Source of the DNA: Deltaproteobacteria bacterium
GTDB taxonomy: Bacteria; JACQOV01
DNA length: 36,469 nucleotides
Direction: 5' to 3'
Assembly (NCBI GenBank): GCA_016202395.1
Contig: JACQOV010000010.1
Location: 1-36,469 of the forward strand
The translations under genes were made by a program, and so were the position numbers. Below are positions 1 through 36,469 of this stretch, one piece after another. Positions within the stretch are counted from its first letter, which is position 1, and every line of letters begins with the position of its first letter. The notes beneath the pieces are model-generated. The model did not search any database, was not told where the DNA came from, and saw only the letters and a program-made list of their open reading frames with translations.

Positions 1-86
1 AGACCGAACGAGGCGTACTTGGTTAGTACGCCGCAGTGAGTGTTGAGGGAGTCCAACGAAGTATAACAGCATTTATTGCGTTTGTA
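1..86. repeat. Partial copy (left end outside the window) of a ~120-bp structured intergenic repeat / MITE-like element
   Basis: Bases 53-86 (ccaacgaagtataacagcatttattgcgtttgta) are identical to the right end of the copy at 10264-10388. Internal hairpin GGCGTACT-tggtt-AGTACGCC at 12-32. Abuts the corA stop codon. Confidence 0.85.
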
Positions 87-1058
87 TTAAAACCATTTTT
101 TCCTTTTGAAATAGATCAGCAACCCCGCAACAATCAAAGTCATGAGGCCAAGACTAAAAAAGTAACCATACCGCCAGCTCAATTCCGGCATGAATTTGAA
201 ATTCATTCCATAGATGCCACTCACCAGAGTGAGCGGAAGGATGATCGTCGAAAAAATCGTGAGAACTTTCATGACCTCATTCAAACGGTTGGAAACGATA
301 GAATTGTAGGCGCTGAGAGCCCCTGTGATGAGATCTCGATAAGTATCTAAAAACTGCCCCATTCGATTGAGGCGATCGTAAACATCCCGGAAAAAGGGGA
401 CATTATTGCGATCGATCTGCCGAAACTCCCCTCGAATCAAATGGGTTAAAACCTCTCTTTCAGGATGAAGAATCCGCCGAACGGCTAAGATCTCTTTTTC
501 CAAATCAAAAATTTGACTCAATGTTTTTTTATCGGGATTGTCAAAAATCTGATCCTCCACCTGCTCCAGTCGGTCACTTAATTTTTCAATGGTGGGGGTG
601 TAATTTTCAGCAAGGCTATCGAGAATCTCGTGCAAAAGGTAATCGGCCCCGCGATCCATAATCTTTTCCCCTTTTCGACATTTCTCACGAACAGAGCGGA
701 CAGAACGCGAGGGGGCAAAGTGAAAGGTCACAAGATAATTAGCTCCCAGAAAGGTGTCCACCTCATGGGTCTGCAACCCCTTGCCTCCATCCCCCAAATG
801 GACTCCATGAAAGACCGCAAAAAGATAGTCTCCGTAATCTTCTACTTTGGGGTACTGAATCCTTGCGGCAATGCAATCCTCAACGGCCAGAGGATGAAAC
901 TCAAAAACCTCCCACAGAACCCCACACTCATCTTCATTGGGATCCTCCAAATCGACCCAAAGGACTGCCTCTTTATTGCTGAGTGTTTTCTTGAGCTCCG
1001 AGGGATCCTTGATCTCCTGAATCCCCGTTTGCTTCGTGTAGAGGAATGCTGTCAGCAT
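87..1058 (-). CDS. corA: Magnesium/cobalt transporter CorA
   Basis: 323 aa; WVDLEDP and FHPLAVED motifs, C-terminal GIYGMNF..MPEL signature with two TM helices; AAGGAG RBS upstream. Confidence 0.95.
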   Translation of the reverse strand: MLTAFLYTKQTGIQEIKDPSELKKTLSNKEAVLWVDLEDPNEDECGVLWEVFEFHPLAVEDCIAARIQYPKVEDYGDYLFAVFHGVHLGDGGKGLQTHEVDTFLGANYLVTFHFAPSRSVRSVREKCRKGEKIMDRGADYLLHEILDSLAENYTPTIEKLSDRLEQVEDQIFDNPDKKTLSQIFDLEKEILAVRRILHPEREVLTHLIRGEFRQIDRNNVPFFRDVYDRLNRMGQFLDTYRDLITGALSAYNSIVSNRLNEVMKVLTIFSTIILPLTLVSGIYGMNFKFMPELSWRYGYFFSLGLMTLIVAGLLIYFKRKKWF

Positions 1059-2394
1059 CTTTGATCTCCTTAGCTAAATTGGGAAACAAAGGTTGGCTCG
1101 CTTCTCGCAACGAATCGACTTCTTCTTTCTGAATGAGGAAAACTTTCGGCTCCAAATTATTATTCGCAAAAACCGAGTTTTCTGGAGAGGGAGCCCCCAC
1201 GTCAAGAATCTTCTCCTCCTGTCCCTCTTCTGCGACGCGAACCTCAAAAATCGGGTTCTCCAAACCGGATTCCTCAGAAGAGGGAATGTTTTTAAGGTAT
1301 TGAGCCACTTCCATATCGGAAAGTTTCGATAAAAAATCATCGATCCGGGCTTCATCCAATTCCTTCTGAGGATTGGCAAGGTCAAGCCATTTTCCTTCTT
1401 TCTTCATTAAATCGATCTGCGAGTCTCCGTCCCGGATCGAGATCTTTTCCACGTCCCATCGTTTGAAAGGGAGAACCGATTTCTCCGCAAGATCGAAAGG
1501 AGTTTGCTCCAAATCCTCCACCACCTTGGAAGAAACAACATAAAGCGTGTCTTTCCCCAAAAGTCTGGCTTGGATTTTATCCTCTCCCACAGACCCACCC
1601 AGATAGAGTTGCATGGGATCCGGGCGCCCTTGAAGTTGAACGAGAACGCTCCAAACATCGAGTTCCACGTCACGCCTCTCTCCACCCTCAACAAATTCGG
1701 AGGCGCGGAGGTTTCGGATCGAACTCACAACCTTTTCCGCTTCCTCGGGATCCGCTAAATGGACAATAGGATCTCCAAGATACCACCGATCTTTCTCTTT
1801 TTTCAAAACGATCGGCTCGGAAGAGCCCCTTTTGAACCAAGAGATCCGCTCCACTTCAGAGATTTCGAAATGAAAAATCCGTTTGTCTCTCCAATCAAAG
1901 AGAGATTTCTCCAACGTATTCTGAAGATTTTCCGAAACAAGCAATAATCGGGGTTCATCCGCTCTCTTGGCGTACACCTTGTACCCAATTGGGCTTTTCT
2001 CTCCCACCCAAAGCTCCTGTTCTTTCTCCCCCTTCAAAAGAATCTGCGCTCGAAGTGGTGGATCCTCCAACCCATAAGGAGAAAGATCAGGGGGATTTTC
2101 TTCCAGAACACGATCGGCTCGAAGGAGAGATAACGTCGAGGCCAAACCGTTAACAGCCGAAGGATCGGCCTCCGTTTCAATCGGCTTGGTAATCTGCCAT
2201 CCGCTGGGATCAACGCGCTGAATCTCGATCATCTCCTCCTCATTAAAGAGTCGGAAACCCTCAATCTGATCCTCAGAGAAAGGAAAGACCTTCCCCTCTT
2301 TCGGCTCAGAATCTTTTCCCCTTTCAAAAAAATAGACGTAGGCGCCGATCCCAACAAGAAGGAGTAGCAAAAACAATGTGTTTCGAAATCTCAT
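973..2394 (-). CDS. DUF4340-repeat membrane-anchored protein, accessory to the GldAFG-like ABC system
   Basis: 473 aa; N-terminal TM anchor, then about three repeats of the W.i..P....AD / YGL..P type; lies directly after the GldG-like gene. The 3' end overlaps the corA start by 86 nt. Confidence 0.8.
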   Translation of the reverse strand: MRFRNTLFLLLLLVGIGAYVYFFERGKDSEPKEGKVFPFSEDQIEGFRLFNEEEMIEIQRVDPSGWQITKPIETEADPSAVNGLASTLSLLRADRVLEENPPDLSPYGLEDPPLRAQILLKGEKEQELWVGEKSPIGYKVYAKRADEPRLLLVSENLQNTLEKSLFDWRDKRIFHFEISEVERISWFKRGSSEPIVLKKEKDRWYLGDPIVHLADPEEAEKVVSSIRNLRASEFVEGGERRDVELDVWSVLVQLQGRPDPMQLYLGGSVGEDKIQARLLGKDTLYVVSSKVVEDLEQTPFDLAEKSVLPFKRWDVEKISIRDGDSQIDLMKKEGKWLDLANPQKELDEARIDDFLSKLSDMEVAQYLKNIPSSEESGLENPIFEVRVAEEGQEEKILDVGAPSPENSVFANNNLEPKVFLIQKEEVDSLREASQPLFPNLAKEIKDADSIPLHEANGDSGDQGSLGAQENTQQ

Positions 2395-2402
2395 TTCTTG
2401 CC

Positions 2403-2485
2403 GTCATTCCCACGAAAGTGGGAATCCAGTGCTGGATCCCCGTTTTCACGGGGATGACATGGATTCCCGCTTGCGCGGGAATGAC
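2403..2485. repeat. Cluster of three REP-like palindromes (GTCATTCCC-N-GGGAATCCA family)
   Basis: Units at 2403-2429 (forward), 2432-2458 and 2460-2485 (inverted), each an internal hairpin; the same family occurs at 27771-27907. Confidence 0.9.
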
Positions 2486-2487
2486 AA

Positions 2488-3849
2488 TTAGCGTCTTCGT
2501 CGGAATAACCAGACAACAACCCCCACCAACACACAGAAAAGAGGCAAAGCCACAACTCCTCCCCAAAAGATTTTGGAGATCTGCTCGCGAGTCATCTGAA
2601 CGGGGGTATAGCCGGTCTCTTTGGGCCGAATCGAGATGAGATCTTCCTGCTCCACAAGCCAGCTGATCGCATTGAGAAAGAAATCACCGTTTCCAGAATA
2701 GGAAAAATAGGTGTTGTTCGCAAAGCCGGAATCTCCGAACACCACGAGTCTTCCCTCTTTGGCTTCCATAGCTTCTTCCTCTTGTGATCGGGTCACGGCC
2801 ACAGCAATCGTTACAGGGCCTGCGCTGTCTTCTTCGGAGTTAAACTCAAAAACCGCCTTATCGGTTTCAGCCCAACTCTGCTCTCCAGTGCGGGCGATAT
2901 CGGAAACCTCCACCCCTGGCGGGAGCTCCCCGGAATGAGAGATCGACCGAACTCCAGGGAAAAAAGTGGCAAGGTTAAAACGCTCTGTGATGGGATGCTC
3001 CGGGTAATCTCCGATAAAAGGGGTAAAAATATCGCCGCTAAAGAGACGGGCCAAGCGATCGACAACAATATCTTCCTCGATCCGGAGACCCTGTCGCTGC
3101 AACCACGCTCGGAGCCCCCCGTCTTGATAGGGATCCAACTGAATTAAAACCCGCCCCCCACCATTAAAATAGTCGGTGAGTCTCTTTTGTTCCGCCTCGA
3201 GCAAAGCCTTCTGAGGAGCGCTCACCACCAGCACATGGCATTCCGAGAGAGGAACATCCTCCGTAAAGAGTTGGACGCTAGCCACCGAATATCCCTCTCT
3301 TTCGAGCTCCTCTTTAGCGACAGAATAACCCTGAGCTCCGGTGTCGGAGAAATCGTTCTCTCCATGTCCTGAAGTAAAACAGGCCTTCTTTTGGGCTCCG
3401 CGAGTCATCTGAATGAAGGCATTGGTGACGTCCTGTTCTGTTTCCCCTTTGATGCGCTGTGTTTTCTCCCCGCGACGAATGAAAGCGGTCCCATCCTCTG
3501 TCACTCCCATTTGCTGCGCTAAGACCGGATTTTTGACGGGATCGATAAACTCATAATAAAACTTTGGAGAGTGGTAACGATATTCTTTCAGCAGATCCTC
3601 AAATTTTTTCTTGGAGTCGTGGGTCTCTTGAAAGAAAGCCTGAATATGAATCTCCTCTTGAAGCTCCGACAGAAGTTTTAAGGTCTGGTCTGACAAACTG
3701 TAGAGTTGACCTTCCGTCAGATCAAAACGTTTGGGATGTCGAGTGGCAATGTAGTTCCCCAACACCAAGATGGCAAACACAAAGAGTGTTCCTACCACCA
3801 CATTGCTTCCGTACTTTAATCTCCGACGTCCTGAAGATTCGTCATTCAT
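2488..3849 (-). CDS. GldG/IFT52-like ABC transporter auxiliary component
   Basis: RFDLTEGQLYSLS, FTSGHGE and LVVFGDSGF..N motifs; N- and C-terminal TM helices. Start moved from 3915 to ATG 3849, which has a GAGG RBS. Confidence 0.88.
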   Translation of the reverse strand: MNDESSGRRRLKYGSNVVVGTLFVFAILVLGNYIATRHPKRFDLTEGQLYSLSDQTLKLLSELQEEIHIQAFFQETHDSKKKFEDLLKEYRYHSPKFYYEFIDPVKNPVLAQQMGVTEDGTAFIRRGEKTQRIKGETEQDVTNAFIQMTRGAQKKACFTSGHGENDFSDTGAQGYSVAKEELEREGYSVASVQLFTEDVPLSECHVLVVSAPQKALLEAEQKRLTDYFNGGGRVLIQLDPYQDGGLRAWLQRQGLRIEEDIVVDRLARLFSGDIFTPFIGDYPEHPITERFNLATFFPGVRSISHSGELPPGVEVSDIARTGEQSWAETDKAVFEFNSEEDSAGPVTIAVAVTRSQEEEAMEAKEGRLVVFGDSGFANNTYFSYSGNGDFFLNAISWLVEQEDLISIRPKETGYTPVQMTREQISKIFWGGVVALPLFCVLVGVVVWLFRRRR

Positions 3850-3859
3850 AGAAATTCCT

Positions 3860-4627
3860 CTAACGCCAGCGAACCGATTCAACAATCTGCTTCGCCAAAA
3901 AAAGGATAAAAACAATAAGAGAGAGAAAATAGGTTAATGCTGGGATATCGATCAGTCCTTTTGTAAAATCCTCAAAATGTTCCGCAAAGCCCACCGAGGA
4001 GATGACCTTTGCCATGGGCCCAGGCAAGGCGTTCGAGGCAAAAGGAAGGATATAGAGCAAAAGAAGAAGGCCGAAAGACACCACCGCCGCGACGATCTGA
4101 TTCTGGGTCAAAGTCGAGGCAAACACACCGACCGCCAGATAAAGCCCGCCTAATAAAATCACCCCCAAATAGCCTGTCAGAATAGGCCCGATATCGATGT
4201 CAGAAATAGCGCTGACGATCCAGGGAAAGGTCGTTGATAAAACGATGAGCCCCAAGAAGACAACGAAGGCCGCCAAGAATTTCCCCAGCACAATCTGTCC
4301 CACTGAAATCGGAGAGGTGAGCAAAAGCTCTATCGTCATCTGTTTCTTCTCTTCCGCAAAAAGTCTCATCGTCAAAAGGGGGATCACAAACAAGAGAAGA
4401 ACCACAAAGTTATGCATGTGAGGCTGGATGACCATTTGATTAATATTGAGTTGCTGAGCCATCCAGGGGTACTGAGAGGCCTGTAAACTAAAAAGGTTAA
4501 AGTAGAGCAAAGCGTTAAAAAAAAGATAGCCAGAGAGGAGAAGGAAGATCGTAAAGACAACATAAGCCACTGGCGAGGCAAAGTAAGATTGAAGCTCTCT
4601 CCGAGCGATAGCCCATAGTCCTTTCAT
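3860..4627 (-). CDS. ABC-2 type permease, GldF-like
   Basis: IARRELQSYFASPVAY and LTMRLFAEEKKQMTIELLLTSP motifs; six TM helices; ATG 4627 overlaps the upstream stop (ATGA). Confidence 0.9.
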   Translation of the reverse strand: MKGLWAIARRELQSYFASPVAYVVFTIFLLLSGYLFFNALLYFNLFSLQASQYPWMAQQLNINQMVIQPHMHNFVVLLLFVIPLLTMRLFAEEKKQMTIELLLTSPISVGQIVLGKFLAAFVVFLGLIVLSTTFPWIVSAISDIDIGPILTGYLGVILLGGLYLAVGVFASTLTQNQIVAAVVSFGLLLLLYILPFASNALPGPMAKVISSVGFAEHFEDFTKGLIDIPALTYFLSLIVFILFLAKQIVESVRWR

Positions 4628-5550
4628 GCGGAATATCCCTCCGACTCTGAGATCAATCTCAGATAAACCTCTTCTAAAGTTAAAGACTTGGAAGTCAGCT
4701 CCAACAATCCCCAGCCTTGCGAGATCACATAACGAGAAACGGCCTCCCGCATCTCTTTCCCTTGTTCCGCTTCGACGAGGCACGAATCCGCATCTTCCGA
4801 TTGAACATCGACAATTCCGGGGAGAGACCGAAGTCGCTCCACATCCAGACCCCGAGCCTTGAGGTGCAATCTTTGGCCTCGATCCATTTCAGAGGTAAGC
4901 TTCTCATAGGCATCGGAAGCCAAAATTTTCCCTCGATTGATCACAATAACTCGATTGCAAAGCATGCTCACTTCAGGAAGGATATGGGTGCTCAAGAGGA
5001 TCGTTCTTTCCCCCGCCAAGCTTTTAATGAGACGGCGAATCTCGATGATTTGAGCAGGATCTAACCCGATGGTTGGTTCATCTAAAATCACAACCTCCGG
5101 ATCGTGAATTAAAGCCTGCGCGATTCCGATTCTCTGCCGATACCCTTTAGAAAGACGCCCAATGAGCCGATCCTGAACCTCAACCAAGCCGCATTGTTCA
5201 ATCGCTTTAGAAAGCTTTGCCTTTTGTTCACGCTTAGAGATCCCTTTGATGGTTGCGACAAAAAAGAGATAGCCTCGAACCGTCATTTCAGGGTAAAGAG
5301 GGGGATGCTCCGGCAGATAGCCGATCCTTTTCCGCACCTCCAAAGAGTTTCGAAAGAGATCCAATCCAGCGATACTACCGGACCCTGACGTGGGGGGCAT
5401 GAAGCAACTCAAGATCCGCATCGTTGTCGTTTTCCCAGCGCCATTGGGCCCTAAGAATCCGACGATCTCCCCTTTTCCGATAGAGAACGAAACGCCTTGA
5501 ATCGCTTCAAAATCGCCGTACCGTTTAGTGAGCTCTTGAACTTGGATCAT
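4624..5550 (-). CDS. ABC transporter ATP-binding protein, GldA-like
   Basis: Walker A GPNGAGKTT, signature LSKGYRQR, Walker B VILDEPT. Confidence 0.95.
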   Translation of the reverse strand: MIQVQELTKRYGDFEAIQGVSFSIGKGEIVGFLGPNGAGKTTTMRILSCFMPPTSGSGSIAGLDLFRNSLEVRKRIGYLPEHPPLYPEMTVRGYLFFVATIKGISKREQKAKLSKAIEQCGLVEVQDRLIGRLSKGYRQRIGIAQALIHDPEVVILDEPTIGLDPAQIIEIRRLIKSLAGERTILLSTHILPEVSMLCNRVIVINRGKILASDAYEKLTSEMDRGQRLHLKARGLDVERLRSLPGIVDVQSEDADSCLVEAEQGKEMREAVSRYVISQGWGLLELTSKSLTLEEVYLRLISESEGYSA

Positions 5551-5563
5551 AATTTATTTTGGG

Positions 5564-5591
5564 ATTATAACAAAGAGCGAGGCGATGTCAA
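5564..5591 (-). promoter_or_regulatory. Sigma-70 promoter for the ABC operon
   Basis: TTGACA-16 nt-TATAAT with an extended -10 TG, 13 nt upstream of ATG 5550. Confidence 0.75.
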
Positions 5592-6184
5592 TGCAATCGT
5601 TCAATTTTAGAGCGACTTCGAAGCCGATCCATCCATGGCTCGATCCATTCTTCGTATCCCTGGTTATCAGGTTCCGCAGAAAGACGAAATAAAGGTGTGA
5701 CCCTCGTCTCTAAAAAGGATTGAACCACGAGTTTTTCTTCCACAATCCGTCGCACCTCCTGCAGATCGAGATCATAGGCGTGGAGAAAAGCCTCCCAATC
5801 TTCCTTCACAGGAAATTGCTTTTTAAGCCGTTGGAACTCCTCTTCAACAGCGGGCCCATTCTCCACAATCACCCGCAGGCGGGAGGCCTCCTGCAACAAG
5901 AGCGTTCGATCGACCAGCCGATCTCGAATGGCGTTCAAGTATTCCTCGGAAAGGGATTCTTTCCACGATCGAATTTCGCCATCCACGATCGCCTGAAGAC
6001 GCGCCTCTACTTGCAACTGACGCCAAGTAATCACCTGACGATTAACAATCACCTCCGTCCGATCCACCAGCTCGGCACGGGAAGTCGAAACTACCCCCAT
6101 TTCCCCTAACGAGATTACCAATAAAATCCAAAACAAACCCTTTAGCTGTCGGTCATTAAACTTCTTTACCATCCGCACCCTCAT
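5588..6184 (-). CDS. SurA N-terminal-domain-like exported chaperone with no PPIase domain
   Basis: Signal-like N terminus, then ELVDRTEVIVNRQVIT...LVDRTLLLQEA and C-terminal WMDRLRSRSKIE, resembling SurA_N proteins. Exact start uncertain. Confidence 0.65.
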   Translation of the reverse strand: MRVRMVKKFNDRQLKGLFWILLVISLGEMGVVSTSRAELVDRTEVIVNRQVITWRQLQVEARLQAIVDGEIRSWKESLSEEYLNAIRDRLVDRTLLLQEASRLRVIVENGPAVEEEFQRLKKQFPVKEDWEAFLHAYDLDLQEVRRIVEEKLVVQSFLETRVTPLFRLSAEPDNQGYEEWIEPWMDRLRSRSKIERLH

Positions 6185-6462
6185 CCATAAGCGTCTTTAC
6201 GTTGATCCAACGTCGTCATCGAAACAACTTTCTGTTTTTCATCAATTTCATAGAAGAATCGCCAGGGTCCAATCCGGTAACGCCAGGTTTCTGGACTCCA
6301 ATTTTTTAATTTCTTAATATTAAGTCCAAAGTGAGGTTGTTGACGTAGCTGAGGATAAACATAATTACGTAGCTTGTCGATGACCTTGGAACGGAAAGGA
6401 TTAGGAATCCCCTCTAAATCCTCCTGAAAAATAGTAGTTTCAAAGATGCGGTATCTATTCAA
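6181..6462 (-). CDS. Type II toxin, RelE/ParE family
   Basis: Basic ~93-aa protein with IKKL..W....WRYRIGPWRFFYEI....V motif; probable TTG start at 6462 overlapping the antitoxin stop. Confidence 0.85.
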   Translation of the reverse strand: MNRYRIFETTIFQEDLEGIPNPFRSKVIDKLRNYVYPQLRQQPHFGLNIKKLKNWSPETWRYRIGPWRFFYEIDEKQKVVSMTTLDQRKDAYG

Positions 6463-6697
6463 CGAATTGACCCTGGCGTTTCTTCGCTGCAAGCGCTCCT
6501 TTTTTGAGTCTTCCGAGTAAATGCTTATCCTCTAGAATCCCACGCATCTCCGTTTCATCAACAAACAGGCATTCCTCAAGGTGCTTCTTTGCAGCCGTTT
6601 CAATAAGATTGGCAAGAGAGCGATTTTCAGAATCGGCGAAAGCATGAAAGATATCATAAATGCTATCATCAATTCGCAATGTCACGGTTTTAGCCAT
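6455..6697 (-). CDS. Type II antitoxin, CopG/ribbon-helix-helix family
   Basis: 80 aa; KTVTLRIDD...ENRSLANLIETA RHH pattern; AAGGAG RBS; directly upstream of the toxin. Confidence 0.85.
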   Translation of the reverse strand: MAKTVTLRIDDSIYDIFHAFADSENRSLANLIETAAKKHLEECLFVDETEMRGILEDKHLLGRLKKGALAAKKRQGQFVE

Positions 6698-6731
6698 TGT
6701 ACATCTCCTTCATTCTTTATCATTCGCCTTA

Positions 6732-6760
6732 ATTCTAAATGAATCCAACCGCAATGTCAA
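6732..6760 (-). promoter_or_regulatory. Sigma-70 promoter of the TA operon
   Basis: TTGACA-17 nt-TAGAAT on the minus strand. Confidence 0.7.
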
Positions 6761-6853
6761 CTTCGAAATGAGCACATGTCCCCTCGGATTTTGTAAGAGG
6801 CCGTTAAAGCCGCAGAGTCGGTGACAGGATGACGTCATCGTACTCAGTAATCC

Positions 6854-6882
6854 TTGACGATCCCCCTCCCCCTGATTATAAT
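6854..6882 (+). promoter_or_regulatory. Sigma-70 promoter of the gap operon
   Basis: TTGACG-17 nt-TATAAT, 40 nt upstream of the gap ATG; AAGGAG RBS follows. Confidence 0.75.
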
Positions 6883-6922
6883 CCGCACCTTGGTAGGCCC
6901 ACAATTTTAAGGAGATCGGAAA

Positions 6923-7927
6923 ATGGCGGTGCGTGTTGGAATCAATGGCTTTGGACGAATTGGACGATGCGTTTATCGTGTAGGTTATAACAATCCTGAT
7001 TTTAACATCGTTGCGATTAATGATATCACCGATCCAAAAACGCTGGCTCATCTGCTCCGTTACGATTCCGTTCATGGTCGATTCAATGCGAAGGTGGATC
7101 TGACCGAGGCGGGATTTAAGGTCGATGGAAAAGAGGTCAAGATCCTTGCCAAAAAAGATCCTTCAGAACTCCCTTGGAAGGAACTGGGAGTGGATGTCGT
7201 TTTGGAATCGACGGGCCTTTTCACCTCTCGTGACAAAGCCGAGCTTCATTTCAAGGCGGGAGCCAAAAAGGTGATCATCTCGGCCCCGGCCAAGAATCCG
7301 GATATCACTTTAGCCTACGGGATTAATCACAAAGAGTACGATCCCAAAAATCACCACATCATCTCCAACGCCTCTTGCACCACGAATTGTCTGGCTCCCA
7401 TGGCTAAAGTCATCGATGAGAATTTTGGCTTGAAGCGAGGGACAATGACGACCATTCACTCTTACACGAATGATCAACGAATTCTGGACTTGCCCCACAA
7501 AGATCTTCGGCGAGCTCGGGCCGCTGCCCTTTCCATGATTATTACCACCACCGGCGCCGCAAAAGCGGTCGGATCTGTTCTTCCCCATCTTAAAGGGAAG
7601 CTCGATGGGGTCTCCGTGCGAGTTCCAACCCCGAATGTGTCGCTCGTGGATCTCGTAGCCGAGGTTGAAAAACCGGCTACGATCGAAAAGGTAAATGGGG
7701 CTTTTGAGAAGGCCTCTCAGACCTCTCTCAAAGGGATTCTTGCCTATGAGAAAGAGGAGCTCGTCTCTAGCGATTTCAATGGGACCTCTTACTCTTGCAT
7801 CTTTGACGCTTTGTCGACGATGCTGATCGGAGAGAACTTTGTTAAAATCTTTGGATGGTACGACAACGAGTGGGGCTTCTCTCATCGGATGATCGATGTG
7901 ACCTCTCTCATTGCAAAATCCCTTTAA
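6923..7927 (+). CDS. gap: Type I glyceraldehyde-3-phosphate dehydrogenase
   Basis: GINGFGRIGR, active site NASCTTNCLAP, WYDNEWG. Confidence 0.98.
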   Translation: MAVRVGINGFGRIGRCVYRVGYNNPDFNIVAINDITDPKTLAHLLRYDSVHGRFNAKVDLTEAGFKVDGKEVKILAKKDPSELPWKELGVDVVLESTGLFTSRDKAELHFKAGAKKVIISAPAKNPDITLAYGINHKEYDPKNHHIISNASCTTNCLAPMAKVIDENFGLKRGTMTTIHSYTNDQRILDLPHKDLRRARAAALSMIITTTGAAKAVGSVLPHLKGKLDGVSVRVPTPNVSLVDLVAEVEKPATIEKVNGAFEKASQTSLKGILAYEKEELVSSDFNGTSYSCIFDALSTMLIGENFVKIFGWYDNEWGFSHRMIDVTSLIAKSL

Positions 7928-7932
7928 AACGC

Positions 7933-9117
7933 ATGAAATACATCCACCAACTTCATCTTCAAGGGAAGAGGATCTTTTTGCGCGCCGACTTAAACGTTCC
8001 ACTGGATAACGGGGGAAGAATCTCTGATTATCGCCGAGTGGAAGAGACCCTCCCGACAATCGAATATGCACTCAAAGAAGGGGCTGCCGTGGTGATCGCC
8101 TCTCATCTGGGACGTCCACAAGGGAAGGTCGATCCTCGTTTGACCTTAAAACCGGTGGCGGACTACTTAAGTCTTCGAATGGATCGATCGGTTCAGTTCG
8201 CTGCGGATTGTGTGGGACCCGAGGCTCGAAAACAGGCAGAGGCCTTAAAGCCGGGGGATCTCCTTCTGCTGGAAAATCTTCGGTTTCATCCGGAAGAAGA
8301 AAAGAATGATCCACAATTCTCGAAAGCGTTGAGCGAGCTCGCTCCACTCTACATTAACGATGCCTTTGGCACCGCCCATCGAGCTCACGCCTCCACCTTT
8401 GGGATGGTTTTTCACATGGAAGCGACCGCCGCAGGATTCATCATGGAAAAAGAGATCGAAACGCTTCGAGAGGTTCGGGACAATCCTCCCTCCCCTTTTG
8501 GCTTGATCTTGGGAGGGGCCAAGGCCGAAGACAAGATCGATCTTATCTCGAATCTCCTTAAAAAAGTCTCCTTTGTTTTAATTGGAGGGGCCATCGCGAA
8601 CACTTTTCTTAAAGCTTCTGGGATTGAGATTGGAAGCTCTCGGCACGAGCCAGACAAGATTGAGGCGGCAAGATCGATATTGAAGAAAGCTAAAGACAAA
8701 GGGATCGAGATCCATCTCCCTCCAGATGCCATCGCCGCTCCCGATTCTTCTCCGAATGCAGAGCGCCGGCTTGTTGCCGTCGATCAATTGCCCGCCGGAT
8801 GGTCGATTCTGGATATCGGGCCTAAGACAGCGGAGAGGTTCGAATCACAGATCGCTCATGCCAAGACTCTCTTTTGGAATGGCCCGATGGGACTTTTTGA
8901 GATTCATGCCTATCGAGAAGGAACACAACGAGTCGCCCAAGCTATGGCAAACTCCTCGGAGCTGACGGTTGCAGGAGGAGGAGACACGCTAGCTGCTATT
9001 GACGAGTTTGAATTACATGATAAGTTTCGTCATGTTTCTACAGGAGGGGGAGCTTCTCTAGCCTATCTGGCTGGGAAAAGGCTGCCCGCAATCGAGGTTC
9101 TTGAGACGAAATTATGA
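7933..9117 (+). CDS. pgk: Phosphoglycerate kinase
   Basis: RADLNVP, SHLGRP, LLENLRF, NDAFGTAHRAHAS, WNGPMG, STGGGASL. Start reassigned to ATG 7933. Confidence 0.97.
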   Translation: MKYIHQLHLQGKRIFLRADLNVPLDNGGRISDYRRVEETLPTIEYALKEGAAVVIASHLGRPQGKVDPRLTLKPVADYLSLRMDRSVQFAADCVGPEARKQAEALKPGDLLLLENLRFHPEEEKNDPQFSKALSELAPLYINDAFGTAHRAHASTFGMVFHMEATAAGFIMEKEIETLREVRDNPPSPFGLILGGAKAEDKIDLISNLLKKVSFVLIGGAIANTFLKASGIEIGSSRHEPDKIEAARSILKKAKDKGIEIHLPPDAIAAPDSSPNAERRLVAVDQLPAGWSILDIGPKTAERFESQIAHAKTLFWNGPMGLFEIHAYREGTQRVAQAMANSSELTVAGGGDTLAAIDEFELHDKFRHVSTGGGASLAYLAGKRLPAIEVLETKL

Positions 9118-9875
9118 AGAAAACGGCTCTGATCATCGCCGGCAATTGGAAAATGAACCTGACGCTTGGGGAATCGAACGAGCTCGTTAAACAACTTCTC
9201 CAAGGACTCCCAAAACTCAATGGGGTTCAGGTGATCGTGGCCCCTCCATTTACTGCGCTTCAAGCGGCGGCTCTCGAATTAAAAGGGAGCTCCATGGAAC
9301 TTGCGGCCCAAGATCTCCATTGGGAAAAGCCAGGGGCATTCACTGGAGCCATCGCAGGCGAACAGTTGGCCGATATAGGATGTCGTTATGTCCTCATCGG
9401 TCATTCGGAACGCCGCCAGTATTTTGGTGAAACAAACTCAATCGTTGGGAAGAAGATCCAGGCCGCTTTTCGTGTGGGGCTTAAGCCCATCGTCTGCGTT
9501 GGGGAAACGGTTCAAGAGAGAGAATCGCAGAAAACCTTCTCGGTGATCCAAACCCAAATCCAGCAGGCCTTTGTCTCGCTCCGTTCAAAACAGATCGAAG
9601 AGCTTTTCATTGCTTATGAGCCGATCTGGGCCATTGGCACTGGAAAGGTGGCCTCCCCAGAGATGGCTCAAGAGGTTCACCAATTTATCCGGGATCAAAT
9701 AAAAACCTCTAAGACCCCGATTCTCTATGGAGGGAGTGTGAATCCAGAAAATGCGCGCGGGCTTTTTGCTCAACCGGATATCGATGGAGCTTTAGTAGGA
9801 GGAGCCAGCCTCAAGGCGCAAAGCTTTCTTTCTATTATCGGAAGTGCTATATCTGTCCTGAAGGAAAACGGATGA
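9114..9875 (+). CDS. tpiA: Triosephosphate isomerase
   Basis: AGNWKMN, GHSERR, AYEPIWAIGTG, YGGSV, LVGGASL. Confidence 0.98.
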   Translation: MKKTALIIAGNWKMNLTLGESNELVKQLLQGLPKLNGVQVIVAPPFTALQAAALELKGSSMELAAQDLHWEKPGAFTGAIAGEQLADIGCRYVLIGHSERRQYFGETNSIVGKKIQAAFRVGLKPIVCVGETVQERESQKTFSVIQTQIQQAFVSLRSKQIEELFIAYEPIWAIGTGKVASPEMAQEVHQFIRDQIKTSKTPILYGGSVNPENARGLFAQPDIDGALVGGASLKAQSFLSIIGSAISVLKENG

Positions 9876-10198
9876 CAACTTTTATTATGGTTGTTCACAT
9901 TTTTGTGGGGATTGCCCTCATTTTGATCGTGCTTCTTCAAACAGGCCGAGGAACCGATATTGGAGCGGCTTTCGGGGGGTCTAGCCAAACCCTCTTTGGA
10001 AGCGCAGGCCCCGCTTCGTTTTTAGGGAAACTAACCGCCCTTTGCGCTTTCGTTTTCATTCTGACCTCCTTATCGTTGACCTACGTGACCACTCGAAAAC
10101 ATAACGAAACCATCTTCTCAGAATCAGAGGCGGCAGTCGAACCCCCTGCTGCAACACCCCCCTCGGAACCAGCCACTCCAGAGGCGCCCACTCCTTGA
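9872..10198 (+). CDS. secG: Preprotein translocase subunit SecG
   Basis: VLLQ.G.G.DIGAAFGG.SQTLFGS.G motif; two TM helices; conserved tpiA-secG-tRNA-Leu order. Confidence 0.95.
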   Translation: MTTFIMVVHIFVGIALILIVLLQTGRGTDIGAAFGGSSQTLFGSAGPASFLGKLTALCAFVFILTSLSLTYVTTRKHNETIFSESEAAVEPPAATPPSEPATPEAPTP

Positions 10199-10235
10199 GG
10201 GCACCTCTAGAAGAGCCCATTCCACCACCACAAAA

Positions 10236-10264
10236 TTGACAAACGCCCTCTTTTAAGGCATCAT
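10236..10264 (+). promoter_or_regulatory. Probable sigma-70 promoter of tRNA-Leu
   Basis: TTGACA-17 nt-CATCAT; the -10 box is imperfect. Confidence 0.45.
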
Positions 10265-10388
10265 ACAAACGCAATAAATGTTGTTAGACGAGGCGGCCGA
10301 CTGAAGCTGAGCGAAGCGTACTTGTGGCGTACGCTGAGCGAGTGCTGAAGGAGGCCAACGAAGTATAACAGCATTTATTGCGTTTGTA
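10264..10388. repeat. Complete 125-bp MITE-like structured repeat with 23-bp terminal inverted repeats
   Basis: Left arm tacaaacgcaataaatgttgtta (10264-10286), right arm taacagcatttattgcgtttgta (10366-10388), one mismatch; core shared with 1-86 and 11947-12067. Confidence 0.85.
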
Positions 10389-10394
10389 CAAAGA

Positions 10395-10477
10395 GCCGCA
10401 GTGGTGGAACTTGGCAGACACACCATCTTGAGGGGGTGGCGCCGAAAGGCGTGTGGGTTCAAATCCCACCTGCGGCA
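10395..10477 (+). tRNA. tRNA-Leu (anticodon GAG); CCA not encoded
   Basis: Acceptor stem GCCGCAG/CTGCGGC, D-loop GG, anticodon arm CCATC-TTGAGGG-GGTGG, long variable arm, T arm GTGGGTTCAAATCCCAC. Confidence 0.97.
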
Positions 10478-10517
10478 TATTTAGAGACTGCGGATACACA
10501 TTTATAACGAGGCTGTT

Positions 10518-11945
10518 ATCGATCCGATTAAAGAAATAGCTTCTCCAGAAAAATCAACGCCCCCTCTTGAACCAGAGAAAATTTCCTCCTCCAAAGAAAA
10601 TTTTAGGATCCTTGTCTCTATCCAAGATTTCAAATTTTTAGAACAACTTAAACTCGATCTCGAAAATAAAAAATGCGAAATTCTAGCTGAAGACCCCGAT
10701 CGTTACTTCTCCAATTCCTACTCCGATCCTGTGGATCTTATGATTACCGATGGGTCTCACTCTGAGACGCAAGACACGGAATGGGTGCGAAAAGTCAAAG
10801 AATTCGATCCGCTGACCGAGGTCATCCTTGTGGATCAAAATCCACCGCGTGAACGAATGATTCATGCCGTAAAAGAAGGGGCCTACGATTTTCTTCCCCT
10901 GCCAATCGATTTAAAAGCCTTGCTCCGCTCCATTCGAGAGATCGATGAAAATCGGAGATTGCGCCATAAAGTGGGAGAACTTCAAAATCAGCTCGAGGAA
11001 GCGGTTGTTTTTCATGGGATTGTGGCTCGAAGCCCTGTCATGTTGGAAATTTTCTCCATGATCCGAAGACTTGCCAAGCATTTCACCACGGTTTTGATCA
11101 CGGGTGAGACCGGAACGGGCAAGGAGATGGTCGCTCGGGCTCTTCATGAACTCAGCCCCCGACGGGGCAAGAATTTCATTGCCTGTAATTGCTCGGCGCT
11201 CGTGGAAACTCTTCTTGAAAGCGAGCTGTTCGGTCATGTGAAGGGGGCTTTCACTGGCGCTATTCGGACCAAACATGGATTATTTGAAGTCGCCGATGGA
11301 GGAACGATCTTCCTCGACGAAATCGGAGAGCTTTCTCCTCAAACTCAAGTTAAACTGCTCCGTGTTCTCCAAAATCAAGAGGTCAAACGGGTGGGATCGA
11401 ACGAAACGATTCAAGTGGATGCTCGGGTTGTCACCGCCACTAATCAAGACCTCGTGAAGGGGATGCAAGAAGGGCGTTTCCGTGAAGATCTTTACTATCG
11501 ATTAAATACGGCTGAGATTTATCTTCCCCCTCTCCGCGAACGCCGAGAAGATATCCCCCTCCTGGTGAAACACTTCTTGAGCGCGATGAATCAAAAACTT
11601 GGAAAAAAGATCAAAGGGATTACTCGTCAAGCCCAAATCGCTCTTCTGAACTATCCATGGAAAGGGAATGTCCGCGAATTGGAAAATGTCATCGAACGAG
11701 CCTCGCTTTTGGCTTCCAAAGATTTTATCACACTGACGGATCTCCCTTCTCACTTGCAACAGTTCACCAACCCGGTGCGGTCGAGCGAATCGATTCCACT
11801 CGATATGAAGACTCTGGAGGAGGTCGAGGGAGACCACATTCGACGTGTCATGAAAAATGTAAGTGGAAATAAGACGGTAGCTGCCAGGATTTTGGGTGTG
11901 AGCCGGCGCTCGCTTTATCGCAAATTCGAAAAATACAAACTGTAA
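10518..11945 (+). CDS. Sigma-54-dependent enhancer-binding protein (atypical receiver + AAA+ + Fis HTH); start uncertain
   Basis: GETGTGKE, ESELFGHVKGAFTGA, FLDEIGE, FREDLYYRL, WKGNVRELEN, C-terminal HTH. The frame is open from 10485; the first canonical start (GTG 10731) falls mid-receiver, so a non-canonical start near ATC 10518 is proposed. Confidence 0.9.
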   Translation: MDPIKEIASPEKSTPPLEPEKISSSKENFRILVSIQDFKFLEQLKLDLENKKCEILAEDPDRYFSNSYSDPVDLMITDGSHSETQDTEWVRKVKEFDPLTEVILVDQNPPRERMIHAVKEGAYDFLPLPIDLKALLRSIREIDENRRLRHKVGELQNQLEEAVVFHGIVARSPVMLEIFSMIRRLAKHFTTVLITGETGTGKEMVARALHELSPRRGKNFIACNCSALVETLLESELFGHVKGAFTGAIRTKHGLFEVADGGTIFLDEIGELSPQTQVKLLRVLQNQEVKRVGSNETIQVDARVVTATNQDLVKGMQEGRFREDLYYRLNTAEIYLPPLRERREDIPLLVKHFLSAMNQKLGKKIKGITRQAQIALLNYPWKGNVRELENVIERASLLASKDFITLTDLPSHLQQFTNPVRSSESIPLDMKTLEEVEGDHIRRVMKNVSGNKTVAARILGVSRRSLYRKFEKYKL

Positions 11946-11946
11946 C

Positions 11947-12067
11947 GGCTGCTCAAAAAATCCATCTGCTTCGTTGCCCTCCCTCGGCACTCGTTGCGGC
12001 GTACTAACCAAGTACGCCTCACTCGGCCTCAGTCGGGCGCCTCGCATCTGGAGCTTTTTGAGCAGCC
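11947..12067. repeat. Third copy of the structured repeat core, reverse orientation, with different outer inverted arms
   Basis: Arms ggctgctcaaaaa...tttttgagcagcc; the reverse complement of the core matches 1-61 (gaggcgtacttggttagtacgccgca..gagtg..gagggag..caacgaag). Begins immediately after the activator stop codon. Confidence 0.85.
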
Positions 12068-12203
12068 TAATTTCTTATGCGCTTGCAAGCGCACTGTGAA
12101 TTTTTTAGCCTTTTTGTGACTAGTACGCACATATAAATCCTTCCATTCCTAGCGACTCAAAATATAAATCAATAAAATCATGGAGTTATAAAAAGCCCCT
12201 TTT

Positions 12204-12219
12204 CGGCATGGATTTTGCA
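12204..12219 (+). promoter_or_regulatory. Sigma-54 (-24/-12) promoter
   Basis: CGGCATGGATTTTGCA has correct GG-N10-GC spacing, close to the TGGCACG-N4-TTGCA consensus; upstream is an AT-rich stretch with an IHF-like AATCATGGAGTTA. Confidence 0.75.
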
Positions 12220-12259
12220 TATTCCTTAGGTGAAGAGCTTGAAACGGAAGGTAACCACC

Positions 12260-12658
12260 ATGACGAAGGACCAAAAAATATTAATCTTGGGAATGGAAAA
12301 AGAGGGGGCCCAGGCTCTTATTCAACTTCTCCAATCGTGGGGGTATTCCGGAATCTGGATCCAAGACCCTCAAAAACTTTTTCAAGCCATCTCCTCCTAT
12401 CAACCCTGTCTTGGACTCATCGATCTCGATTCTGAAAACAATGGGGCTATGGAGACACTGAGACACCTCCGAAAAGATTCTCCCCATTTTCCTGTAATCG
12501 CCGCCACCTCTCAGGATTCCCTTGAGATGGAAAGAACCATCCGAGCCCTTGGAATCTTTTACTTGTGCCTCAAGCCTTATGATCCTGAAGAACTCCAATT
12601 GGCCATTGAAAGGGCAACGAATTATATCGAGGTTGAGCAAGCTCTCTACGCCTCGTAA
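12260..12658 (+). CDS. Stand-alone response regulator receiver (atypical acidic pocket)
   Basis: KILIL, LIDLD, VIAATS and LKPY receiver motifs; ATG 12260 with GGAAGGT RBS; no output domain. Confidence 0.85.
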   Translation: MTKDQKILILGMEKEGAQALIQLLQSWGYSGIWIQDPQKLFQAISSYQPCLGLIDLDSENNGAMETLRHLRKDSPHFPVIAATSQDSLEMERTIRALGIFYLCLKPYDPEELQLAIERATNYIEVEQALYAS

Positions 12659-12662
12659 AAGG

Positions 12663-13433
12663 TTAGCTCCTCTTCTTTGGACTCATCGCATCCCCCACCG
12701 GGTCGGTCTCGTCTTGGATGAATCTCTTGAGGTTATGAAGCTCCTGATAAACCCTCGCCATCTGCGGAGCCACATGCTCCCCCCACAGCGCCGTGACCCA
12801 GTTCAATAACTCCTCTTTGTCCTTCTCTTGAACCTCCCCCTTCTTTTTTTTCTCACTGTAAGCTTTAAGCTTCTCCTCCAATAACTGAAAATAAGTGTAC
12901 ACCGCGGTAAAAGGATTGTTCACATTATGCCCTATCTCGTTAACGACGCGGTAGCGGTGTTCTAACCGATCCAGCGCCATCGCCCTCTCCTGAGCCATCT
13001 TGAGATCGAGAACCGCTTTGCGCAACTCCTCATTCTGTCGCTCCAAGGTCTGCTTCTGTGCCTGATCCGCGATCAACATCTGAAGAATGATCACCACCTC
13101 CTCCTCTTTCCCACTCAAGGGCTTGCGAAGGTATTGATGGATCTTCCCCTCATTAATGGCTCGAAGCAACAAATCCTCATCCTGATAGGCCGTGAGCATC
13201 ATCCGTGGAACGTTTGGGGCCACCTTCCGACACTCCTTCAAAAACTCGATCCCGCTCATCGAATCCATCTTCTCATCGGCAATCACCACCTGAATCGGCT
13301 CCTTTTTAAGAAACCCCAGCCCCTCCTCCCCACTCTGGACCGTGAGCACCCTAAAATGCTTCTCAAATTGACGCCGAAACAGATAAAGCTGATCCTTCTC
13401 ATCATCCACATATAATATCGTCGGTTTCTCCAT
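12663..13433 (-). CDS. Receiver + coiled coil + HisKA-like (DHp) protein with no HATPase domain
   Basis: Canonical REC (YVDDE, IADEKM, LTAY, RKP); H-box-like NEIGHNVNNP; no N/G1/F/G2 boxes; GAGGAGG RBS; paralog of 29804-30556. Confidence 0.88.
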   Translation of the reverse strand: MEKPTILYVDDEKDQLYLFRRQFEKHFRVLTVQSGEEGLGFLKKEPIQVVIADEKMDSMSGIEFLKECRKVAPNVPRMMLTAYQDEDLLLRAINEGKIHQYLRKPLSGKEEEVVIILQMLIADQAQKQTLERQNEELRKAVLDLKMAQERAMALDRLEHRYRVVNEIGHNVNNPFTAVYTYFQLLEEKLKAYSEKKKKGEVQEKDKEELLNWVTALWGEHVAPQMARVYQELHNLKRFIQDETDPVGDAMSPKKRS

Positions 13434-13451
13434 CGATCGCCTCCTCTTCTT

Positions 13452-15947
13452 TTACGATCCCTTCACTCCCCCTATGGGAAACAACAGAACCATACGGGTT
13501 CCTGTATGAATATCACTCTCAATCCCCATCTTCCCACCATGGCGCTCCATCACTTTCCTGATAAACGAAACCCCCATTCCGGTGCCCTTTCCAACGGCTT
13601 TCGTCGTGAAGTAGCCACGCATCACCTTTTCCACGTTCTCTTTAGGAATGCCGCACCCGTTATCTGCCACCTCCAGTCGGATCCATTCCCCTTCTGGGCC
13701 AATCCGCACCTCGATCCTCCCCTTCCAACCCTCCCCCCTCCCCTCGGCTTCCCTTCGAGATTGAATCGCATCACGAGAATTGATAAATAGATTCATGAGA
13801 ACCTCGTGAATCTGTCCTGGATTGCCCGGAATCCGTGGCACTCCTTCCGCACACTCGAGCTCAAAATTAATCCCAGAACGGCCGATATCATAATCCAAAA
13901 TCCGCTTCACCAACTCCACACACCCCTTCAAATCCACAGGTTCCACTCGGTCACTCATCCGAACAAACTCCTTGATCTCTTTCACCATCTGGACCGAGGT
14001 CATCAAACAATCATGCTGAAACCGCTGATCCTCCTCGATTTGCTCAAAGAGCTTGGCCAAATCTGCATGCTGAGAAATCCGAGGATCCTTTCGAAGCGTT
14101 TCAAACCCCTGTACTAAAAGCTCCGTCCCACCGGCCAAAGCCCCAATCTTATTCCCCACTTCATGCGAAAAAGAGGCCACCAACTGGCCCAGAGTCCCAA
14201 TTTTATCCAGTTGTGCGTTGATCTCAAACTGCTCTTCCCTCTGCTGAAAATGCTCCGCGTTGGCCAACGCCACTGAAACGCTCCGGGAAAGCATCTGAAG
14301 GAGCTCGACATCCTCCGCGCCATACAGCTCCCCGCTCTTCTTTCGCCCCAATAATAGAAAACCGGTGAGCTTCTCCTGAAATCGAATCGGTAACGCCAAT
14401 TCAACCCCCATCCGAATCAAATCGGGAAGCATCTTCTCCCGAACTTCCTGATACCGGGGATCATTGGCTAACTCAAAAGCCATCACCCCACTCTTCTCAT
14501 CACTCAACACTTGAACCAAAGGATGATTCGCTGAAATCTCTTGGACCCACTTGGAATTCCACACCTCTCCAGCCCAAAAAACATAGCTCCCCTCTTTCTC
14601 ACTCCATTGAAACAACGCCACCTTCTCGACCCTCATCGCCGAGTTAATCCCCTTGATGAGTTTCCGAGCAATGTGCCCCGTATCTAACAACTGGGTCAAA
14701 GATTCACCCACGGCCTGGAATGCCTCCCTATATGTCTGCTCCCGATCTAAAGAAGGCTTGTTTAAAAAGCCTTTCACAACATCAAAAAACACGGTCGTGA
14801 AAACGAGCATGCCTACAAAAATCAACGTCGGAGCATAGGCGCTTTGCATAAACGCTCCTCCTATCCCTAAAGCCCTCGCCCCAAACACAATCAGAGCCGC
14901 ATAAAAGGCCGATAATAGGTAGCTCCACAACGCGGATAGAATACTTCTCTTAAGAAAAAGACTCACCTGAAACAAGTCATGCCGCGCCACGGCCAAAGCG
15001 ATTCCAAATGGAAAAATCACCAAAGGAAGTAAATACAGATTGGGTGGAACCGGGATCTGTAGCAGCCAACAATAGACTTTTAGCAAAATAGGAATCGATA
15101 CTATCAATACGGTGGCCATCAACACCACCCGAGCCCGAAGACGCTCCACTAAAATGTAAGACTCCCGATAAGCAACCGCAGACGTGATCAGAAAGATTCC
15201 GACTGCAATCATTATTAAACCTGCATTGAGGCGGTCCATAATTAACCATGTCCATTTACTGTCATAAAGGGAGACTTCCAAGAAAGCCGCGATCAACAAA
15301 CTAAAAAGAAACGGATATTGTGAAATAGAAGGGAATCGTTGCAAGATCCTTTGTTGTGAGGGAAAGCGAAGACCCAAATGAATAATCGACGCTGGCAATA
15401 AGCTCACTATAAGAAGATAGAGTCGATAAAAACGGTGTGTCGACACCGCATCGAAACTTAAAAGGAGAAAAAAGGCCACATTAAAAGAGAATAATGACAA
15501 AGAGCGCGCTACTGCTGTTTGAGCCCCAAATCCTACGATGGCGCCATAAGCGAAATAAATACAGCTTGTAAACAACACCGTTCCCAAAAGCCAAAAAATG
15601 TCAATCCATTGTATTTTAATCGGATGTAGTTCTAGAGTACGAGACTCTTTCCCACTACTCAACGTAACTAAGAATGGAATCCCTTCGCCCTTCCCCTCAA
15701 TATGGCTATAAAAATCCTTCCGATTTCTAATATCAACTCCATCAATGGCAACTACCTTAGCCGGATAGCGAACAAACTCATCTAATCCTTTCCAACTTTG
15801 GAAACGATTGGATGAAACAACGAGATTGGGATAAATCAGGAAACCTGTGGAAGGTTTCTCCAACCATCGAATAGCATCTAAAGTGCAAATGGCCCCCAAT
15901 ATCAAAAAGCTAATGAATGCTACCCATAGTATCCACCTGTCTGACAT
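13452..15947 (-). CDS. Membrane sensor histidine kinase (PDZ-like periplasmic region, multi-TM, GAF, HisKA, HATPase)
   Basis: 831 aa; VVAIDG PDZ-like strand, roughly 9-10 hydrophobic segments, GAF (LALPIRFQEKLTGFLLLG.KKSGELY..ED.ELL), H-box SHEVGN, NLFINSRDA, DNGCGI, FTTK..GKGTGMG. Confidence 0.9.
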   Translation of the reverse strand: MSDRWILWVAFISFLILGAICTLDAIRWLEKPSTGFLIYPNLVVSSNRFQSWKGLDEFVRYPAKVVAIDGVDIRNRKDFYSHIEGKGEGIPFLVTLSSGKESRTLELHPIKIQWIDIFWLLGTVLFTSCIYFAYGAIVGFGAQTAVARSLSLFSFNVAFFLLLSFDAVSTHRFYRLYLLIVSLLPASIIHLGLRFPSQQRILQRFPSISQYPFLFSLLIAAFLEVSLYDSKWTWLIMDRLNAGLIMIAVGIFLITSAVAYRESYILVERLRARVVLMATVLIVSIPILLKVYCWLLQIPVPPNLYLLPLVIFPFGIALAVARHDLFQVSLFLKRSILSALWSYLLSAFYAALIVFGARALGIGGAFMQSAYAPTLIFVGMLVFTTVFFDVVKGFLNKPSLDREQTYREAFQAVGESLTQLLDTGHIARKLIKGINSAMRVEKVALFQWSEKEGSYVFWAGEVWNSKWVQEISANHPLVQVLSDEKSGVMAFELANDPRYQEVREKMLPDLIRMGVELALPIRFQEKLTGFLLLGRKKSGELYGAEDVELLQMLSRSVSVALANAEHFQQREEQFEINAQLDKIGTLGQLVASFSHEVGNKIGALAGGTELLVQGFETLRKDPRISQHADLAKLFEQIEEDQRFQHDCLMTSVQMVKEIKEFVRMSDRVEPVDLKGCVELVKRILDYDIGRSGINFELECAEGVPRIPGNPGQIHEVLMNLFINSRDAIQSRREAEGRGEGWKGRIEVRIGPEGEWIRLEVADNGCGIPKENVEKVMRGYFTTKAVGKGTGMGVSFIRKVMERHGGKMGIESDIHTGTRMVLLFPIGGVKGS

Positions 15948-15952
15948 GCTCC

Positions 15953-18295
15953 CTAACTTTCTTTCATTGTCAAATCAGTTTTTTCGGAAACAATTGTTTC
16001 GACTCTAGCAAGCGAAGCCATACGAATGGGTTTGATCAACATTAACAATGCCGGTAAAACGATAACGTCTCCTACTAAAGCGGCCATAACTGCAATCCCA
16101 GAAAGAAGACCGAAATTGACCATCGGAACAAAAGACGAAAAAACGAGAACCCAAAAGCCTGCTGCCAATACGAAAGAAGTATAAACAATGGGCTGTCCTA
16201 CTTTTTCCATGGTTGCTCTCAGCGCTACACCATAATCCCCTTTCTGTGTTAATTCATGACGAAAACCATGGAGAAAATGGATTGTGTCATCGACTGCCAT
16301 AGAGATGACAATAGAGGCTATCGTACATGTCCCCATGTCCAGAAAAATCCCCCACTTCCCCATGACTCCCAAAATAATAACGACTGGAAAAACATTCGCG
16401 GGTATAGCAATCAAGGCTAACCGCCAGGATCGAAGAGCAATCATCAAAACAATGAAAATCAATACAAACGCCAACGCAAAACTCTGAATCTCTGTATCAA
16501 GAACCTCCACGGTCATTTTTTGGCCCAACCACAAGTCTCCTGTCAACTGAATATTGAGCTTTGGATCAAAATTCTGAGCTAGATGCTCTTTAATCTGCTC
16601 TGACATAGCGACAAATTCTTTGGAGGGCAAAATCTTTGAACGCGCCGTCACACGCATACGCTTTCCATCTGCTGAAAGATAACTCTTTATCCCCCTCTCA
16701 CCCCCCATATCTGCCACAAATATTAGCAATCGTTCAATAGAATTCTTTTCTGTAGGAATTGTATAGAAGCTGGGATCCCCTCCATGAAGTTCTTGATTGG
16801 TCTTCTTTAAAATATCGGCAAGCGAGAAACTTTTATCAATAGATGGAAAGCTCTCAAGATATTGTTGCAGTTCTTCCATCTGGTGTAACACAGGATACTC
16901 TAAAACTTCGCTACCGTCCTTGTAACCCACAGAAAACTCTACCGCAGGCCAATCACCAATCTTTTCGGTGACTAATCGCTCATGTTGCATGACTTCGCTA
17001 TTCTCTTTTAGAAATTGCAAATGATAGGTATCGACAATAACCCTAGAAACCCATGTCCCAAATAAGAGGACAAGAAGAAGAGCCCCAAGGAGAACGGGGC
17101 GCCGATATCTATCGGCAAAGCTCCCAAGAATAACGGTCAATTCCTTAATAACAGATCCTTCTTTTTTCATATGGGAGAGAGGATCCCACTTCAAACGACT
17201 CAAAGCTAAGGGAAGAAGTGTGAAAGTTAAGAGATAAGAAACAACGACTCCAAACGCAGAATACAATCCAAACTCCTGAACCGTAGTTACGGAACTCGTA
17301 AGCAAGGAGAGAAAACCTAGAGATGTCGTTACACTCGCCCACAAACAGGGAGTCGCTACTTGAGAAACTGCTTCTAACACAATATGATGTCGATCTTCTG
17401 TTGGCCTGAACCTTTGCCGATAAGCGCTCAATAAATGCGTACTATTTAAAACGCCATAGACAAGTAACAGCGGTAAGACCACTTCTGTCAATGGACTCAA
17501 AAACTTTCCAATGGCCGCAACAAACCCAAGAGTCCATATGACGCTAATACCCGCAATCATCAGTGGGGTTCCTGGAACCCATGAATTACGGAAGATATAA
17601 AATAAAACTAAAAAGATCATGAGCAACAAGATGGGCGTGATGATTCGATTATCTCGCTCGTAGGCTTCTTCCAATGAAACCTGATATACGGGGATTCCTC
17701 CTAAAAAAACCGTGAGCCCCTCTATCTTTTCTGCGTTCTCAATAATAGAGCGAAGCTCTTGAACCAATTCCCTCTTGTAGGTAGGGCTTGATGATTTCTT
17801 GAGAAGGATTAAGACATTGGTTGCTTTACCATCCTTAGCAATCAAAAAGGTCTTGTAATAAAGTGGATCGGAAAGGACTCGCTCTCTAACGGCTCCCATA
17901 TCTGAAGATTCAAGGGTAGATAGCTCATCTTCTAAAGAACCGACAACTAAAATCTCCCCCTGGTTATAGGCAGAGTTAAAATTAGTGACACTCAAGACTT
18001 GTTCAACCTGCGGAAGTTCCTCAAACTGGTGAGTCATCCGATCCACTAATCTCAATACGCGAAGATCAAAAACATCTTCATAAAAGTAGTGAACCGATAT
18101 AAATTCGTCCGTTCCAAACTCTTTATAAAAATCGTTATAGTACTGAAGGTCAGGATCATCGGGGTGAAATGTTGCAGCAATGTCTGTATTGACTTTTAAC
18201 TCTTGAAATTGCCAACCCAAGTAAATCGTTGGAATCAAAACAATGAGGATCGTTGCTAGAGCGTGGTCCAAAACCCAACGAACAATACGAACCAT
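15953..18295 (-). CDS. MMPL/RND family transporter
   Basis: 780 aa; two repeats of TM + soluble domain + 5 TM; AVDDTIHF and TTSLGFLSL...VQEFG motifs; GGAG RBS. Confidence 0.9.
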   Translation of the reverse strand: MVRIVRWVLDHALATILIVLIPTIYLGWQFQELKVNTDIAATFHPDDPDLQYYNDFYKEFGTDEFISVHYFYEDVFDLRVLRLVDRMTHQFEELPQVEQVLSVTNFNSAYNQGEILVVGSLEDELSTLESSDMGAVRERVLSDPLYYKTFLIAKDGKATNVLILLKKSSSPTYKRELVQELRSIIENAEKIEGLTVFLGGIPVYQVSLEEAYERDNRIITPILLLMIFLVLFYIFRNSWVPGTPLMIAGISVIWTLGFVAAIGKFLSPLTEVVLPLLLVYGVLNSTHLLSAYRQRFRPTEDRHHIVLEAVSQVATPCLWASVTTSLGFLSLLTSSVTTVQEFGLYSAFGVVVSYLLTFTLLPLALSRLKWDPLSHMKKEGSVIKELTVILGSFADRYRRPVLLGALLLVLLFGTWVSRVIVDTYHLQFLKENSEVMQHERLVTEKIGDWPAVEFSVGYKDGSEVLEYPVLHQMEELQQYLESFPSIDKSFSLADILKKTNQELHGGDPSFYTIPTEKNSIERLLIFVADMGGERGIKSYLSADGKRMRVTARSKILPSKEFVAMSEQIKEHLAQNFDPKLNIQLTGDLWLGQKMTVEVLDTEIQSFALAFVLIFIVLMIALRSWRLALIAIPANVFPVVIILGVMGKWGIFLDMGTCTIASIVISMAVDDTIHFLHGFRHELTQKGDYGVALRATMEKVGQPIVYTSFVLAAGFWVLVFSSFVPMVNFGLLSGIAVMAALVGDVIVLPALLMLIKPIRMASLARVETIVSEKTDLTMKES

Positions 18296-18343
18296 TTCAT
18301 CTCCCTTTCATTGATTTACACCAGAACATGATAAAACAACAGT

Positions 18344-19812
18344 TTAAGCAACCCTTGGCAACTCCATTTCTCTTTCCTCGACGAAACGCCCCGATGCATC
18401 ATATCTACCTTCTTCGACTTGTTTTAAATAAGGGATATAGGCTTGCATTTCTTGAAGGAACGACTTCATCATAAGGCGACGAAACCACTGGTAAAAACTC
18501 ACAACTATTTGGCCCTTAAAAAGGTTTGTTAAAATACTCCTCCAGGAGTAGAAGGAACGGTAAGCATCGTAAATGCCCTGCTGAAGCTCGCTGGGCTTTA
18601 TATTTTTTGGGAAATGAGTGATGAACTGGAGATTATAATAATCCCAATTCTTCTGAAATATCCTATCAGAAGAAATGACCCTCTCGGGTCCTTCTGGAAA
18701 CTCTGTGAGTACATTCATCATCATCCAACCTGCGCCACTTTTCTGAGTCCACTCTAAGGTTTGTTTAACGGTGTCTTTCGTGTCATTATCACTTCCTAAA
18801 ACAAAACCAGCACAAACTTGAATGCCATAACGACGAATCCTCTGTATCGAGTCTTCCACTTTTTCGATCGTCTGTTTTTTATCATAATCATCGAGTGTTT
18901 TATTATCAACGGATTCCACTCCCATAAATAACCAAGTAACACCTGCTCTTTTCATTAAATCGAGCATCTCTAAATCTTCAGCGACCTCATAGCGTGCAAA
19001 CACCAATGAATGTGACTTTACACCACTTTTGATGATCTCTTTTAAAACCGCTTTCGTCCTCTCTCGATTCACCCCAAAATAACTATCAAGAATAATGAGC
19101 CAGTTAGGAAAGCCAGGAAAGAAAGACGTCTTACTTCTTAAATCCTCTGCCACGGCTTCGGGACTTCGATGACGCATCGTCTTCATCCCGATCCGCCAAC
19201 AAAATTTGCACGGATAGGGACAACCACGTGAAGTTTCCAAAAAATGCGCATGGGCTTTGGCCTGAAGAAAAAGCTTGATAGGATTTAATTGTTGATAACC
19301 ACAAACTAACGAAAGGTCGGGAATTATATCAAAATTCTTTAAAAGTTCTCTCGAAGGATTATGGTAAGGCACGCCGTTTTTAATATAAGAAATTCCTTTT
19401 ACACCCTTCAAATCACCGCCATTGTTAAGCATTGTTAACAATTCTAAAATGGTTTCCTCCCCTTCTTCTCTAACCACATAATCTACATGCTGAATAGCAT
19501 CATCGGGTAACATCGATGCATGAGGTCCACCCAAAACAACGGGAATATTTCTACGTCCTTAATCCTTTGAACCATTTCATAAACGCAATTAACACTACAA
19601 GTAACAGCCGAGAAGCCGACTAAATCTGCTTGTAATACCCTTTCCCAAGGAATAGGAGCGATCCTCTCCATAAAAACCTCTACTTCATAACCCGCTTGTT
19701 TCAAAACGGTACCTATCAATGGCAATGCATTTTCGGTCATGTAAAAGCGTTTTTCAAAATCCGGGAATCGAGGATTCGGAGAAATAAGCGCAATTTTTTG
19801 GATAGGCTTCAC
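18344..19812 (-). pseudogene. B12-binding radical SAM enzyme (class B type) with a 1-nt frameshift near 19556 (true pseudogene or sequence error)
   Basis: The N-terminal frame from GTG 19812 (KIALISP...LPLIGTVLKQAGYEV...DLVGFS) joins the C-terminal frame (NIPVVLGGPHAS, VVREEGEET, ETSRGCPYPCKFC, MGVES) only if one base is restored at ATT AAG GA^CGT. Confidence 0.85.
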
Positions 19813-19855
19813 AGCAGAGCCCCCCCTATAGTTTGACCGGATCGCGTTCTGCCTG

Positions 19856-19884
19856 TTTGTACCACAGAACCTACTAAAACTCAA
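19856..19884 (-). promoter_or_regulatory. Possible sigma-70 promoter for the radical SAM cassette
   Basis: TTGAGT-17 nt-TACAAA with an extended -10 TG; weak match. Confidence 0.3.
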
Positions 19885-19975
19885 ACAAATTTTTAAACTT
19901 TAGCGAGCCCTTTTGACTCGATGCGTTACGATTCGCAATTCGCGCCGAACGGGGCGAATTCGAGCGGGGCCATGA

Positions 19976-20004
19976 TTGACTTGGCAGGGCCCCAATTCTA
20001 AAAT
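19976..20004 (+). promoter_or_regulatory. Sigma-70 promoter giving a probably leaderless transcript
   Basis: TTGACT-17 nt-TAAAAT; ATG 20011 begins at the 7th nt after the -10 box; no SD. Confidence 0.7.
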
Positions 20005-20010
20005 GAGATC

Positions 20011-21543
20011 ATGCGGGGATTTCTAGTTCCTATTTTGCTCCTTTTAACCTTCGCAGGTTGCTCCTCCAATTCAATCCCAAATGACACGCTTGTTGTTGGG
20101 ATCGAGTCCAATCCAACACAGCTCGATCCACGACTTGCGACCGATGCTTATTCCGTTCGAATCAGCCATCTTCTTTTCGATGGTCTTTTAAGATTTAATG
20201 AAAAAGGGGAGGCGATCCCTTGGATTGCTAAAAATTGGTTGAACCCGGATCCTTTGACTTATATCTTCACTCTTCGCTCCTCCATCTCTTTTCACGATGG
20301 AACCCCGTTGACGGCCTCTGATGTGGTCTACACCTTTGAAAGCATGAAGGACCCTCAACTCCGTTCCCCGAACCTCGCCACACTGGAGGCGCTCGATTCC
20401 GTCACCGCCACCCACGCCAACACCGTCGTTTTTAGATTGAAGGAGCCTTACATTCCATTTTTGCATCTCCTAGACATCGGGATCGTCCCGCAAAGGCAGG
20501 TGGAACAAGATCCTCAAGGTTTTCGTAAAAATCCGATTGGGACAGGGCCCTTTCAATTGGACGCCTGGAAAGTGGATGACGCGTTAGTTTTAACGGCCAA
20601 TCTCCATCATTTTTTAATCTCTCCCCATCTTAAAAAAGTGATCTTCAAGATTATCCCCAACGATACCACACGTCTCTTGGAGCTTCGAAAGGGATCCGTT
20701 GAATTTGTCCAAAATGCGGTGAGCCCCGATCTTCTCCCTTTTCTCTCCAGATCGAAACGCCTAGAGATCATCGAAACAGAAGGGACAAGCTACTCCTATC
20801 TCGGAATGAATCTCCAAGACTCTGTTTTAAAGAATCTTCAAGTGCGCCAAGCCATGGCCTATGCTTTAAATCGTGAAGAGATTGTTCAATATCTTCTAGA
20901 GAATAAAGCGGAGTTAGCCGCGGGGCCTCTCGCCCCTCCTATTTTTGGCCATACCGATTCAGTCGAAAAGTTTTTCCACGACCCTGAGAAGGCTAAGGCG
21001 CTCTTGGATGAAGCAGGCTATGAGGATCCCGATGGAGAAGGCCCTCTCCCCCGCTTCTCTCTCTCTTACAAAACCACCGATAATCCCCTTCGCAAACGGA
21101 TCGCCGAGGTTCTCAAATTGCAATTGGCCTCTGTCGGAATTGAACTTCAAGTGCGCACTTACGAGTGGGGAACCTTCTTTTCGGATATCCAGAAAGGAAA
21201 CTTTCAACTTTTCACCCTGACTTGGGTCGGAATCTCGGAGCCGGATATCCTCTACTACCTCTTTCATTCTAAAAGCGCCCCTCCCCAGGGGGCCAATCGA
21301 GGACATTATCAAAACGTTGAGGTAGATGCTTTGCTTGAAGAAGGCCGAAGGACCTTAGATCCTGAAGAGAGAAAAAAAATCTATCGAGAGGTTCAAAAGA
21401 TTCTTGCCGAGGATCTCCCTTACATCAGCCTCTGGTATCCTCACACCTTGATTGTCATGGATAAAAGAATTCGAGGATTTATTCCGTATCCGAATGGGGC
21501 CTTCGATTCCTTTATCCAAGTCCACAAGGAAACAGCATTATGA
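20011..21543 (+). CDS. Peptide ABC transporter substrate-binding lipoprotein (family 5, OppA/DppA-like)
   Basis: Lipobox FAGC; LDP, FHDGTPLTASDV and PIGTGPF motifs. Confidence 0.93.
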   Translation: MRGFLVPILLLLTFAGCSSNSIPNDTLVVGIESNPTQLDPRLATDAYSVRISHLLFDGLLRFNEKGEAIPWIAKNWLNPDPLTYIFTLRSSISFHDGTPLTASDVVYTFESMKDPQLRSPNLATLEALDSVTATHANTVVFRLKEPYIPFLHLLDIGIVPQRQVEQDPQGFRKNPIGTGPFQLDAWKVDDALVLTANLHHFLISPHLKKVIFKIIPNDTTRLLELRKGSVEFVQNAVSPDLLPFLSRSKRLEIIETEGTSYSYLGMNLQDSVLKNLQVRQAMAYALNREEIVQYLLENKAELAAGPLAPPIFGHTDSVEKFFHDPEKAKALLDEAGYEDPDGEGPLPRFSLSYKTTDNPLRKRIAEVLKLQLASVGIELQVRTYEWGTFFSDIQKGNFQLFTLTWVGISEPDILYYLFHSKSAPPQGANRGHYQNVEVDALLEEGRRTLDPEERKKIYREVQKILAEDLPYISLWYPHTLIVMDKRIRGFIPYPNGAFDSFIQVHKETAL

Positions 21544-22469
21544 AGAAAGGGATCCGGCGCCTCGCTTTATTTATACCCACCTTATGGGGGGCTGTGACGA
21601 TCGTCTTTCTACTCATTCACCTCACCCCGGGAGACCCTGTAGAGCTGATGTTGGGAGAGTATGCCTTATCCACAGACAAAGCGATGCTCCGCTCTGAACT
21701 GGGGTTGGATCAACCGATCCTCGCGCAATATTTTCGGTTCCTTCAAGGGCTCGCTCACGCCGATTTGGGCCACTCGTTTGCTTATCAAACCTCTGTTTTC
21801 TCGATTCTGATCGAGCGTTTCCCCGCAACGTTAGAGTTGGCTTTTGCTTCTCTTCTCATCGCGATACTCATCGCCCTCCCCTTGGGGATCGCGGCGGCGC
21901 TCCGTCCGAATTCGATGCAAGATCATCTCTGTCGTGGATTCTCTTTGCTGGGAGTTTCCATGCCCAATTTCTGGTTAGGTCCTCTTCTCATCCTGATTTT
22001 TTCGATTGGACTCAATGGACTCCCGGTCTCGGGACGAGAGGGCTTCACGAGCCTCATTCTCCCAGCGCTCACCCTCGGAACCTCCCTCTCGGGAATCCTC
22101 TCGAGGATGGTTCGAGCCAGTCTCCTAGACACCCTTGGAGAAGAATACATCCGTGCCGCCCATGCCCGAGGGATCCCTTTCCAACGCGTGATCCTGAAAC
22201 ATGCGCTAAAAAACTCACTCCTCCCGGTAGTCACCATCCTTGGGCTCCAAGCGGGAGCGCTCCTCTCGGGAGCTGTGATTACGGAAACGATCTTCTCTTG
22301 GCCAGGAGTGGGGCGACTTTTAATCCAAGGGATTCAGATGCGGGATTATCCACTCGTTCAGGGAACTGTTCTGTTTTTTTCTCTGAGTTATCTCCTAGTT
22401 CATCTTCTTGTCGATGCCACCATTGCCATCATTGACCCCAGAACAAAAGAGAGTGGAAAAGAATCATGA
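21540..22469 (+). CDS. Peptide ABC transporter permease (DppB/OppB-like)
   Basis: PGDPV, LGLDQP, RFPATLELA, SMPNFWLG, EAA loop YIRAAHARG, ETIFSWPGVG. Confidence 0.93.
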   Translation: MKKGIRRLALFIPTLWGAVTIVFLLIHLTPGDPVELMLGEYALSTDKAMLRSELGLDQPILAQYFRFLQGLAHADLGHSFAYQTSVFSILIERFPATLELAFASLLIAILIALPLGIAAALRPNSMQDHLCRGFSLLGVSMPNFWLGPLLILIFSIGLNGLPVSGREGFTSLILPALTLGTSLSGILSRMVRASLLDTLGEEYIRAAHARGIPFQRVILKHALKNSLLPVVTILGLQAGALLSGAVITETIFSWPGVGRLLIQGIQMRDYPLVQGTVLFFSLSYLLVHLLVDATIAIIDPRTKESGKES

Positions 22470-22476
22470 GGCGCCC

Positions 22477-23283
22477 ATGAAAAGTCTTCCTTTTCGCATC
22501 GCCTTTATCGCCCTTCTCTTTCTGGCTCTCGGAGGAGCTTTGGCCCCATGGGTGGCCCCCTATAATCCTGACACGATCACACTTTCGGAACAACTCTCCC
22601 CTCCCAATAGCGAGCATTGGTTCGGCCAAGATCGTTTGGGAAGGGATATCCTCAGCCGCTGGCTTTACTCCGCTCGTCTCTCCCTCTCGATCAGTTTTTT
22701 TGTGGTTCTTCTTTCACTCACGTTTGGCGCGTTGATTGGAATGATCTCTGGATATCGCGGCGGTTGGCTGGACGAGATCCTCATGAGGATGGTCGACATC
22801 TTGCTCGCTTTTCCCGGCCTCCTCCTCGCCATTGCTTTGACGGCGGTCATGGGCCCCAGTCTTTTCAATATCATTTTTGCTCTTTCACTTCTCGGCTGGA
22901 CCAGCTACGCGCGCTTGGCTCGAACCCAAACGTTGAGCCTCAAAAATCGAGATTATATCCAAGCGACTCAAGCTCTGGGGACTCCGATCCGTCGAATCTT
23001 CTTAAAACACCTTCTTCCGAATCTCGCGGGGCCTCTCTTGGTCCAAGCAACGTTCAGTTTAGCCGGCGTTATTTTGGCTGAATCGAGCCTGAGCTTCCTG
23101 GGACTAGGTCCTCAAAATCATCCTACCTGGGGTGGGATGTTGAGTGAAGGGGTCGAATACCTATTCCGAGCCCCCACCTTGTCAATCTTTCCTGGCATCG
23201 CTATAATGGCCTCGGTCCTTTCACTCAATATCTTGGGAGATCAGTTACGGGATAAGCTGGACCCTAAATCAAAACATCTATGA
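22477..23283 (+). CDS. Peptide ABC transporter permease (DppC/OppC-like)
   Basis: HWFGQDRLGRDI, HLLPN, ESSLSFLGLG, PTWGGML, GDQLRDKLDP; ATG 22477 with GAGG RBS. Confidence 0.93.
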   Translation: MKSLPFRIAFIALLFLALGGALAPWVAPYNPDTITLSEQLSPPNSEHWFGQDRLGRDILSRWLYSARLSLSISFFVVLLSLTFGALIGMISGYRGGWLDEILMRMVDILLAFPGLLLAIALTAVMGPSLFNIIFALSLLGWTSYARLARTQTLSLKNRDYIQATQALGTPIRRIFLKHLLPNLAGPLLVQATFSLAGVILAESSLSFLGLGPQNHPTWGGMLSEGVEYLFRAPTLSIFPGIAIMASVLSLNILGDQLRDKLDPKSKHL

Positions 23284-24371
23284 GCATTTCAATCCGACAG
23301 TTGGCAGCGGAACATTTTGTTGTCGGTTTCAAAGAAACCTCCTTTACCCTCTCCCTCCAAAAATGGATTCAAGAAAATCGTTGGGGAGGCTACATCCTTT
23401 TCAGCGAAAATTATGAGTCCCCTCAACAGCTTTATCAACTCTGTCAGGGGATCAAGAAGGAGTATCCCGCTCCCCCTTTTCTCTCGGTCGATCAAGAGGG
23501 GGGACCGGTGCTGCGGTTTAGAGAGAAGTTTACAAAACTGCCTTCGGCGCGCGACATTGGAAAGGCCTACGGAAGATCAAAAAATGTGAGTTGCGCCTAT
23601 CAATGTGGAACCATTGCGGCAAAAGAGCTCGCAACGGTTGGCATCAATTGGGATCTAGCCCCTGTTTTAGATGCCTCCAACAACCCTGAAAACACGGTGA
23701 TCGGGGGTCGCGCATTTAGTGATAAACCTTACGTGGTAAGTGTTCTAGGGCTTGCTTTTATCGCCGGGCTGCAAGACAACGGTGTCATGGCTTGCGGCAA
23801 GCATTTTCCGGGACATGGATGCACCACCGAGGATTCCCATCACGTTCTACCCAGAGTGGAATACTCCTCCCAACGGCTCGCAACGATGGAGATGGAACCG
23901 TTCCTTCGAGCGATCGAAAATGGAATTTTCTCTCTCATGACGGCTCACGTTCTCTATCCCAATTTGGATTCTGAAAAACCGGCCTCCCTTTCCAAAAAAA
24001 TTCAAACTCAATTGATTCGAAAACAGAAACGATTCGAGGGGATTCTCGTGACCGACGATCTAGCGATGAAAGCGATCACACTGCACCAATCGATTCCAGA
24101 AGCAACCCTTGACGCCATCCTAGCGGGAACAGATATGGTATTGCTTCGTGGAGATTCCGATGCTCAGGCTTCGGCTCTCGCAGCGGTGACGCAGGAGGCA
24201 GAAAGAAGTCCAGCATTCCGATCCAAACTTGAGAATTCCAGCCATCGTCTTCAACGCATCCAAAAAGAATATCTTTCGAGACGAAATGAATATGAAGGGA
24301 ACCTCTCGTTGATTGGCTGTCCAGACCATCAAAACTATATCGTTGAGTTGTTGGAGGGTTATGAAACCTAA
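23280..24371 (+). CDS. nagZ: Beta-N-acetylhexosaminidase (GH3)
   Basis: VDQEGG, NagZ signature KHFPGHG....DSH, MTAHV, nucleophile TDDLAM. Confidence 0.92.
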   Translation: MSISIRQLAAEHFVVGFKETSFTLSLQKWIQENRWGGYILFSENYESPQQLYQLCQGIKKEYPAPPFLSVDQEGGPVLRFREKFTKLPSARDIGKAYGRSKNVSCAYQCGTIAAKELATVGINWDLAPVLDASNNPENTVIGGRAFSDKPYVVSVLGLAFIAGLQDNGVMACGKHFPGHGCTTEDSHHVLPRVEYSSQRLATMEMEPFLRAIENGIFSLMTAHVLYPNLDSEKPASLSKKIQTQLIRKQKRFEGILVTDDLAMKAITLHQSIPEATLDAILAGTDMVLLRGDSDAQASALAAVTQEAERSPAFRSKLENSSHRLQRIQKEYLSRRNEYEGNLSLIGCPDHQNYIVELLEGYET

Positions 24372-25095
24372 AATTGGCGTTACTGCAGACTTCGACCGAA
24401 CATCCATTCCTCTTCGACCTGGAGAGCCCGGTTCTTACTTCGTTCGTGAAGCCTACATCCGATCTCTGGCCGAGGCAGGAGCCATTCCAGTGATTCTCCC
24501 CTATCTTCAAGATCGAAATTCAATCCGAACGGTAGTCTCTAGTCTTCAAGGAATTCTGCTCACCGGAGGAGACTTTGACATCGATCCTCAATTCTACGGG
24601 GAAAAGCCCCATCCAAAACTTGGAAAACTCCTGAGGGAAAGAACCCATTTTGAGATGGAGATGGCTAGGGCTGCGATGCATCGGGATCTGCCAATTCTCG
24701 GAATCTGTGGCGGTGAGCAAGTAATCAATGTTTTATTAGGAGGCTCTCTCTACCAAGATATTGTAAGCCAGCTCCCTCAAACTCATCCCCACCAAACCTC
24801 TAAAGAGGGAAAGAGGACGTTTCATCCTGTTCTCATTCAACCCAGGACAAAACTCAGCCGTATTCTTGGGGCTCAGCCGCTCACAGTGAACAGCACTCAT
24901 CACCAGGCGATTAAAATACTTGGGAAAAGATTAAAAGCCAACGCCCTTGCAAAAGATGGAGTGATTGAAGGGTTTGAATCCCCTCGACACCGATTCCTGA
25001 TCGGGATTCAATGGCACCCGGAGCTCTTAATCGAGCGGGATCCTAGACATCTAAAACTCTTCAAAGCCTTTGTCCAAGCGACTCGAAGTTCGTAG
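24361..25095 (+). CDS. Peptidase C26 / gamma-glutamyl hydrolase family (class I glutamine amidotransferase fold)
   Basis: KPKIGV, LLTGG.FDIDP..YG, LGICGG, VNSTHHQA, QWHPE. Confidence 0.9.
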   Translation: MKPKIGVTADFDRTSIPLRPGEPGSYFVREAYIRSLAEAGAIPVILPYLQDRNSIRTVVSSLQGILLTGGDFDIDPQFYGEKPHPKLGKLLRERTHFEMEMARAAMHRDLPILGICGGEQVINVLLGGSLYQDIVSQLPQTHPHQTSKEGKRTFHPVLIQPRTKLSRILGAQPLTVNSTHHQAIKILGKRLKANALAKDGVIEGFESPRHRFLIGIQWHPELLIERDPRHLKLFKAFVQATRSS

Positions 25096-25098
25096 TCT

Positions 25099-25893
25099 TC
25101 AGCTCTCGAAAGCAATCCTGTAAAGCCCCATGTGCGTTAACTCCATGTCGAGTTTTTCAAAAACAGGCTTCCCAGAGACCGTCAGTTCGTTTTTCTCAGA
25201 AACGTAATCCATTCCCGAATAGTTTGTCTCCACGACAAAGCCAAGTATCTCACCCAAGAATTTGCTAAACCCTGTCTTTTCAAATAAAGTAACTACCGCG
25301 GGATGATCCCCTTCAAAGTTTCCCACCGCCTCTATGAATCCTAACGTCAGCCCTGCAGAGACACTTTTGATAGCTCTCTCTCTATATGCAAAACGAAGCG
25401 CCGCGACTCTATTATTCGGATGAATAAGATAGGCTCCTTGCATCACCTCTTTCTTTTGAGGATCCACCTGAAGCGAAAACTCTCCTAAACGACGGATGTA
25501 AGGGCCTCGATTCGGGTGCCCGATAGCATCGAGCGTCTTGCCACGAACCGTGAATTTGGAAAGATTTTCAGTGGTAGCTAAAAAATGGATCATCCGATCT
25601 TTATTGGGAAACGTTTCGACTTTTAACAGCACAAATGACAGCTCATTTTCTTCACCGGATTCTTCAAAATCCAAACGATTTAATACGGCAAAGATAGAGA
25701 TCGGCATCCTCCCCTTGCCTGTTGTGATAAGCTGCTGAGCCAGATCGGAGTGACTTTGAATGGTATACTCGAGAAACGGAATGCCATCGACAGAAGATTC
25801 CTTCACTCCCAATTCAAAGGCAATGACCCAACCACAATTCAAGAGAATAAGAAACGCTATCCCCAGTCGGAACCGAAAAGACGTTTTTATCAC
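25099..25893 (-). CDS. Hypothetical exported protein
   Basis: ~264 aa from GTG 25893 (GGAAGG RBS), directly after the deacylase stop; signal-peptide-like N terminus; no recognised motif. Confidence 0.6.
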   Translation of the reverse strand: MIKTSFRFRLGIAFLILLNCGWVIAFELGVKESSVDGIPFLEYTIQSHSDLAQQLITTGKGRMPISIFAVLNRLDFEESGEENELSFVLLKVETFPNKDRMIHFLATTENLSKFTVRGKTLDAIGHPNRGPYIRRLGEFSLQVDPQKKEVMQGAYLIHPNNRVAALRFAYRERAIKSVSAGLTLGFIEAVGNFEGDHPAVVTLFEKTGFSKFLGEILGFVVETNYSGMDYVSEKNELTVSGKPVFEKLDMELTHMGLYRIAFES

Positions 25894-25894
25894 T

Positions 25895-27484
25895 TTAACC
25901 TTCCTTCCTTCGGAGAACGTGACCCGCCATGGCGCTGGTGTGTTCATTCTGATCGATAGTGACCACTCCATTAACAATCACGTAAGGAATCCCCACAGGG
26001 TATTGATGAGGTTGAATGTAGGTCGCCTTGTCCTCCACTTTGGAAGGATCGATCAGAACCAAATCGGCATAAGCCCCTTTTTGAATAACACCGCGGTTTT
26101 TAAGATGGAATCGTCGGGCGGGACCACCCGTCATTTTCTGAATTGCTTGAGACCAGTCCACAACCTTTTTCTTTCGAACATATTCGCTAAGCATCCTTGG
26201 AAACGTGCCATAGGCTCGAGGATGAGGCTTCCCCTCAAAGAGAGGGCCTTCCGTGGCTCGCAATGCGGCATCCGAGGCAACAAAACAGTAATCTTTGGAA
26301 ATAATACGACAGAAGTTTTCCTCACTCATCGTAAAATAAATCGCAGTGGTTTGAGCCTCCTCCTCTTCTAAAATGGAATAAATCGCCTCGAAAACCTCTT
26401 GATTGCGTCTTTGAGCGCACTCTCTGAGAGTGAGCCCTTCTAAATCTTTGTTTTTAGGATTAAACGACTGAGCGATTCGGATCCGATCCCAATAATCCGG
26501 CTCCGGGTGATCTAGTAAAACCTCCCTTTCAATCCGTTTTCTAACCATGGAATCTCGAAGCCGAGTTAGCATCTCCGTTTTTGTTCCCTCCAAAACCCAT
26601 TCAGGAAAAACAGCCGATAGCCCCGTGTAGGAAGCCGTATAAGGGTAGCGGTCCGCCTGAACATCATGCCCCTGATTACGAGCCTCTTCGATAAGATCGA
26701 AAACAGGATCGATCTTGCTCCAATTCTGAGGACCCGAAGTTTTAAGATGAGAAATCTGAATTCCAATTTGAGCTTTTCGTCCGATCTCAATGGCCTCGGC
26801 AACCGCCTCAACCACCTTCTTCCCTTCACTCCGCATATGAAAAGCCATGAGCGATCGATAAGGCCTTAAAACTTTGGCCAATGCCACCATCTCCTCCGAA
26901 GTAGAAAAACAGGCGGGAGAATAGATCAGGCCGGTCGAAAGTCCCAAAGCCCCCTCCTCCATCCCCTGCTTCAAAAGCTGCTGCATTTTTTGGAGCTCTG
27001 CCTCGTTAGGAGGCCGATTGTCCCCATTCATCACAGAGGCACGAAGGGTGTTGTGACCGACCAATAAACCAAAATTGACGGAGATTTTCTGAGATTCGAG
27101 TTTATGGAAATATTCGGAAACACTTAACCAAGGGAGGCTCAAACCGTAGTATTTTTTAAATGATTTTTCCCGCTCACGAGCCAACGAATCCAAAATGGGA
27201 GCCGCCGCATAACCGCAATTCCCGCCGATTTCGGTTGTGACCCCTTGACGAACCTTGCTATCTGCCCGCGGCCAAATGCAGAGGTGATAGTCGGAATGGG
27301 AATGAACATCGATAAACCCTGGAGCGAGGATCAGCCCCCTTCCATCAATCACTCGTCTCGCTTTCGAGTTCTCAACCTTCCCCACCGCCTCCATTCGATC
27401 CTTATGAACAGCCACCGACCCCGTGAAGGAGGGCTTCCCCGTTCCATCGAAGATCTCCGCTTCTTCAATCAATAAATCCAGCAT
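25895..27484 (-). CDS. N-acyl-D-amino-acid deacylase (D-aminoacylase), amidohydrolase superfamily
   Basis: PGFIDVHSHSD, QGVTTEIGGNCG, GLSTGLIY.P, HMRSE, ISHLK, YPYTA, PHPRAYGTFPR, ADLVLIDP. Confidence 0.92.
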   Translation of the reverse strand: MLDLLIEEAEIFDGTGKPSFTGSVAVHKDRMEAVGKVENSKARRVIDGRGLILAPGFIDVHSHSDYHLCIWPRADSKVRQGVTTEIGGNCGYAAAPILDSLAREREKSFKKYYGLSLPWLSVSEYFHKLESQKISVNFGLLVGHNTLRASVMNGDNRPPNEAELQKMQQLLKQGMEEGALGLSTGLIYSPACFSTSEEMVALAKVLRPYRSLMAFHMRSEGKKVVEAVAEAIEIGRKAQIGIQISHLKTSGPQNWSKIDPVFDLIEEARNQGHDVQADRYPYTASYTGLSAVFPEWVLEGTKTEMLTRLRDSMVRKRIEREVLLDHPEPDYWDRIRIAQSFNPKNKDLEGLTLRECAQRRNQEVFEAIYSILEEEEAQTTAIYFTMSEENFCRIISKDYCFVASDAALRATEGPLFEGKPHPRAYGTFPRMLSEYVRKKKVVDWSQAIQKMTGGPARRFHLKNRGVIQKGAYADLVLIDPSKVEDKATYIQPHQYPVGIPYVIVNGVVTIDQNEHTSAMAGHVLRRKEG

Positions 27485-27493
27485 AGGTGCCTT

Positions 27494-27522
27494 ATGATAC
27501 CGATTCTTTTCAATCAGATCAA
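27494..27522 (-). promoter_or_regulatory. Possible sigma-70 promoter of the deacylase (very short leader)
   Basis: TTGATC-17 nt-TATCAT, 9 nt upstream of the ATG. Confidence 0.4.
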
Positions 27523-27770
27523 ATCTCTTGCATCACCCTACTTTTTTTAATAAAGTGAATCAGAGAATTTATTGAAAGGAGTATAAGTCATACCTTAAAG
27601 GACTATGTCAAAGCGCTTGTAGGAATCGCTAAAGGGCTTTATCCCAAAGGTTATCTCAAAAGGGAACGACGATCGTGGTAAGTGAGTTTACTCTAAAATC
27701 TTTTTTGGCTCATCGTGGAAGTGAGTGGGTAGAAAATGGTTAAAAAGCGTTTAAGGAGTGAGGTTTGTGG

Positions 27771-27907
27771 GTCATTCCCGCGGAAGCGGGAATCCAGAAC
27801 GTCATCCCCCTGAAAAGGGGGATCCAGTAATTTTATCATGTCCAATAGAGGAGGGGATCTCGAAGGGTTCAAAAGGGAGGCTGGATCCCCGCTTTCGCGG
27901 GGATGAC
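27771..27907. repeat. Cluster of three REP-like palindromes
   Basis: Units at 27771-27797 and 27801-27827 (forward) and 27881-27907 (inverted); same family as 2403-2485. Confidence 0.9.
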
Positions 27908-27925
27908 GGTGGACGAAGGGATTAA

Positions 27926-28993
27926 ATGTTATCTTCTATAAAAAATCTCTCTCAACCGGTGTTGTTCTGGTTCAAAAAACAATGGAATGCTGTCGAGAAC
28001 CTTTCGATTGAAAAGCTGGCGGGGGATGCGTCGAATCGGAGCTATTATCGGATTCGGTCTTCCAATAACCGATCGGTTATTTGGATGAAGCTGAACTCGA
28101 CCGATCCAGGGATTCAAAGCGAGGAGATTGTGGCTGCCAGCCAAAAACAAACAGAGCTCCCTTTCATTAATATTCACCGCCATCTCAAAAACTGCGGGAT
28201 TCGCGTTCCCGAAATCCTCCTGTACGATCCGGGTTCTGGATCTCTTTTGCTCCAAGATTTAGGAGACGTTTTGCTGGCCCATCGGGTCTACAAGGCCTCG
28301 GAGGCCACTCAAAGAGAGCTCTATCGCCAAGCCATTGATCAACTCGTTCAGATCCAAATCAAGGCTTCTCAACCTCCCAAAGTGGGACAGTGCTACGCTT
28401 TTAATCTTCTCTTTGACGAAAAGCTATTTCTCTGGGAGTTTCATCACTTTCTAGAGTATCTGATTGAAAAGGGAAGAGGGATCTCCGTCTCCAACGGAGA
28501 CCGCTCCATCCTTGAAGAGGGGTTTGTCGCGATCTCGAAACGTCTAGGAAGCGAGCCTCGCTCTTTTGTTCATCGAGATTACCACAGTCGAAACCTGCTG
28601 TTAGAGAACGATCGCCTTTGGGTGATCGATTTTCAGGACGCGCTTTTGGGCCCTTACGCCTATGACCTCGCTTCCCTGTTGAGAGATTCTTACGTAGAAA
28701 TCTCTCAAGAACTCGTTCAAGAGTTGGTGGCCTATTATCTTGAAAAGTGGGTCCAAGAAGGGGGCCCTCCGCGGGAAATCTCCGATTTTAGTGAGACCTT
28801 TCACCTCGCCGTATTTCAAAGAAATCTCAAAGCGGCAGGCCGATTCCATTACATCGATATCGTCAAAAAGAATCCAAATTATCTTAAATCCGTTCCACAG
28901 GCATTGGCCAACGCGCGTGAAAGTTTAAAGGAGATAGAAGGTTTGGACCGGTTTCGTAAAATTCTAACCAAATGGGCGCCGGAGCTTGCATGA
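27926..28993 (+). CDS. amgK: Anomeric MurNAc/GlcNAc kinase AmgK-like (APH fold)
   Basis: LAGDASNRSYYR, LQDLGD, HRDYHSRNL, IDFQDAL.GP..YDLASLLRD, QRNLKA.G.F; coupled to a nucleotidyltransferase. Confidence 0.85.
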   Translation: MLSSIKNLSQPVLFWFKKQWNAVENLSIEKLAGDASNRSYYRIRSSNNRSVIWMKLNSTDPGIQSEEIVAASQKQTELPFINIHRHLKNCGIRVPEILLYDPGSGSLLLQDLGDVLLAHRVYKASEATQRELYRQAIDQLVQIQIKASQPPKVGQCYAFNLLFDEKLFLWEFHHFLEYLIEKGRGISVSNGDRSILEEGFVAISKRLGSEPRSFVHRDYHSRNLLLENDRLWVIDFQDALLGPYAYDLASLLRDSYVEISQELVQELVAYYLEKWVQEGGPPREISDFSETFHLAVFQRNLKAAGRFHYIDIVKKNPNYLKSVPQALANARESLKEIEGLDRFRKILTKWAPELA

Positions 28994-29754
28994 TGAAAGC
29001 CATGATTCTCGCCGCAGGGCTCGGAACGCGACTGCAACCTCACACACATCATACTCCGAAGCCCTTGCTCCAAATTCACGGAGAACCGATCCTCTATTAC
29101 ACCCTGCGATGGCTAAAACATTATGGAGTTCAAGAGGTGTGGGTTAATCTTCACCACTTAGGGGAACAGATCGAAAAAATTCTGGGAGAGGGATCTCGCT
29201 TTGGTTTGACGATCCGCTACTCTAAAGAGAACTCACTGCTAGGGACTGCGGGAGGGGTTCGGCATGCCGTGGAGAGGTTCAAGAATCAACGACTTCTGGT
29301 TGTCAACAGCGACTTTGTCTCAACCATCAACCTGAAAGCTTTAATGGAATACCACCATAAAAAAGGGGGAATGGCCACACTCGTTTTGAGAAAGAATCCC
29401 GATCCCTCCCTTTACGGAAAGATTTCGATCGATCGACAGGGACGCATCCGAGATCTTCTGGGCCGTCTCCAACCTCCCTTCAAAGATTTAAAAGAGCTCA
29501 TGTTCACGGGGATTCAGATTTTGGAGCCGGAACTGATCCAAGAAATCCCCTCTGGAAATTACTCCCTCACCGATCTTTATCTGAAGGCCATTGAAAAAGA
29601 TAAGCCGCTCTATGGGCGCCGGACCGAGGAATGGTGGGTCGACCTGGGAACTTTAGAACAATTTGACAAGGCTCCCCAGCAAATTAAGCGGGAACAGCTC
29701 CCCTTCTATCTAAAGGGCGCCTCTAAAAACTATGTTCGTGACGAAAAATCATGA
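28990..29754 (+). CDS. murU: MurNAc-1-phosphate uridylyltransferase MurU-like nucleotidyltransferase
   Basis: KAMILAAGLGTRL.P.T..TPKPLL, NLHHLGEQI, LGTAGG, VNSD, WVDLGT; ATGA overlap with amgK. Confidence 0.8.
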   Translation: MMKAMILAAGLGTRLQPHTHHTPKPLLQIHGEPILYYTLRWLKHYGVQEVWVNLHHLGEQIEKILGEGSRFGLTIRYSKENSLLGTAGGVRHAVERFKNQRLLVVNSDFVSTINLKALMEYHHKKGGMATLVLRKNPDPSLYGKISIDRQGRIRDLLGRLQPPFKDLKELMFTGIQILEPELIQEIPSGNYSLTDLYLKAIEKDKPLYGRRTEEWWVDLGTLEQFDKAPQQIKREQLPFYLKGASKNYVRDEKS

Positions 29755-29803
29755 TTTGAGCCGCGACCCAGCCACAGACTGGGTGCCCCGGAAAGAAGCC
29801 ATC

Positions 29804-30556
29804 TCATCTTTTTTTAAGAGGCAACCCTGCGTCCCCTACAGGGTCGGTCTCATCTTGGATAAATCGACTCAGATTCTTAAGCTCCTCACGCAACCGCTCC
29901 ATCTCCGGCGCTGCGATCCCGATCATCTTGATCGCTTGCTCGAACATCTCTCGCTTCTCAGCGTCACTGAGCTTCCCACTCTGATACTGCGTCGCCATCT
30001 CCCCCAACATCTGATAACACGTATACACCGGCGTCATCGGATTCCGAAGGTTGTGTCCTAACTCATTCACGACTCTGTGACGGGATTCTAATCGGGCAAT
30101 GGCAACATCCTTCTCCTTCGATAACTTGACCTGATCTACCAAATCCCTCAACTCTTTGTTCTGCCTCTGTATCACTTCCTCCTTCAAATAATTCTGGTAA
30201 CACAGGTTGAGAAGGCTTAAGACCTCCGATTCTTTCCCATCGAGGGGCTTGCGCACATAACCTTGCACTTTCCCTTCATTGACCGCTTGAATCACTAAGG
30301 CCTCTCCTTCCTGGGCCGTGAGCATGATCCGGGGAACGTGAGGCGAAATCCTCTGTGCCTCTTTTAAAAACTCGATCCCATTCATCCCTTGCATCTCCTG
30401 ATCCGCTACCACCACATGAATGGCGTTCTTCTCAAGAACCTCTACCCCCTTCGGTCCAGAGTCCGCGGGGATCACCTTAAAAAACTTCCCCAGCTTCTGC
30501 TCAAATCGCTCCAGCTGCATCCGATCATCATCCACATAAAGCACGGTCGCATTCAT
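29804..30556 (-). CDS. Receiver + coiled coil + HisKA-like (DHp) protein with no HATPase domain (paralog 2)
   Basis: Canonical REC (YVDDD, VADQEM, LTAQ, RKP); H-box-like NELGHNLRNP; ATG 30556 overlaps the upstream stop (ATGA); GGAGG RBS. Confidence 0.88.
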   Translation of the reverse strand: MNATVLYVDDDRMQLERFEQKLGKFFKVIPADSGPKGVEVLEKNAIHVVVADQEMQGMNGIEFLKEAQRISPHVPRIMLTAQEGEALVIQAVNEGKVQGYVRKPLDGKESEVLSLLNLCYQNYLKEEVIQRQNKELRDLVDQVKLSKEKDVAIARLESRHRVVNELGHNLRNPMTPVYTCYQMLGEMATQYQSGKLSDAEKREMFEQAIKMIGIAAPEMERLREELKNLSRFIQDETDPVGDAGLPLKKR

Positions 30557-31857
30557 CGCGGGCCTCCTTCGGAAAGGGGGGCTTCCACTGGGAGCCAAAC
30601 GGTAAACTCTGTCCAAGACCCCAGCTCACTCTCCACCGAAATGGTCCCCCCATGGGATTCTACCACCTGCTTCACAATCGCCATCCCCAGGCCCATTCCC
30701 TCCCCCTCTTTCTTGGTGGTGTAAAAAGGATCGAAGACTCGCTGCCTCACCTCCTCACTCATGCCAGACCCATTGTCTCGAATCTTCACCTCGATCCCAA
30801 CTCTCTTCTCTCTCTCTTGAGACTGAGCCTGAATCCCAATCTCTCCTCTCCCCCCTCGACACCTCTCACAATTCAAAACAGCCGCTCCGGAGTTCCCCAA
30901 AAGATTCGACCAAATCCTGACAATCTCCCCCCCTCGAGCCCGAATCTTCGGAATTAAATCATAGACCCGCTTCACCTCAATCCGCCCTCTCCAACGAGTC
31001 GCATACAACTTGAGAATCTTATCAATCCCCGAAACCACATCCACCTCCTCCACCTTCCCCACGCTCCTCCCATACGCATTTAACCCCTCCACCATGTTCC
31101 CCATCAATTCTACAGCCACTTGGATATCCTGTTCCACGAATCCCTTTAACTCCTCATAAATCCCCTTCCCCTTCTCCTGAACAAAGGGGCCCAGCTTCTC
31201 GATTCGATCTCTCAAGAGATCTCTAAAAGTCTGAAAGGAATCATAGGGACCCTTTAAATCATGGGCGACCTGGGTGGACATCTTCCCAATAAGCCCAAAT
31301 TTTTGCTCCTCAAATAATTGCCTCGTCCTCTCCTCCACCCGCTTCTCTAAATGGTGCGAATACTCTTCCAGCTTCGCCCGGGCTTGTCCCAATGCCTCAT
31401 TCTTCTGGGTTAACTCATCGTTCTGATGACTGATTTTCTCATAGGCTTGTTCCAACTGCCGATTCTTCTTTTTTAATTCCATACGTAGATCATATACTTC
31501 CAACACCTGATTCAAATAATTGATGAACAATTTTTCTTGACCCACCAGTGGCTTTTGAAAGTAACCCCATACATGGGCTTGATTAATCGCCTCCGTCATC
31601 AAAGAAACATTCTTATACGCCGTCAGCATAATCCGTATCGTCTCAGGATAAAGAACCTGCACTTGCTTGAGAAATTCAATTCCGTTGATCGGATCCATCT
31701 TGTAATCGGCTACTACAATAGGAATCTCCCTTTCCCGAAGATATTTTAAGGCCTCCTCCACCGTCTGAGCGGTAATCACCTCATATCGACCTTCTAAAAG
31801 CAGCCTAAAACTCTCTAATGCCGACGCATCATCATCTAAAAAAAGAATAGATCTCAT
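30553..31857 (-). CDS. Cytoplasmic hybrid histidine kinase (REC - coiled coil - HisKA - HATPase)
   Basis: REC (FLDDD, VADYKM, LTAY, QKP), H-box AHDLKGP, NLLGNS, DNGSGM, FDPFYTTK, GMGLG. Confidence 0.92.
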   Translation of the reverse strand: MRSILFLDDDASALESFRLLLEGRYEVITAQTVEEALKYLREREIPIVVADYKMDPINGIEFLKQVQVLYPETIRIMLTAYKNVSLMTEAINQAHVWGYFQKPLVGQEKLFINYLNQVLEVYDLRMELKKKNRQLEQAYEKISHQNDELTQKNEALGQARAKLEEYSHHLEKRVEERTRQLFEEQKFGLIGKMSTQVAHDLKGPYDSFQTFRDLLRDRIEKLGPFVQEKGKGIYEELKGFVEQDIQVAVELMGNMVEGLNAYGRSVGKVEEVDVVSGIDKILKLYATRWRGRIEVKRVYDLIPKIRARGGEIVRIWSNLLGNSGAAVLNCERCRGGRGEIGIQAQSQEREKRVGIEVKIRDNGSGMSEEVRQRVFDPFYTTKKEGEGMGLGMAIVKQVVESHGGTISVESELGSWTEFTVWLPVEAPLSEGGPR

Positions 31858-31880
31858 GGGCCCCTCCTGGTATTATCTAC

Positions 31881-34800
31881 CTATAGAACAACTTCGTTCT
31901 CCTCCTTTTTATCATTTTCGTCAGAAACTTCAAGGTGAAGTGGTAAAATCACTTTAAACTCCGACCCTTTTTGAACTTCACTTTCAACCTCAATCTTCCC
32001 TTGGTGTCGCTCTACAATGCGATAAGTGATACTCAATCCCAATCCAATACCTTGTCCAGGAGGTTTGGTAGTAAAAAAAGGATTGAACAGCTGGCTCAAA
32101 TTTTCCTTAGGAATTCCACAACCTGTATCTTTGATAGAAACAGAAAACAACTTTTCTCCTCGCTCGGTACGAATCCATATATCTCCTTCTTTATTCATCG
32201 CAGAAATTGCGTTAGTGAGAAGGTTCATCCAAATTTGGTTGGGTTCGCCTCCCCTGGCCTGAAGCCATCCATCCGCACAATATTCCTTATGGATCCGTAT
32301 GCGCCCCTTCAATTGATGCTCCAGCAGCCTCAAAGTGGCATCTAACCCTTCATGTACATCATAATCCACAATCGCAGTCATACCCGAATAGGCAAACTTC
32401 CCTAAACTCTCAGTTACCTCCGCAGCTCTGATCACACCCTCTCTCGCCAAATCTAATATCTTTAAATCCTCCGCTTTTTCTTTGGAAGGCAAATTGCTCG
32501 ATTCAAGTCGATCTCGCAATGCCATGACACTAAGGCCAATCGTGTTCAAAGGATTATTCACTTCATGCGCCAAACCCGCCGAAAGCTGGCCAAGAGCAGC
32601 CATTTTTTCCTGCTGAATGAGCATCTGCGTTTGCTCTTCCACTTTCTCCTCCAGATTCTTAGCGTAATCCTTGAGTTTTACTTGAGCTTGTTTTAATTCT
32701 CCATGAGTTTGCACTAGTTCTTTTGCCTGTTTTTCCACGTCCTGTTTGGCACTACCTAAGGCTCGATAGGCAGAAGCTAATTCCAATGAACGTTTCTTAA
32801 ATTGCGTTCCCAAAAATCCAGCCCCATACCCCAGAAACACCATCGATCCTCCCATTAACCAAAAATGAAGGGCGCCAATTTGAACTCCACTAAAATGAAC
32901 AGATCCCATATATCCTAATAAGGACCACACTCCTAATAAGATCCCACCCCAAACATCCAGAATTAATCCCGCATAAACCACCACGATTGAATAAATTAAT
33001 AGGAGTGACGGAAAAGCCGCAACATTGAATAAATCAATCAACACACTAATCATCACTACATCTACCACCATGGCCAATACAGTCATTGCAGTGGCCAGCC
33101 TATCGTACCGTGCTAGAAAAAAATAAACTCCGCTCAATGAGAACTGAACAAGCGCTGTAACTAAAATCGGCTTTAATGGAACCGAGATAACCTCTAATAC
33201 CGAAAACGAGACCACAAAAATAACCAGGATTAAATTTAGAGCAACACGCAGGTAAATATGAGGCGCTTGGGAACCACGGGTCAGCCAATTTGAAAGAGGC
33301 TCTATCTCCCATTCTTTTTCAAAGACCCGAATCTGGTCTTTTTTTTTCCGCTGCAATGGACGAAAGAGGATCAGAGAGGCTGGAAGAACAAAAAGATCAC
33401 CCAAAAGAGCGGCGATGACTGCAAAGCTCGATAATAATCCAAATCGCGCCACGGGAAGATAACCTGAGAAACCCAACACCGAAAAACCAACCGTGAGTAC
33501 CAAGGCCGTAAATAGGATCGGCCTCCCCACGACTTGCAAAGTATTACGAATCGCATCTTCGTAACTCACTCCTTCTTCTATTTCTCTGCGCCAACGGAAG
33601 ACATAATGAACCGTATCATCAATAACGATCCCAAAAAGAATGCTCGCAATCATGGCTGTTCCCACATCCAGCGCAATCCCCAGCCATCCCATGAGCCCCA
33701 AAGTAATAACGATGGGAAACAGGTTTGGTATTAAACTTAAAATGCCCAATGAAAAGGACCGAAGAACAAACAACATAACAACACAGATTAAAACGAAGGC
33801 CACGGTAAACGACTTTATCTGGCCAGTTAACAATAAGTGCACCAGGTGAATGTCTATAACAGACCCTCCAGTCATCTGAACTGTCATAGGGGTCTTCAAA
33901 AGAGAGGGAACCTCTCCAGAGATTTTCTTCAGAACCGTATCGGTCTCTCCGGAAGGCATAAAACGCAATGAGGTCCAAATGTTGGCCTTCGAAAGATCAT
34001 TATTGACTACTAATCGACTATAGGGAGATCCTTCCGTTAAGGCTAGCAATCGACCTGGATTACTGTCAGGCAGGCGATACTCAGAAATATCACCTCCTTG
34101 AAAGGCTTGATGAGTGCCTTTAATAGCATCCACAATCGAGAACGTATTTCCAACCTCTGGAAGTTCCTCCAAGTATTCTTCTACACGATCGATATCTTTT
34201 AATACTTCTGCATCCATCAACCCTTCAGGCTTTCCTGTGTCTAAAACCAGCCATGTTGGAACCCAACCCCCTTGATGAAGATCCACGGTATGCAACGCCT
34301 GCACCCACTCCGATTCTTCTGGAAAAAGTCGATCAGCATGCGTATCCGCCTCCAATTTCGTAATTCCCCACATAAAAAAGCCCATCACAATAATTGCCAA
34401 ACTAAAAATCGCCATGGGAAACCGAATGGGCCACTCCGCTAAACGTCCCATGAGTCTCTCACTCAACCATCCCTCCATACGAAAAGAAGAGACCTCCTGG
34501 GACTCAGATTCGCCTCCTAGGGCATAAACCCATAAAATAAAAGTGATCAGAAGTAACACAGCCATGCCAAAGGCCGCTACCACTCCAAACTGTTGGATTG
34601 CAGCCAGATCGGCAGCGCCCAGAGAAACAATTCCGAGAAAGGCCGTTAAAGTATTCAAAATACATGGCGGACCTACCTCTCGAAGGGTGATGGCAATTGC
34701 TTCTTTTTTGGGAGTTGTTTTAATCAACATGCGATAATGGGAAATGAGATGTAGAATATCCATCGCGCCATAAATTAAAAAAATAACAAGAAGGGCTTGA

Positions 34801-35660
34801 GAAAAAAGGGTCACTTTATAAGAAACTAAACTAGAGAATCCCATCGACCAGATAGTCCCTAAAGTAACTACTAAAAGGGAAACCACAACAATCCTCCAAC
34901 TTCGAAAAAGAAGATAGATCGTGACGACGAGAAGGAACAACAACAAGGGGATCACTGTCAAAACATCTTTTTTAAAAACTTCATGAAGGAGCAATTCGAT
35001 GGCAATGGTGCTGCTGGTGTAACATCGGGTGGTCCCGAAGCAACTGCCTCTAAGAACCTGTCTAAAATCCCGAGCCAATTGAAGACGTTCTTTCACCTGA
35101 AGAGATTTTGGATTGATGTAGGCCCAAACAATAGATAGCTGCTCATCCTCAGAGATGAGAAGCGTTCTTTTAAATAGCTGGCTTGACAGAACCTTACTGC
35201 GAATAGAAGCCACCTCTTTAGGAGACAACCCGGAAGTCCTTCCCTCTAGCGAAAACAGTTCTATCTCTTCTCCTGAAGCAACGGGGAAACCTGGATGGGT
35301 CAAGCTAATAACAGCTTCAACGGCAGGAAATTCTCTCACCTTCTGTGTAATGGAATCAATCGTACTTAAAACCTCTCGATCAAAAATATGGGGGGCTTCC
35401 ACTCCTAGGGCAATATGATCTAGCCCGCCAAATTCTCCTAAGTACTCTTCTTCATAATATCGCAATACCGAATCATCCGGATTGAACATGGCCTGCTGAC
35501 GAAGATCTATTTTGAGTTGCAAAAGAAAATAACCAAAAAAGAGGGTTGGGACGGCGAGAATAACGATCGTGAGCCATGGCCGCATCCAAATATACTCAAA
35601 AGCCTTCCGTAGCTGTAGGAGGATCTTTTGCTTCATTAAAGAGCCGAAATTAGGCGCCAT
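31881..35660 (-). CDS. MMPL/RND transporter - histidine kinase fusion protein
   Basis: 1259-aa single ORF: ~770-aa two-repeat MMPL (GAMDILH, GIVIDDTVHY), about five further TM helices, coiled coil, AHEVNNPL, NLLTNA, DTGCGI, FNPFFTTK..GQGIGLGL. Alternative start ATG 35636. Confidence 0.9.
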   Translation of the reverse strand: MAPNFGSLMKQKILLQLRKAFEYIWMRPWLTIVILAVPTLFFGYFLLQLKIDLRQQAMFNPDDSVLRYYEEEYLGEFGGLDHIALGVEAPHIFDREVLSTIDSITQKVREFPAVEAVISLTHPGFPVASGEEIELFSLEGRTSGLSPKEVASIRSKVLSSQLFKRTLLISEDEQLSIVWAYINPKSLQVKERLQLARDFRQVLRGSCFGTTRCYTSSTIAIELLLHEVFKKDVLTVIPLLLFLLVVTIYLLFRSWRIVVVSLLVVTLGTIWSMGFSSLVSYKVTLFSQALLVIFLIYGAMDILHLISHYRMLIKTTPKKEAIAITLREVGPPCILNTLTAFLGIVSLGAADLAAIQQFGVVAAFGMAVLLLITFILWVYALGGESESQEVSSFRMEGWLSERLMGRLAEWPIRFPMAIFSLAIIVMGFFMWGITKLEADTHADRLFPEESEWVQALHTVDLHQGGWVPTWLVLDTGKPEGLMDAEVLKDIDRVEEYLEELPEVGNTFSIVDAIKGTHQAFQGGDISEYRLPDSNPGRLLALTEGSPYSRLVVNNDLSKANIWTSLRFMPSGETDTVLKKISGEVPSLLKTPMTVQMTGGSVIDIHLVHLLLTGQIKSFTVAFVLICVVMLFVLRSFSLGILSLIPNLFPIVITLGLMGWLGIALDVGTAMIASILFGIVIDDTVHYVFRWRREIEEGVSYEDAIRNTLQVVGRPILFTALVLTVGFSVLGFSGYLPVARFGLLSSFAVIAALLGDLFVLPASLILFRPLQRKKKDQIRVFEKEWEIEPLSNWLTRGSQAPHIYLRVALNLILVIFVVSFSVLEVISVPLKPILVTALVQFSLSGVYFFLARYDRLATAMTVLAMVVDVVMISVLIDLFNVAAFPSLLLIYSIVVVYAGLILDVWGGILLGVWSLLGYMGSVHFSGVQIGALHFWLMGGSMVFLGYGAGFLGTQFKKRSLELASAYRALGSAKQDVEKQAKELVQTHGELKQAQVKLKDYAKNLEEKVEEQTQMLIQQEKMAALGQLSAGLAHEVNNPLNTIGLSVMALRDRLESSNLPSKEKAEDLKILDLAREGVIRAAEVTESLGKFAYSGMTAIVDYDVHEGLDATLRLLEHQLKGRIRIHKEYCADGWLQARGGEPNQIWMNLLTNAISAMNKEGDIWIRTERGEKLFSVSIKDTGCGIPKENLSQLFNPFFTTKPPGQGIGLGLSITYRIVERHQGKIEVESEVQKGSEFKVILPLHLEVSDENDKKEENEVVL

Positions 35661-35698
35661 AACAAAATAGCCCCAATAACAGTATCTTAATTAGTTTC

Positions 35699-36469
35699 TC
35701 AAGATGCCATTGGAAAAATCATTGCATGATCCTGCTGCATCGGACGATGGAAACGATCCGATTCTTCTACCTGGCCCACAGGCAGAAGTTTCTCCTCCAT
35801 TAAATGGTCTGATGCATCATACATATCTTCTTCAATCTGTTTTAATTGAGGAATGTAGGCCTCCATTTCGCGCAGATGTGGCTTCATAACGATGCTCCGA
35901 TATAATTGGAAAAAGGCCGCTCCGACTCTTCCTTTGAGAAGATTTGTTAAGATATTTCGCCATGAGAAAAATAAACGATAACCATCAATAACTTTCCGCT
36001 CCAGTTCACTCGGTCTCATGTATTTTGGATAATGAGTTACAAAGTGGGTTGTATAATAATCCCAATTTTTTTGAAATACTCGGTGGGAGGGAATCAATTC
36101 TTCCTCTTGCCCATTATGGAAATCTGTCAGTATATTCAGCATAACCCATGTAGCGCCGGATTCCTGAGCAAACTGAATATTTTTTCTCCAAGTGTCCTTT
36201 GTGTCATCATCGCTTCCTAAAACAAAACTGGCACAAACATGCATACCATGACGCCGAATCATATCTATGGATTTTCTCACTTTCTCGATGGTTTGCCTCT
36301 TGTCAAAATGATCCAAGGTGTCATTGCTAATCGACTCTACTCCCATAAATATCCACAGGACTCCTGCTTTCTTCATGAGTCGCAACATTTCTATATCGTC
36401 TGCGATTTCACAACGGGCGAATAAGAAATAACCCGCTTTTACTCCGCTTTTGATTATTTCTCTTAATAC
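35699..36469 (-). CDS. Radical SAM enzyme, C-terminal part (5' end outside the window), paralog of 18344-19812
   Basis: The frame is open to the window edge (VLREIIKSGVK...); it aligns by eye with copy 1 at MGVES, QTIEKV, FVLGSD.DTKDT, FQKNWDYY, PSEL and EM.AYIP.LKQ.EE. Confidence 0.88.
   Translation of the reverse strand, partial: VLREIIKSGVKAGYFLFARCEIADDIEMLRLMKKAGVLWIFMGVESISNDTLDHFDKRQTIEKVRKSIDMIRRHGMHVCASFVLGSDDDTKDTWRKNIQFAQESGATWVMLNILTDFHNGQEEELIPSHRVFQKNWDYYTTHFVTHYPKYMRPSELERKVIDGYRLFFSWRNILTNLLKGRVGAAFFQLYRSIVMKPHLREMEAYIPQLKQIEEDMYDASDHLMEEKLLPVGQVEESDRFHRPMQQDHAMIFPMAS

Follow-up and report, generated by a model that had tools for sequence, protein, structure and literature searches.

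The window analysed here, a stretch of 36,469 nucleotides from an uncultured groundwater bacterium (genome of 1.9 Mb, 89% complete), carries a cassette of four minus-strand genes encoding a class B radical SAM enzyme, an MMPL/HAE3 RND transporter, a multi-TM GAF histidine kinase and a REC/DHp protein without a CA domain. The question it raises is whether the making, transport and sensing of one molecule are joined there in a single system, as a preliminary description of the DNA had proposed. Our analysis supports two parts of that make-export-sense reading, the pairing of enzyme with transporter and the coupling of transporter to kinase, and goes against two others, linkage in other organisms and an analogy with hopanoid genes. 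The explanation put forward below is tentative, with somewhat less than an even chance of being right: cassette 1 may belong, as one of several copies, to an operon family restricted to this lineage, which would encode a phosphorelay coupled to a transporter and linked to a hydrophobic product of the radical SAM enzyme. The known source of the cassette system is a single metagenome-assembled lineage. A literature search found neither a radical SAM-MMPL-kinase system nor HAE3/MMPL-kinase fusions, and returned only general two-component papers.

Predicted proteins of cassette 1

Cassette 1 and its surroundings contain the following features.

10731..11945, plus strand: sigma-54 enhancer-binding protein with a Fis-type HTH (Sigma54_activat 233 bits, HTH_8 45 bits)
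12230..12658, plus strand: single-domain receiver, 142 aa (Response_reg 37 bits, VpsR domain 26.6 bits)
12663..13433, minus strand: RD1, predicted REC and DHp hairpin without CA, 256 aa (Response_reg)
13452..15947, minus strand: HK1, predicted membrane histidine kinase, 831 aa (GAF 425-561, HATPase_c 709-825)
15953..18295, minus strand: MMPL1, predicted MMPL/HAE3-type RND transporter, type A, 780 aa (PF03176, Sterol-sensing)
18344..19812, minus strand: predicted class B (B12-binding) radical SAM enzyme, GTG start at 19812 (Radical_SAM)
19813..19960, minus strand: upstream region of the radical SAM gene (promoter-like block and palindrome)

The four genes are co-oriented and tightly packed, as first described, with intergenic gaps of 48, 5 and 18 nt calculated from the ORF coordinates. 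A RiPP reading of the locus was dropped because these gaps are too small for a precursor ORF.

The radical SAM protein matches PF04055 (Radical_SAM) in Pfam with 70 bits and contains the CxxxCxxC cluster motif as CPYPCKFC; Cys201, Cys205 and Cys208 are invariant in alignment A1. As written in the window, the gene falls into two ORFs (19483-19884 and 18344-19534) through a 1-nt shift, and the frame break splits the B12-binding match (PF02310) into parts of 17.1 and 18.8 bits, both below threshold. The same domain scores 43.7-54.2 bits in the paralogues, above the cut-off of 32.1, and alignment with these paralogues shows a 1-nt gap in the cassette 1 gene. Logan contigs contain one extra base after plus-strand position 19558 (between 19558 and 19559) in all three runs that cover the site (X1, X2 and X4; runs X1-X4 come from a single study, and X3 has no coverage at the frame break). 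With this base restored, the frame is open as 84 aa, one codon and 404 aa. Since the extra base is present in independent contigs of three of three covering runs, the gene is probably intact. By its sequence the enzyme is assigned to class B, for which an N-terminal B12-binding domain is the mark. Its nearest named families in NCBIfam, HpnJ and BchE, score about 123 bits each (123.6 against a cut-off of 577.6, and 123.2 against 481.35), far too low for assignment to either, which weighs against the proposed explanation; HpnR scores 80.9 bits against a cut-off of 650. The enzyme and its paralogues appear to form a new, previously undescribed clade of class B radical SAM proteins, constantly partnered with a transporter of the lipid type.

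MMPL1 matches PF03176 with 165 bits in two stretches and Sterol-sensing with 47 bits (Pfam), and its hydropathy peaks fall in two blocks, so that an MMPL domain in both halves and a 12-TM RND layout are predicted. The score against the HAE3 model TIGR00921 (245.7 bits) lies under the subfamily cut-off of 351.9, and those against the HpnN equivalogs (121.8 and 85.7 bits) lie under cut-offs of 751.85 and 1100. HpnN (5khn) is nonetheless the best solved relative (E 1.3e-10). When the two are aligned by eye, TM4 of MMPL1 reads GVLNS where HpnN has an acid in GVDFS, and TM10 retains VDDTIH.

For HK1, hydropathy and domain matches give a layout of TM1, an extracytoplasmic stretch of about 90 aa, about eight more hydrophobic segments, GAF, DHp and CA. 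GAF and HATPase_c score 33.6 and 68.4 bits in Pfam, where the HisKA model gave no match; NCBIfam kinase models cover residues 570-826, and a SHEVGN box is present. With a CA domain and a His-bearing DHp, HK1 is assigned to the HisKA-type histidine kinases. Residues 1-420 had no match in Pfam and gave a poor AF2 model (pLDDT 53.8); PDZ/HisKA_7TM is no more than an Atlas lead for this sensor region. A kinase with so large a sensor region of its own, and a GAF domain, need not depend on the transporter, which counts against the proposed explanation.

RD1 matches PF00072 (Response_reg) with 67.8 bits in Pfam, and its receiver, which aligns with that of HupR, has the expected acidic pocket, phospho-Asp, Thr and Lys (D10, D11, D53, T81 and K104, all invariant in alignment A3). 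An AF2 model (pLDDT 86.5) places REC at 1-108, followed by helices at 110-197 and 203-242. The Pfam HisKA model did not match RD1 and gave the cassette 2 counterpart, RD2, 19.5 bits, under the cut-off of 26.9; an alignment of RD1 to the cassette 2 REC-kinase extends to the start of CA, with His169 and Pro174 kept. Asp53 and His169 are invariant in A3 (RD1, RD2, P0242 and the cassette 2 REC-kinase), and neither is invariant in the wider nine-sequence alignment A4. The H-box of RD1 is HNVNNP, within a pattern HN(V/L)(N/R)NP that has Asn at +1 and +4. In HisKA kinases, an acidic residue at +1 is required for the kinase but not the phosphatase activity, and Thr or Asn at +4 for the phosphatase but not the kinase activity (PMC3510030). 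Since RD1 has no acidic residue beside its His and no ATPase domain, it should be unable to autophosphorylate. Such receiver-plus-DHp proteins without an ATPase domain would constitute a small, previously undescribed family. REC/DHp-like genes also occur on contig C22, with REC-kinases alone.

An alignment of five upstream regions shows a promoter-like TTGAGT-N17-TACAAA block ahead of the radical SAM gene that the paralogues share. It is accompanied in cassette 1 by a 24-nt palindrome (inverted repeat I1) at 19937-19960, of a class with three occurrences in the genome, all upstream of cassette radical SAM genes and with variable inner arms. A sigma-54 promoter at this site was considered and dropped: GG-N10-GC was seen by eye in cassette 1 only and not in the paralogues, and a scan with the sigma-54 consensus returned nothing specific. 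A tRNA was the sole match in a search for known RNA elements.

Domain searches found no DNA-binding domain in either cassette of the window, as the preliminary description had stated, and no terminal regulator for the relay was identified, which counts against the proposed explanation. The sigma-54 activator at 10731-11945 is a neighbour of cassette 1 and a candidate output; its REC-like N-terminus precedes the first standard start codon. The receiver at 12230-12658, convergent with the RD1 gene and with stops 4 nt apart, is a candidate partner.

Cassette 2, further paralogues and other genomes

Positions 29804-36469 had been described as a paralogous cassette that repeats the gene order of cassette 1, and hold these minus-strand features.

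29804..30616, minus strand: RD2, predicted REC and DHp without CA (Response_reg 64.5 bits, HisKA 19.5 bits, below cut-off)
30553..31857, minus strand: predicted REC-DHp-CA hybrid kinase, 434 aa, with no counterpart in cassette 1 (Response_reg 59.7 bits, HATPase_c 84 bits)
31881..35660, minus strand: type B MMPL fused to a multi-TM region, coiled coil, DHp and CA, 1259 aa (domains, hydropathy)
35699..36469, minus strand: radical SAM enzyme, C-terminal 256 aa, truncated by the window end (Radical_SAM 40 bits)

The domain order is repeated, loosely; the gene order departs from that of cassette 1 in that the MMPL and a 7TM kinase are fused and a REC-kinase is added. A single ORF holds MMPL, Sterol-sensing (49 bits), HisKA and HATPase_c matches, with a kinase part of the 7TM type. 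Gaps of 38 and 23 nt are followed by an ATGA overlap, in which the likely start of RD2 (ATG 30556, Met21 of the ORF) overlaps the upstream stop. Between the two cassettes the radical SAM proteins are 57% identical over 234 aa, the REC/DHp proteins 46% over 251 aa, the MMPLs 30% over 748 aa and the kinases 27% over 266 aa, the last in the catalytic core only. Since the MMPLs are just 30% identical, the argument from the cassette 2 fusion reaches cassette 1 only by analogy.

An MMPL gene follows the radical SAM gene in all four copies with visible downstream DNA (cassettes 1 and 2, C36 and C74), which agrees with the enzyme-transporter pairing first proposed; the paralogues share descent, so the four pairs cannot be counted as separate pieces of evidence, which weighs against the proposed explanation. 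Two further radical SAM copies are truncated at contig ends, and no end overlaps were found among contigs C98, C90, C36, C74, C71, C91 and C102; C98 may complete the radical SAM gene of cassette 2, and C91 the cassette on C74. Every class B radical SAM gene found in the host genome falls in the cassette clade, and its copies are now only 51-70% identical to one another. External fragments pair with single paralogues, P0008 with cassette 1 (support 98/97) and P0005 with C74 (96/93), which indicates that the duplications are old and the copies retained. The type A MMPL genes C41a and C41b have no radical SAM or kinase neighbour, which counts against the proposed explanation; by eye, the pair adjoins KDO-like and Lpt-like genes.

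The coupling of transporter to kinase is backed by three kinds of arrangement: the cassette 2 fusion, a split MMPL and 7TM kinase on C101 (49% and 35% identical to the corresponding parts of that fusion), and MMPL-DHp-CA fusions in the unrelated P0124, P0125 and P0127. In P0125, the MMPL domain leads to DHp-CA within about 15 residues, and other sensor domains are absent. Among the 120 MMPL relatives listed, three have kinase domains and five have cNMP-binding domains; by domain content, MMPL-kinase fusions in other organisms exist and are rare. Directly upstream of the C101 pair lie genes for a GNAT-like protein and an SPT/BioF-like oxoamine synthase, the latter scoring 453 bits for SPT and 205 bits, below cut-off, for the CqsA-type autoinducer synthase. 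Together with the neighbours of C41a and C41b, these genes place MMPL paralogues in a lipid setting, which speaks for the proposed explanation.

Linkage of radical SAM and MMPL genes outside the host, which the first reading would have led one to expect, was not seen: an MMPL1-like gene lay within 10 kb in none of 80 genome and none of 79 metagenome loci, these 159 loci being those of distant relatives with 25-40% identity. Of 29 MMPL1-like loci of other genomes, none had a radical SAM, kinase or REC gene within 1.5 kb. For the homologues covered, this goes against the first reading by its own refuting condition, and it also counts against the explanation proposed here. The comparison genomes share only the rank of domain with the host. 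In the loci searched, the combination of radical SAM, MMPL and kinase relay is unmatched outside the host.

A proposed transporter-coupled relay and its alternatives

Gene content, tight packing and the recurring radical SAM-MMPL pair are observed; the mechanism built on them is inferred. In the proposed explanation, the class B radical SAM enzyme would modify a hydrophobic, probably lipid-like molecule, and the MMPL/HAE3 RND protein would move it or hold it in the envelope. Kinase and transporter would form one unit in which the kinase reads the load or activity of the transporter, as BceS does with BceAB. The membrane kinase would phosphorylate Asp53 of the REC/DHp protein, whose hairpin would present a phospho-accepting His and a phosphatase Asn, with the acidic residue beside the His and the ATPase domain absent. 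This protein might then pass on phosphate under the control of its receiver, in the manner of a Spo0F-Spo0B fusion, or might dephosphorylate a terminal regulator encoded separately; the two roles, phosphotransferase and phosphatase, are equally possible for RD1. The output would be encoded outside the cassette and would probably feed back on its expression. Homeostasis of an envelope lipid is favoured over cell-to-cell signalling.

Quorum-sensing-like signalling, the main idea of the preliminary description, is considered unlikely. In it a hydrophobic autoinducer would be made by the radical SAM enzyme, exported by the MMPL and sensed outside by the kinase, with each cassette as a separate channel. 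Its gene logic matches that of synthase and membrane-kinase pairs, and multiple diverged cassettes are carried in a genome of 1.9 Mb. A palindrome class is confined to the upstream regions of three cassette radical SAM genes; its inner arms differ between copies and could insulate channels. The oxoamine synthase beside MMPL and kinase on C101 likewise belongs to an enzyme family that includes CqsA-type autoinducer synthases. Cassette 1, however, encodes no member of a known autoinducer synthase family, we know of no autoinducer synthase among the class B radical SAM enzymes, and a transporter-kinase fusion suits the sensing of transport load better than that of an external pool. Direct MMPL-DHp-CA fusions such as that of P0125 would fit another reading, also improbable, in which the MMPL acts as a receptor and not as a pump. 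As a bacterial counterpart of sterol-sensing-domain proteins, it would bind a hydrophobic ligand from outside or from the membrane and so switch the kinase, and the co-expressed radical SAM enzyme would be an effector that modifies or detoxifies the ligand. The Sterol-sensing matches of both MMPLs, the existence of MMPL-cNMP-binding fusions and the GVLNS of TM4 at the acid position of HpnN speak for such a receptor; against it stand the two acidic residues that proton-driven RND proteins usually have, retained by eye in TM10, and the sensor region that HK1 has of its own.

There is also a small chance that the genes are co-located and functionally separate, the kinase and REC/DHp protein regulating unrelated targets and the shared order being a relic of block duplication. 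That would account for the absence of linkage outside the lineage, and it is in keeping with the numerous kinase and REC genes of the host genome, with an HK1-like kinase on C88 that adjoins a sigma-54 activator and no MMPL, and with the REC/DHp-like genes of C22. Against it, the order has survived divergence to 30-57% identity, MMPL and kinase are fused in cassette 2, and the genes lie very close together, in one case with an ATGA overlap.

Relation to known systems

The cassette resembles the hopanoid genes hpnJ/hpnP/hpnR and hpnN in having a B12-type radical SAM gene beside an HAE3/MMPL transporter gene, and the named families that its proteins match best include HpnJ and HpnN. The analogy made in the preliminary description nevertheless fails, with HpnJ, HpnR and HpnN scores far below their cut-offs and no squalene-hopene cyclase (PF13243) found in the 89%-complete genome. 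To our knowledge, hopanoid clusters contain no kinase relay.

Relays of the Spo0F-Spo0B and ChpT types pass from a receiver to a His-bearing four-helix bundle that transfers without autophosphorylation. In RD1, by comparison, both steps lie in one 256-aa chain from which the CA-like domain is gone. LvrB of Leptospira (PDB 8vc9), a hybrid response regulator/kinase, resembles RD1 in its predicted succession of REC, long helix and DHp, and a Foldseek alignment of the RD1 model with it spans 246 columns; LvrB retains its CA, whereas RD1 stops at the CA start. The NCBIfam LvrB model also matches the cassette kinases. PrsK/PrsR of PEP-CTERM systems, a kinase with a sigma-54 activator, is like HK1 in its multi-TM region, GAF and kinase core, and sigma-54 activators lie near both the HK1 paralogue on C88 and cassette 1. 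HK1 scores only 83 bits against the PrsK model TIGR02916, however (cut-off 300), and no PEP-CTERM/exosortase context was seen. SCAP, Patched and NPC1, sterol-sensing-domain proteins of the RND fold, couple lipid binding to signalling; the Sterol-sensing matches of the cassette MMPLs reflect distant similarity only, and the output here would be a histidine kinase.

Transporters are the sensing partners of histidine kinases encoded next to them in BceAB-BceS and DctA-DcuS (PMC6978683). Those transporters are ABC or secondary carriers, in contrast to the RND protein of the cassette. The cassette system differs further in that transporter and kinase can form a single polypeptide, in its additional enzyme gene, and in a relay that would continue to a REC/DHp protein where the known systems have a DNA-binding regulator.

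A wider reading, speculative and improbable as it stands, would make RND/MMPL proteins the ligand-sensing input of histidine kinases, in a bacterial parallel to signalling by sterol-sensing domains, and the cassettes a lipid-based signalling code of insulated channels, each with its own radical-SAM lipid, transporter-kinase unit, CA-less REC/DHp relay and operator variant. If the coupling of transporter to kinase is true, RND/MMPL proteins would be added to the few kinds of transporter known as co-sensors of kinases. The fused MMPL-kinase forms are ready targets for structural work, and the constant lipid-type transporter partner narrows the search for the substrate of this radical SAM clade.

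Gene content of the two cassettes

The window corresponds to contig C90 of a metagenome-assembled genome (1.9 Mb, 108 contigs, 89% complete), and its DNA occurs in groundwater metagenome runs, all from one study. As the preliminary description held, cassette 1 consists of four tightly packed minus-strand ORFs (12663-19812; gaps of 48, 5 and 18 nt), and domain searches with Pfam and NCBIfam found no DNA-binding domain in either cassette. Cassette 2 (29804-36469) had been described as a paralogous cassette with the gene order of cassette 1; the domain order is indeed repeated, but the gene set is not the same.

Genes of the two cassettes, with basis of assignment in brackets
Cassette 1, minus strand: radical SAM enzyme, B12-binding (Pfam, NCBIfam)
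Cassette 1, minus strand: MMPL/HAE3 RND transporter (MMPL1), 780 aa, with a sterol-sensing-domain match (Pfam, NCBIfam)
Cassette 1, minus strand: kinase, 831 aa, GAF and HATPase_c after ~9 hydrophobic segments (Pfam, NCBIfam, hydropathy)
Cassette 1, minus strand: receiver with C-terminal helical region (RD1), 256 aa (Pfam, NCBIfam)
Cassette 2: radical SAM gene, interrupted by the window end
Cassette 2: fusion protein, 1259 aa, MMPL domain, multi-TM region, DHp and kinase ATPase domain (CA)
Cassette 2: additional kinase, REC-DHp-CA
Cassette 2: REC/DHp protein, ATGA overlap between its putative start (probably ATG 30556) and the upstream stop

Between the cassettes the radical SAM proteins share 57% identity, the MMPL proteins 30% and the REC/DHp proteins 46%; the kinases share 27%, over the kinase core only. 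In the window sequence the radical SAM gene of cassette 1 forms two overlapping ORFs, and alignment with four paralogues revealed a single-base gap. Logan contigs of three metagenome runs (X1, X2 and X4) carry one additional base after plus-strand position 19558, a site outside the coverage of run X3; all four runs come from one study. Both flanks of the break are in open frame (84 and 404 aa). The gene is taken as intact, about 489 aa long with a GTG start at 19812; the absence of the base at 19558-19559 splits it in two and has also shortened P0001, the public gene call, to 389 aa.

In RD1 the receiver residues D10, D11, D53, T81 and K104 are present. Its AF2 model (pLDDT 86.5) comprises the receiver, helices at 110-197 and 203-242 and a disordered tail, and the Foldseek matches were receivers plus the REC-DHp-CA protein LvrB. 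The protein can be aligned to a true REC-kinase over the coiled coil and the two helices of DHp, and stops at the expected beginning of CA. In this alignment, of four sequences, neither His169 nor Pro174 varies, but they are not invariant in a wider alignment of nine (A4). The H-box, HN(V/L)(N/R)NP, has Asn in place of the acidic residue beside His and retains the Asn at +4; PMC3510030 describes the acidic residue as required for kinase activity and the +4 residue for phosphatase activity. The C-terminal module is rare: a search of 1.84 billion representatives yielded 11 matches at E ≤0.001, of which three have the same build of 256-258 aa, and a word search added one more relative.

Recurrence within the genome and linkage elsewhere

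By tblastn and ORF maps the genome contains six radical SAM copies, 51-70% identical: c1 and c2 of the two cassettes and one each on contigs C36, C74, C98 and C71. The last two contigs end inside the gene; wherever downstream DNA is visible, an MMPL gene comes next (4/4), followed by the contig end on C36 and by a kinase and then the contig end on C74. No class B radical SAM gene outside the cassette clade was detected in the genome. Upstream of the C74 cassette (11365-15663), a run of ORFs resembles, by eye, phage baseplate and tail genes. Outside the genome, a word-indexed search found only five short-contig fragments above 50% identity, the next best being 38%. Four of the genome's own copies and these fragments form one clade (support 100/100), in which P0008 pairs with c1 (98/97) and P0005 with C74 (96/93), indicating that the duplications are older than the split of related organisms and that the copies were retained.

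The MMPL proteins fall into type A (c1, C36, C74 and two on C41; 38-58% identical), type B (c2 and C101; 49% to each other, about 30% to type A) and a third group on C4 (about 24%). C101 (locus L169, 145-6525, minus strand) carries a second type of module, in which the two parts of the cassette 2 fusion are separate genes behind a different enzyme: a type B MMPL gene with a 7TM kinase gene 41 nt downstream, preceded by an SPT/BioF-like oxoamine synthase (453 bits, cut-off 640) and a GNAT-like 374-aa protein (an Atlas lead). Neither radical SAM nor kinase genes neighbour the tandem type A pair on C41, which is joined to C78 by a 68-nt overlap. An argC-like gene lies on one side of this pair, and genes named by eye as resembling kdsB, pyrG, lptC and lptA on the other; the context is that of outer-membrane lipids.

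Linkage of such radical SAM genes to MMPL or kinase genes elsewhere, on which the preliminary description had made its make-export-sense proposal depend, is not general. Flanks of up to 10 kb were surveyed around homologues of 25-40% identity, the genomes being related to the source at the level of same domain only. An MMPL1-like gene was found at none of the 80 genome and 79 metagenome loci; two of the genome loci showed weak RND-like similarity to the cassette 2 query, and kinase matches were found at 11 genome and 6 metagenome loci. ORFs were mapped at the 14 best loci and the flanks of seven scanned with Pfam; in six of the seven the gene lay within a tandem radical SAM array. At the nearest outside relatives (32-40% identity; L010, L099, L103, L109, L045 and L098) these arrays hold two to four genes, mostly B12-binding, with varied neighbours; a FakA/DegV-like gene adjoins that of L109. 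Genes resembling MMPL1 occur widely (in 115 of the 401 genomes sampled, at ≤32% identity), and no radical SAM, kinase or receiver gene was found within 1.5 kb at the 29 best loci. The lack of linkage outside the lineage would fit mere co-location of the cassette genes; the gene order kept through divergence, the short gaps and the fusion in cassette 2 point the other way, and we consider that reading improbable.

Regulatory DNA and candidate outputs

The upstream regions of the cassette paralogues have a promoter-like block in common. The genome has just three copies of a 24-nt palindrome, AATTSG-N12-CSAATT, and all three lie upstream of radical SAM genes of the cassettes; the inner arms vary between copies yet remain complementary, and the element may act as an operator or form a hairpin.

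Palindrome sites, candidate outputs and a neighbouring tRNA
19937-19960 (window); C36, 14999; C98, 8856: palindrome
10731-11945: sigma-54 activator, candidate output, adjoins cassette 1
12230-12658: single receiver, candidate output, adjoins cassette 1
C91 (locus L174), 2946-3920, minus strand: 324-aa protein with repeated Fis-type HTH motifs (PF02954, 41.9 bits)
10395-10477 (window): tRNA-Leu (GAG), between secG and the sigma-54 activator

The Fis-type protein, directly 3′ of a REC/DHp paralogue, is a possible DNA-binding output of that cassette; no counterpart was found on the window. The frame of the sigma-54 activator (10490-11945) runs upstream into a REC-like stretch, NFRILVSIQD..., lacking an ATG, GTG or TTG start and the acidic pair; this could reflect a decayed receiver domain, a non-standard start or a further assembly error. 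Between the cassettes (20011-29754) lies a block resembling cell-wall recycling genes: a family 5 solute-binding protein with two permeases, a GH3 NagZ-like enzyme, peptidase C26, an amidohydrolase, and an APH-type kinase and nucleotidyl transferase that we take to be AmgK/MurU-like. A small ORF at 6181-6492 matches the ParE toxin family (26.8 bits).

Proposed coupling of transporter and kinase

Among 120 relatives listed for the fusion protein, MMPL is joined to HisKA and HATPase_c in three (P0124, P0125 and P0127; 989-1001 aa) and to a cNMP-binding domain in five. In P0125, whose 90% cluster has nine members, the MMPL part extends to about residue 739 and DHp begins at 754. Such direct fusions argue that an RND fold can drive a kinase, in agreement with the co-sensor logic of BceAB-BceS and DctA-DcuS, where PMC6978683 treats the transporter as an established co-sensor.

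The best-supported account, which we hold tentatively, is that the cassette encodes a phosphorelay coupled to the transporter and linked to an enzyme acting on a hydrophobic substrate. An MMPL serving purely as a receptor would suit the fusions; we think this reading unlikely. We would give as little weight to a quorum-sensing-like system, which the joint presence of enzyme and membrane kinase and the pairing of an oxoamine synthase with MMPL and kinase on C101 might suggest. No paper was found on a radical SAM-MMPL-kinase system or on HAE3/MMPL-kinase fusions. The individual components are of known kinds; the novelty lies in how the genes are combined, in the fusion and in the REC/DHp family lacking CA, all three known so far from a single uncultured lineage.

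Follow-up and report, generated by a model that had tools for sequence, protein, structure and literature searches.

The window analysed here is a stretch of 36,469 nucleotides that represents one entire contig (C90) of an uncultured groundwater bacterium. Its genome of ~1.9 Mb was assembled as a metagenome bin of 108 contigs and is the sole genome of its phylum in the genome collection examined. At one end of the window, four genes follow each other in the order radical SAM enzyme, MMPL transporter fused to a predicted histidine kinase (MMPL::kinase), soluble receiver-kinase (REC-kinase) and receiver-DHp protein (REC-DHp). We refer to this group as cassette 2 and used a paralogous group, cassette 1, for comparison (Table 1). 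ORFs and sequence bear out the layout given in the original prediction, according to which both cassettes agree in order and strand, are tightly packed and lie about 10 kb apart (~9.9 kb as measured).

Table 1. Positions of the cassette 2 features and of the comparison cassette 1 in the window
Feature	Position	Strand	Basis
Cassette 2 radical SAM gene, 3' part	35699..36469	-	256-aa ORF open at contig end; Pfam Radical_SAM 40.1 bits (cutoff 29.5)
MMPL::kinase fusion	31881..35660	-	1259-aa ORF; MMPL, Sterol-sensing and HATPase_c in one protein (Pfam)
MMPL/RND transporter part of fusion	33351..35660	-	aa 1-770; Pfam, hydropathy
Fusion joint, cytoplasmic linker from transporter to the kinase's own membrane domain	33267..33350	-	aa 771-798
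Kinase membrane sensor domain	32796..33266	-	aa 799-955; hydropathy
Fusion coiled coil, DHp and catalytic ATPase domain	31881..32795	-	Pfam, motif positions
REC-kinase, soluble	30553..31857	-	434 aa; Pfam REC and HATPase_c
REC-DHp	29804..30556	-	250 aa from ATG at 30556; Pfam REC and sub-threshold HisKA
Cassette 1	12663..19884	-	ORFs, Pfam, tblastn
Cassette 1 radical SAM	18344-19884	-	
Cassette 1 MMPL	15953-18295	-	
Cassette 1 polytopic GAF kinase	13452-15947	-	
Cassette 1 REC-DHp	12663-13433	-	

Cassette 2 genes show tight spacing and translational coupling. Between the radical SAM and fusion genes lie 38 nt, and between the fusion and REC-kinase genes 23 nt that contain AGGAGG, while the REC-kinase and REC-DHp genes share an ATGA stop/start overlap with GAAGGAGG located 8 nt upstream. 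The REC-DHp reading frame spans 29804-30616, with the more internal ATG being the likelier start. Because the window is an entire contig that ends inside the radical SAM gene, the 5' half of this gene is absent. No Logan contig extended past base 36469 and no exact end overlaps joined the contigs bearing paralogs; identity patterns weakly favour contig C98 over C71 as the source of the missing part. No DNA-binding regulator is encoded within cassette 2, and a scan of the cassette for promoters and terminators found fewer sites than in shuffled sequences. A RiPP precursor peptide was considered and dropped, as the two gaps fit no small ORF.

The N-terminal part of the fusion can be assigned to the MMPL family of the RND superfamily by profile matches and topology. 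Pfam MMPL (PF03176) matched in two stretches with 80.8 bits (cutoff 20.5), Sterol-sensing matched with 49.1 and the Patched SSD profile matched as well, and hydropathy analysis predicts 12 TM helices (12 hydrophobic segments) and two periplasmic loops. The nearest solved chains were HpnN (5khn, 1.4e-11) and MmpL3 (7nvh, 3.7e-09). In mycobacteria, several MMPL paralogs each adjoin an enzyme gene, and the cassette 2 protein shares with MmpL/HpnN exporters the family, an SSD-like membrane core and paralogs located beside enzyme genes. In contrast to these exporters, which are not fused to kinases, it scores below the NCBIfam cutoffs for HpnN (TIGR03480, 88.6 vs 751.85) and HAE3 (TIGR00921, 196 vs 351.9). 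TM10 aligns with the TM region of MmpL3 and HpnN. TM4 retains Asp301 and TM10 retains Asp681-Asp682, both in the fusion and in an unfused sister protein on contig C101. These residues align with a DDT(V/I)H block conserved in 16 homologues and, by homology, probably constitute a proton relay. Their retention is compatible with an active, proton-driven pump.

The kinase part brings a membrane domain of its own, for which hydropathy predicts about six TM helices without a large loop, i.e. an all-membrane sensor. This domain is homologous to the N-terminus of three stand-alone kinases (the C101 kinase, P0373 and P0489). No Pfam or NCBIfam family was found for it: 6TM_PilS (PF25323) gave no Pfam match on the fusion at E up to 0.01, and an Atlas feature, which we treat as a lead only, pointed to 6TM_PilS/MASE-type domains in 10 of 30 matches. 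The remainder of the protein matched HATPase_c with 90 bits and HisKA with 25.5 bits (cutoff 26.9), and contains the H-box SAGLAHEVNNPL with H1032 along with all further boxes (N1146, G1178, F1192 and G1204). The combination of a whole membrane transporter and a histidine kinase in a single polypeptide is shared with CbrA and CrbS, and a preprint on CbrA terms this arrangement a rare 'transceptor' (PMC13022988; cf. PMC7096432). Unlike these proteins, which carry an SLC5 transporter, the cassette 2 fusion carries one of the RND/MMPL superfamily and keeps the six-helix domain of its kinase between transporter and DHp; Pfam detected no STAC domain. In the literature searched, including the accessible part of a review (PMC8277102), we found no publication describing a kinase fused to an RND or MMPL protein.

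The fusion of transporter and kinase is real. In public Logan contigs, drawn from four groundwater runs within a single study, cassette 2 showed zero indels, and one of these contigs (X1 record 7, 33056-34595) covers the joint with 0 differences. These runs do not constitute independent support because the source sample may be among them. The joint was found again in one metagenomic protein, P0371, which is 51% identical and colinear across it (aligned aa 720 to 1249). Many of the 108 contigs break within these paralogs, and the radical SAM gene of cassette 1 has an apparent frameshift that is not present in public contigs and reflects one single-base error; both would suit the view that fusion or cassette arose as an artefact when a fragmented metagenome bin was assembled. 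With a public contig spanning the joint without difference and a distinct sequence having the identical joint, we regard such an artefact as extremely improbable.

MMPL proteins are combined with signaling domains in other lineages, too. Among the 120 matches listed, eight join MMPL either directly to DHp-ATPase (P0004, P0005 and P0007) or to cNMP-binding domains (P0006, P0031, P0038, P0069 and P0075), and one of these fusions is followed by a REC-STAS regulator. A metagenome scan with P0005, which represents the other MMPL-kinase kind, yielded one 2.1 kb contig. Such fusions, together with the Sterol-sensing and Patched SSD matches, are consistent with the idea that the MMPL part no longer transports and serves as a pure lipid-binding sensor domain comparable to the sterol-sensing domains of SCAP and Patched. 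We consider this improbable, however, as the intramembrane Asp residues are retained in the fusion and its unfused sister as for a proton-driven pump, and the six-helix sensor of the kinase means that the MMPL part need not be the sole input.

The two downstream proteins possess the elements of a potential phosphorelay. REC-kinase combines a receiver, a coiled coil and a complete ATPase domain (HATPase_c 84.1 bits) with boxes at H199, N318, G361, F375 and G387, and its receiver residues D8-D10, D51, T79 and K102 were identified by alignment. The layout of N-terminal receiver and kinase is that of LvrB, a REC-kinase of Leptospira (PDB 8vc9), and the similarity to LvrB-type hybrid regulators lies under the NCBIfam cutoff. 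By their motifs and HATPase_c scores, the fusion and REC-kinase qualify as HisKA-type histidine kinases, and the receivers of REC-kinase and REC-DHp are complete in their key residues. REC-DHp consists of an intact receiver, a long coiled coil, a DHp hairpin (H168-x3-N172-P173) and a conserved acidic tail, DETDPVGD; Pfam found no HATPase_c in it. It forms a family of its own; a search of 5.8 billion clusters returned only eight full-length members, three from this genome and five metagenomic proteins. The receiver residues D9, D10, D52, T80 and K103 as well as His168-x3-Asn-Pro are invariant in all eight, and HisKA was seen in five of the eight, sub-threshold in every case. An AF2 model (mean pLDDT 80.9) displays a kinked helix and the hairpin, and a Foldseek search with it returned mostly receiver domains, as well as 8vc9_C over 249 columns. 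Kinase-like proteins of the RedE/Spo0B type lack autokinase activity and instead pass phosphate on or take it away. REC-DHp resembles these CA-less or atypical DHp proteins as far as the accessible sources describe them, but differs from RedE, Spo0B and LvrB in its tail and in the residue following the His, which is N, H or R and not E or D. The residues required for the previously suggested potential His-Asp-His-Asp-His chain are all there (H1032; D51 and H199; D52 and H168).

The radical SAM gene of cassette 2 putatively encodes an enzyme of the B12-binding type (class B). The fragment aligns to the C-terminal part of Radical_SAM in Pfam, the half in which a B12-binding domain and CxxxCxxC motif would be expected being past the contig end, and its full-length paralogs on contigs C36 and C74 (522-523 aa) carry a B12-binding domain and the motif CPYPCKFC. 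Its best NCBIfam matches (BchE, PhpK and HpnJ) were far under cutoff: the fragment reached 37.9 for HpnJ and 58.5 for BchE, and the cassette 1 copy 123.6 for HpnJ (TIGR03471, cutoff 577.6) and 123.2 for BchE (TIGR02026, cutoff 481.35). Atlas clusters were generic B12/radical SAM clusters, with no specific family. The 60 genomes compared are related to this bacterium only at the level of the taxonomic domain. The best homologues in four other genomes were 32-34% identical and had no MMPL, kinase or REC-DHp neighbours in any of the four, one of them adjoining FabF-like, carboxyltransferase and acyltransferase genes. A scan of the genome collection with a two-row alignment found a single relative (25%), and a metagenome scan with the radical SAM alignment gave no matches.

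We compared the cassettes with each other and with further copies in the genome. Using tblastn, paralogy of cassettes 1 and 2 was confirmed for radical SAM (57% over 234 aa, 2e-91) and REC-DHp (46% over 264 aa, 4e-72), whereas MMPL was, as had been claimed, far more diverged (30% over 748 aa, 6e-90). Cassette 2 is nevertheless not a plain diverged copy of cassette 1. Its radical SAM is as near to the other copies as those are to one another, while its MMPL and kinase form a separate subfamily that groups with the unfused pair on C101. Cassette 2 therefore looks like a mosaic of a radical SAM gene allied with the other copies and a transporter and kinase from another subfamily. Phylogeny thus speaks partly for independent assembly of the parts, although an AU test did not reject co-divergence (p 0.263). 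Neither a total of two channels nor a shared REC-DHp tail was borne out: each cassette has its own REC-DHp, and the genome contains six radical SAM pieces (at least five genes), at least seven MMPL copies (seven close genes and a fragment) and three REC-DHp genes, the third of them on contig C91. Likewise, further biosynthetic genes beyond the window edge, which had been anticipated, are unlikely. All five paralog flanks have radical SAM in first position and unrelated genes upstream of it, with no other biosynthetic genes among them. For the region upstream of these paralogs, a sigma-54 promoter was dropped from consideration, as the GG/GC spacing is off and not conserved.

Radical SAM lies adjacent to a type-A MMPL gene, with short gaps, at four loci (cassette 1, cassette 2, C36 and C74). 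This adjacency, and the apparent co-divergence of the paralogs, argue against regarding the radical SAM gene as an unrelated neighbour of a hydrophobe efflux pump whose substrate-sensing kinase responds to envelope stress. Nor did ORFs and Pfam reveal a membrane-fusion or outer-membrane pump partner in cassette 2. Two-component control is common for RND pumps according to the accessible part of a review (PMC8277102), and the radical SAM has no assigned function, both of which would suit an efflux pump; on balance we find this explanation quite unlikely.

The fused parts have their closest paralogs at the C101 locus (MMPL 49%, kinase 35%), with the same six-helix sensor. The order at this locus is an Spt-like gene, a GNAT-like gene, MMPL and kinase, the latter two being separate genes 41 nt apart in different frames. 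While the cassette 2 fusion is preceded by radical SAM, the C101 pair is preceded by sphingolipid-type genes, which suggest a lipid context, and neither REC-kinase nor REC-DHp was found before the contig end. The fusion in cassette 2 of two genes that stand side by side but unfused here ties transporter and kinase together in function. The C101 enzyme matched serine palmitoyltransferase with 452 bits (cutoff 640) and autoinducer synthase with 205 bits; given this difference, we rejected a CqsA-type autoinducer synthase.

Taken together, we favour the view, at a probability of roughly 40%, that cassette 2 is a self-contained operon for making, exporting and sensing a hydrophobic, lipid-like product, with the transporter-kinase feeding a Phc-like relay. 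The B12-type radical SAM enzyme would modify a lipidic substrate, most likely a common one as the five upstream flanks hold no other biosynthetic genes, and the MMPL/RND protein would take the product out of the inner membrane. Since one polypeptide holds both the transporter and, covalently attached to it, the six-helix membrane domain of the partner kinase, this kinase may read transporter load or conformation within the membrane as a transporter-receptor. Phosphoryl groups would then pass from H1032 to D51 of REC-kinase, which would gate its own H199, and onward to REC-DHp (D52, H168). Because it has no ATPase domain, REC-DHp would be limited to passing on or removing phosphate, presumably at a regulator encoded elsewhere. 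Several such modules may exist in the genome, probably one per product. Against this view stand a radical SAM that matches no named family and whose distant homologues are without cassette neighbours, the lack of a DNA-binding regulator in the cassette and the sub-cutoff HisKA of REC-DHp. Moreover, at least five lipid modules with their own sensors would be many for a ~2 Mb genome, and the gene order fits a quorum-sensing operon equally well.

The latter possibility is best considered alongside the phc operon of Ralstonia, which, in the accessible sections of its description, encodes the SAM-dependent synthase PhcB, the membrane kinase PhcS, the soluble receiver-plus-kinase PhcR and the receiver PhcQ, with PhcR and PhcQ both lacking a DNA-binding domain (PMC8578825). 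Compared by domain types alone, phcBSRQ and cassette 2 present their functional types in matching order. Cassette 2 might thus encode a Phc-like cell-to-cell circuit in which radical SAM converts a common lipid precursor into a diffusible hydrophobic signal, MMPL carries this signal out and the membrane kinase detects its build-up and signals through the relay to a regulator elsewhere, the cassettes being parallel channels. Besides the phc-like order, a lone enzyme gene heading a self-contained cassette in all five flanks, an all-membrane sensor as expected for hydrophobic signals, several old paralog sets coupling enzyme and transporter, and the alpha-hydroxyketone autoinducer synthases in the superfamily of the C101 enzyme all point in this direction. 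Yet the C101 enzyme scores far better as a serine palmitoyltransferase, and such signals are not known to require a PMF-driven RND pump. We also know of no B12-radical-SAM autoinducer synthase. In the accessible phc description, PhcB is an ordinary methyltransferase and not a radical SAM enzyme (PMC8578825), and cassette 2 further differs in its inserted, fused transporter and in a last protein whose DHp includes a conserved His. We consider this circuit the main competitor of the make-export-sense operon, though rather unlikely.

Transporter-kinase fusions are rare, and those that have been studied use SLC5 carriers. An RND/MMPL version, if true, would imply that lipid pumps can feed two-component signaling directly, and would offer a simple bacterial model for the step in which sterol-sensing-type membrane domains turn lipid load into a signal. 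We speculate, with considerable doubt, that the RND lipid transporter acts as a ligand-reading kinase input, an 'RND transceptor' comparable to SCAP and Patched, and that in this deep-branching lineage at least five parallel make-export-sense channels for distinct radical-SAM-modified lipids are wired through lineage-specific, ATPase-less REC-DHp relays into one envelope or cell-to-cell network. The small conserved REC-DHp family could reveal how phosphorelays are shaped by kinase-like proteins devoid of an ATPase domain. For B12 radical SAM enzymes, the link to transporter and sensor reduces the range of products to be searched for.

Elsewhere in the window, a high-depth spot is located at 27771-27910. 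A CRISPR reading of this spot was rejected because it has no direct repeats and is built from palindromic units.

The window is the complete contig C90 of a metagenome bin of 1.90 Mb (108 contigs, 89% complete), and cassette 2, as the original prediction had stated, carries four tightly spaced genes on one strand. Direct reading of the sequence gave intergenic gaps of 38 nt and of 23 nt, the latter with an AGGAGG site, while the REC-kinase and REC-DHp genes meet in an ATGA stop/start overlap preceded by GAAGGAGG. Pfam identified Radical_SAM in the first product, MMPL, Sterol-sensing, HisKA (slightly below cutoff) and HATPase_c within the single 1259-aa protein, REC and HATPase_c in the third, and REC with a weak HisKA in the fourth. 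Cassette 1 (12663-19884) shares gene order and strand with cassette 2. The cassettes are indeed paralogous with a far more diverged MMPL part: identity between cassettes 1 and 2 is 57% for the radical SAM protein and 46% for REC-DHp, but 30% for MMPL. Because the contig ends within the radical SAM gene of cassette 2, the 5' half of this gene and the flank upstream of it are missing.

Location of the features discussed (window positions unless a contig of the same genome, C22 to C98, or protein residues are named)
Feature	Location	Strand	Remarks
Radical SAM ORF	35699-36469	minus	256 aa, open at contig end
MMPL-kinase fusion ORF	31881-35660	minus	1259 aa
REC-kinase ORF	30553-31857	minus	434 aa
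REC-DHp ORF	29804-30616	minus	start most likely ATG at 30556, giving 250 aa
Fusion, MMPL/RND part	aa 1-770		12 helices, two periplasmic loops
Fusion, short linker	aa 771-798		
Fusion, additional membrane helices	aa 799-955		about six, no large loops
Fusion, kinase core	after aa 955		coiled coil, H-box SAGLAHEVNNPL (H1032), complete ATPase domain
Conserved upstream block	19885-20010; C98 8900-9030; C36 15000-15130; C71 20850-20940		
AbiEii/AbiEi pairs	C36 12118-14962; C71 19484-20841		
AnmK gene	C98 7563-8729		
Peptidoglycan-recycling genes	23280-24371; 27926-29754		NagZ-like GH3, AmgK-like kinase, MurU-like nucleotidyltransferase
Soluble signalling genes	C22 19170-22333		= L014 4170-7333
NtrC-type regulator and GAF kinase paralog	C88 1521-5504		
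Cassette 1 radical SAM, as assembled	19483-19884; 18344-19534		133 aa; 396 aa
Palindromic units	27771-27910		
tRNA-Leu	10395-10477		
Sigma-54 activator	10731-11945		
VpsR-like receiver	12230-12658		142 aa

The transporter part of the fusion has retained Asp301 in TM4 and Asp681-Asp682 in TM10, and the TM10 block DDT(V/I)H, which aligns with the membrane core of MmpL3 and HpnN, is common to all 16 homologues with an aligned second half. With these pump residues in place, a role of the MMPL part as a pure sensor appears improbable. The six-helix domain matched no family in Pfam or NCBIfam; a similarity to PilS-type or MASE-type membrane sensors, obtained via the protein-language Atlas, is a lead only. 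Cassette 2 is matched without indel by Logan contigs from four groundwater runs (X1 to X4) of one study, which may include the source sample, and one contig (X1 record 7, 33056-34595) spans the fusion joint with 0 differences. The metagenomic protein P0371 (517 aa) begins within the last MMPL helices, runs across the linker and is colinear with fusion residues 720-1249 at 51% identity. It is thus a 5'-cut fused orthologue and supports the fusion independently of the groundwater runs; that the fusion or the cassette is an artefact is hardly credible. Kinases with the same six-helix domain, but beginning at that domain, are found on contig C101 (= P0372) and in P0373 and P0489. That two neighbouring genes became fused, and that a diverged relative has retained the fusion, speaks for transporter and kinase functioning as a single unit. 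The CbrA/CrbS transceptors are a known analogue.

Among the 120 matches listed, three proteins of about 1000 aa join MMPL directly to DHp-ATPase and five carry a C-terminal cNMP-binding domain (P0006, P0031, P0038, P0069, P0075). Both kinds lack the extra six helices and form a clade of their own (support 99), so fusion of MMPL to a kinase arose at least twice. They also share a (V/I)TxWDL linker, and one of them is followed by a REC-STAS regulator. No close full-length homologue of the cassette 2 fusion was among the matches listed, the best reaching 29% over 58% of the length, and no publication describing a kinase fused to an RND or MMPL protein emerged from a literature search that included passages of a review (PMC8277102).

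The proposal of two channels of one signalling system underestimates the genome. Using tblastn, ORF maps and Pfam, we found radical SAM pieces at six places: both cassettes, C36, C74 and the ends of C98 and C71, where 5' fragments lie. These represent five genes or more. Close MMPL genes number seven (both cassettes, one each on C36, C74 and C101, and a tandem pair on C41); in addition there are a C-terminal MMPL fragment on C102, a distant copy on C4, and three REC-DHp genes (both cassettes and C91). C74 carries radical SAM, MMPL and, at the contig end, the start of a cassette-1-type kinase, while at the start of C91 the end of a kinase gene precedes REC-DHp. The two contigs may belong to one further cassette, the third, of cassette-1 type. 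Many contigs end inside radical SAM, MMPL or kinase paralogs, and no exact end overlaps joining the paralog-bearing contigs were found.

Radical SAM is the first cassette gene in all five flanks, and the genes upstream are unrelated (peptide ABC transporter, RHS/AbiE, unknown ORFs, AbiE, AnmK). Four of the five radical SAM paralogs are preceded by a conserved block (GTTTAAAAAT..TTGAGT-17 nt-TGnTACAAA) that looks like an extended -10 sigma-70 promoter, and the 140-nt leaders of cassette 1 and C98 are about 89% identical, exceeding the coding parts. REP-like palindromes lie immediately upstream of this block. Two of the radical SAM-MMPL modules are located in variable, defence-rich regions: AbiEii/AbiEi toxin-antitoxin pairs lie directly 5' of them, with an additional RHS-core protein at the C36 flank. 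Peptidoglycan-recycling genes surround cassette 2, and AnmK precedes the C98 radical SAM fragment, which hints, if only weakly, that the flank missing from cassette 2 is to be found on C98.

All seven copies of the genome fall into a single clade of the MMPL tree (SH-aLRT 91), which splits into type B (cassette 2 and C101) and type A (all others), each with a support of 100. Measured from cassette 2, the path to C101 is 0.95 long and those to type A 2.15-2.23. In the radical SAM tree, where cassette 2 is represented by the C-terminal half only, the copies of this genome cluster with four metagenomic proteins in a single clade (100/100) that has little inner structure. Here, cassette 2 lies 0.54 from C36 and 0.69 from cassette 1, no farther than the enzymes partnered with type-A MMPL are from one another. 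By path lengths in these trees, which were built under different models, the divergence of the transporter-kinase is about three times what would be expected from the enzyme of its cassette. The simplest reading is that a radical SAM gene of type A and a transporter-kinase pair of type B were brought together, which topology by itself does not prove. Independent assembly of the parts, named at the outset as the counter-case, is partly favoured, although the AU test does not reject (p 0.263) a tree that places the cassette 2 enzyme outside the remaining copies. In place of a radical SAM gene, the C101 sister pair is accompanied by one gene resembling serine palmitoyltransferase (452 bits, cutoff 640) and one that is GNAT-like. 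The C74 enzyme pairs with P0124 (99/98), placing the duplications before the split from related organisms.

In the GTDB-based set searched, this genome is the sole member of its phylum; with each of the 60 nearest genomes it has no rank below the domain in common. Close radical SAM homologues (59-66%) come from a few short metagenome contigs. Near distant ones (32-34%), no MMPL, kinase or REC-DHp gene was found in four genomes, and one of the four adjoins fatty-acid-type genes. REC-DHp has five members elsewhere (35-70%), beyond which matches cover the receiver only.

In the reading that we favour, at a probability of 0.4, cassette 2 would serve to make, export and sense a product and then to relay to a regulator elsewhere. 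The radical SAM enzyme would act on a common lipidic substrate, the MMPL part would move the product, the kinase would read the transporter or its cargo, and REC-kinase and REC-DHp would signal to the regulator by phosphotransfer. This reading draws on the kept fusion and pump residues, the all-membrane sensor, the lipid context of the sister pair, the repeated adjacency of radical SAM and MMPL genes in the genome and the radical SAM gene heading the cassette in all five flanks. A plain efflux sensor is an unlikely alternative. MmpL exporters, which are encoded beside their lipid genes, are a known analogue. A quorum-signal circuit is rather unlikely, yet the phcBSRQ operon, as described in passages of PMC8578825, has the same order of part types.

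For the relay, the residues of the predicted multi-step His-Asp chain are present (H1032, D51, H199, D52, His168). In REC-kinase, the receiver is intact (D51, T79, K102), and both H199 and the full set of ATPase boxes are present. REC-DHp likewise has an intact receiver (D9, D10, D52, T80, K103), followed by a long helix, His168-x3-Asn172-Pro173, a hairpin and the tail DETDPVGD, without ATPase domain; key residues and tail are invariant in all eight family members. HisKA was detected in five of the eight, never above cutoff. In the AF2 model (mean pLDDT 80.9), the receiver is followed by a helix (109-171) kinked at Asn-Pro and two more helices, a predicted DHp-like hairpin. The residue after a phospho-His is usually acidic; in REC-DHp it is N, H or R, which makes autokinase activity unlikely and a transfer or phosphatase role likely. 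Since REC-kinase and REC-DHp align at 31% identity from the receiver over the coiled coil to the H-box, the latter appears to derive from a REC-kinase by loss of the ATPase domain. On C22, three soluble signalling genes stand in tandem: a REC protein with a DHp-like H-box (AQEVNNP) in which Gln replaces His, then two REC-histidine kinases. On C88, an NtrC-type sigma-54 response regulator adjoins a full-length kinase (860 aa, 31%) paralogous to the polytopic GAF kinase of cassette 1. The core of this paralog is the best in-genome match (43%) to that of the fusion, so that the regulator is a candidate for the output of the cassettes.

The cassette 1 radical SAM gene shows an apparent frameshift as assembled. 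In public contigs of X1, X2 and X3, one additional T follows 19558, a place that X4 does not cover, and with this T the frame is open for 518 aa; the frameshift is therefore most likely due to one wrong base in the bin rather than to a pseudogene. Between the amidohydrolase and amgK genes lie two GC-rich palindromic units (TCATTCCCGCGGAAGCGGGAATCC type) with a summed contig depth of about 2400 in X1, against about 10 beside them, and of 206-1961 in the other runs. Many public contigs link the two units with differing sequence between. They are a REP-like repeat widespread in these groundwater samples, and a CRISPR array or tRNA was rejected. Directly after tRNA-Leu, a sigma-54 activator has a receiver domain without its first half, and a VpsR-like receiver without the acidic pair stands tail to tail with the cassette 1 REC-DHp gene.

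Follow-up and report, generated by a model that had tools for sequence, protein, structure and literature searches.

The locus considered here raises the question whether an MMPL/RND exporter and a complete histidine kinase are really joined in one polypeptide and, if so, whether the exporter might serve as the sensory input of the kinase. The locus lies on a 36,469-nucleotide stretch of DNA, hereafter the window, from an uncultured Deltaproteobacteria bacterium found in groundwater with a genome of 1.9 Mb; all features described below are on the minus strand (-). The whole open reading frame (31881..35660) starts with ATG and encodes 1259 residues plus the stop codon; neither the ORF listing nor the translation contains an internal stop. 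The exporter-kinase fusion is thus confirmed as real, complete and encoded as one polypeptide, in the order 12-TM MMPL/RND transporter, 30-residue linker, six transmembrane (TM) helices, long helix and HisKA/HATPase_c. Judged from their conserved features, transporter half and kinase half both look functional. A sequence-only reading of the locus had described one uninterrupted 1259-residue frame with a full two-repeat MMPL including both TM Asp motifs, an H-box His at codon 32565-32567 and a complete set of ATP-binding boxes, and each of these features was recovered.

Architecture of the fusion protein

The transporter part comprises residues 1-769 (33354..35660), as delineated by Pfam, NCBIfam, hydropathy and motifs. 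It matches the Pfam family MMPL (PF03176) in two stretches with 80.8 bits (cut-off 20.5), which places it in this superfamily. The second repeat (616-796) is also matched by the ACR_tran and Patched models, and the TM2-6 region by the Sterol-sensing and Patched SSD models (49.1 and 19.7 bits). A Kyte-Doolittle scan, which is a simple hydropathy measure and not a topology predictor, gave peaks at residues 29-47, 233-378 (five helices), 416-434 and 615-766 (five helices), in total 12 TM helices, with two periplasmic loops at ~50-225 and ~437-610 after TM1 and TM7, in line with the 12-TM/two-loop plan. Charged residues are found in TM4 (Asp301) and TM10 (Asp681/Asp682 and His685), the Asp and His columns of TM10 being invariant among 40 aligned MMPLs; we take the charged TM4/TM10 residues to be the proton-relay sites, a role derived from work on MmpL3 and AcrB. 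In the same alignment, 58 of the 63 columns conserved to at least 85% are retained in the MMPL part of the fusion, compared with 52-62 in stand-alone members. The best transporter model is HAE3 (TIGR00921), whose score of 196 bits falls below the membership cut-off of 351.9; the stand-alone MMPL of another cassette in the window (cassette 1, see below) likewise stays under it (245.7 bits). The HpnN model (TIGR03480) scored 88.6 bits against a cut-off of 751.85, which places the fusion outside that family as well. The nearest solved transporters, HpnN (5khn, E 7.7e-11) and MmpL3 (7nvh, E 2e-10), match the second TM repeat. They share the 12-TM two-loop plan and the charged TM4/TM10 residues with the fusion but carry no kinase, and the fusion is neighboured by B12-type radical SAM genes instead of the hopanoid or mycolate pathway of HpnN and MmpL3.

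At the C-terminal end, the DHp/HisKA domain (32409..32594; Pfam and motif) contains His1032 (32565-32567), which lies within an H-box string common to three homologues, as expected for the phospho-acceptor, and is followed by the catalytic ATP-binding domain HATPase_c (residues 1142-1242, 31935..32237). The Pfam score of HATPase_c is 90 bits (cut-off 26.4), that of HisKA (1023-1084) 25.5 bits and hence slightly under the cut-off of 26.9. The strings of the N, G1, F and G2 boxes are all present. The closest solved kinase core is that of ZraS (9jfj, E 2.2e-25).

Transporter and kinase are separated by a six-TM membrane module of residues 800-955 (32796..33263), identified by hydropathy and by homologous N-terminal modules in the proteins P0121, P0131 and P0151. 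Six hydrophobic segments were detected by hydropathy within residues 803-952, and not the approximately five TM helices assumed earlier; an even number is needed, since the kinase must stay cytoplasmic following a 12-TM transporter, and the six-TM count together with the loop charges indeed places it there. Like PilS/MASE-type sensors, the module packs several TM helices closely, joined by very short loops, immediately ahead of a helix and a kinase core. However, the models of these families give no match to it, and no Pfam family, from a library including the PilS 6TM model, was found for residues 780-971 at E ≤ 10. Among its language-model look-alikes are clusters labelled MASE2, MASE11, 6TM_PilS and MASE6-8 at 0.93-0.96, which serve as leads only. 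Sequence homologues of the module were confined to P0121, P0131, P0151 and a paralogue on contig C38 in searches including the 150 top-ranking of 1.84 billion representatives, and a word-based search with the six-TM part matched P0121 alone. The module continues into a long cytoplasmic connecting helix (residues 956-1022, 32595..32795), a signalling helix or coiled coil recognised by a string before the H-box that is conserved in all four aligned sequences, and helical in a low-confidence predicted structure. This prediction for residues 700-1259, folded from a 4-row alignment (mean pLDDT 57.6, pTM 0.37) and too poor for a fold search, displays the module as five helices; one of them, 41 residues long, covers two of the assigned TM segments and a Gly-Gly turn.

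The junction

The cytoplasmic linker (residues 770-799, 33264..33353), defined by alignment with homologues, contains a Lys-Lys-Lys string, and the start Met of stand-alone kinases aligns within it. Precisely at the junction is an A9 homopolymer (33339..33347; T9 on the plus strand), a typical site of frameshift errors. An error in sequencing or assembly, or else a frameshift of very recent date, would reduce the locus to two genes or to a transporter and a dead kinase, and it is suggested both by the 9-base homopolymer itself and by the finding that loss or gain of one A would leave a transporter of 785 or 780 aa, respectively, a normal length compared with the 780-790 aa of the paralogous MMPLs. 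This explanation is, however, opposed by independently assembled Logan contigs of three runs, X1 (33056-34595), X2 (33283-33530) and X3 (33091-33407), which cross A9 with no other letter and no gap. These are assembled contigs, not raw reads, from which rare A9 length variants drop out, and X1, X2 and X3 originate from one study, X1 perhaps from the source sample; in a fourth run from another study (X5) the contig ends within A9 and does not bridge it. An error is also opposed by P0121, a diverged metagenome protein of 517 aa (5'-cut, no start Met, 2310-bp contig), which spans fusion residues 720-1248 in one frame through the same junction, with 47/50 identical residues in the transporter tail and 101/156 in the 6TM module. 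Moreover, a kinase from a split gene would be devoid of a usable start, because once the run has 8 or 10 A's the kinase frame offers no ATG/GTG/TTG before a GTG that lies 41 codons past the run and already inside the first helix. The earlier claim that no canonical start follows the junction ahead of the first sensor helix thus holds for the split frames, while the unsplit sequence has an in-frame TTG (Leu769) just before A9, with no Shine-Dalgarno-like string upstream of it. Altogether, we regard an error or recent frameshift as extremely improbable.

Alternatively, the run might be used by the cell. Polymerase or ribosome slippage, or slipped-strand mutation, at A9 would give a transporter-only and a transporter-kinase product, thereby setting their ratio or switching the kinase off. 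Transcriptional slippage is caused by A or T runs of roughly 9 bases, and the run in question is situated exactly on the domain border, has only seven A/T counterparts of 9 bases, and none longer, in the whole genome of 1.9 Mb, and is followed in both shifted frames by a stop within 5-11 codons. On the other hand, several of the other 9-base runs are also inside long open frames, the fusion gene encodes Lys more often by AAA than by the alternative codon (35 vs 22), a Lys-rich stretch is expected past the last TM helix, shuffled sequences equal the nearby hairpin in 90 of 200 cases (z -0.11) and the contigs contain no A9 length variant. Promoter-like sites numbered 4 compared with 10.0 expected, none of them near the junction, and the seven runs with matching sequence included no RNA run. 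An additional transporter-only form may be made from A9 at the border, but we judge an explanation of the locus by two products to be improbable.

The linkers of the fusion and P0121 have the same length without any gap column and share 16 of 30 residues. As it is only 53% conserved, the linker is probably flexible, and the coupling would then not be a rigid helix continuation of the kind seen in the direct-type fusions described below.

Unfused paralogues and a second fused copy

The same genome encodes an unfused pair on its contig C101, consisting of a 790-aa MMPL and, after a 41-nt gap carrying a Shine-Dalgarno string, a 517-aa 6TM-kinase. The C101 MMPL is 49% identical to the fusion over its residues 18-775 (other paralogues ~30%), and the C101 kinase aligns end to end with fusion residues 793-1259 (35% identity, E 5e-104). 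Complex prediction pairing the C101 MMPL (790 aa, 39 rows) with residues 1-190 of its kinase partner (4 rows) gave 0.00 in both runs, which were made without controls and count neither for nor against an interaction. A Rosetta-stone relation had previously been drawn to the separate genes of cassette 1 (12663..19534; Pfam, NCBIfam and alignment), composed of radical SAM (18344-19534), MMPL (15953-18295), multi-TM GAF kinase (13452-15947) and receiver protein (12663-13433) genes. Such a relation exists, but the true unfused counterpart is the C101 pair: cassette 1 is an unfused relative of another type, whose kinase has the catalytic core alone in common with the fusion (27% identity) and differs in its TM/GAF sensor. 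The pair type of cassette 1 itself occurs fused in the public protein P0247. Contig C38 encodes a third 6TM-kinase paralogue of 454 aa, with neither an adjacent MMPL gene nor an MMPL match anywhere on that contig; the six-TM module can presumably sense something alone.

The kinase core of P0121 scores best against the receiver-kinase of the window (42%, 203 bits) and lowest against the core of the fusion (39%, 158 bits), which implies that the kinase core is not strictly co-inherited with the transporter. A metagenome scan with linker patterns for P0121 DNA returned 594 pattern-matching stretches without a relative among them, and a second one 16 loci, each matching the kinase core only. In a scan of species genomes with the fusion/homologue alignment, all 21 loci started from query residue 278 onward and none contained the six-TM module. 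Among 40 other genomes, only matches of the type 'same domain' were obtained, none covering both halves; two long MMPL frames found there correspond to an MMPL without kinase (L021) and to an MMPL with a cyclic-nucleotide-binding domain (L013).

Other MMPL-kinase fusions

Fusions of other builds occur in public protein sets. The exact build was found only in the query and the fragment P0121 when the 150 best-scoring of 1.84 billion representatives were considered. The differently built proteins are P0004, P0005, P0007 and P0156 (~990-1000 aa) as well as P0160 and P0247 (~1550 aa); the clusters of P0005 and P0156 have 9 and 5 members, respectively. In the direct type (P0004, P0005, P0007, P0156) the kinase is joined straight to TM12, and these proteins differ from the 1259-aa fusion by the lack of an extra TM module and by an H-box less than ~30 residues past TM12. 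The long type (P0160, P0247) differs from it by a long extra region between MMPL and kinase, which in P0247 includes a GAF domain and resembles the kinase of cassette 1. HisKA and HATPase_c are both present in five of the six proteins, P0160 having HATPase_c only, and identity to the query's transporter part is only 26-30%. The combination of MMPL and kinase is therefore no peculiarity of this locus, and public protein sets contain three or more fusion architectures.

These findings bear on a signalling-neutral fusion, in which the common chain would merely secure co-location and 1:1 amounts while the six-TM module responds on its own to a cue from the membrane or a lipid, without any influence of the transporter state on the kinase. 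The long, weakly conserved linker, the stand-alone C38 kinase and the rarity of the exact architecture are consistent with this scenario. However, the existence of at least three different MMPL-kinase builds, one of them with TM12 and the DHp helix nearly contiguous, is not easily understood unless the two functions are coupled, and the identical linker length in both fused relatives and the adjacency of MMPL and 6TM-kinase preserved also in the unfused paralogue point in the same direction. We therefore consider a signalling-neutral fusion rather unlikely, though by no means negligible.

Gene neighbourhood

The fusion gene is tightly spaced from a radical SAM gene upstream (38 nt) and from two genes for receiver proteins downstream, the first following after 23 nt. 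The upstream gene (35699..36469; Pfam Radical_SAM), whose 5' end is cut at the window end, is of the B12-binding type; its top NCBIfam rows BchE, PhpK and HpnJ are all far under their cut-offs, and its product is 57% identical to the radical SAM protein of cassette 1. The first downstream gene (30553..31857; Pfam) encodes a 434-aa receiver-kinase hybrid (REC + DHp + HATPase_c), starts with a strong Shine-Dalgarno string past the fusion stop, and has a core 33% identical to that of the fusion. The second one (29804..30556; Pfam REC, weak HisKA), which likely starts at ATG 30556, encodes a receiver with a DHp-like helix including a His but no ATPase domain.

This arrangement is relevant for a reverse coupling, in which the nucleotide or phosphorylation state of the kinase would gate the transporter. 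Nothing speaks directly for it; fusions of MMPL with a cyclic-nucleotide-binding domain do exist (5 of 119 other listed proteins, besides L013), and there a cytoplasmic signal probably regulates the transporter. In contrast, the kinase of the fusion holds a complete phosphotransfer set, and two downstream receiver proteins represent the layout of an outgoing signal, so that reverse coupling appears very improbable.

Mechanistic implications

The protein is most likely a transporter-coupled sensor kinase. As a whole, we propose, with slightly better than even confidence, a genuine fusion of a working HAE3-like proton-driven lipid exporter with a kinase whose polytopic membrane sensor reads the transporter state or the lipid. 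In this scenario the fusion would have originated from an adjacent gene pair, MMPL followed by 6TM-kinase, by loss of the transporter stop codon, the spacer and the kinase start Met, while an unfused paralogous pair survived in the same genome. The six-TM module might be positioned beside the TM bundle of the transporter in the membrane and read either the state of the latter, in terms of substrate load or transport cycle, or the same lipid. The signal would presumably travel via the long helix to the DHp/CA core, where His1032 might feed the receiver-kinase and receiver-DHp proteins encoded just downstream. The exported substrate is probably a lipid and not an amino acid, and the output would probably adjust how much is made or exported of a lipid that the upstream B12-type radical SAM enzyme modifies.

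More generally, and with confidence somewhat short of even, HAE3-like MMPL exporters might be a recurrent and hitherto overlooked sensory input of two-component systems, in which the RND transport cycle is coupled to a kinase and measures the export or load of envelope lipids. The at least three independent builds, TM12-to-DHp, six-TM module and multi-TM/GAF module, would then be traces of a wider partnership that includes the many unfused MMPL-kinase neighbours. One genome with fused and split forms, together with other lineages having the direct-joined form, makes the system unusually tractable, as gating of the kinase by the RND cycle is directly testable by comparing the three forms.

Relation to known systems

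Patched, NPC1 and SCAP, eukaryotic proteins with a sterol-sensing domain, are RND relatives linking lipid handling to signalling. As distant homologues only, they differ from the fusion in having no histidine kinase and in signalling via other proteins; if a kinase is indeed controlled by an RND/MMPL exporter, this would be a bacterial counterpart of this link. In bacteria, CbrA is described as a rare 'transceptor' in a 2026 preprint (PMC13022988), and transport and kinase activities are reported for it (PMC7096432). CbrA of Pseudomonas resembles the fusion in housing a secondary transporter together with a full histidine kinase on a single chain, the feature by which the fusion, too, is a candidate transceptor. 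The CbrA transporter is, however, of the SLC5 type with 13 TM helices, compared with 12 TM helices and two periplasmic domains in the RND/MMPL part of the fusion, and couples via a soluble STAC domain instead of a six-TM membrane module and helix; SLC5 and STAC domains are absent from the eight Pfam families matched by the fusion, which is thus not a CbrA family member. Flux sensing is the principle of the BceAB-BceS system. In systems of this type, the transporter is the sensory input of a membrane kinase without a real extracellular domain, according to PMC11109136; in contrast to the fusion, an ABC transporter on separate polypeptides is employed, serving peptide antibiotic resistance in Firmicutes.

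Transporter-kinase fusions are considered rare in the literature (PMC13022988), and none from the RND superfamily was found in our searches. Targeted literature searches for MMPL, HAE3 or RND kinase fusions yielded no description, in agreement with the earlier statement that no characterised bacterial MMPL-kinase fusion is known. New here is the RND/MMPL transporter in a putative transceptor, transporter-kinase transceptors such as CbrA being known already. Where their sources give a name, the public fusions are called transporter, HAE3 protein or hypothetical/uncharacterized protein, with one short cluster member termed 'histidine kinase'; database proteins now called only transporters would be flagged as signalling proteins.

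Architecture of the fusion protein

The fusion is encoded by a single open reading frame of 1259 codons (window 31881–35660, minus strand), which starts with ATG and whose translation contains no internal stop. Pfam assigned two stretches of the transporter part to MMPL (80.8 bits versus a cut-off of 20.5); the first transmembrane (TM) bundle also matches the Sterol-sensing/Patched SSD models and the second (residues 616–796) ACR_tran/Patched. HATPase_c was found at residues 1142–1242 with 90 bits and HisKA at residues 1023–1084 with 25.5 bits, below its cut-off of 26.9. Among the NCBIfam models, HAE3 (TIGR00921) ranked first for the transporter, at 196 bits below its cut-off of 351.9, and AtoS-, ZraS- and EspC-like cores ranked first for the kinase, each under its cut-off. 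The transporter part is placed in the MMPL/RND family, short of the HAE3 and HpnN cut-offs, and the kinase part among the HisKA-type kinases.

A hydropathy scan revealed 12 hydrophobic helices and two large loops in the transporter, which retains 58 of the 63 columns conserved to at least 85% in 40 aligned MMPLs (52 to 62 in the aligned members themselves), among them the invariant Asp and His of TM10. The catalytic features named in the sequence-only reading were all recovered in the translation, namely the Asp motifs in the membrane (Asp301 in TM4, Asp681/682 in TM10), the phospho-acceptor His at codon 32565–32567, which is His1032, and the sequence strings that define the N, G1, F and G2 boxes for ATP binding. 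At the sequence level, the transporter and kinase halves are both intact.

In the hydropathy scan, further hydrophobic segments at residues 803–952 follow a charged stretch behind the transporter. An additional sensor module of about five TM helices had been proposed earlier; the module is indeed present, but its segments are better read as six helices. In a four-way alignment of homologues, the short loops of the module are common to all and carry Lys/Arg on alternate sides, and the long fourth hydrophobic segment is divided by an invariant Gly-Gly turn; moreover, only an even number of helices can bring the chain that leaves a 12-TM transporter back into the cytoplasm. An AlphaFold2 model of low confidence (pLDDT 57.6), which cannot fix the TM count, depicts the stretch of the long fourth segment as one 41-residue helix. 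One Asp and one Gln are conserved as polar residues within the membrane. The module matched no Pfam family at E ≤ 10, nothing besides protein P0121 (see below) in a word search, and none of the 21 loci in a scan of species genomes; judged from these comparisons of sequence, it is rare and outside the described families.

Reality of the reading frame

The border between transporter and kinase coincides with a run of nine A's (33339–33347) that forms the codons for Lys772–774. Since homopolymers are classic sites of false or true frameshifts, the frame was tested in three ways. If the run had 8 or 10 A's, the transporter would terminate after 785 or 780 residues, which is normal for an MMPL. The kinase frame, split off in this way, would be open only from 8–16 codons upstream of the run. 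In line with the lack of a canonical start already noticed from the sequence, its earliest ATG, GTG or TTG would be a GTG that lies within the first sensor helix, 41 codons past the run, and is preceded by no Shine-Dalgarno string. Seven groundwater sequencing runs from three studies contain part of the stretch, four of which were compared at the A9 run. Independently assembled Logan contigs of runs X1, X2 and X3 bridge it without gaps or other letters and extend 56 letters or more beyond it in both directions; they are contigs of one study, in which rare length variants are invisible, X1 possibly being the source sample. The contig of X5, from another study, stops inside the run. As a third test, the diverged second copy P0121, a metagenome protein, reads across the same junction. 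An artefactual origin of the fusion is accordingly considered highly improbable.

P0121 was found by an exhaustive phmmer search with fusion residues 60–1259 against 1.84 billion representatives, in which it ranks directly behind the query (517 aa, 498.7 bits, 55% identity, query positions 661–1189 corresponding to protein residues 720–1248). It lacks a start Met and opens midway through transporter helix 11, being truncated by the end of its 2310-bp contig. A single frame then continues through helix 12, the Lys-Lys-Lys stretch, the linker, the six-TM module and the kinase, and the linker length is exactly equal in both proteins. Identical positions amount to 47 of 50 in the transporter tail, 16 of 30 in the linker, 101 of 156 in the six-TM module, 27 of 46 in the connecting helix and 81 of 219 in the kinase core. 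The best partners of the P0121 core, by a slight margin, are the receiver-kinase hybrid encoded downstream of the fusion (window 30553–31857; 42%, 203 bits) and a kinase on contig C101 of the fusion's genome (41%, 188 bits), with the core of the fusion itself behind them (39%, 158 bits). It thus seems that the kinase cores were exchanged or diverged rapidly and that the joint between transporter and sensor was kept, the scores hinting at an exchange between neighbouring paralogous genes.

The 1.9-Mb genome contains eight A/T runs of nine bases, including that of the junction, and none longer; several of the others are also located inside long open frames. That the A9 run permits a transporter-only form is a faint prospect, as a hairpin adjoining the run is at chance level and other nine-base A/T runs likewise lie inside genes. 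The run may be left over from the origin of the fusion, serve as a slippage site or simply consist of three AAA codons for Lys.

The split counterpart in the same genome

The source assembly comprises 1.9 Mb in 108 contigs and is 89% complete. When the three parts of the fusion were searched against it by tblastn, contig C101 was found to carry all of them in the same order, with identities of 48.8% for the transporter (query residues 18–775), 31.8% for the six-TM module (about 793–964) and 40.9% for the kinase core (about 967–1252). According to the ORF map, C101 encodes an MMPL of 790 aa (1740–4112, minus strand) and a kinase of 517 aa with its own ATG (145–1698, minus strand), separated by a spacer of 41 nt with a Shine-Dalgarno string. 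This kinase aligns end-to-end with fusion residues 793–1259 (35% identity, E 5e-104). When the four homologues are aligned, the stand-alone kinases P0131 (the C101 kinase) and P0151 have their start Met at a position inside the fusion linker, five residues ahead of a conserved Pro, so that the fusion corresponds to an MMPL whose C-terminal tail is shortened, followed by a kinase minus its first codon.

The C101 pair is the specific split counterpart because the remaining MMPL paralogues are only about 24–30% identical to the fusion transporter. This role had previously been proposed for a cassette in the window (12663–19534, minus strand), which does not fit it: its MMPL is 30% identical and its kinase shares the catalytic core only (27%), the sensor being a different multi-TM plus GAF arrangement. 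A third paralogue of the six-TM kinase, of 454 aa, is encoded on contig C38 (8795–10159, minus strand) with no MMPL beside it. The gene after it encodes a 516-aa protein with a putative receiver domain, as read from the printed N-terminus only, and the adjoining genes resemble ATP synthase subunits by appearance. The C101 pair (within 145–6525) follows a class I/II aminotransferase of 422 aa and a weakly GNAT-like protein of 374 aa, in a neighbourhood that also holds truB, a DHH protein, infB and nusA.

Related fusions in public data

A word-indexed search across 5.8 billion proteins listed 120, of which none but the query covers more than 61% of the fusion. Other fused MMPL-kinase proteins do exist, in builds differing from that of the fusion. 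Three of the 119 other listed proteins (P0004, P0005 and P0007; 989–1001 aa) combine MMPL, HisKA and HATPase_c in a direct type, with the H-box about 30 residues past TM12 and no extra membrane module. A domain scan of seven chosen long phmmer matches added three kinase-bearing proteins, namely P0156 (999 aa, of the direct type), P0160 (1544 aa, MMPL and kinase) and P0247 (1551 aa; MMPL, GAF, HisKA and HATPase_c). Residues 955–1541 of P0247 align with residues 181–819 of the kinase in the window cassette (E 1e-21); the type of pair found there is therefore also fused in another lineage. The clusters of P0005 and P0156 comprise nine and five members, respectively, from NCBI, ENA, JGI and Logan on contigs of up to 293 kb, and these fusions are not one-off errors. 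Where given, the member names are HAE3 protein, RND exporter or hypothetical/uncharacterized, and histidine kinase for one short member.

A cyclic-nucleotide-binding domain is attached to MMPL in five of the 119 other listed proteins and at an MMPL locus elsewhere (L013). Taken together, the MMPLs with other added domains (P0006, P0031, P0038, P0069, P0075, L013:1354–4122, P0125, P0236 and P0246) carry cyclic-nucleotide-binding, saccharopine-dehydrogenase-like NAD(P), DUF1302 or N-terminal TPR regions; MMPLs thus seem to accept many regulatory add-ons.

A targeted literature search, covering main texts, found no paper describing kinase fusions of MMPL, HAE3 or RND proteins, in agreement with the earlier statement that no characterised bacterial MMPL-kinase fusion is known. 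The fusion is nevertheless not categorically new, since public protein sets already contain this combination of domains without any remark on it.

Mechanistic implications

MMPLs have been joined to kinases repeatedly and independently, an argument for the conformation or load of the transporter being the signal. We consider it somewhat likely that the fusion protein acts as a transporter-coupled sensor with a signal path to His1032 and the receivers. Its proposed mode of working is most similar to that of CbrA, the SLC5-STAC-kinase "transceptor", despite the different family, and also resembles the co-sensing of BceAB-BceS, to whose family the fusion does not belong. One of the fusion builds leads TM12 almost straight into the DHp helix. 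The 30-residue linker of the present fusion is probably too loose to transmit force; coupling would then be lateral, from the transporter TM bundle to the six-TM module, or alternatively proceed via shared lipid. From there the signal might travel along the conserved helix to His1032 and then reach the receiver-kinase and receiver-DHp proteins. The loose linker, together with the stand-alone six-TM kinase on C38, would also suit the main rival explanation, a real but signalling-neutral fusion, which we regard as rather unlikely in view of the repeated joining.

Genomic context

The fusion gene belongs to a tightly spaced operon on the minus strand. A radical SAM gene of the B12 type (35699–36469, minus strand), cut by the window end, is located 38 nt upstream, and the receiver-kinase hybrid follows on the same strand after 23 nt with a strong Shine-Dalgarno string. 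The next minus-strand gene (29804–30616) encodes a receiver plus DHp-like protein devoid of an ATPase domain; its listed TTG start overlaps the preceding gene by 64 nt, which makes the ATG at 30556 the more likely start. Its DHp-like helix carries a His, and the protein may be a partner with phosphotransfer or phosphatase function. None of the operon genes encodes a DNA-binding output. The response regulator of the window cassette (12663–13433, 256 aa) consists of a receiver domain and about 150 residues without a Pfam match.

Pairs with a radical SAM gene directly upstream of an MMPL gene were found in four places, twice on the window contig and once each on C36 and C74, and radical SAM fragments occur at the ends of contigs C98 and C71. 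The B12-type radical SAM genes on these five contigs (in the window, 18344–19534 and 35699–36469) are 50–70% identical to each other, and MMPL matches are spread over 11 contigs. For a small genome, the paralogous cassettes of radical SAM and MMPL genes have thus expanded markedly. The radical SAM context and the aminotransferase/GNAT-like context on C101 suggest lipid or amphiphile biosynthesis, and the C101 locus may represent an amino-lipid pathway.

All of the 40 genomes searched were labelled "same domain" and none is near kin of the host. The IF-2 of the host shares 95% and 72% identity with two metagenome proteins and about 60–63% with named proteins of Desulfuromonas, Thermodesulfobacteriota, Nitrospira and Clostridia; the lineage seems poorly represented. 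The remainder of the window holds ordinary housekeeping genes, among others for CorA, ABC-2 transport, GAPDH-PGK-TIM, a sigma-54 activator, an Opp-like ABC system and GH3.
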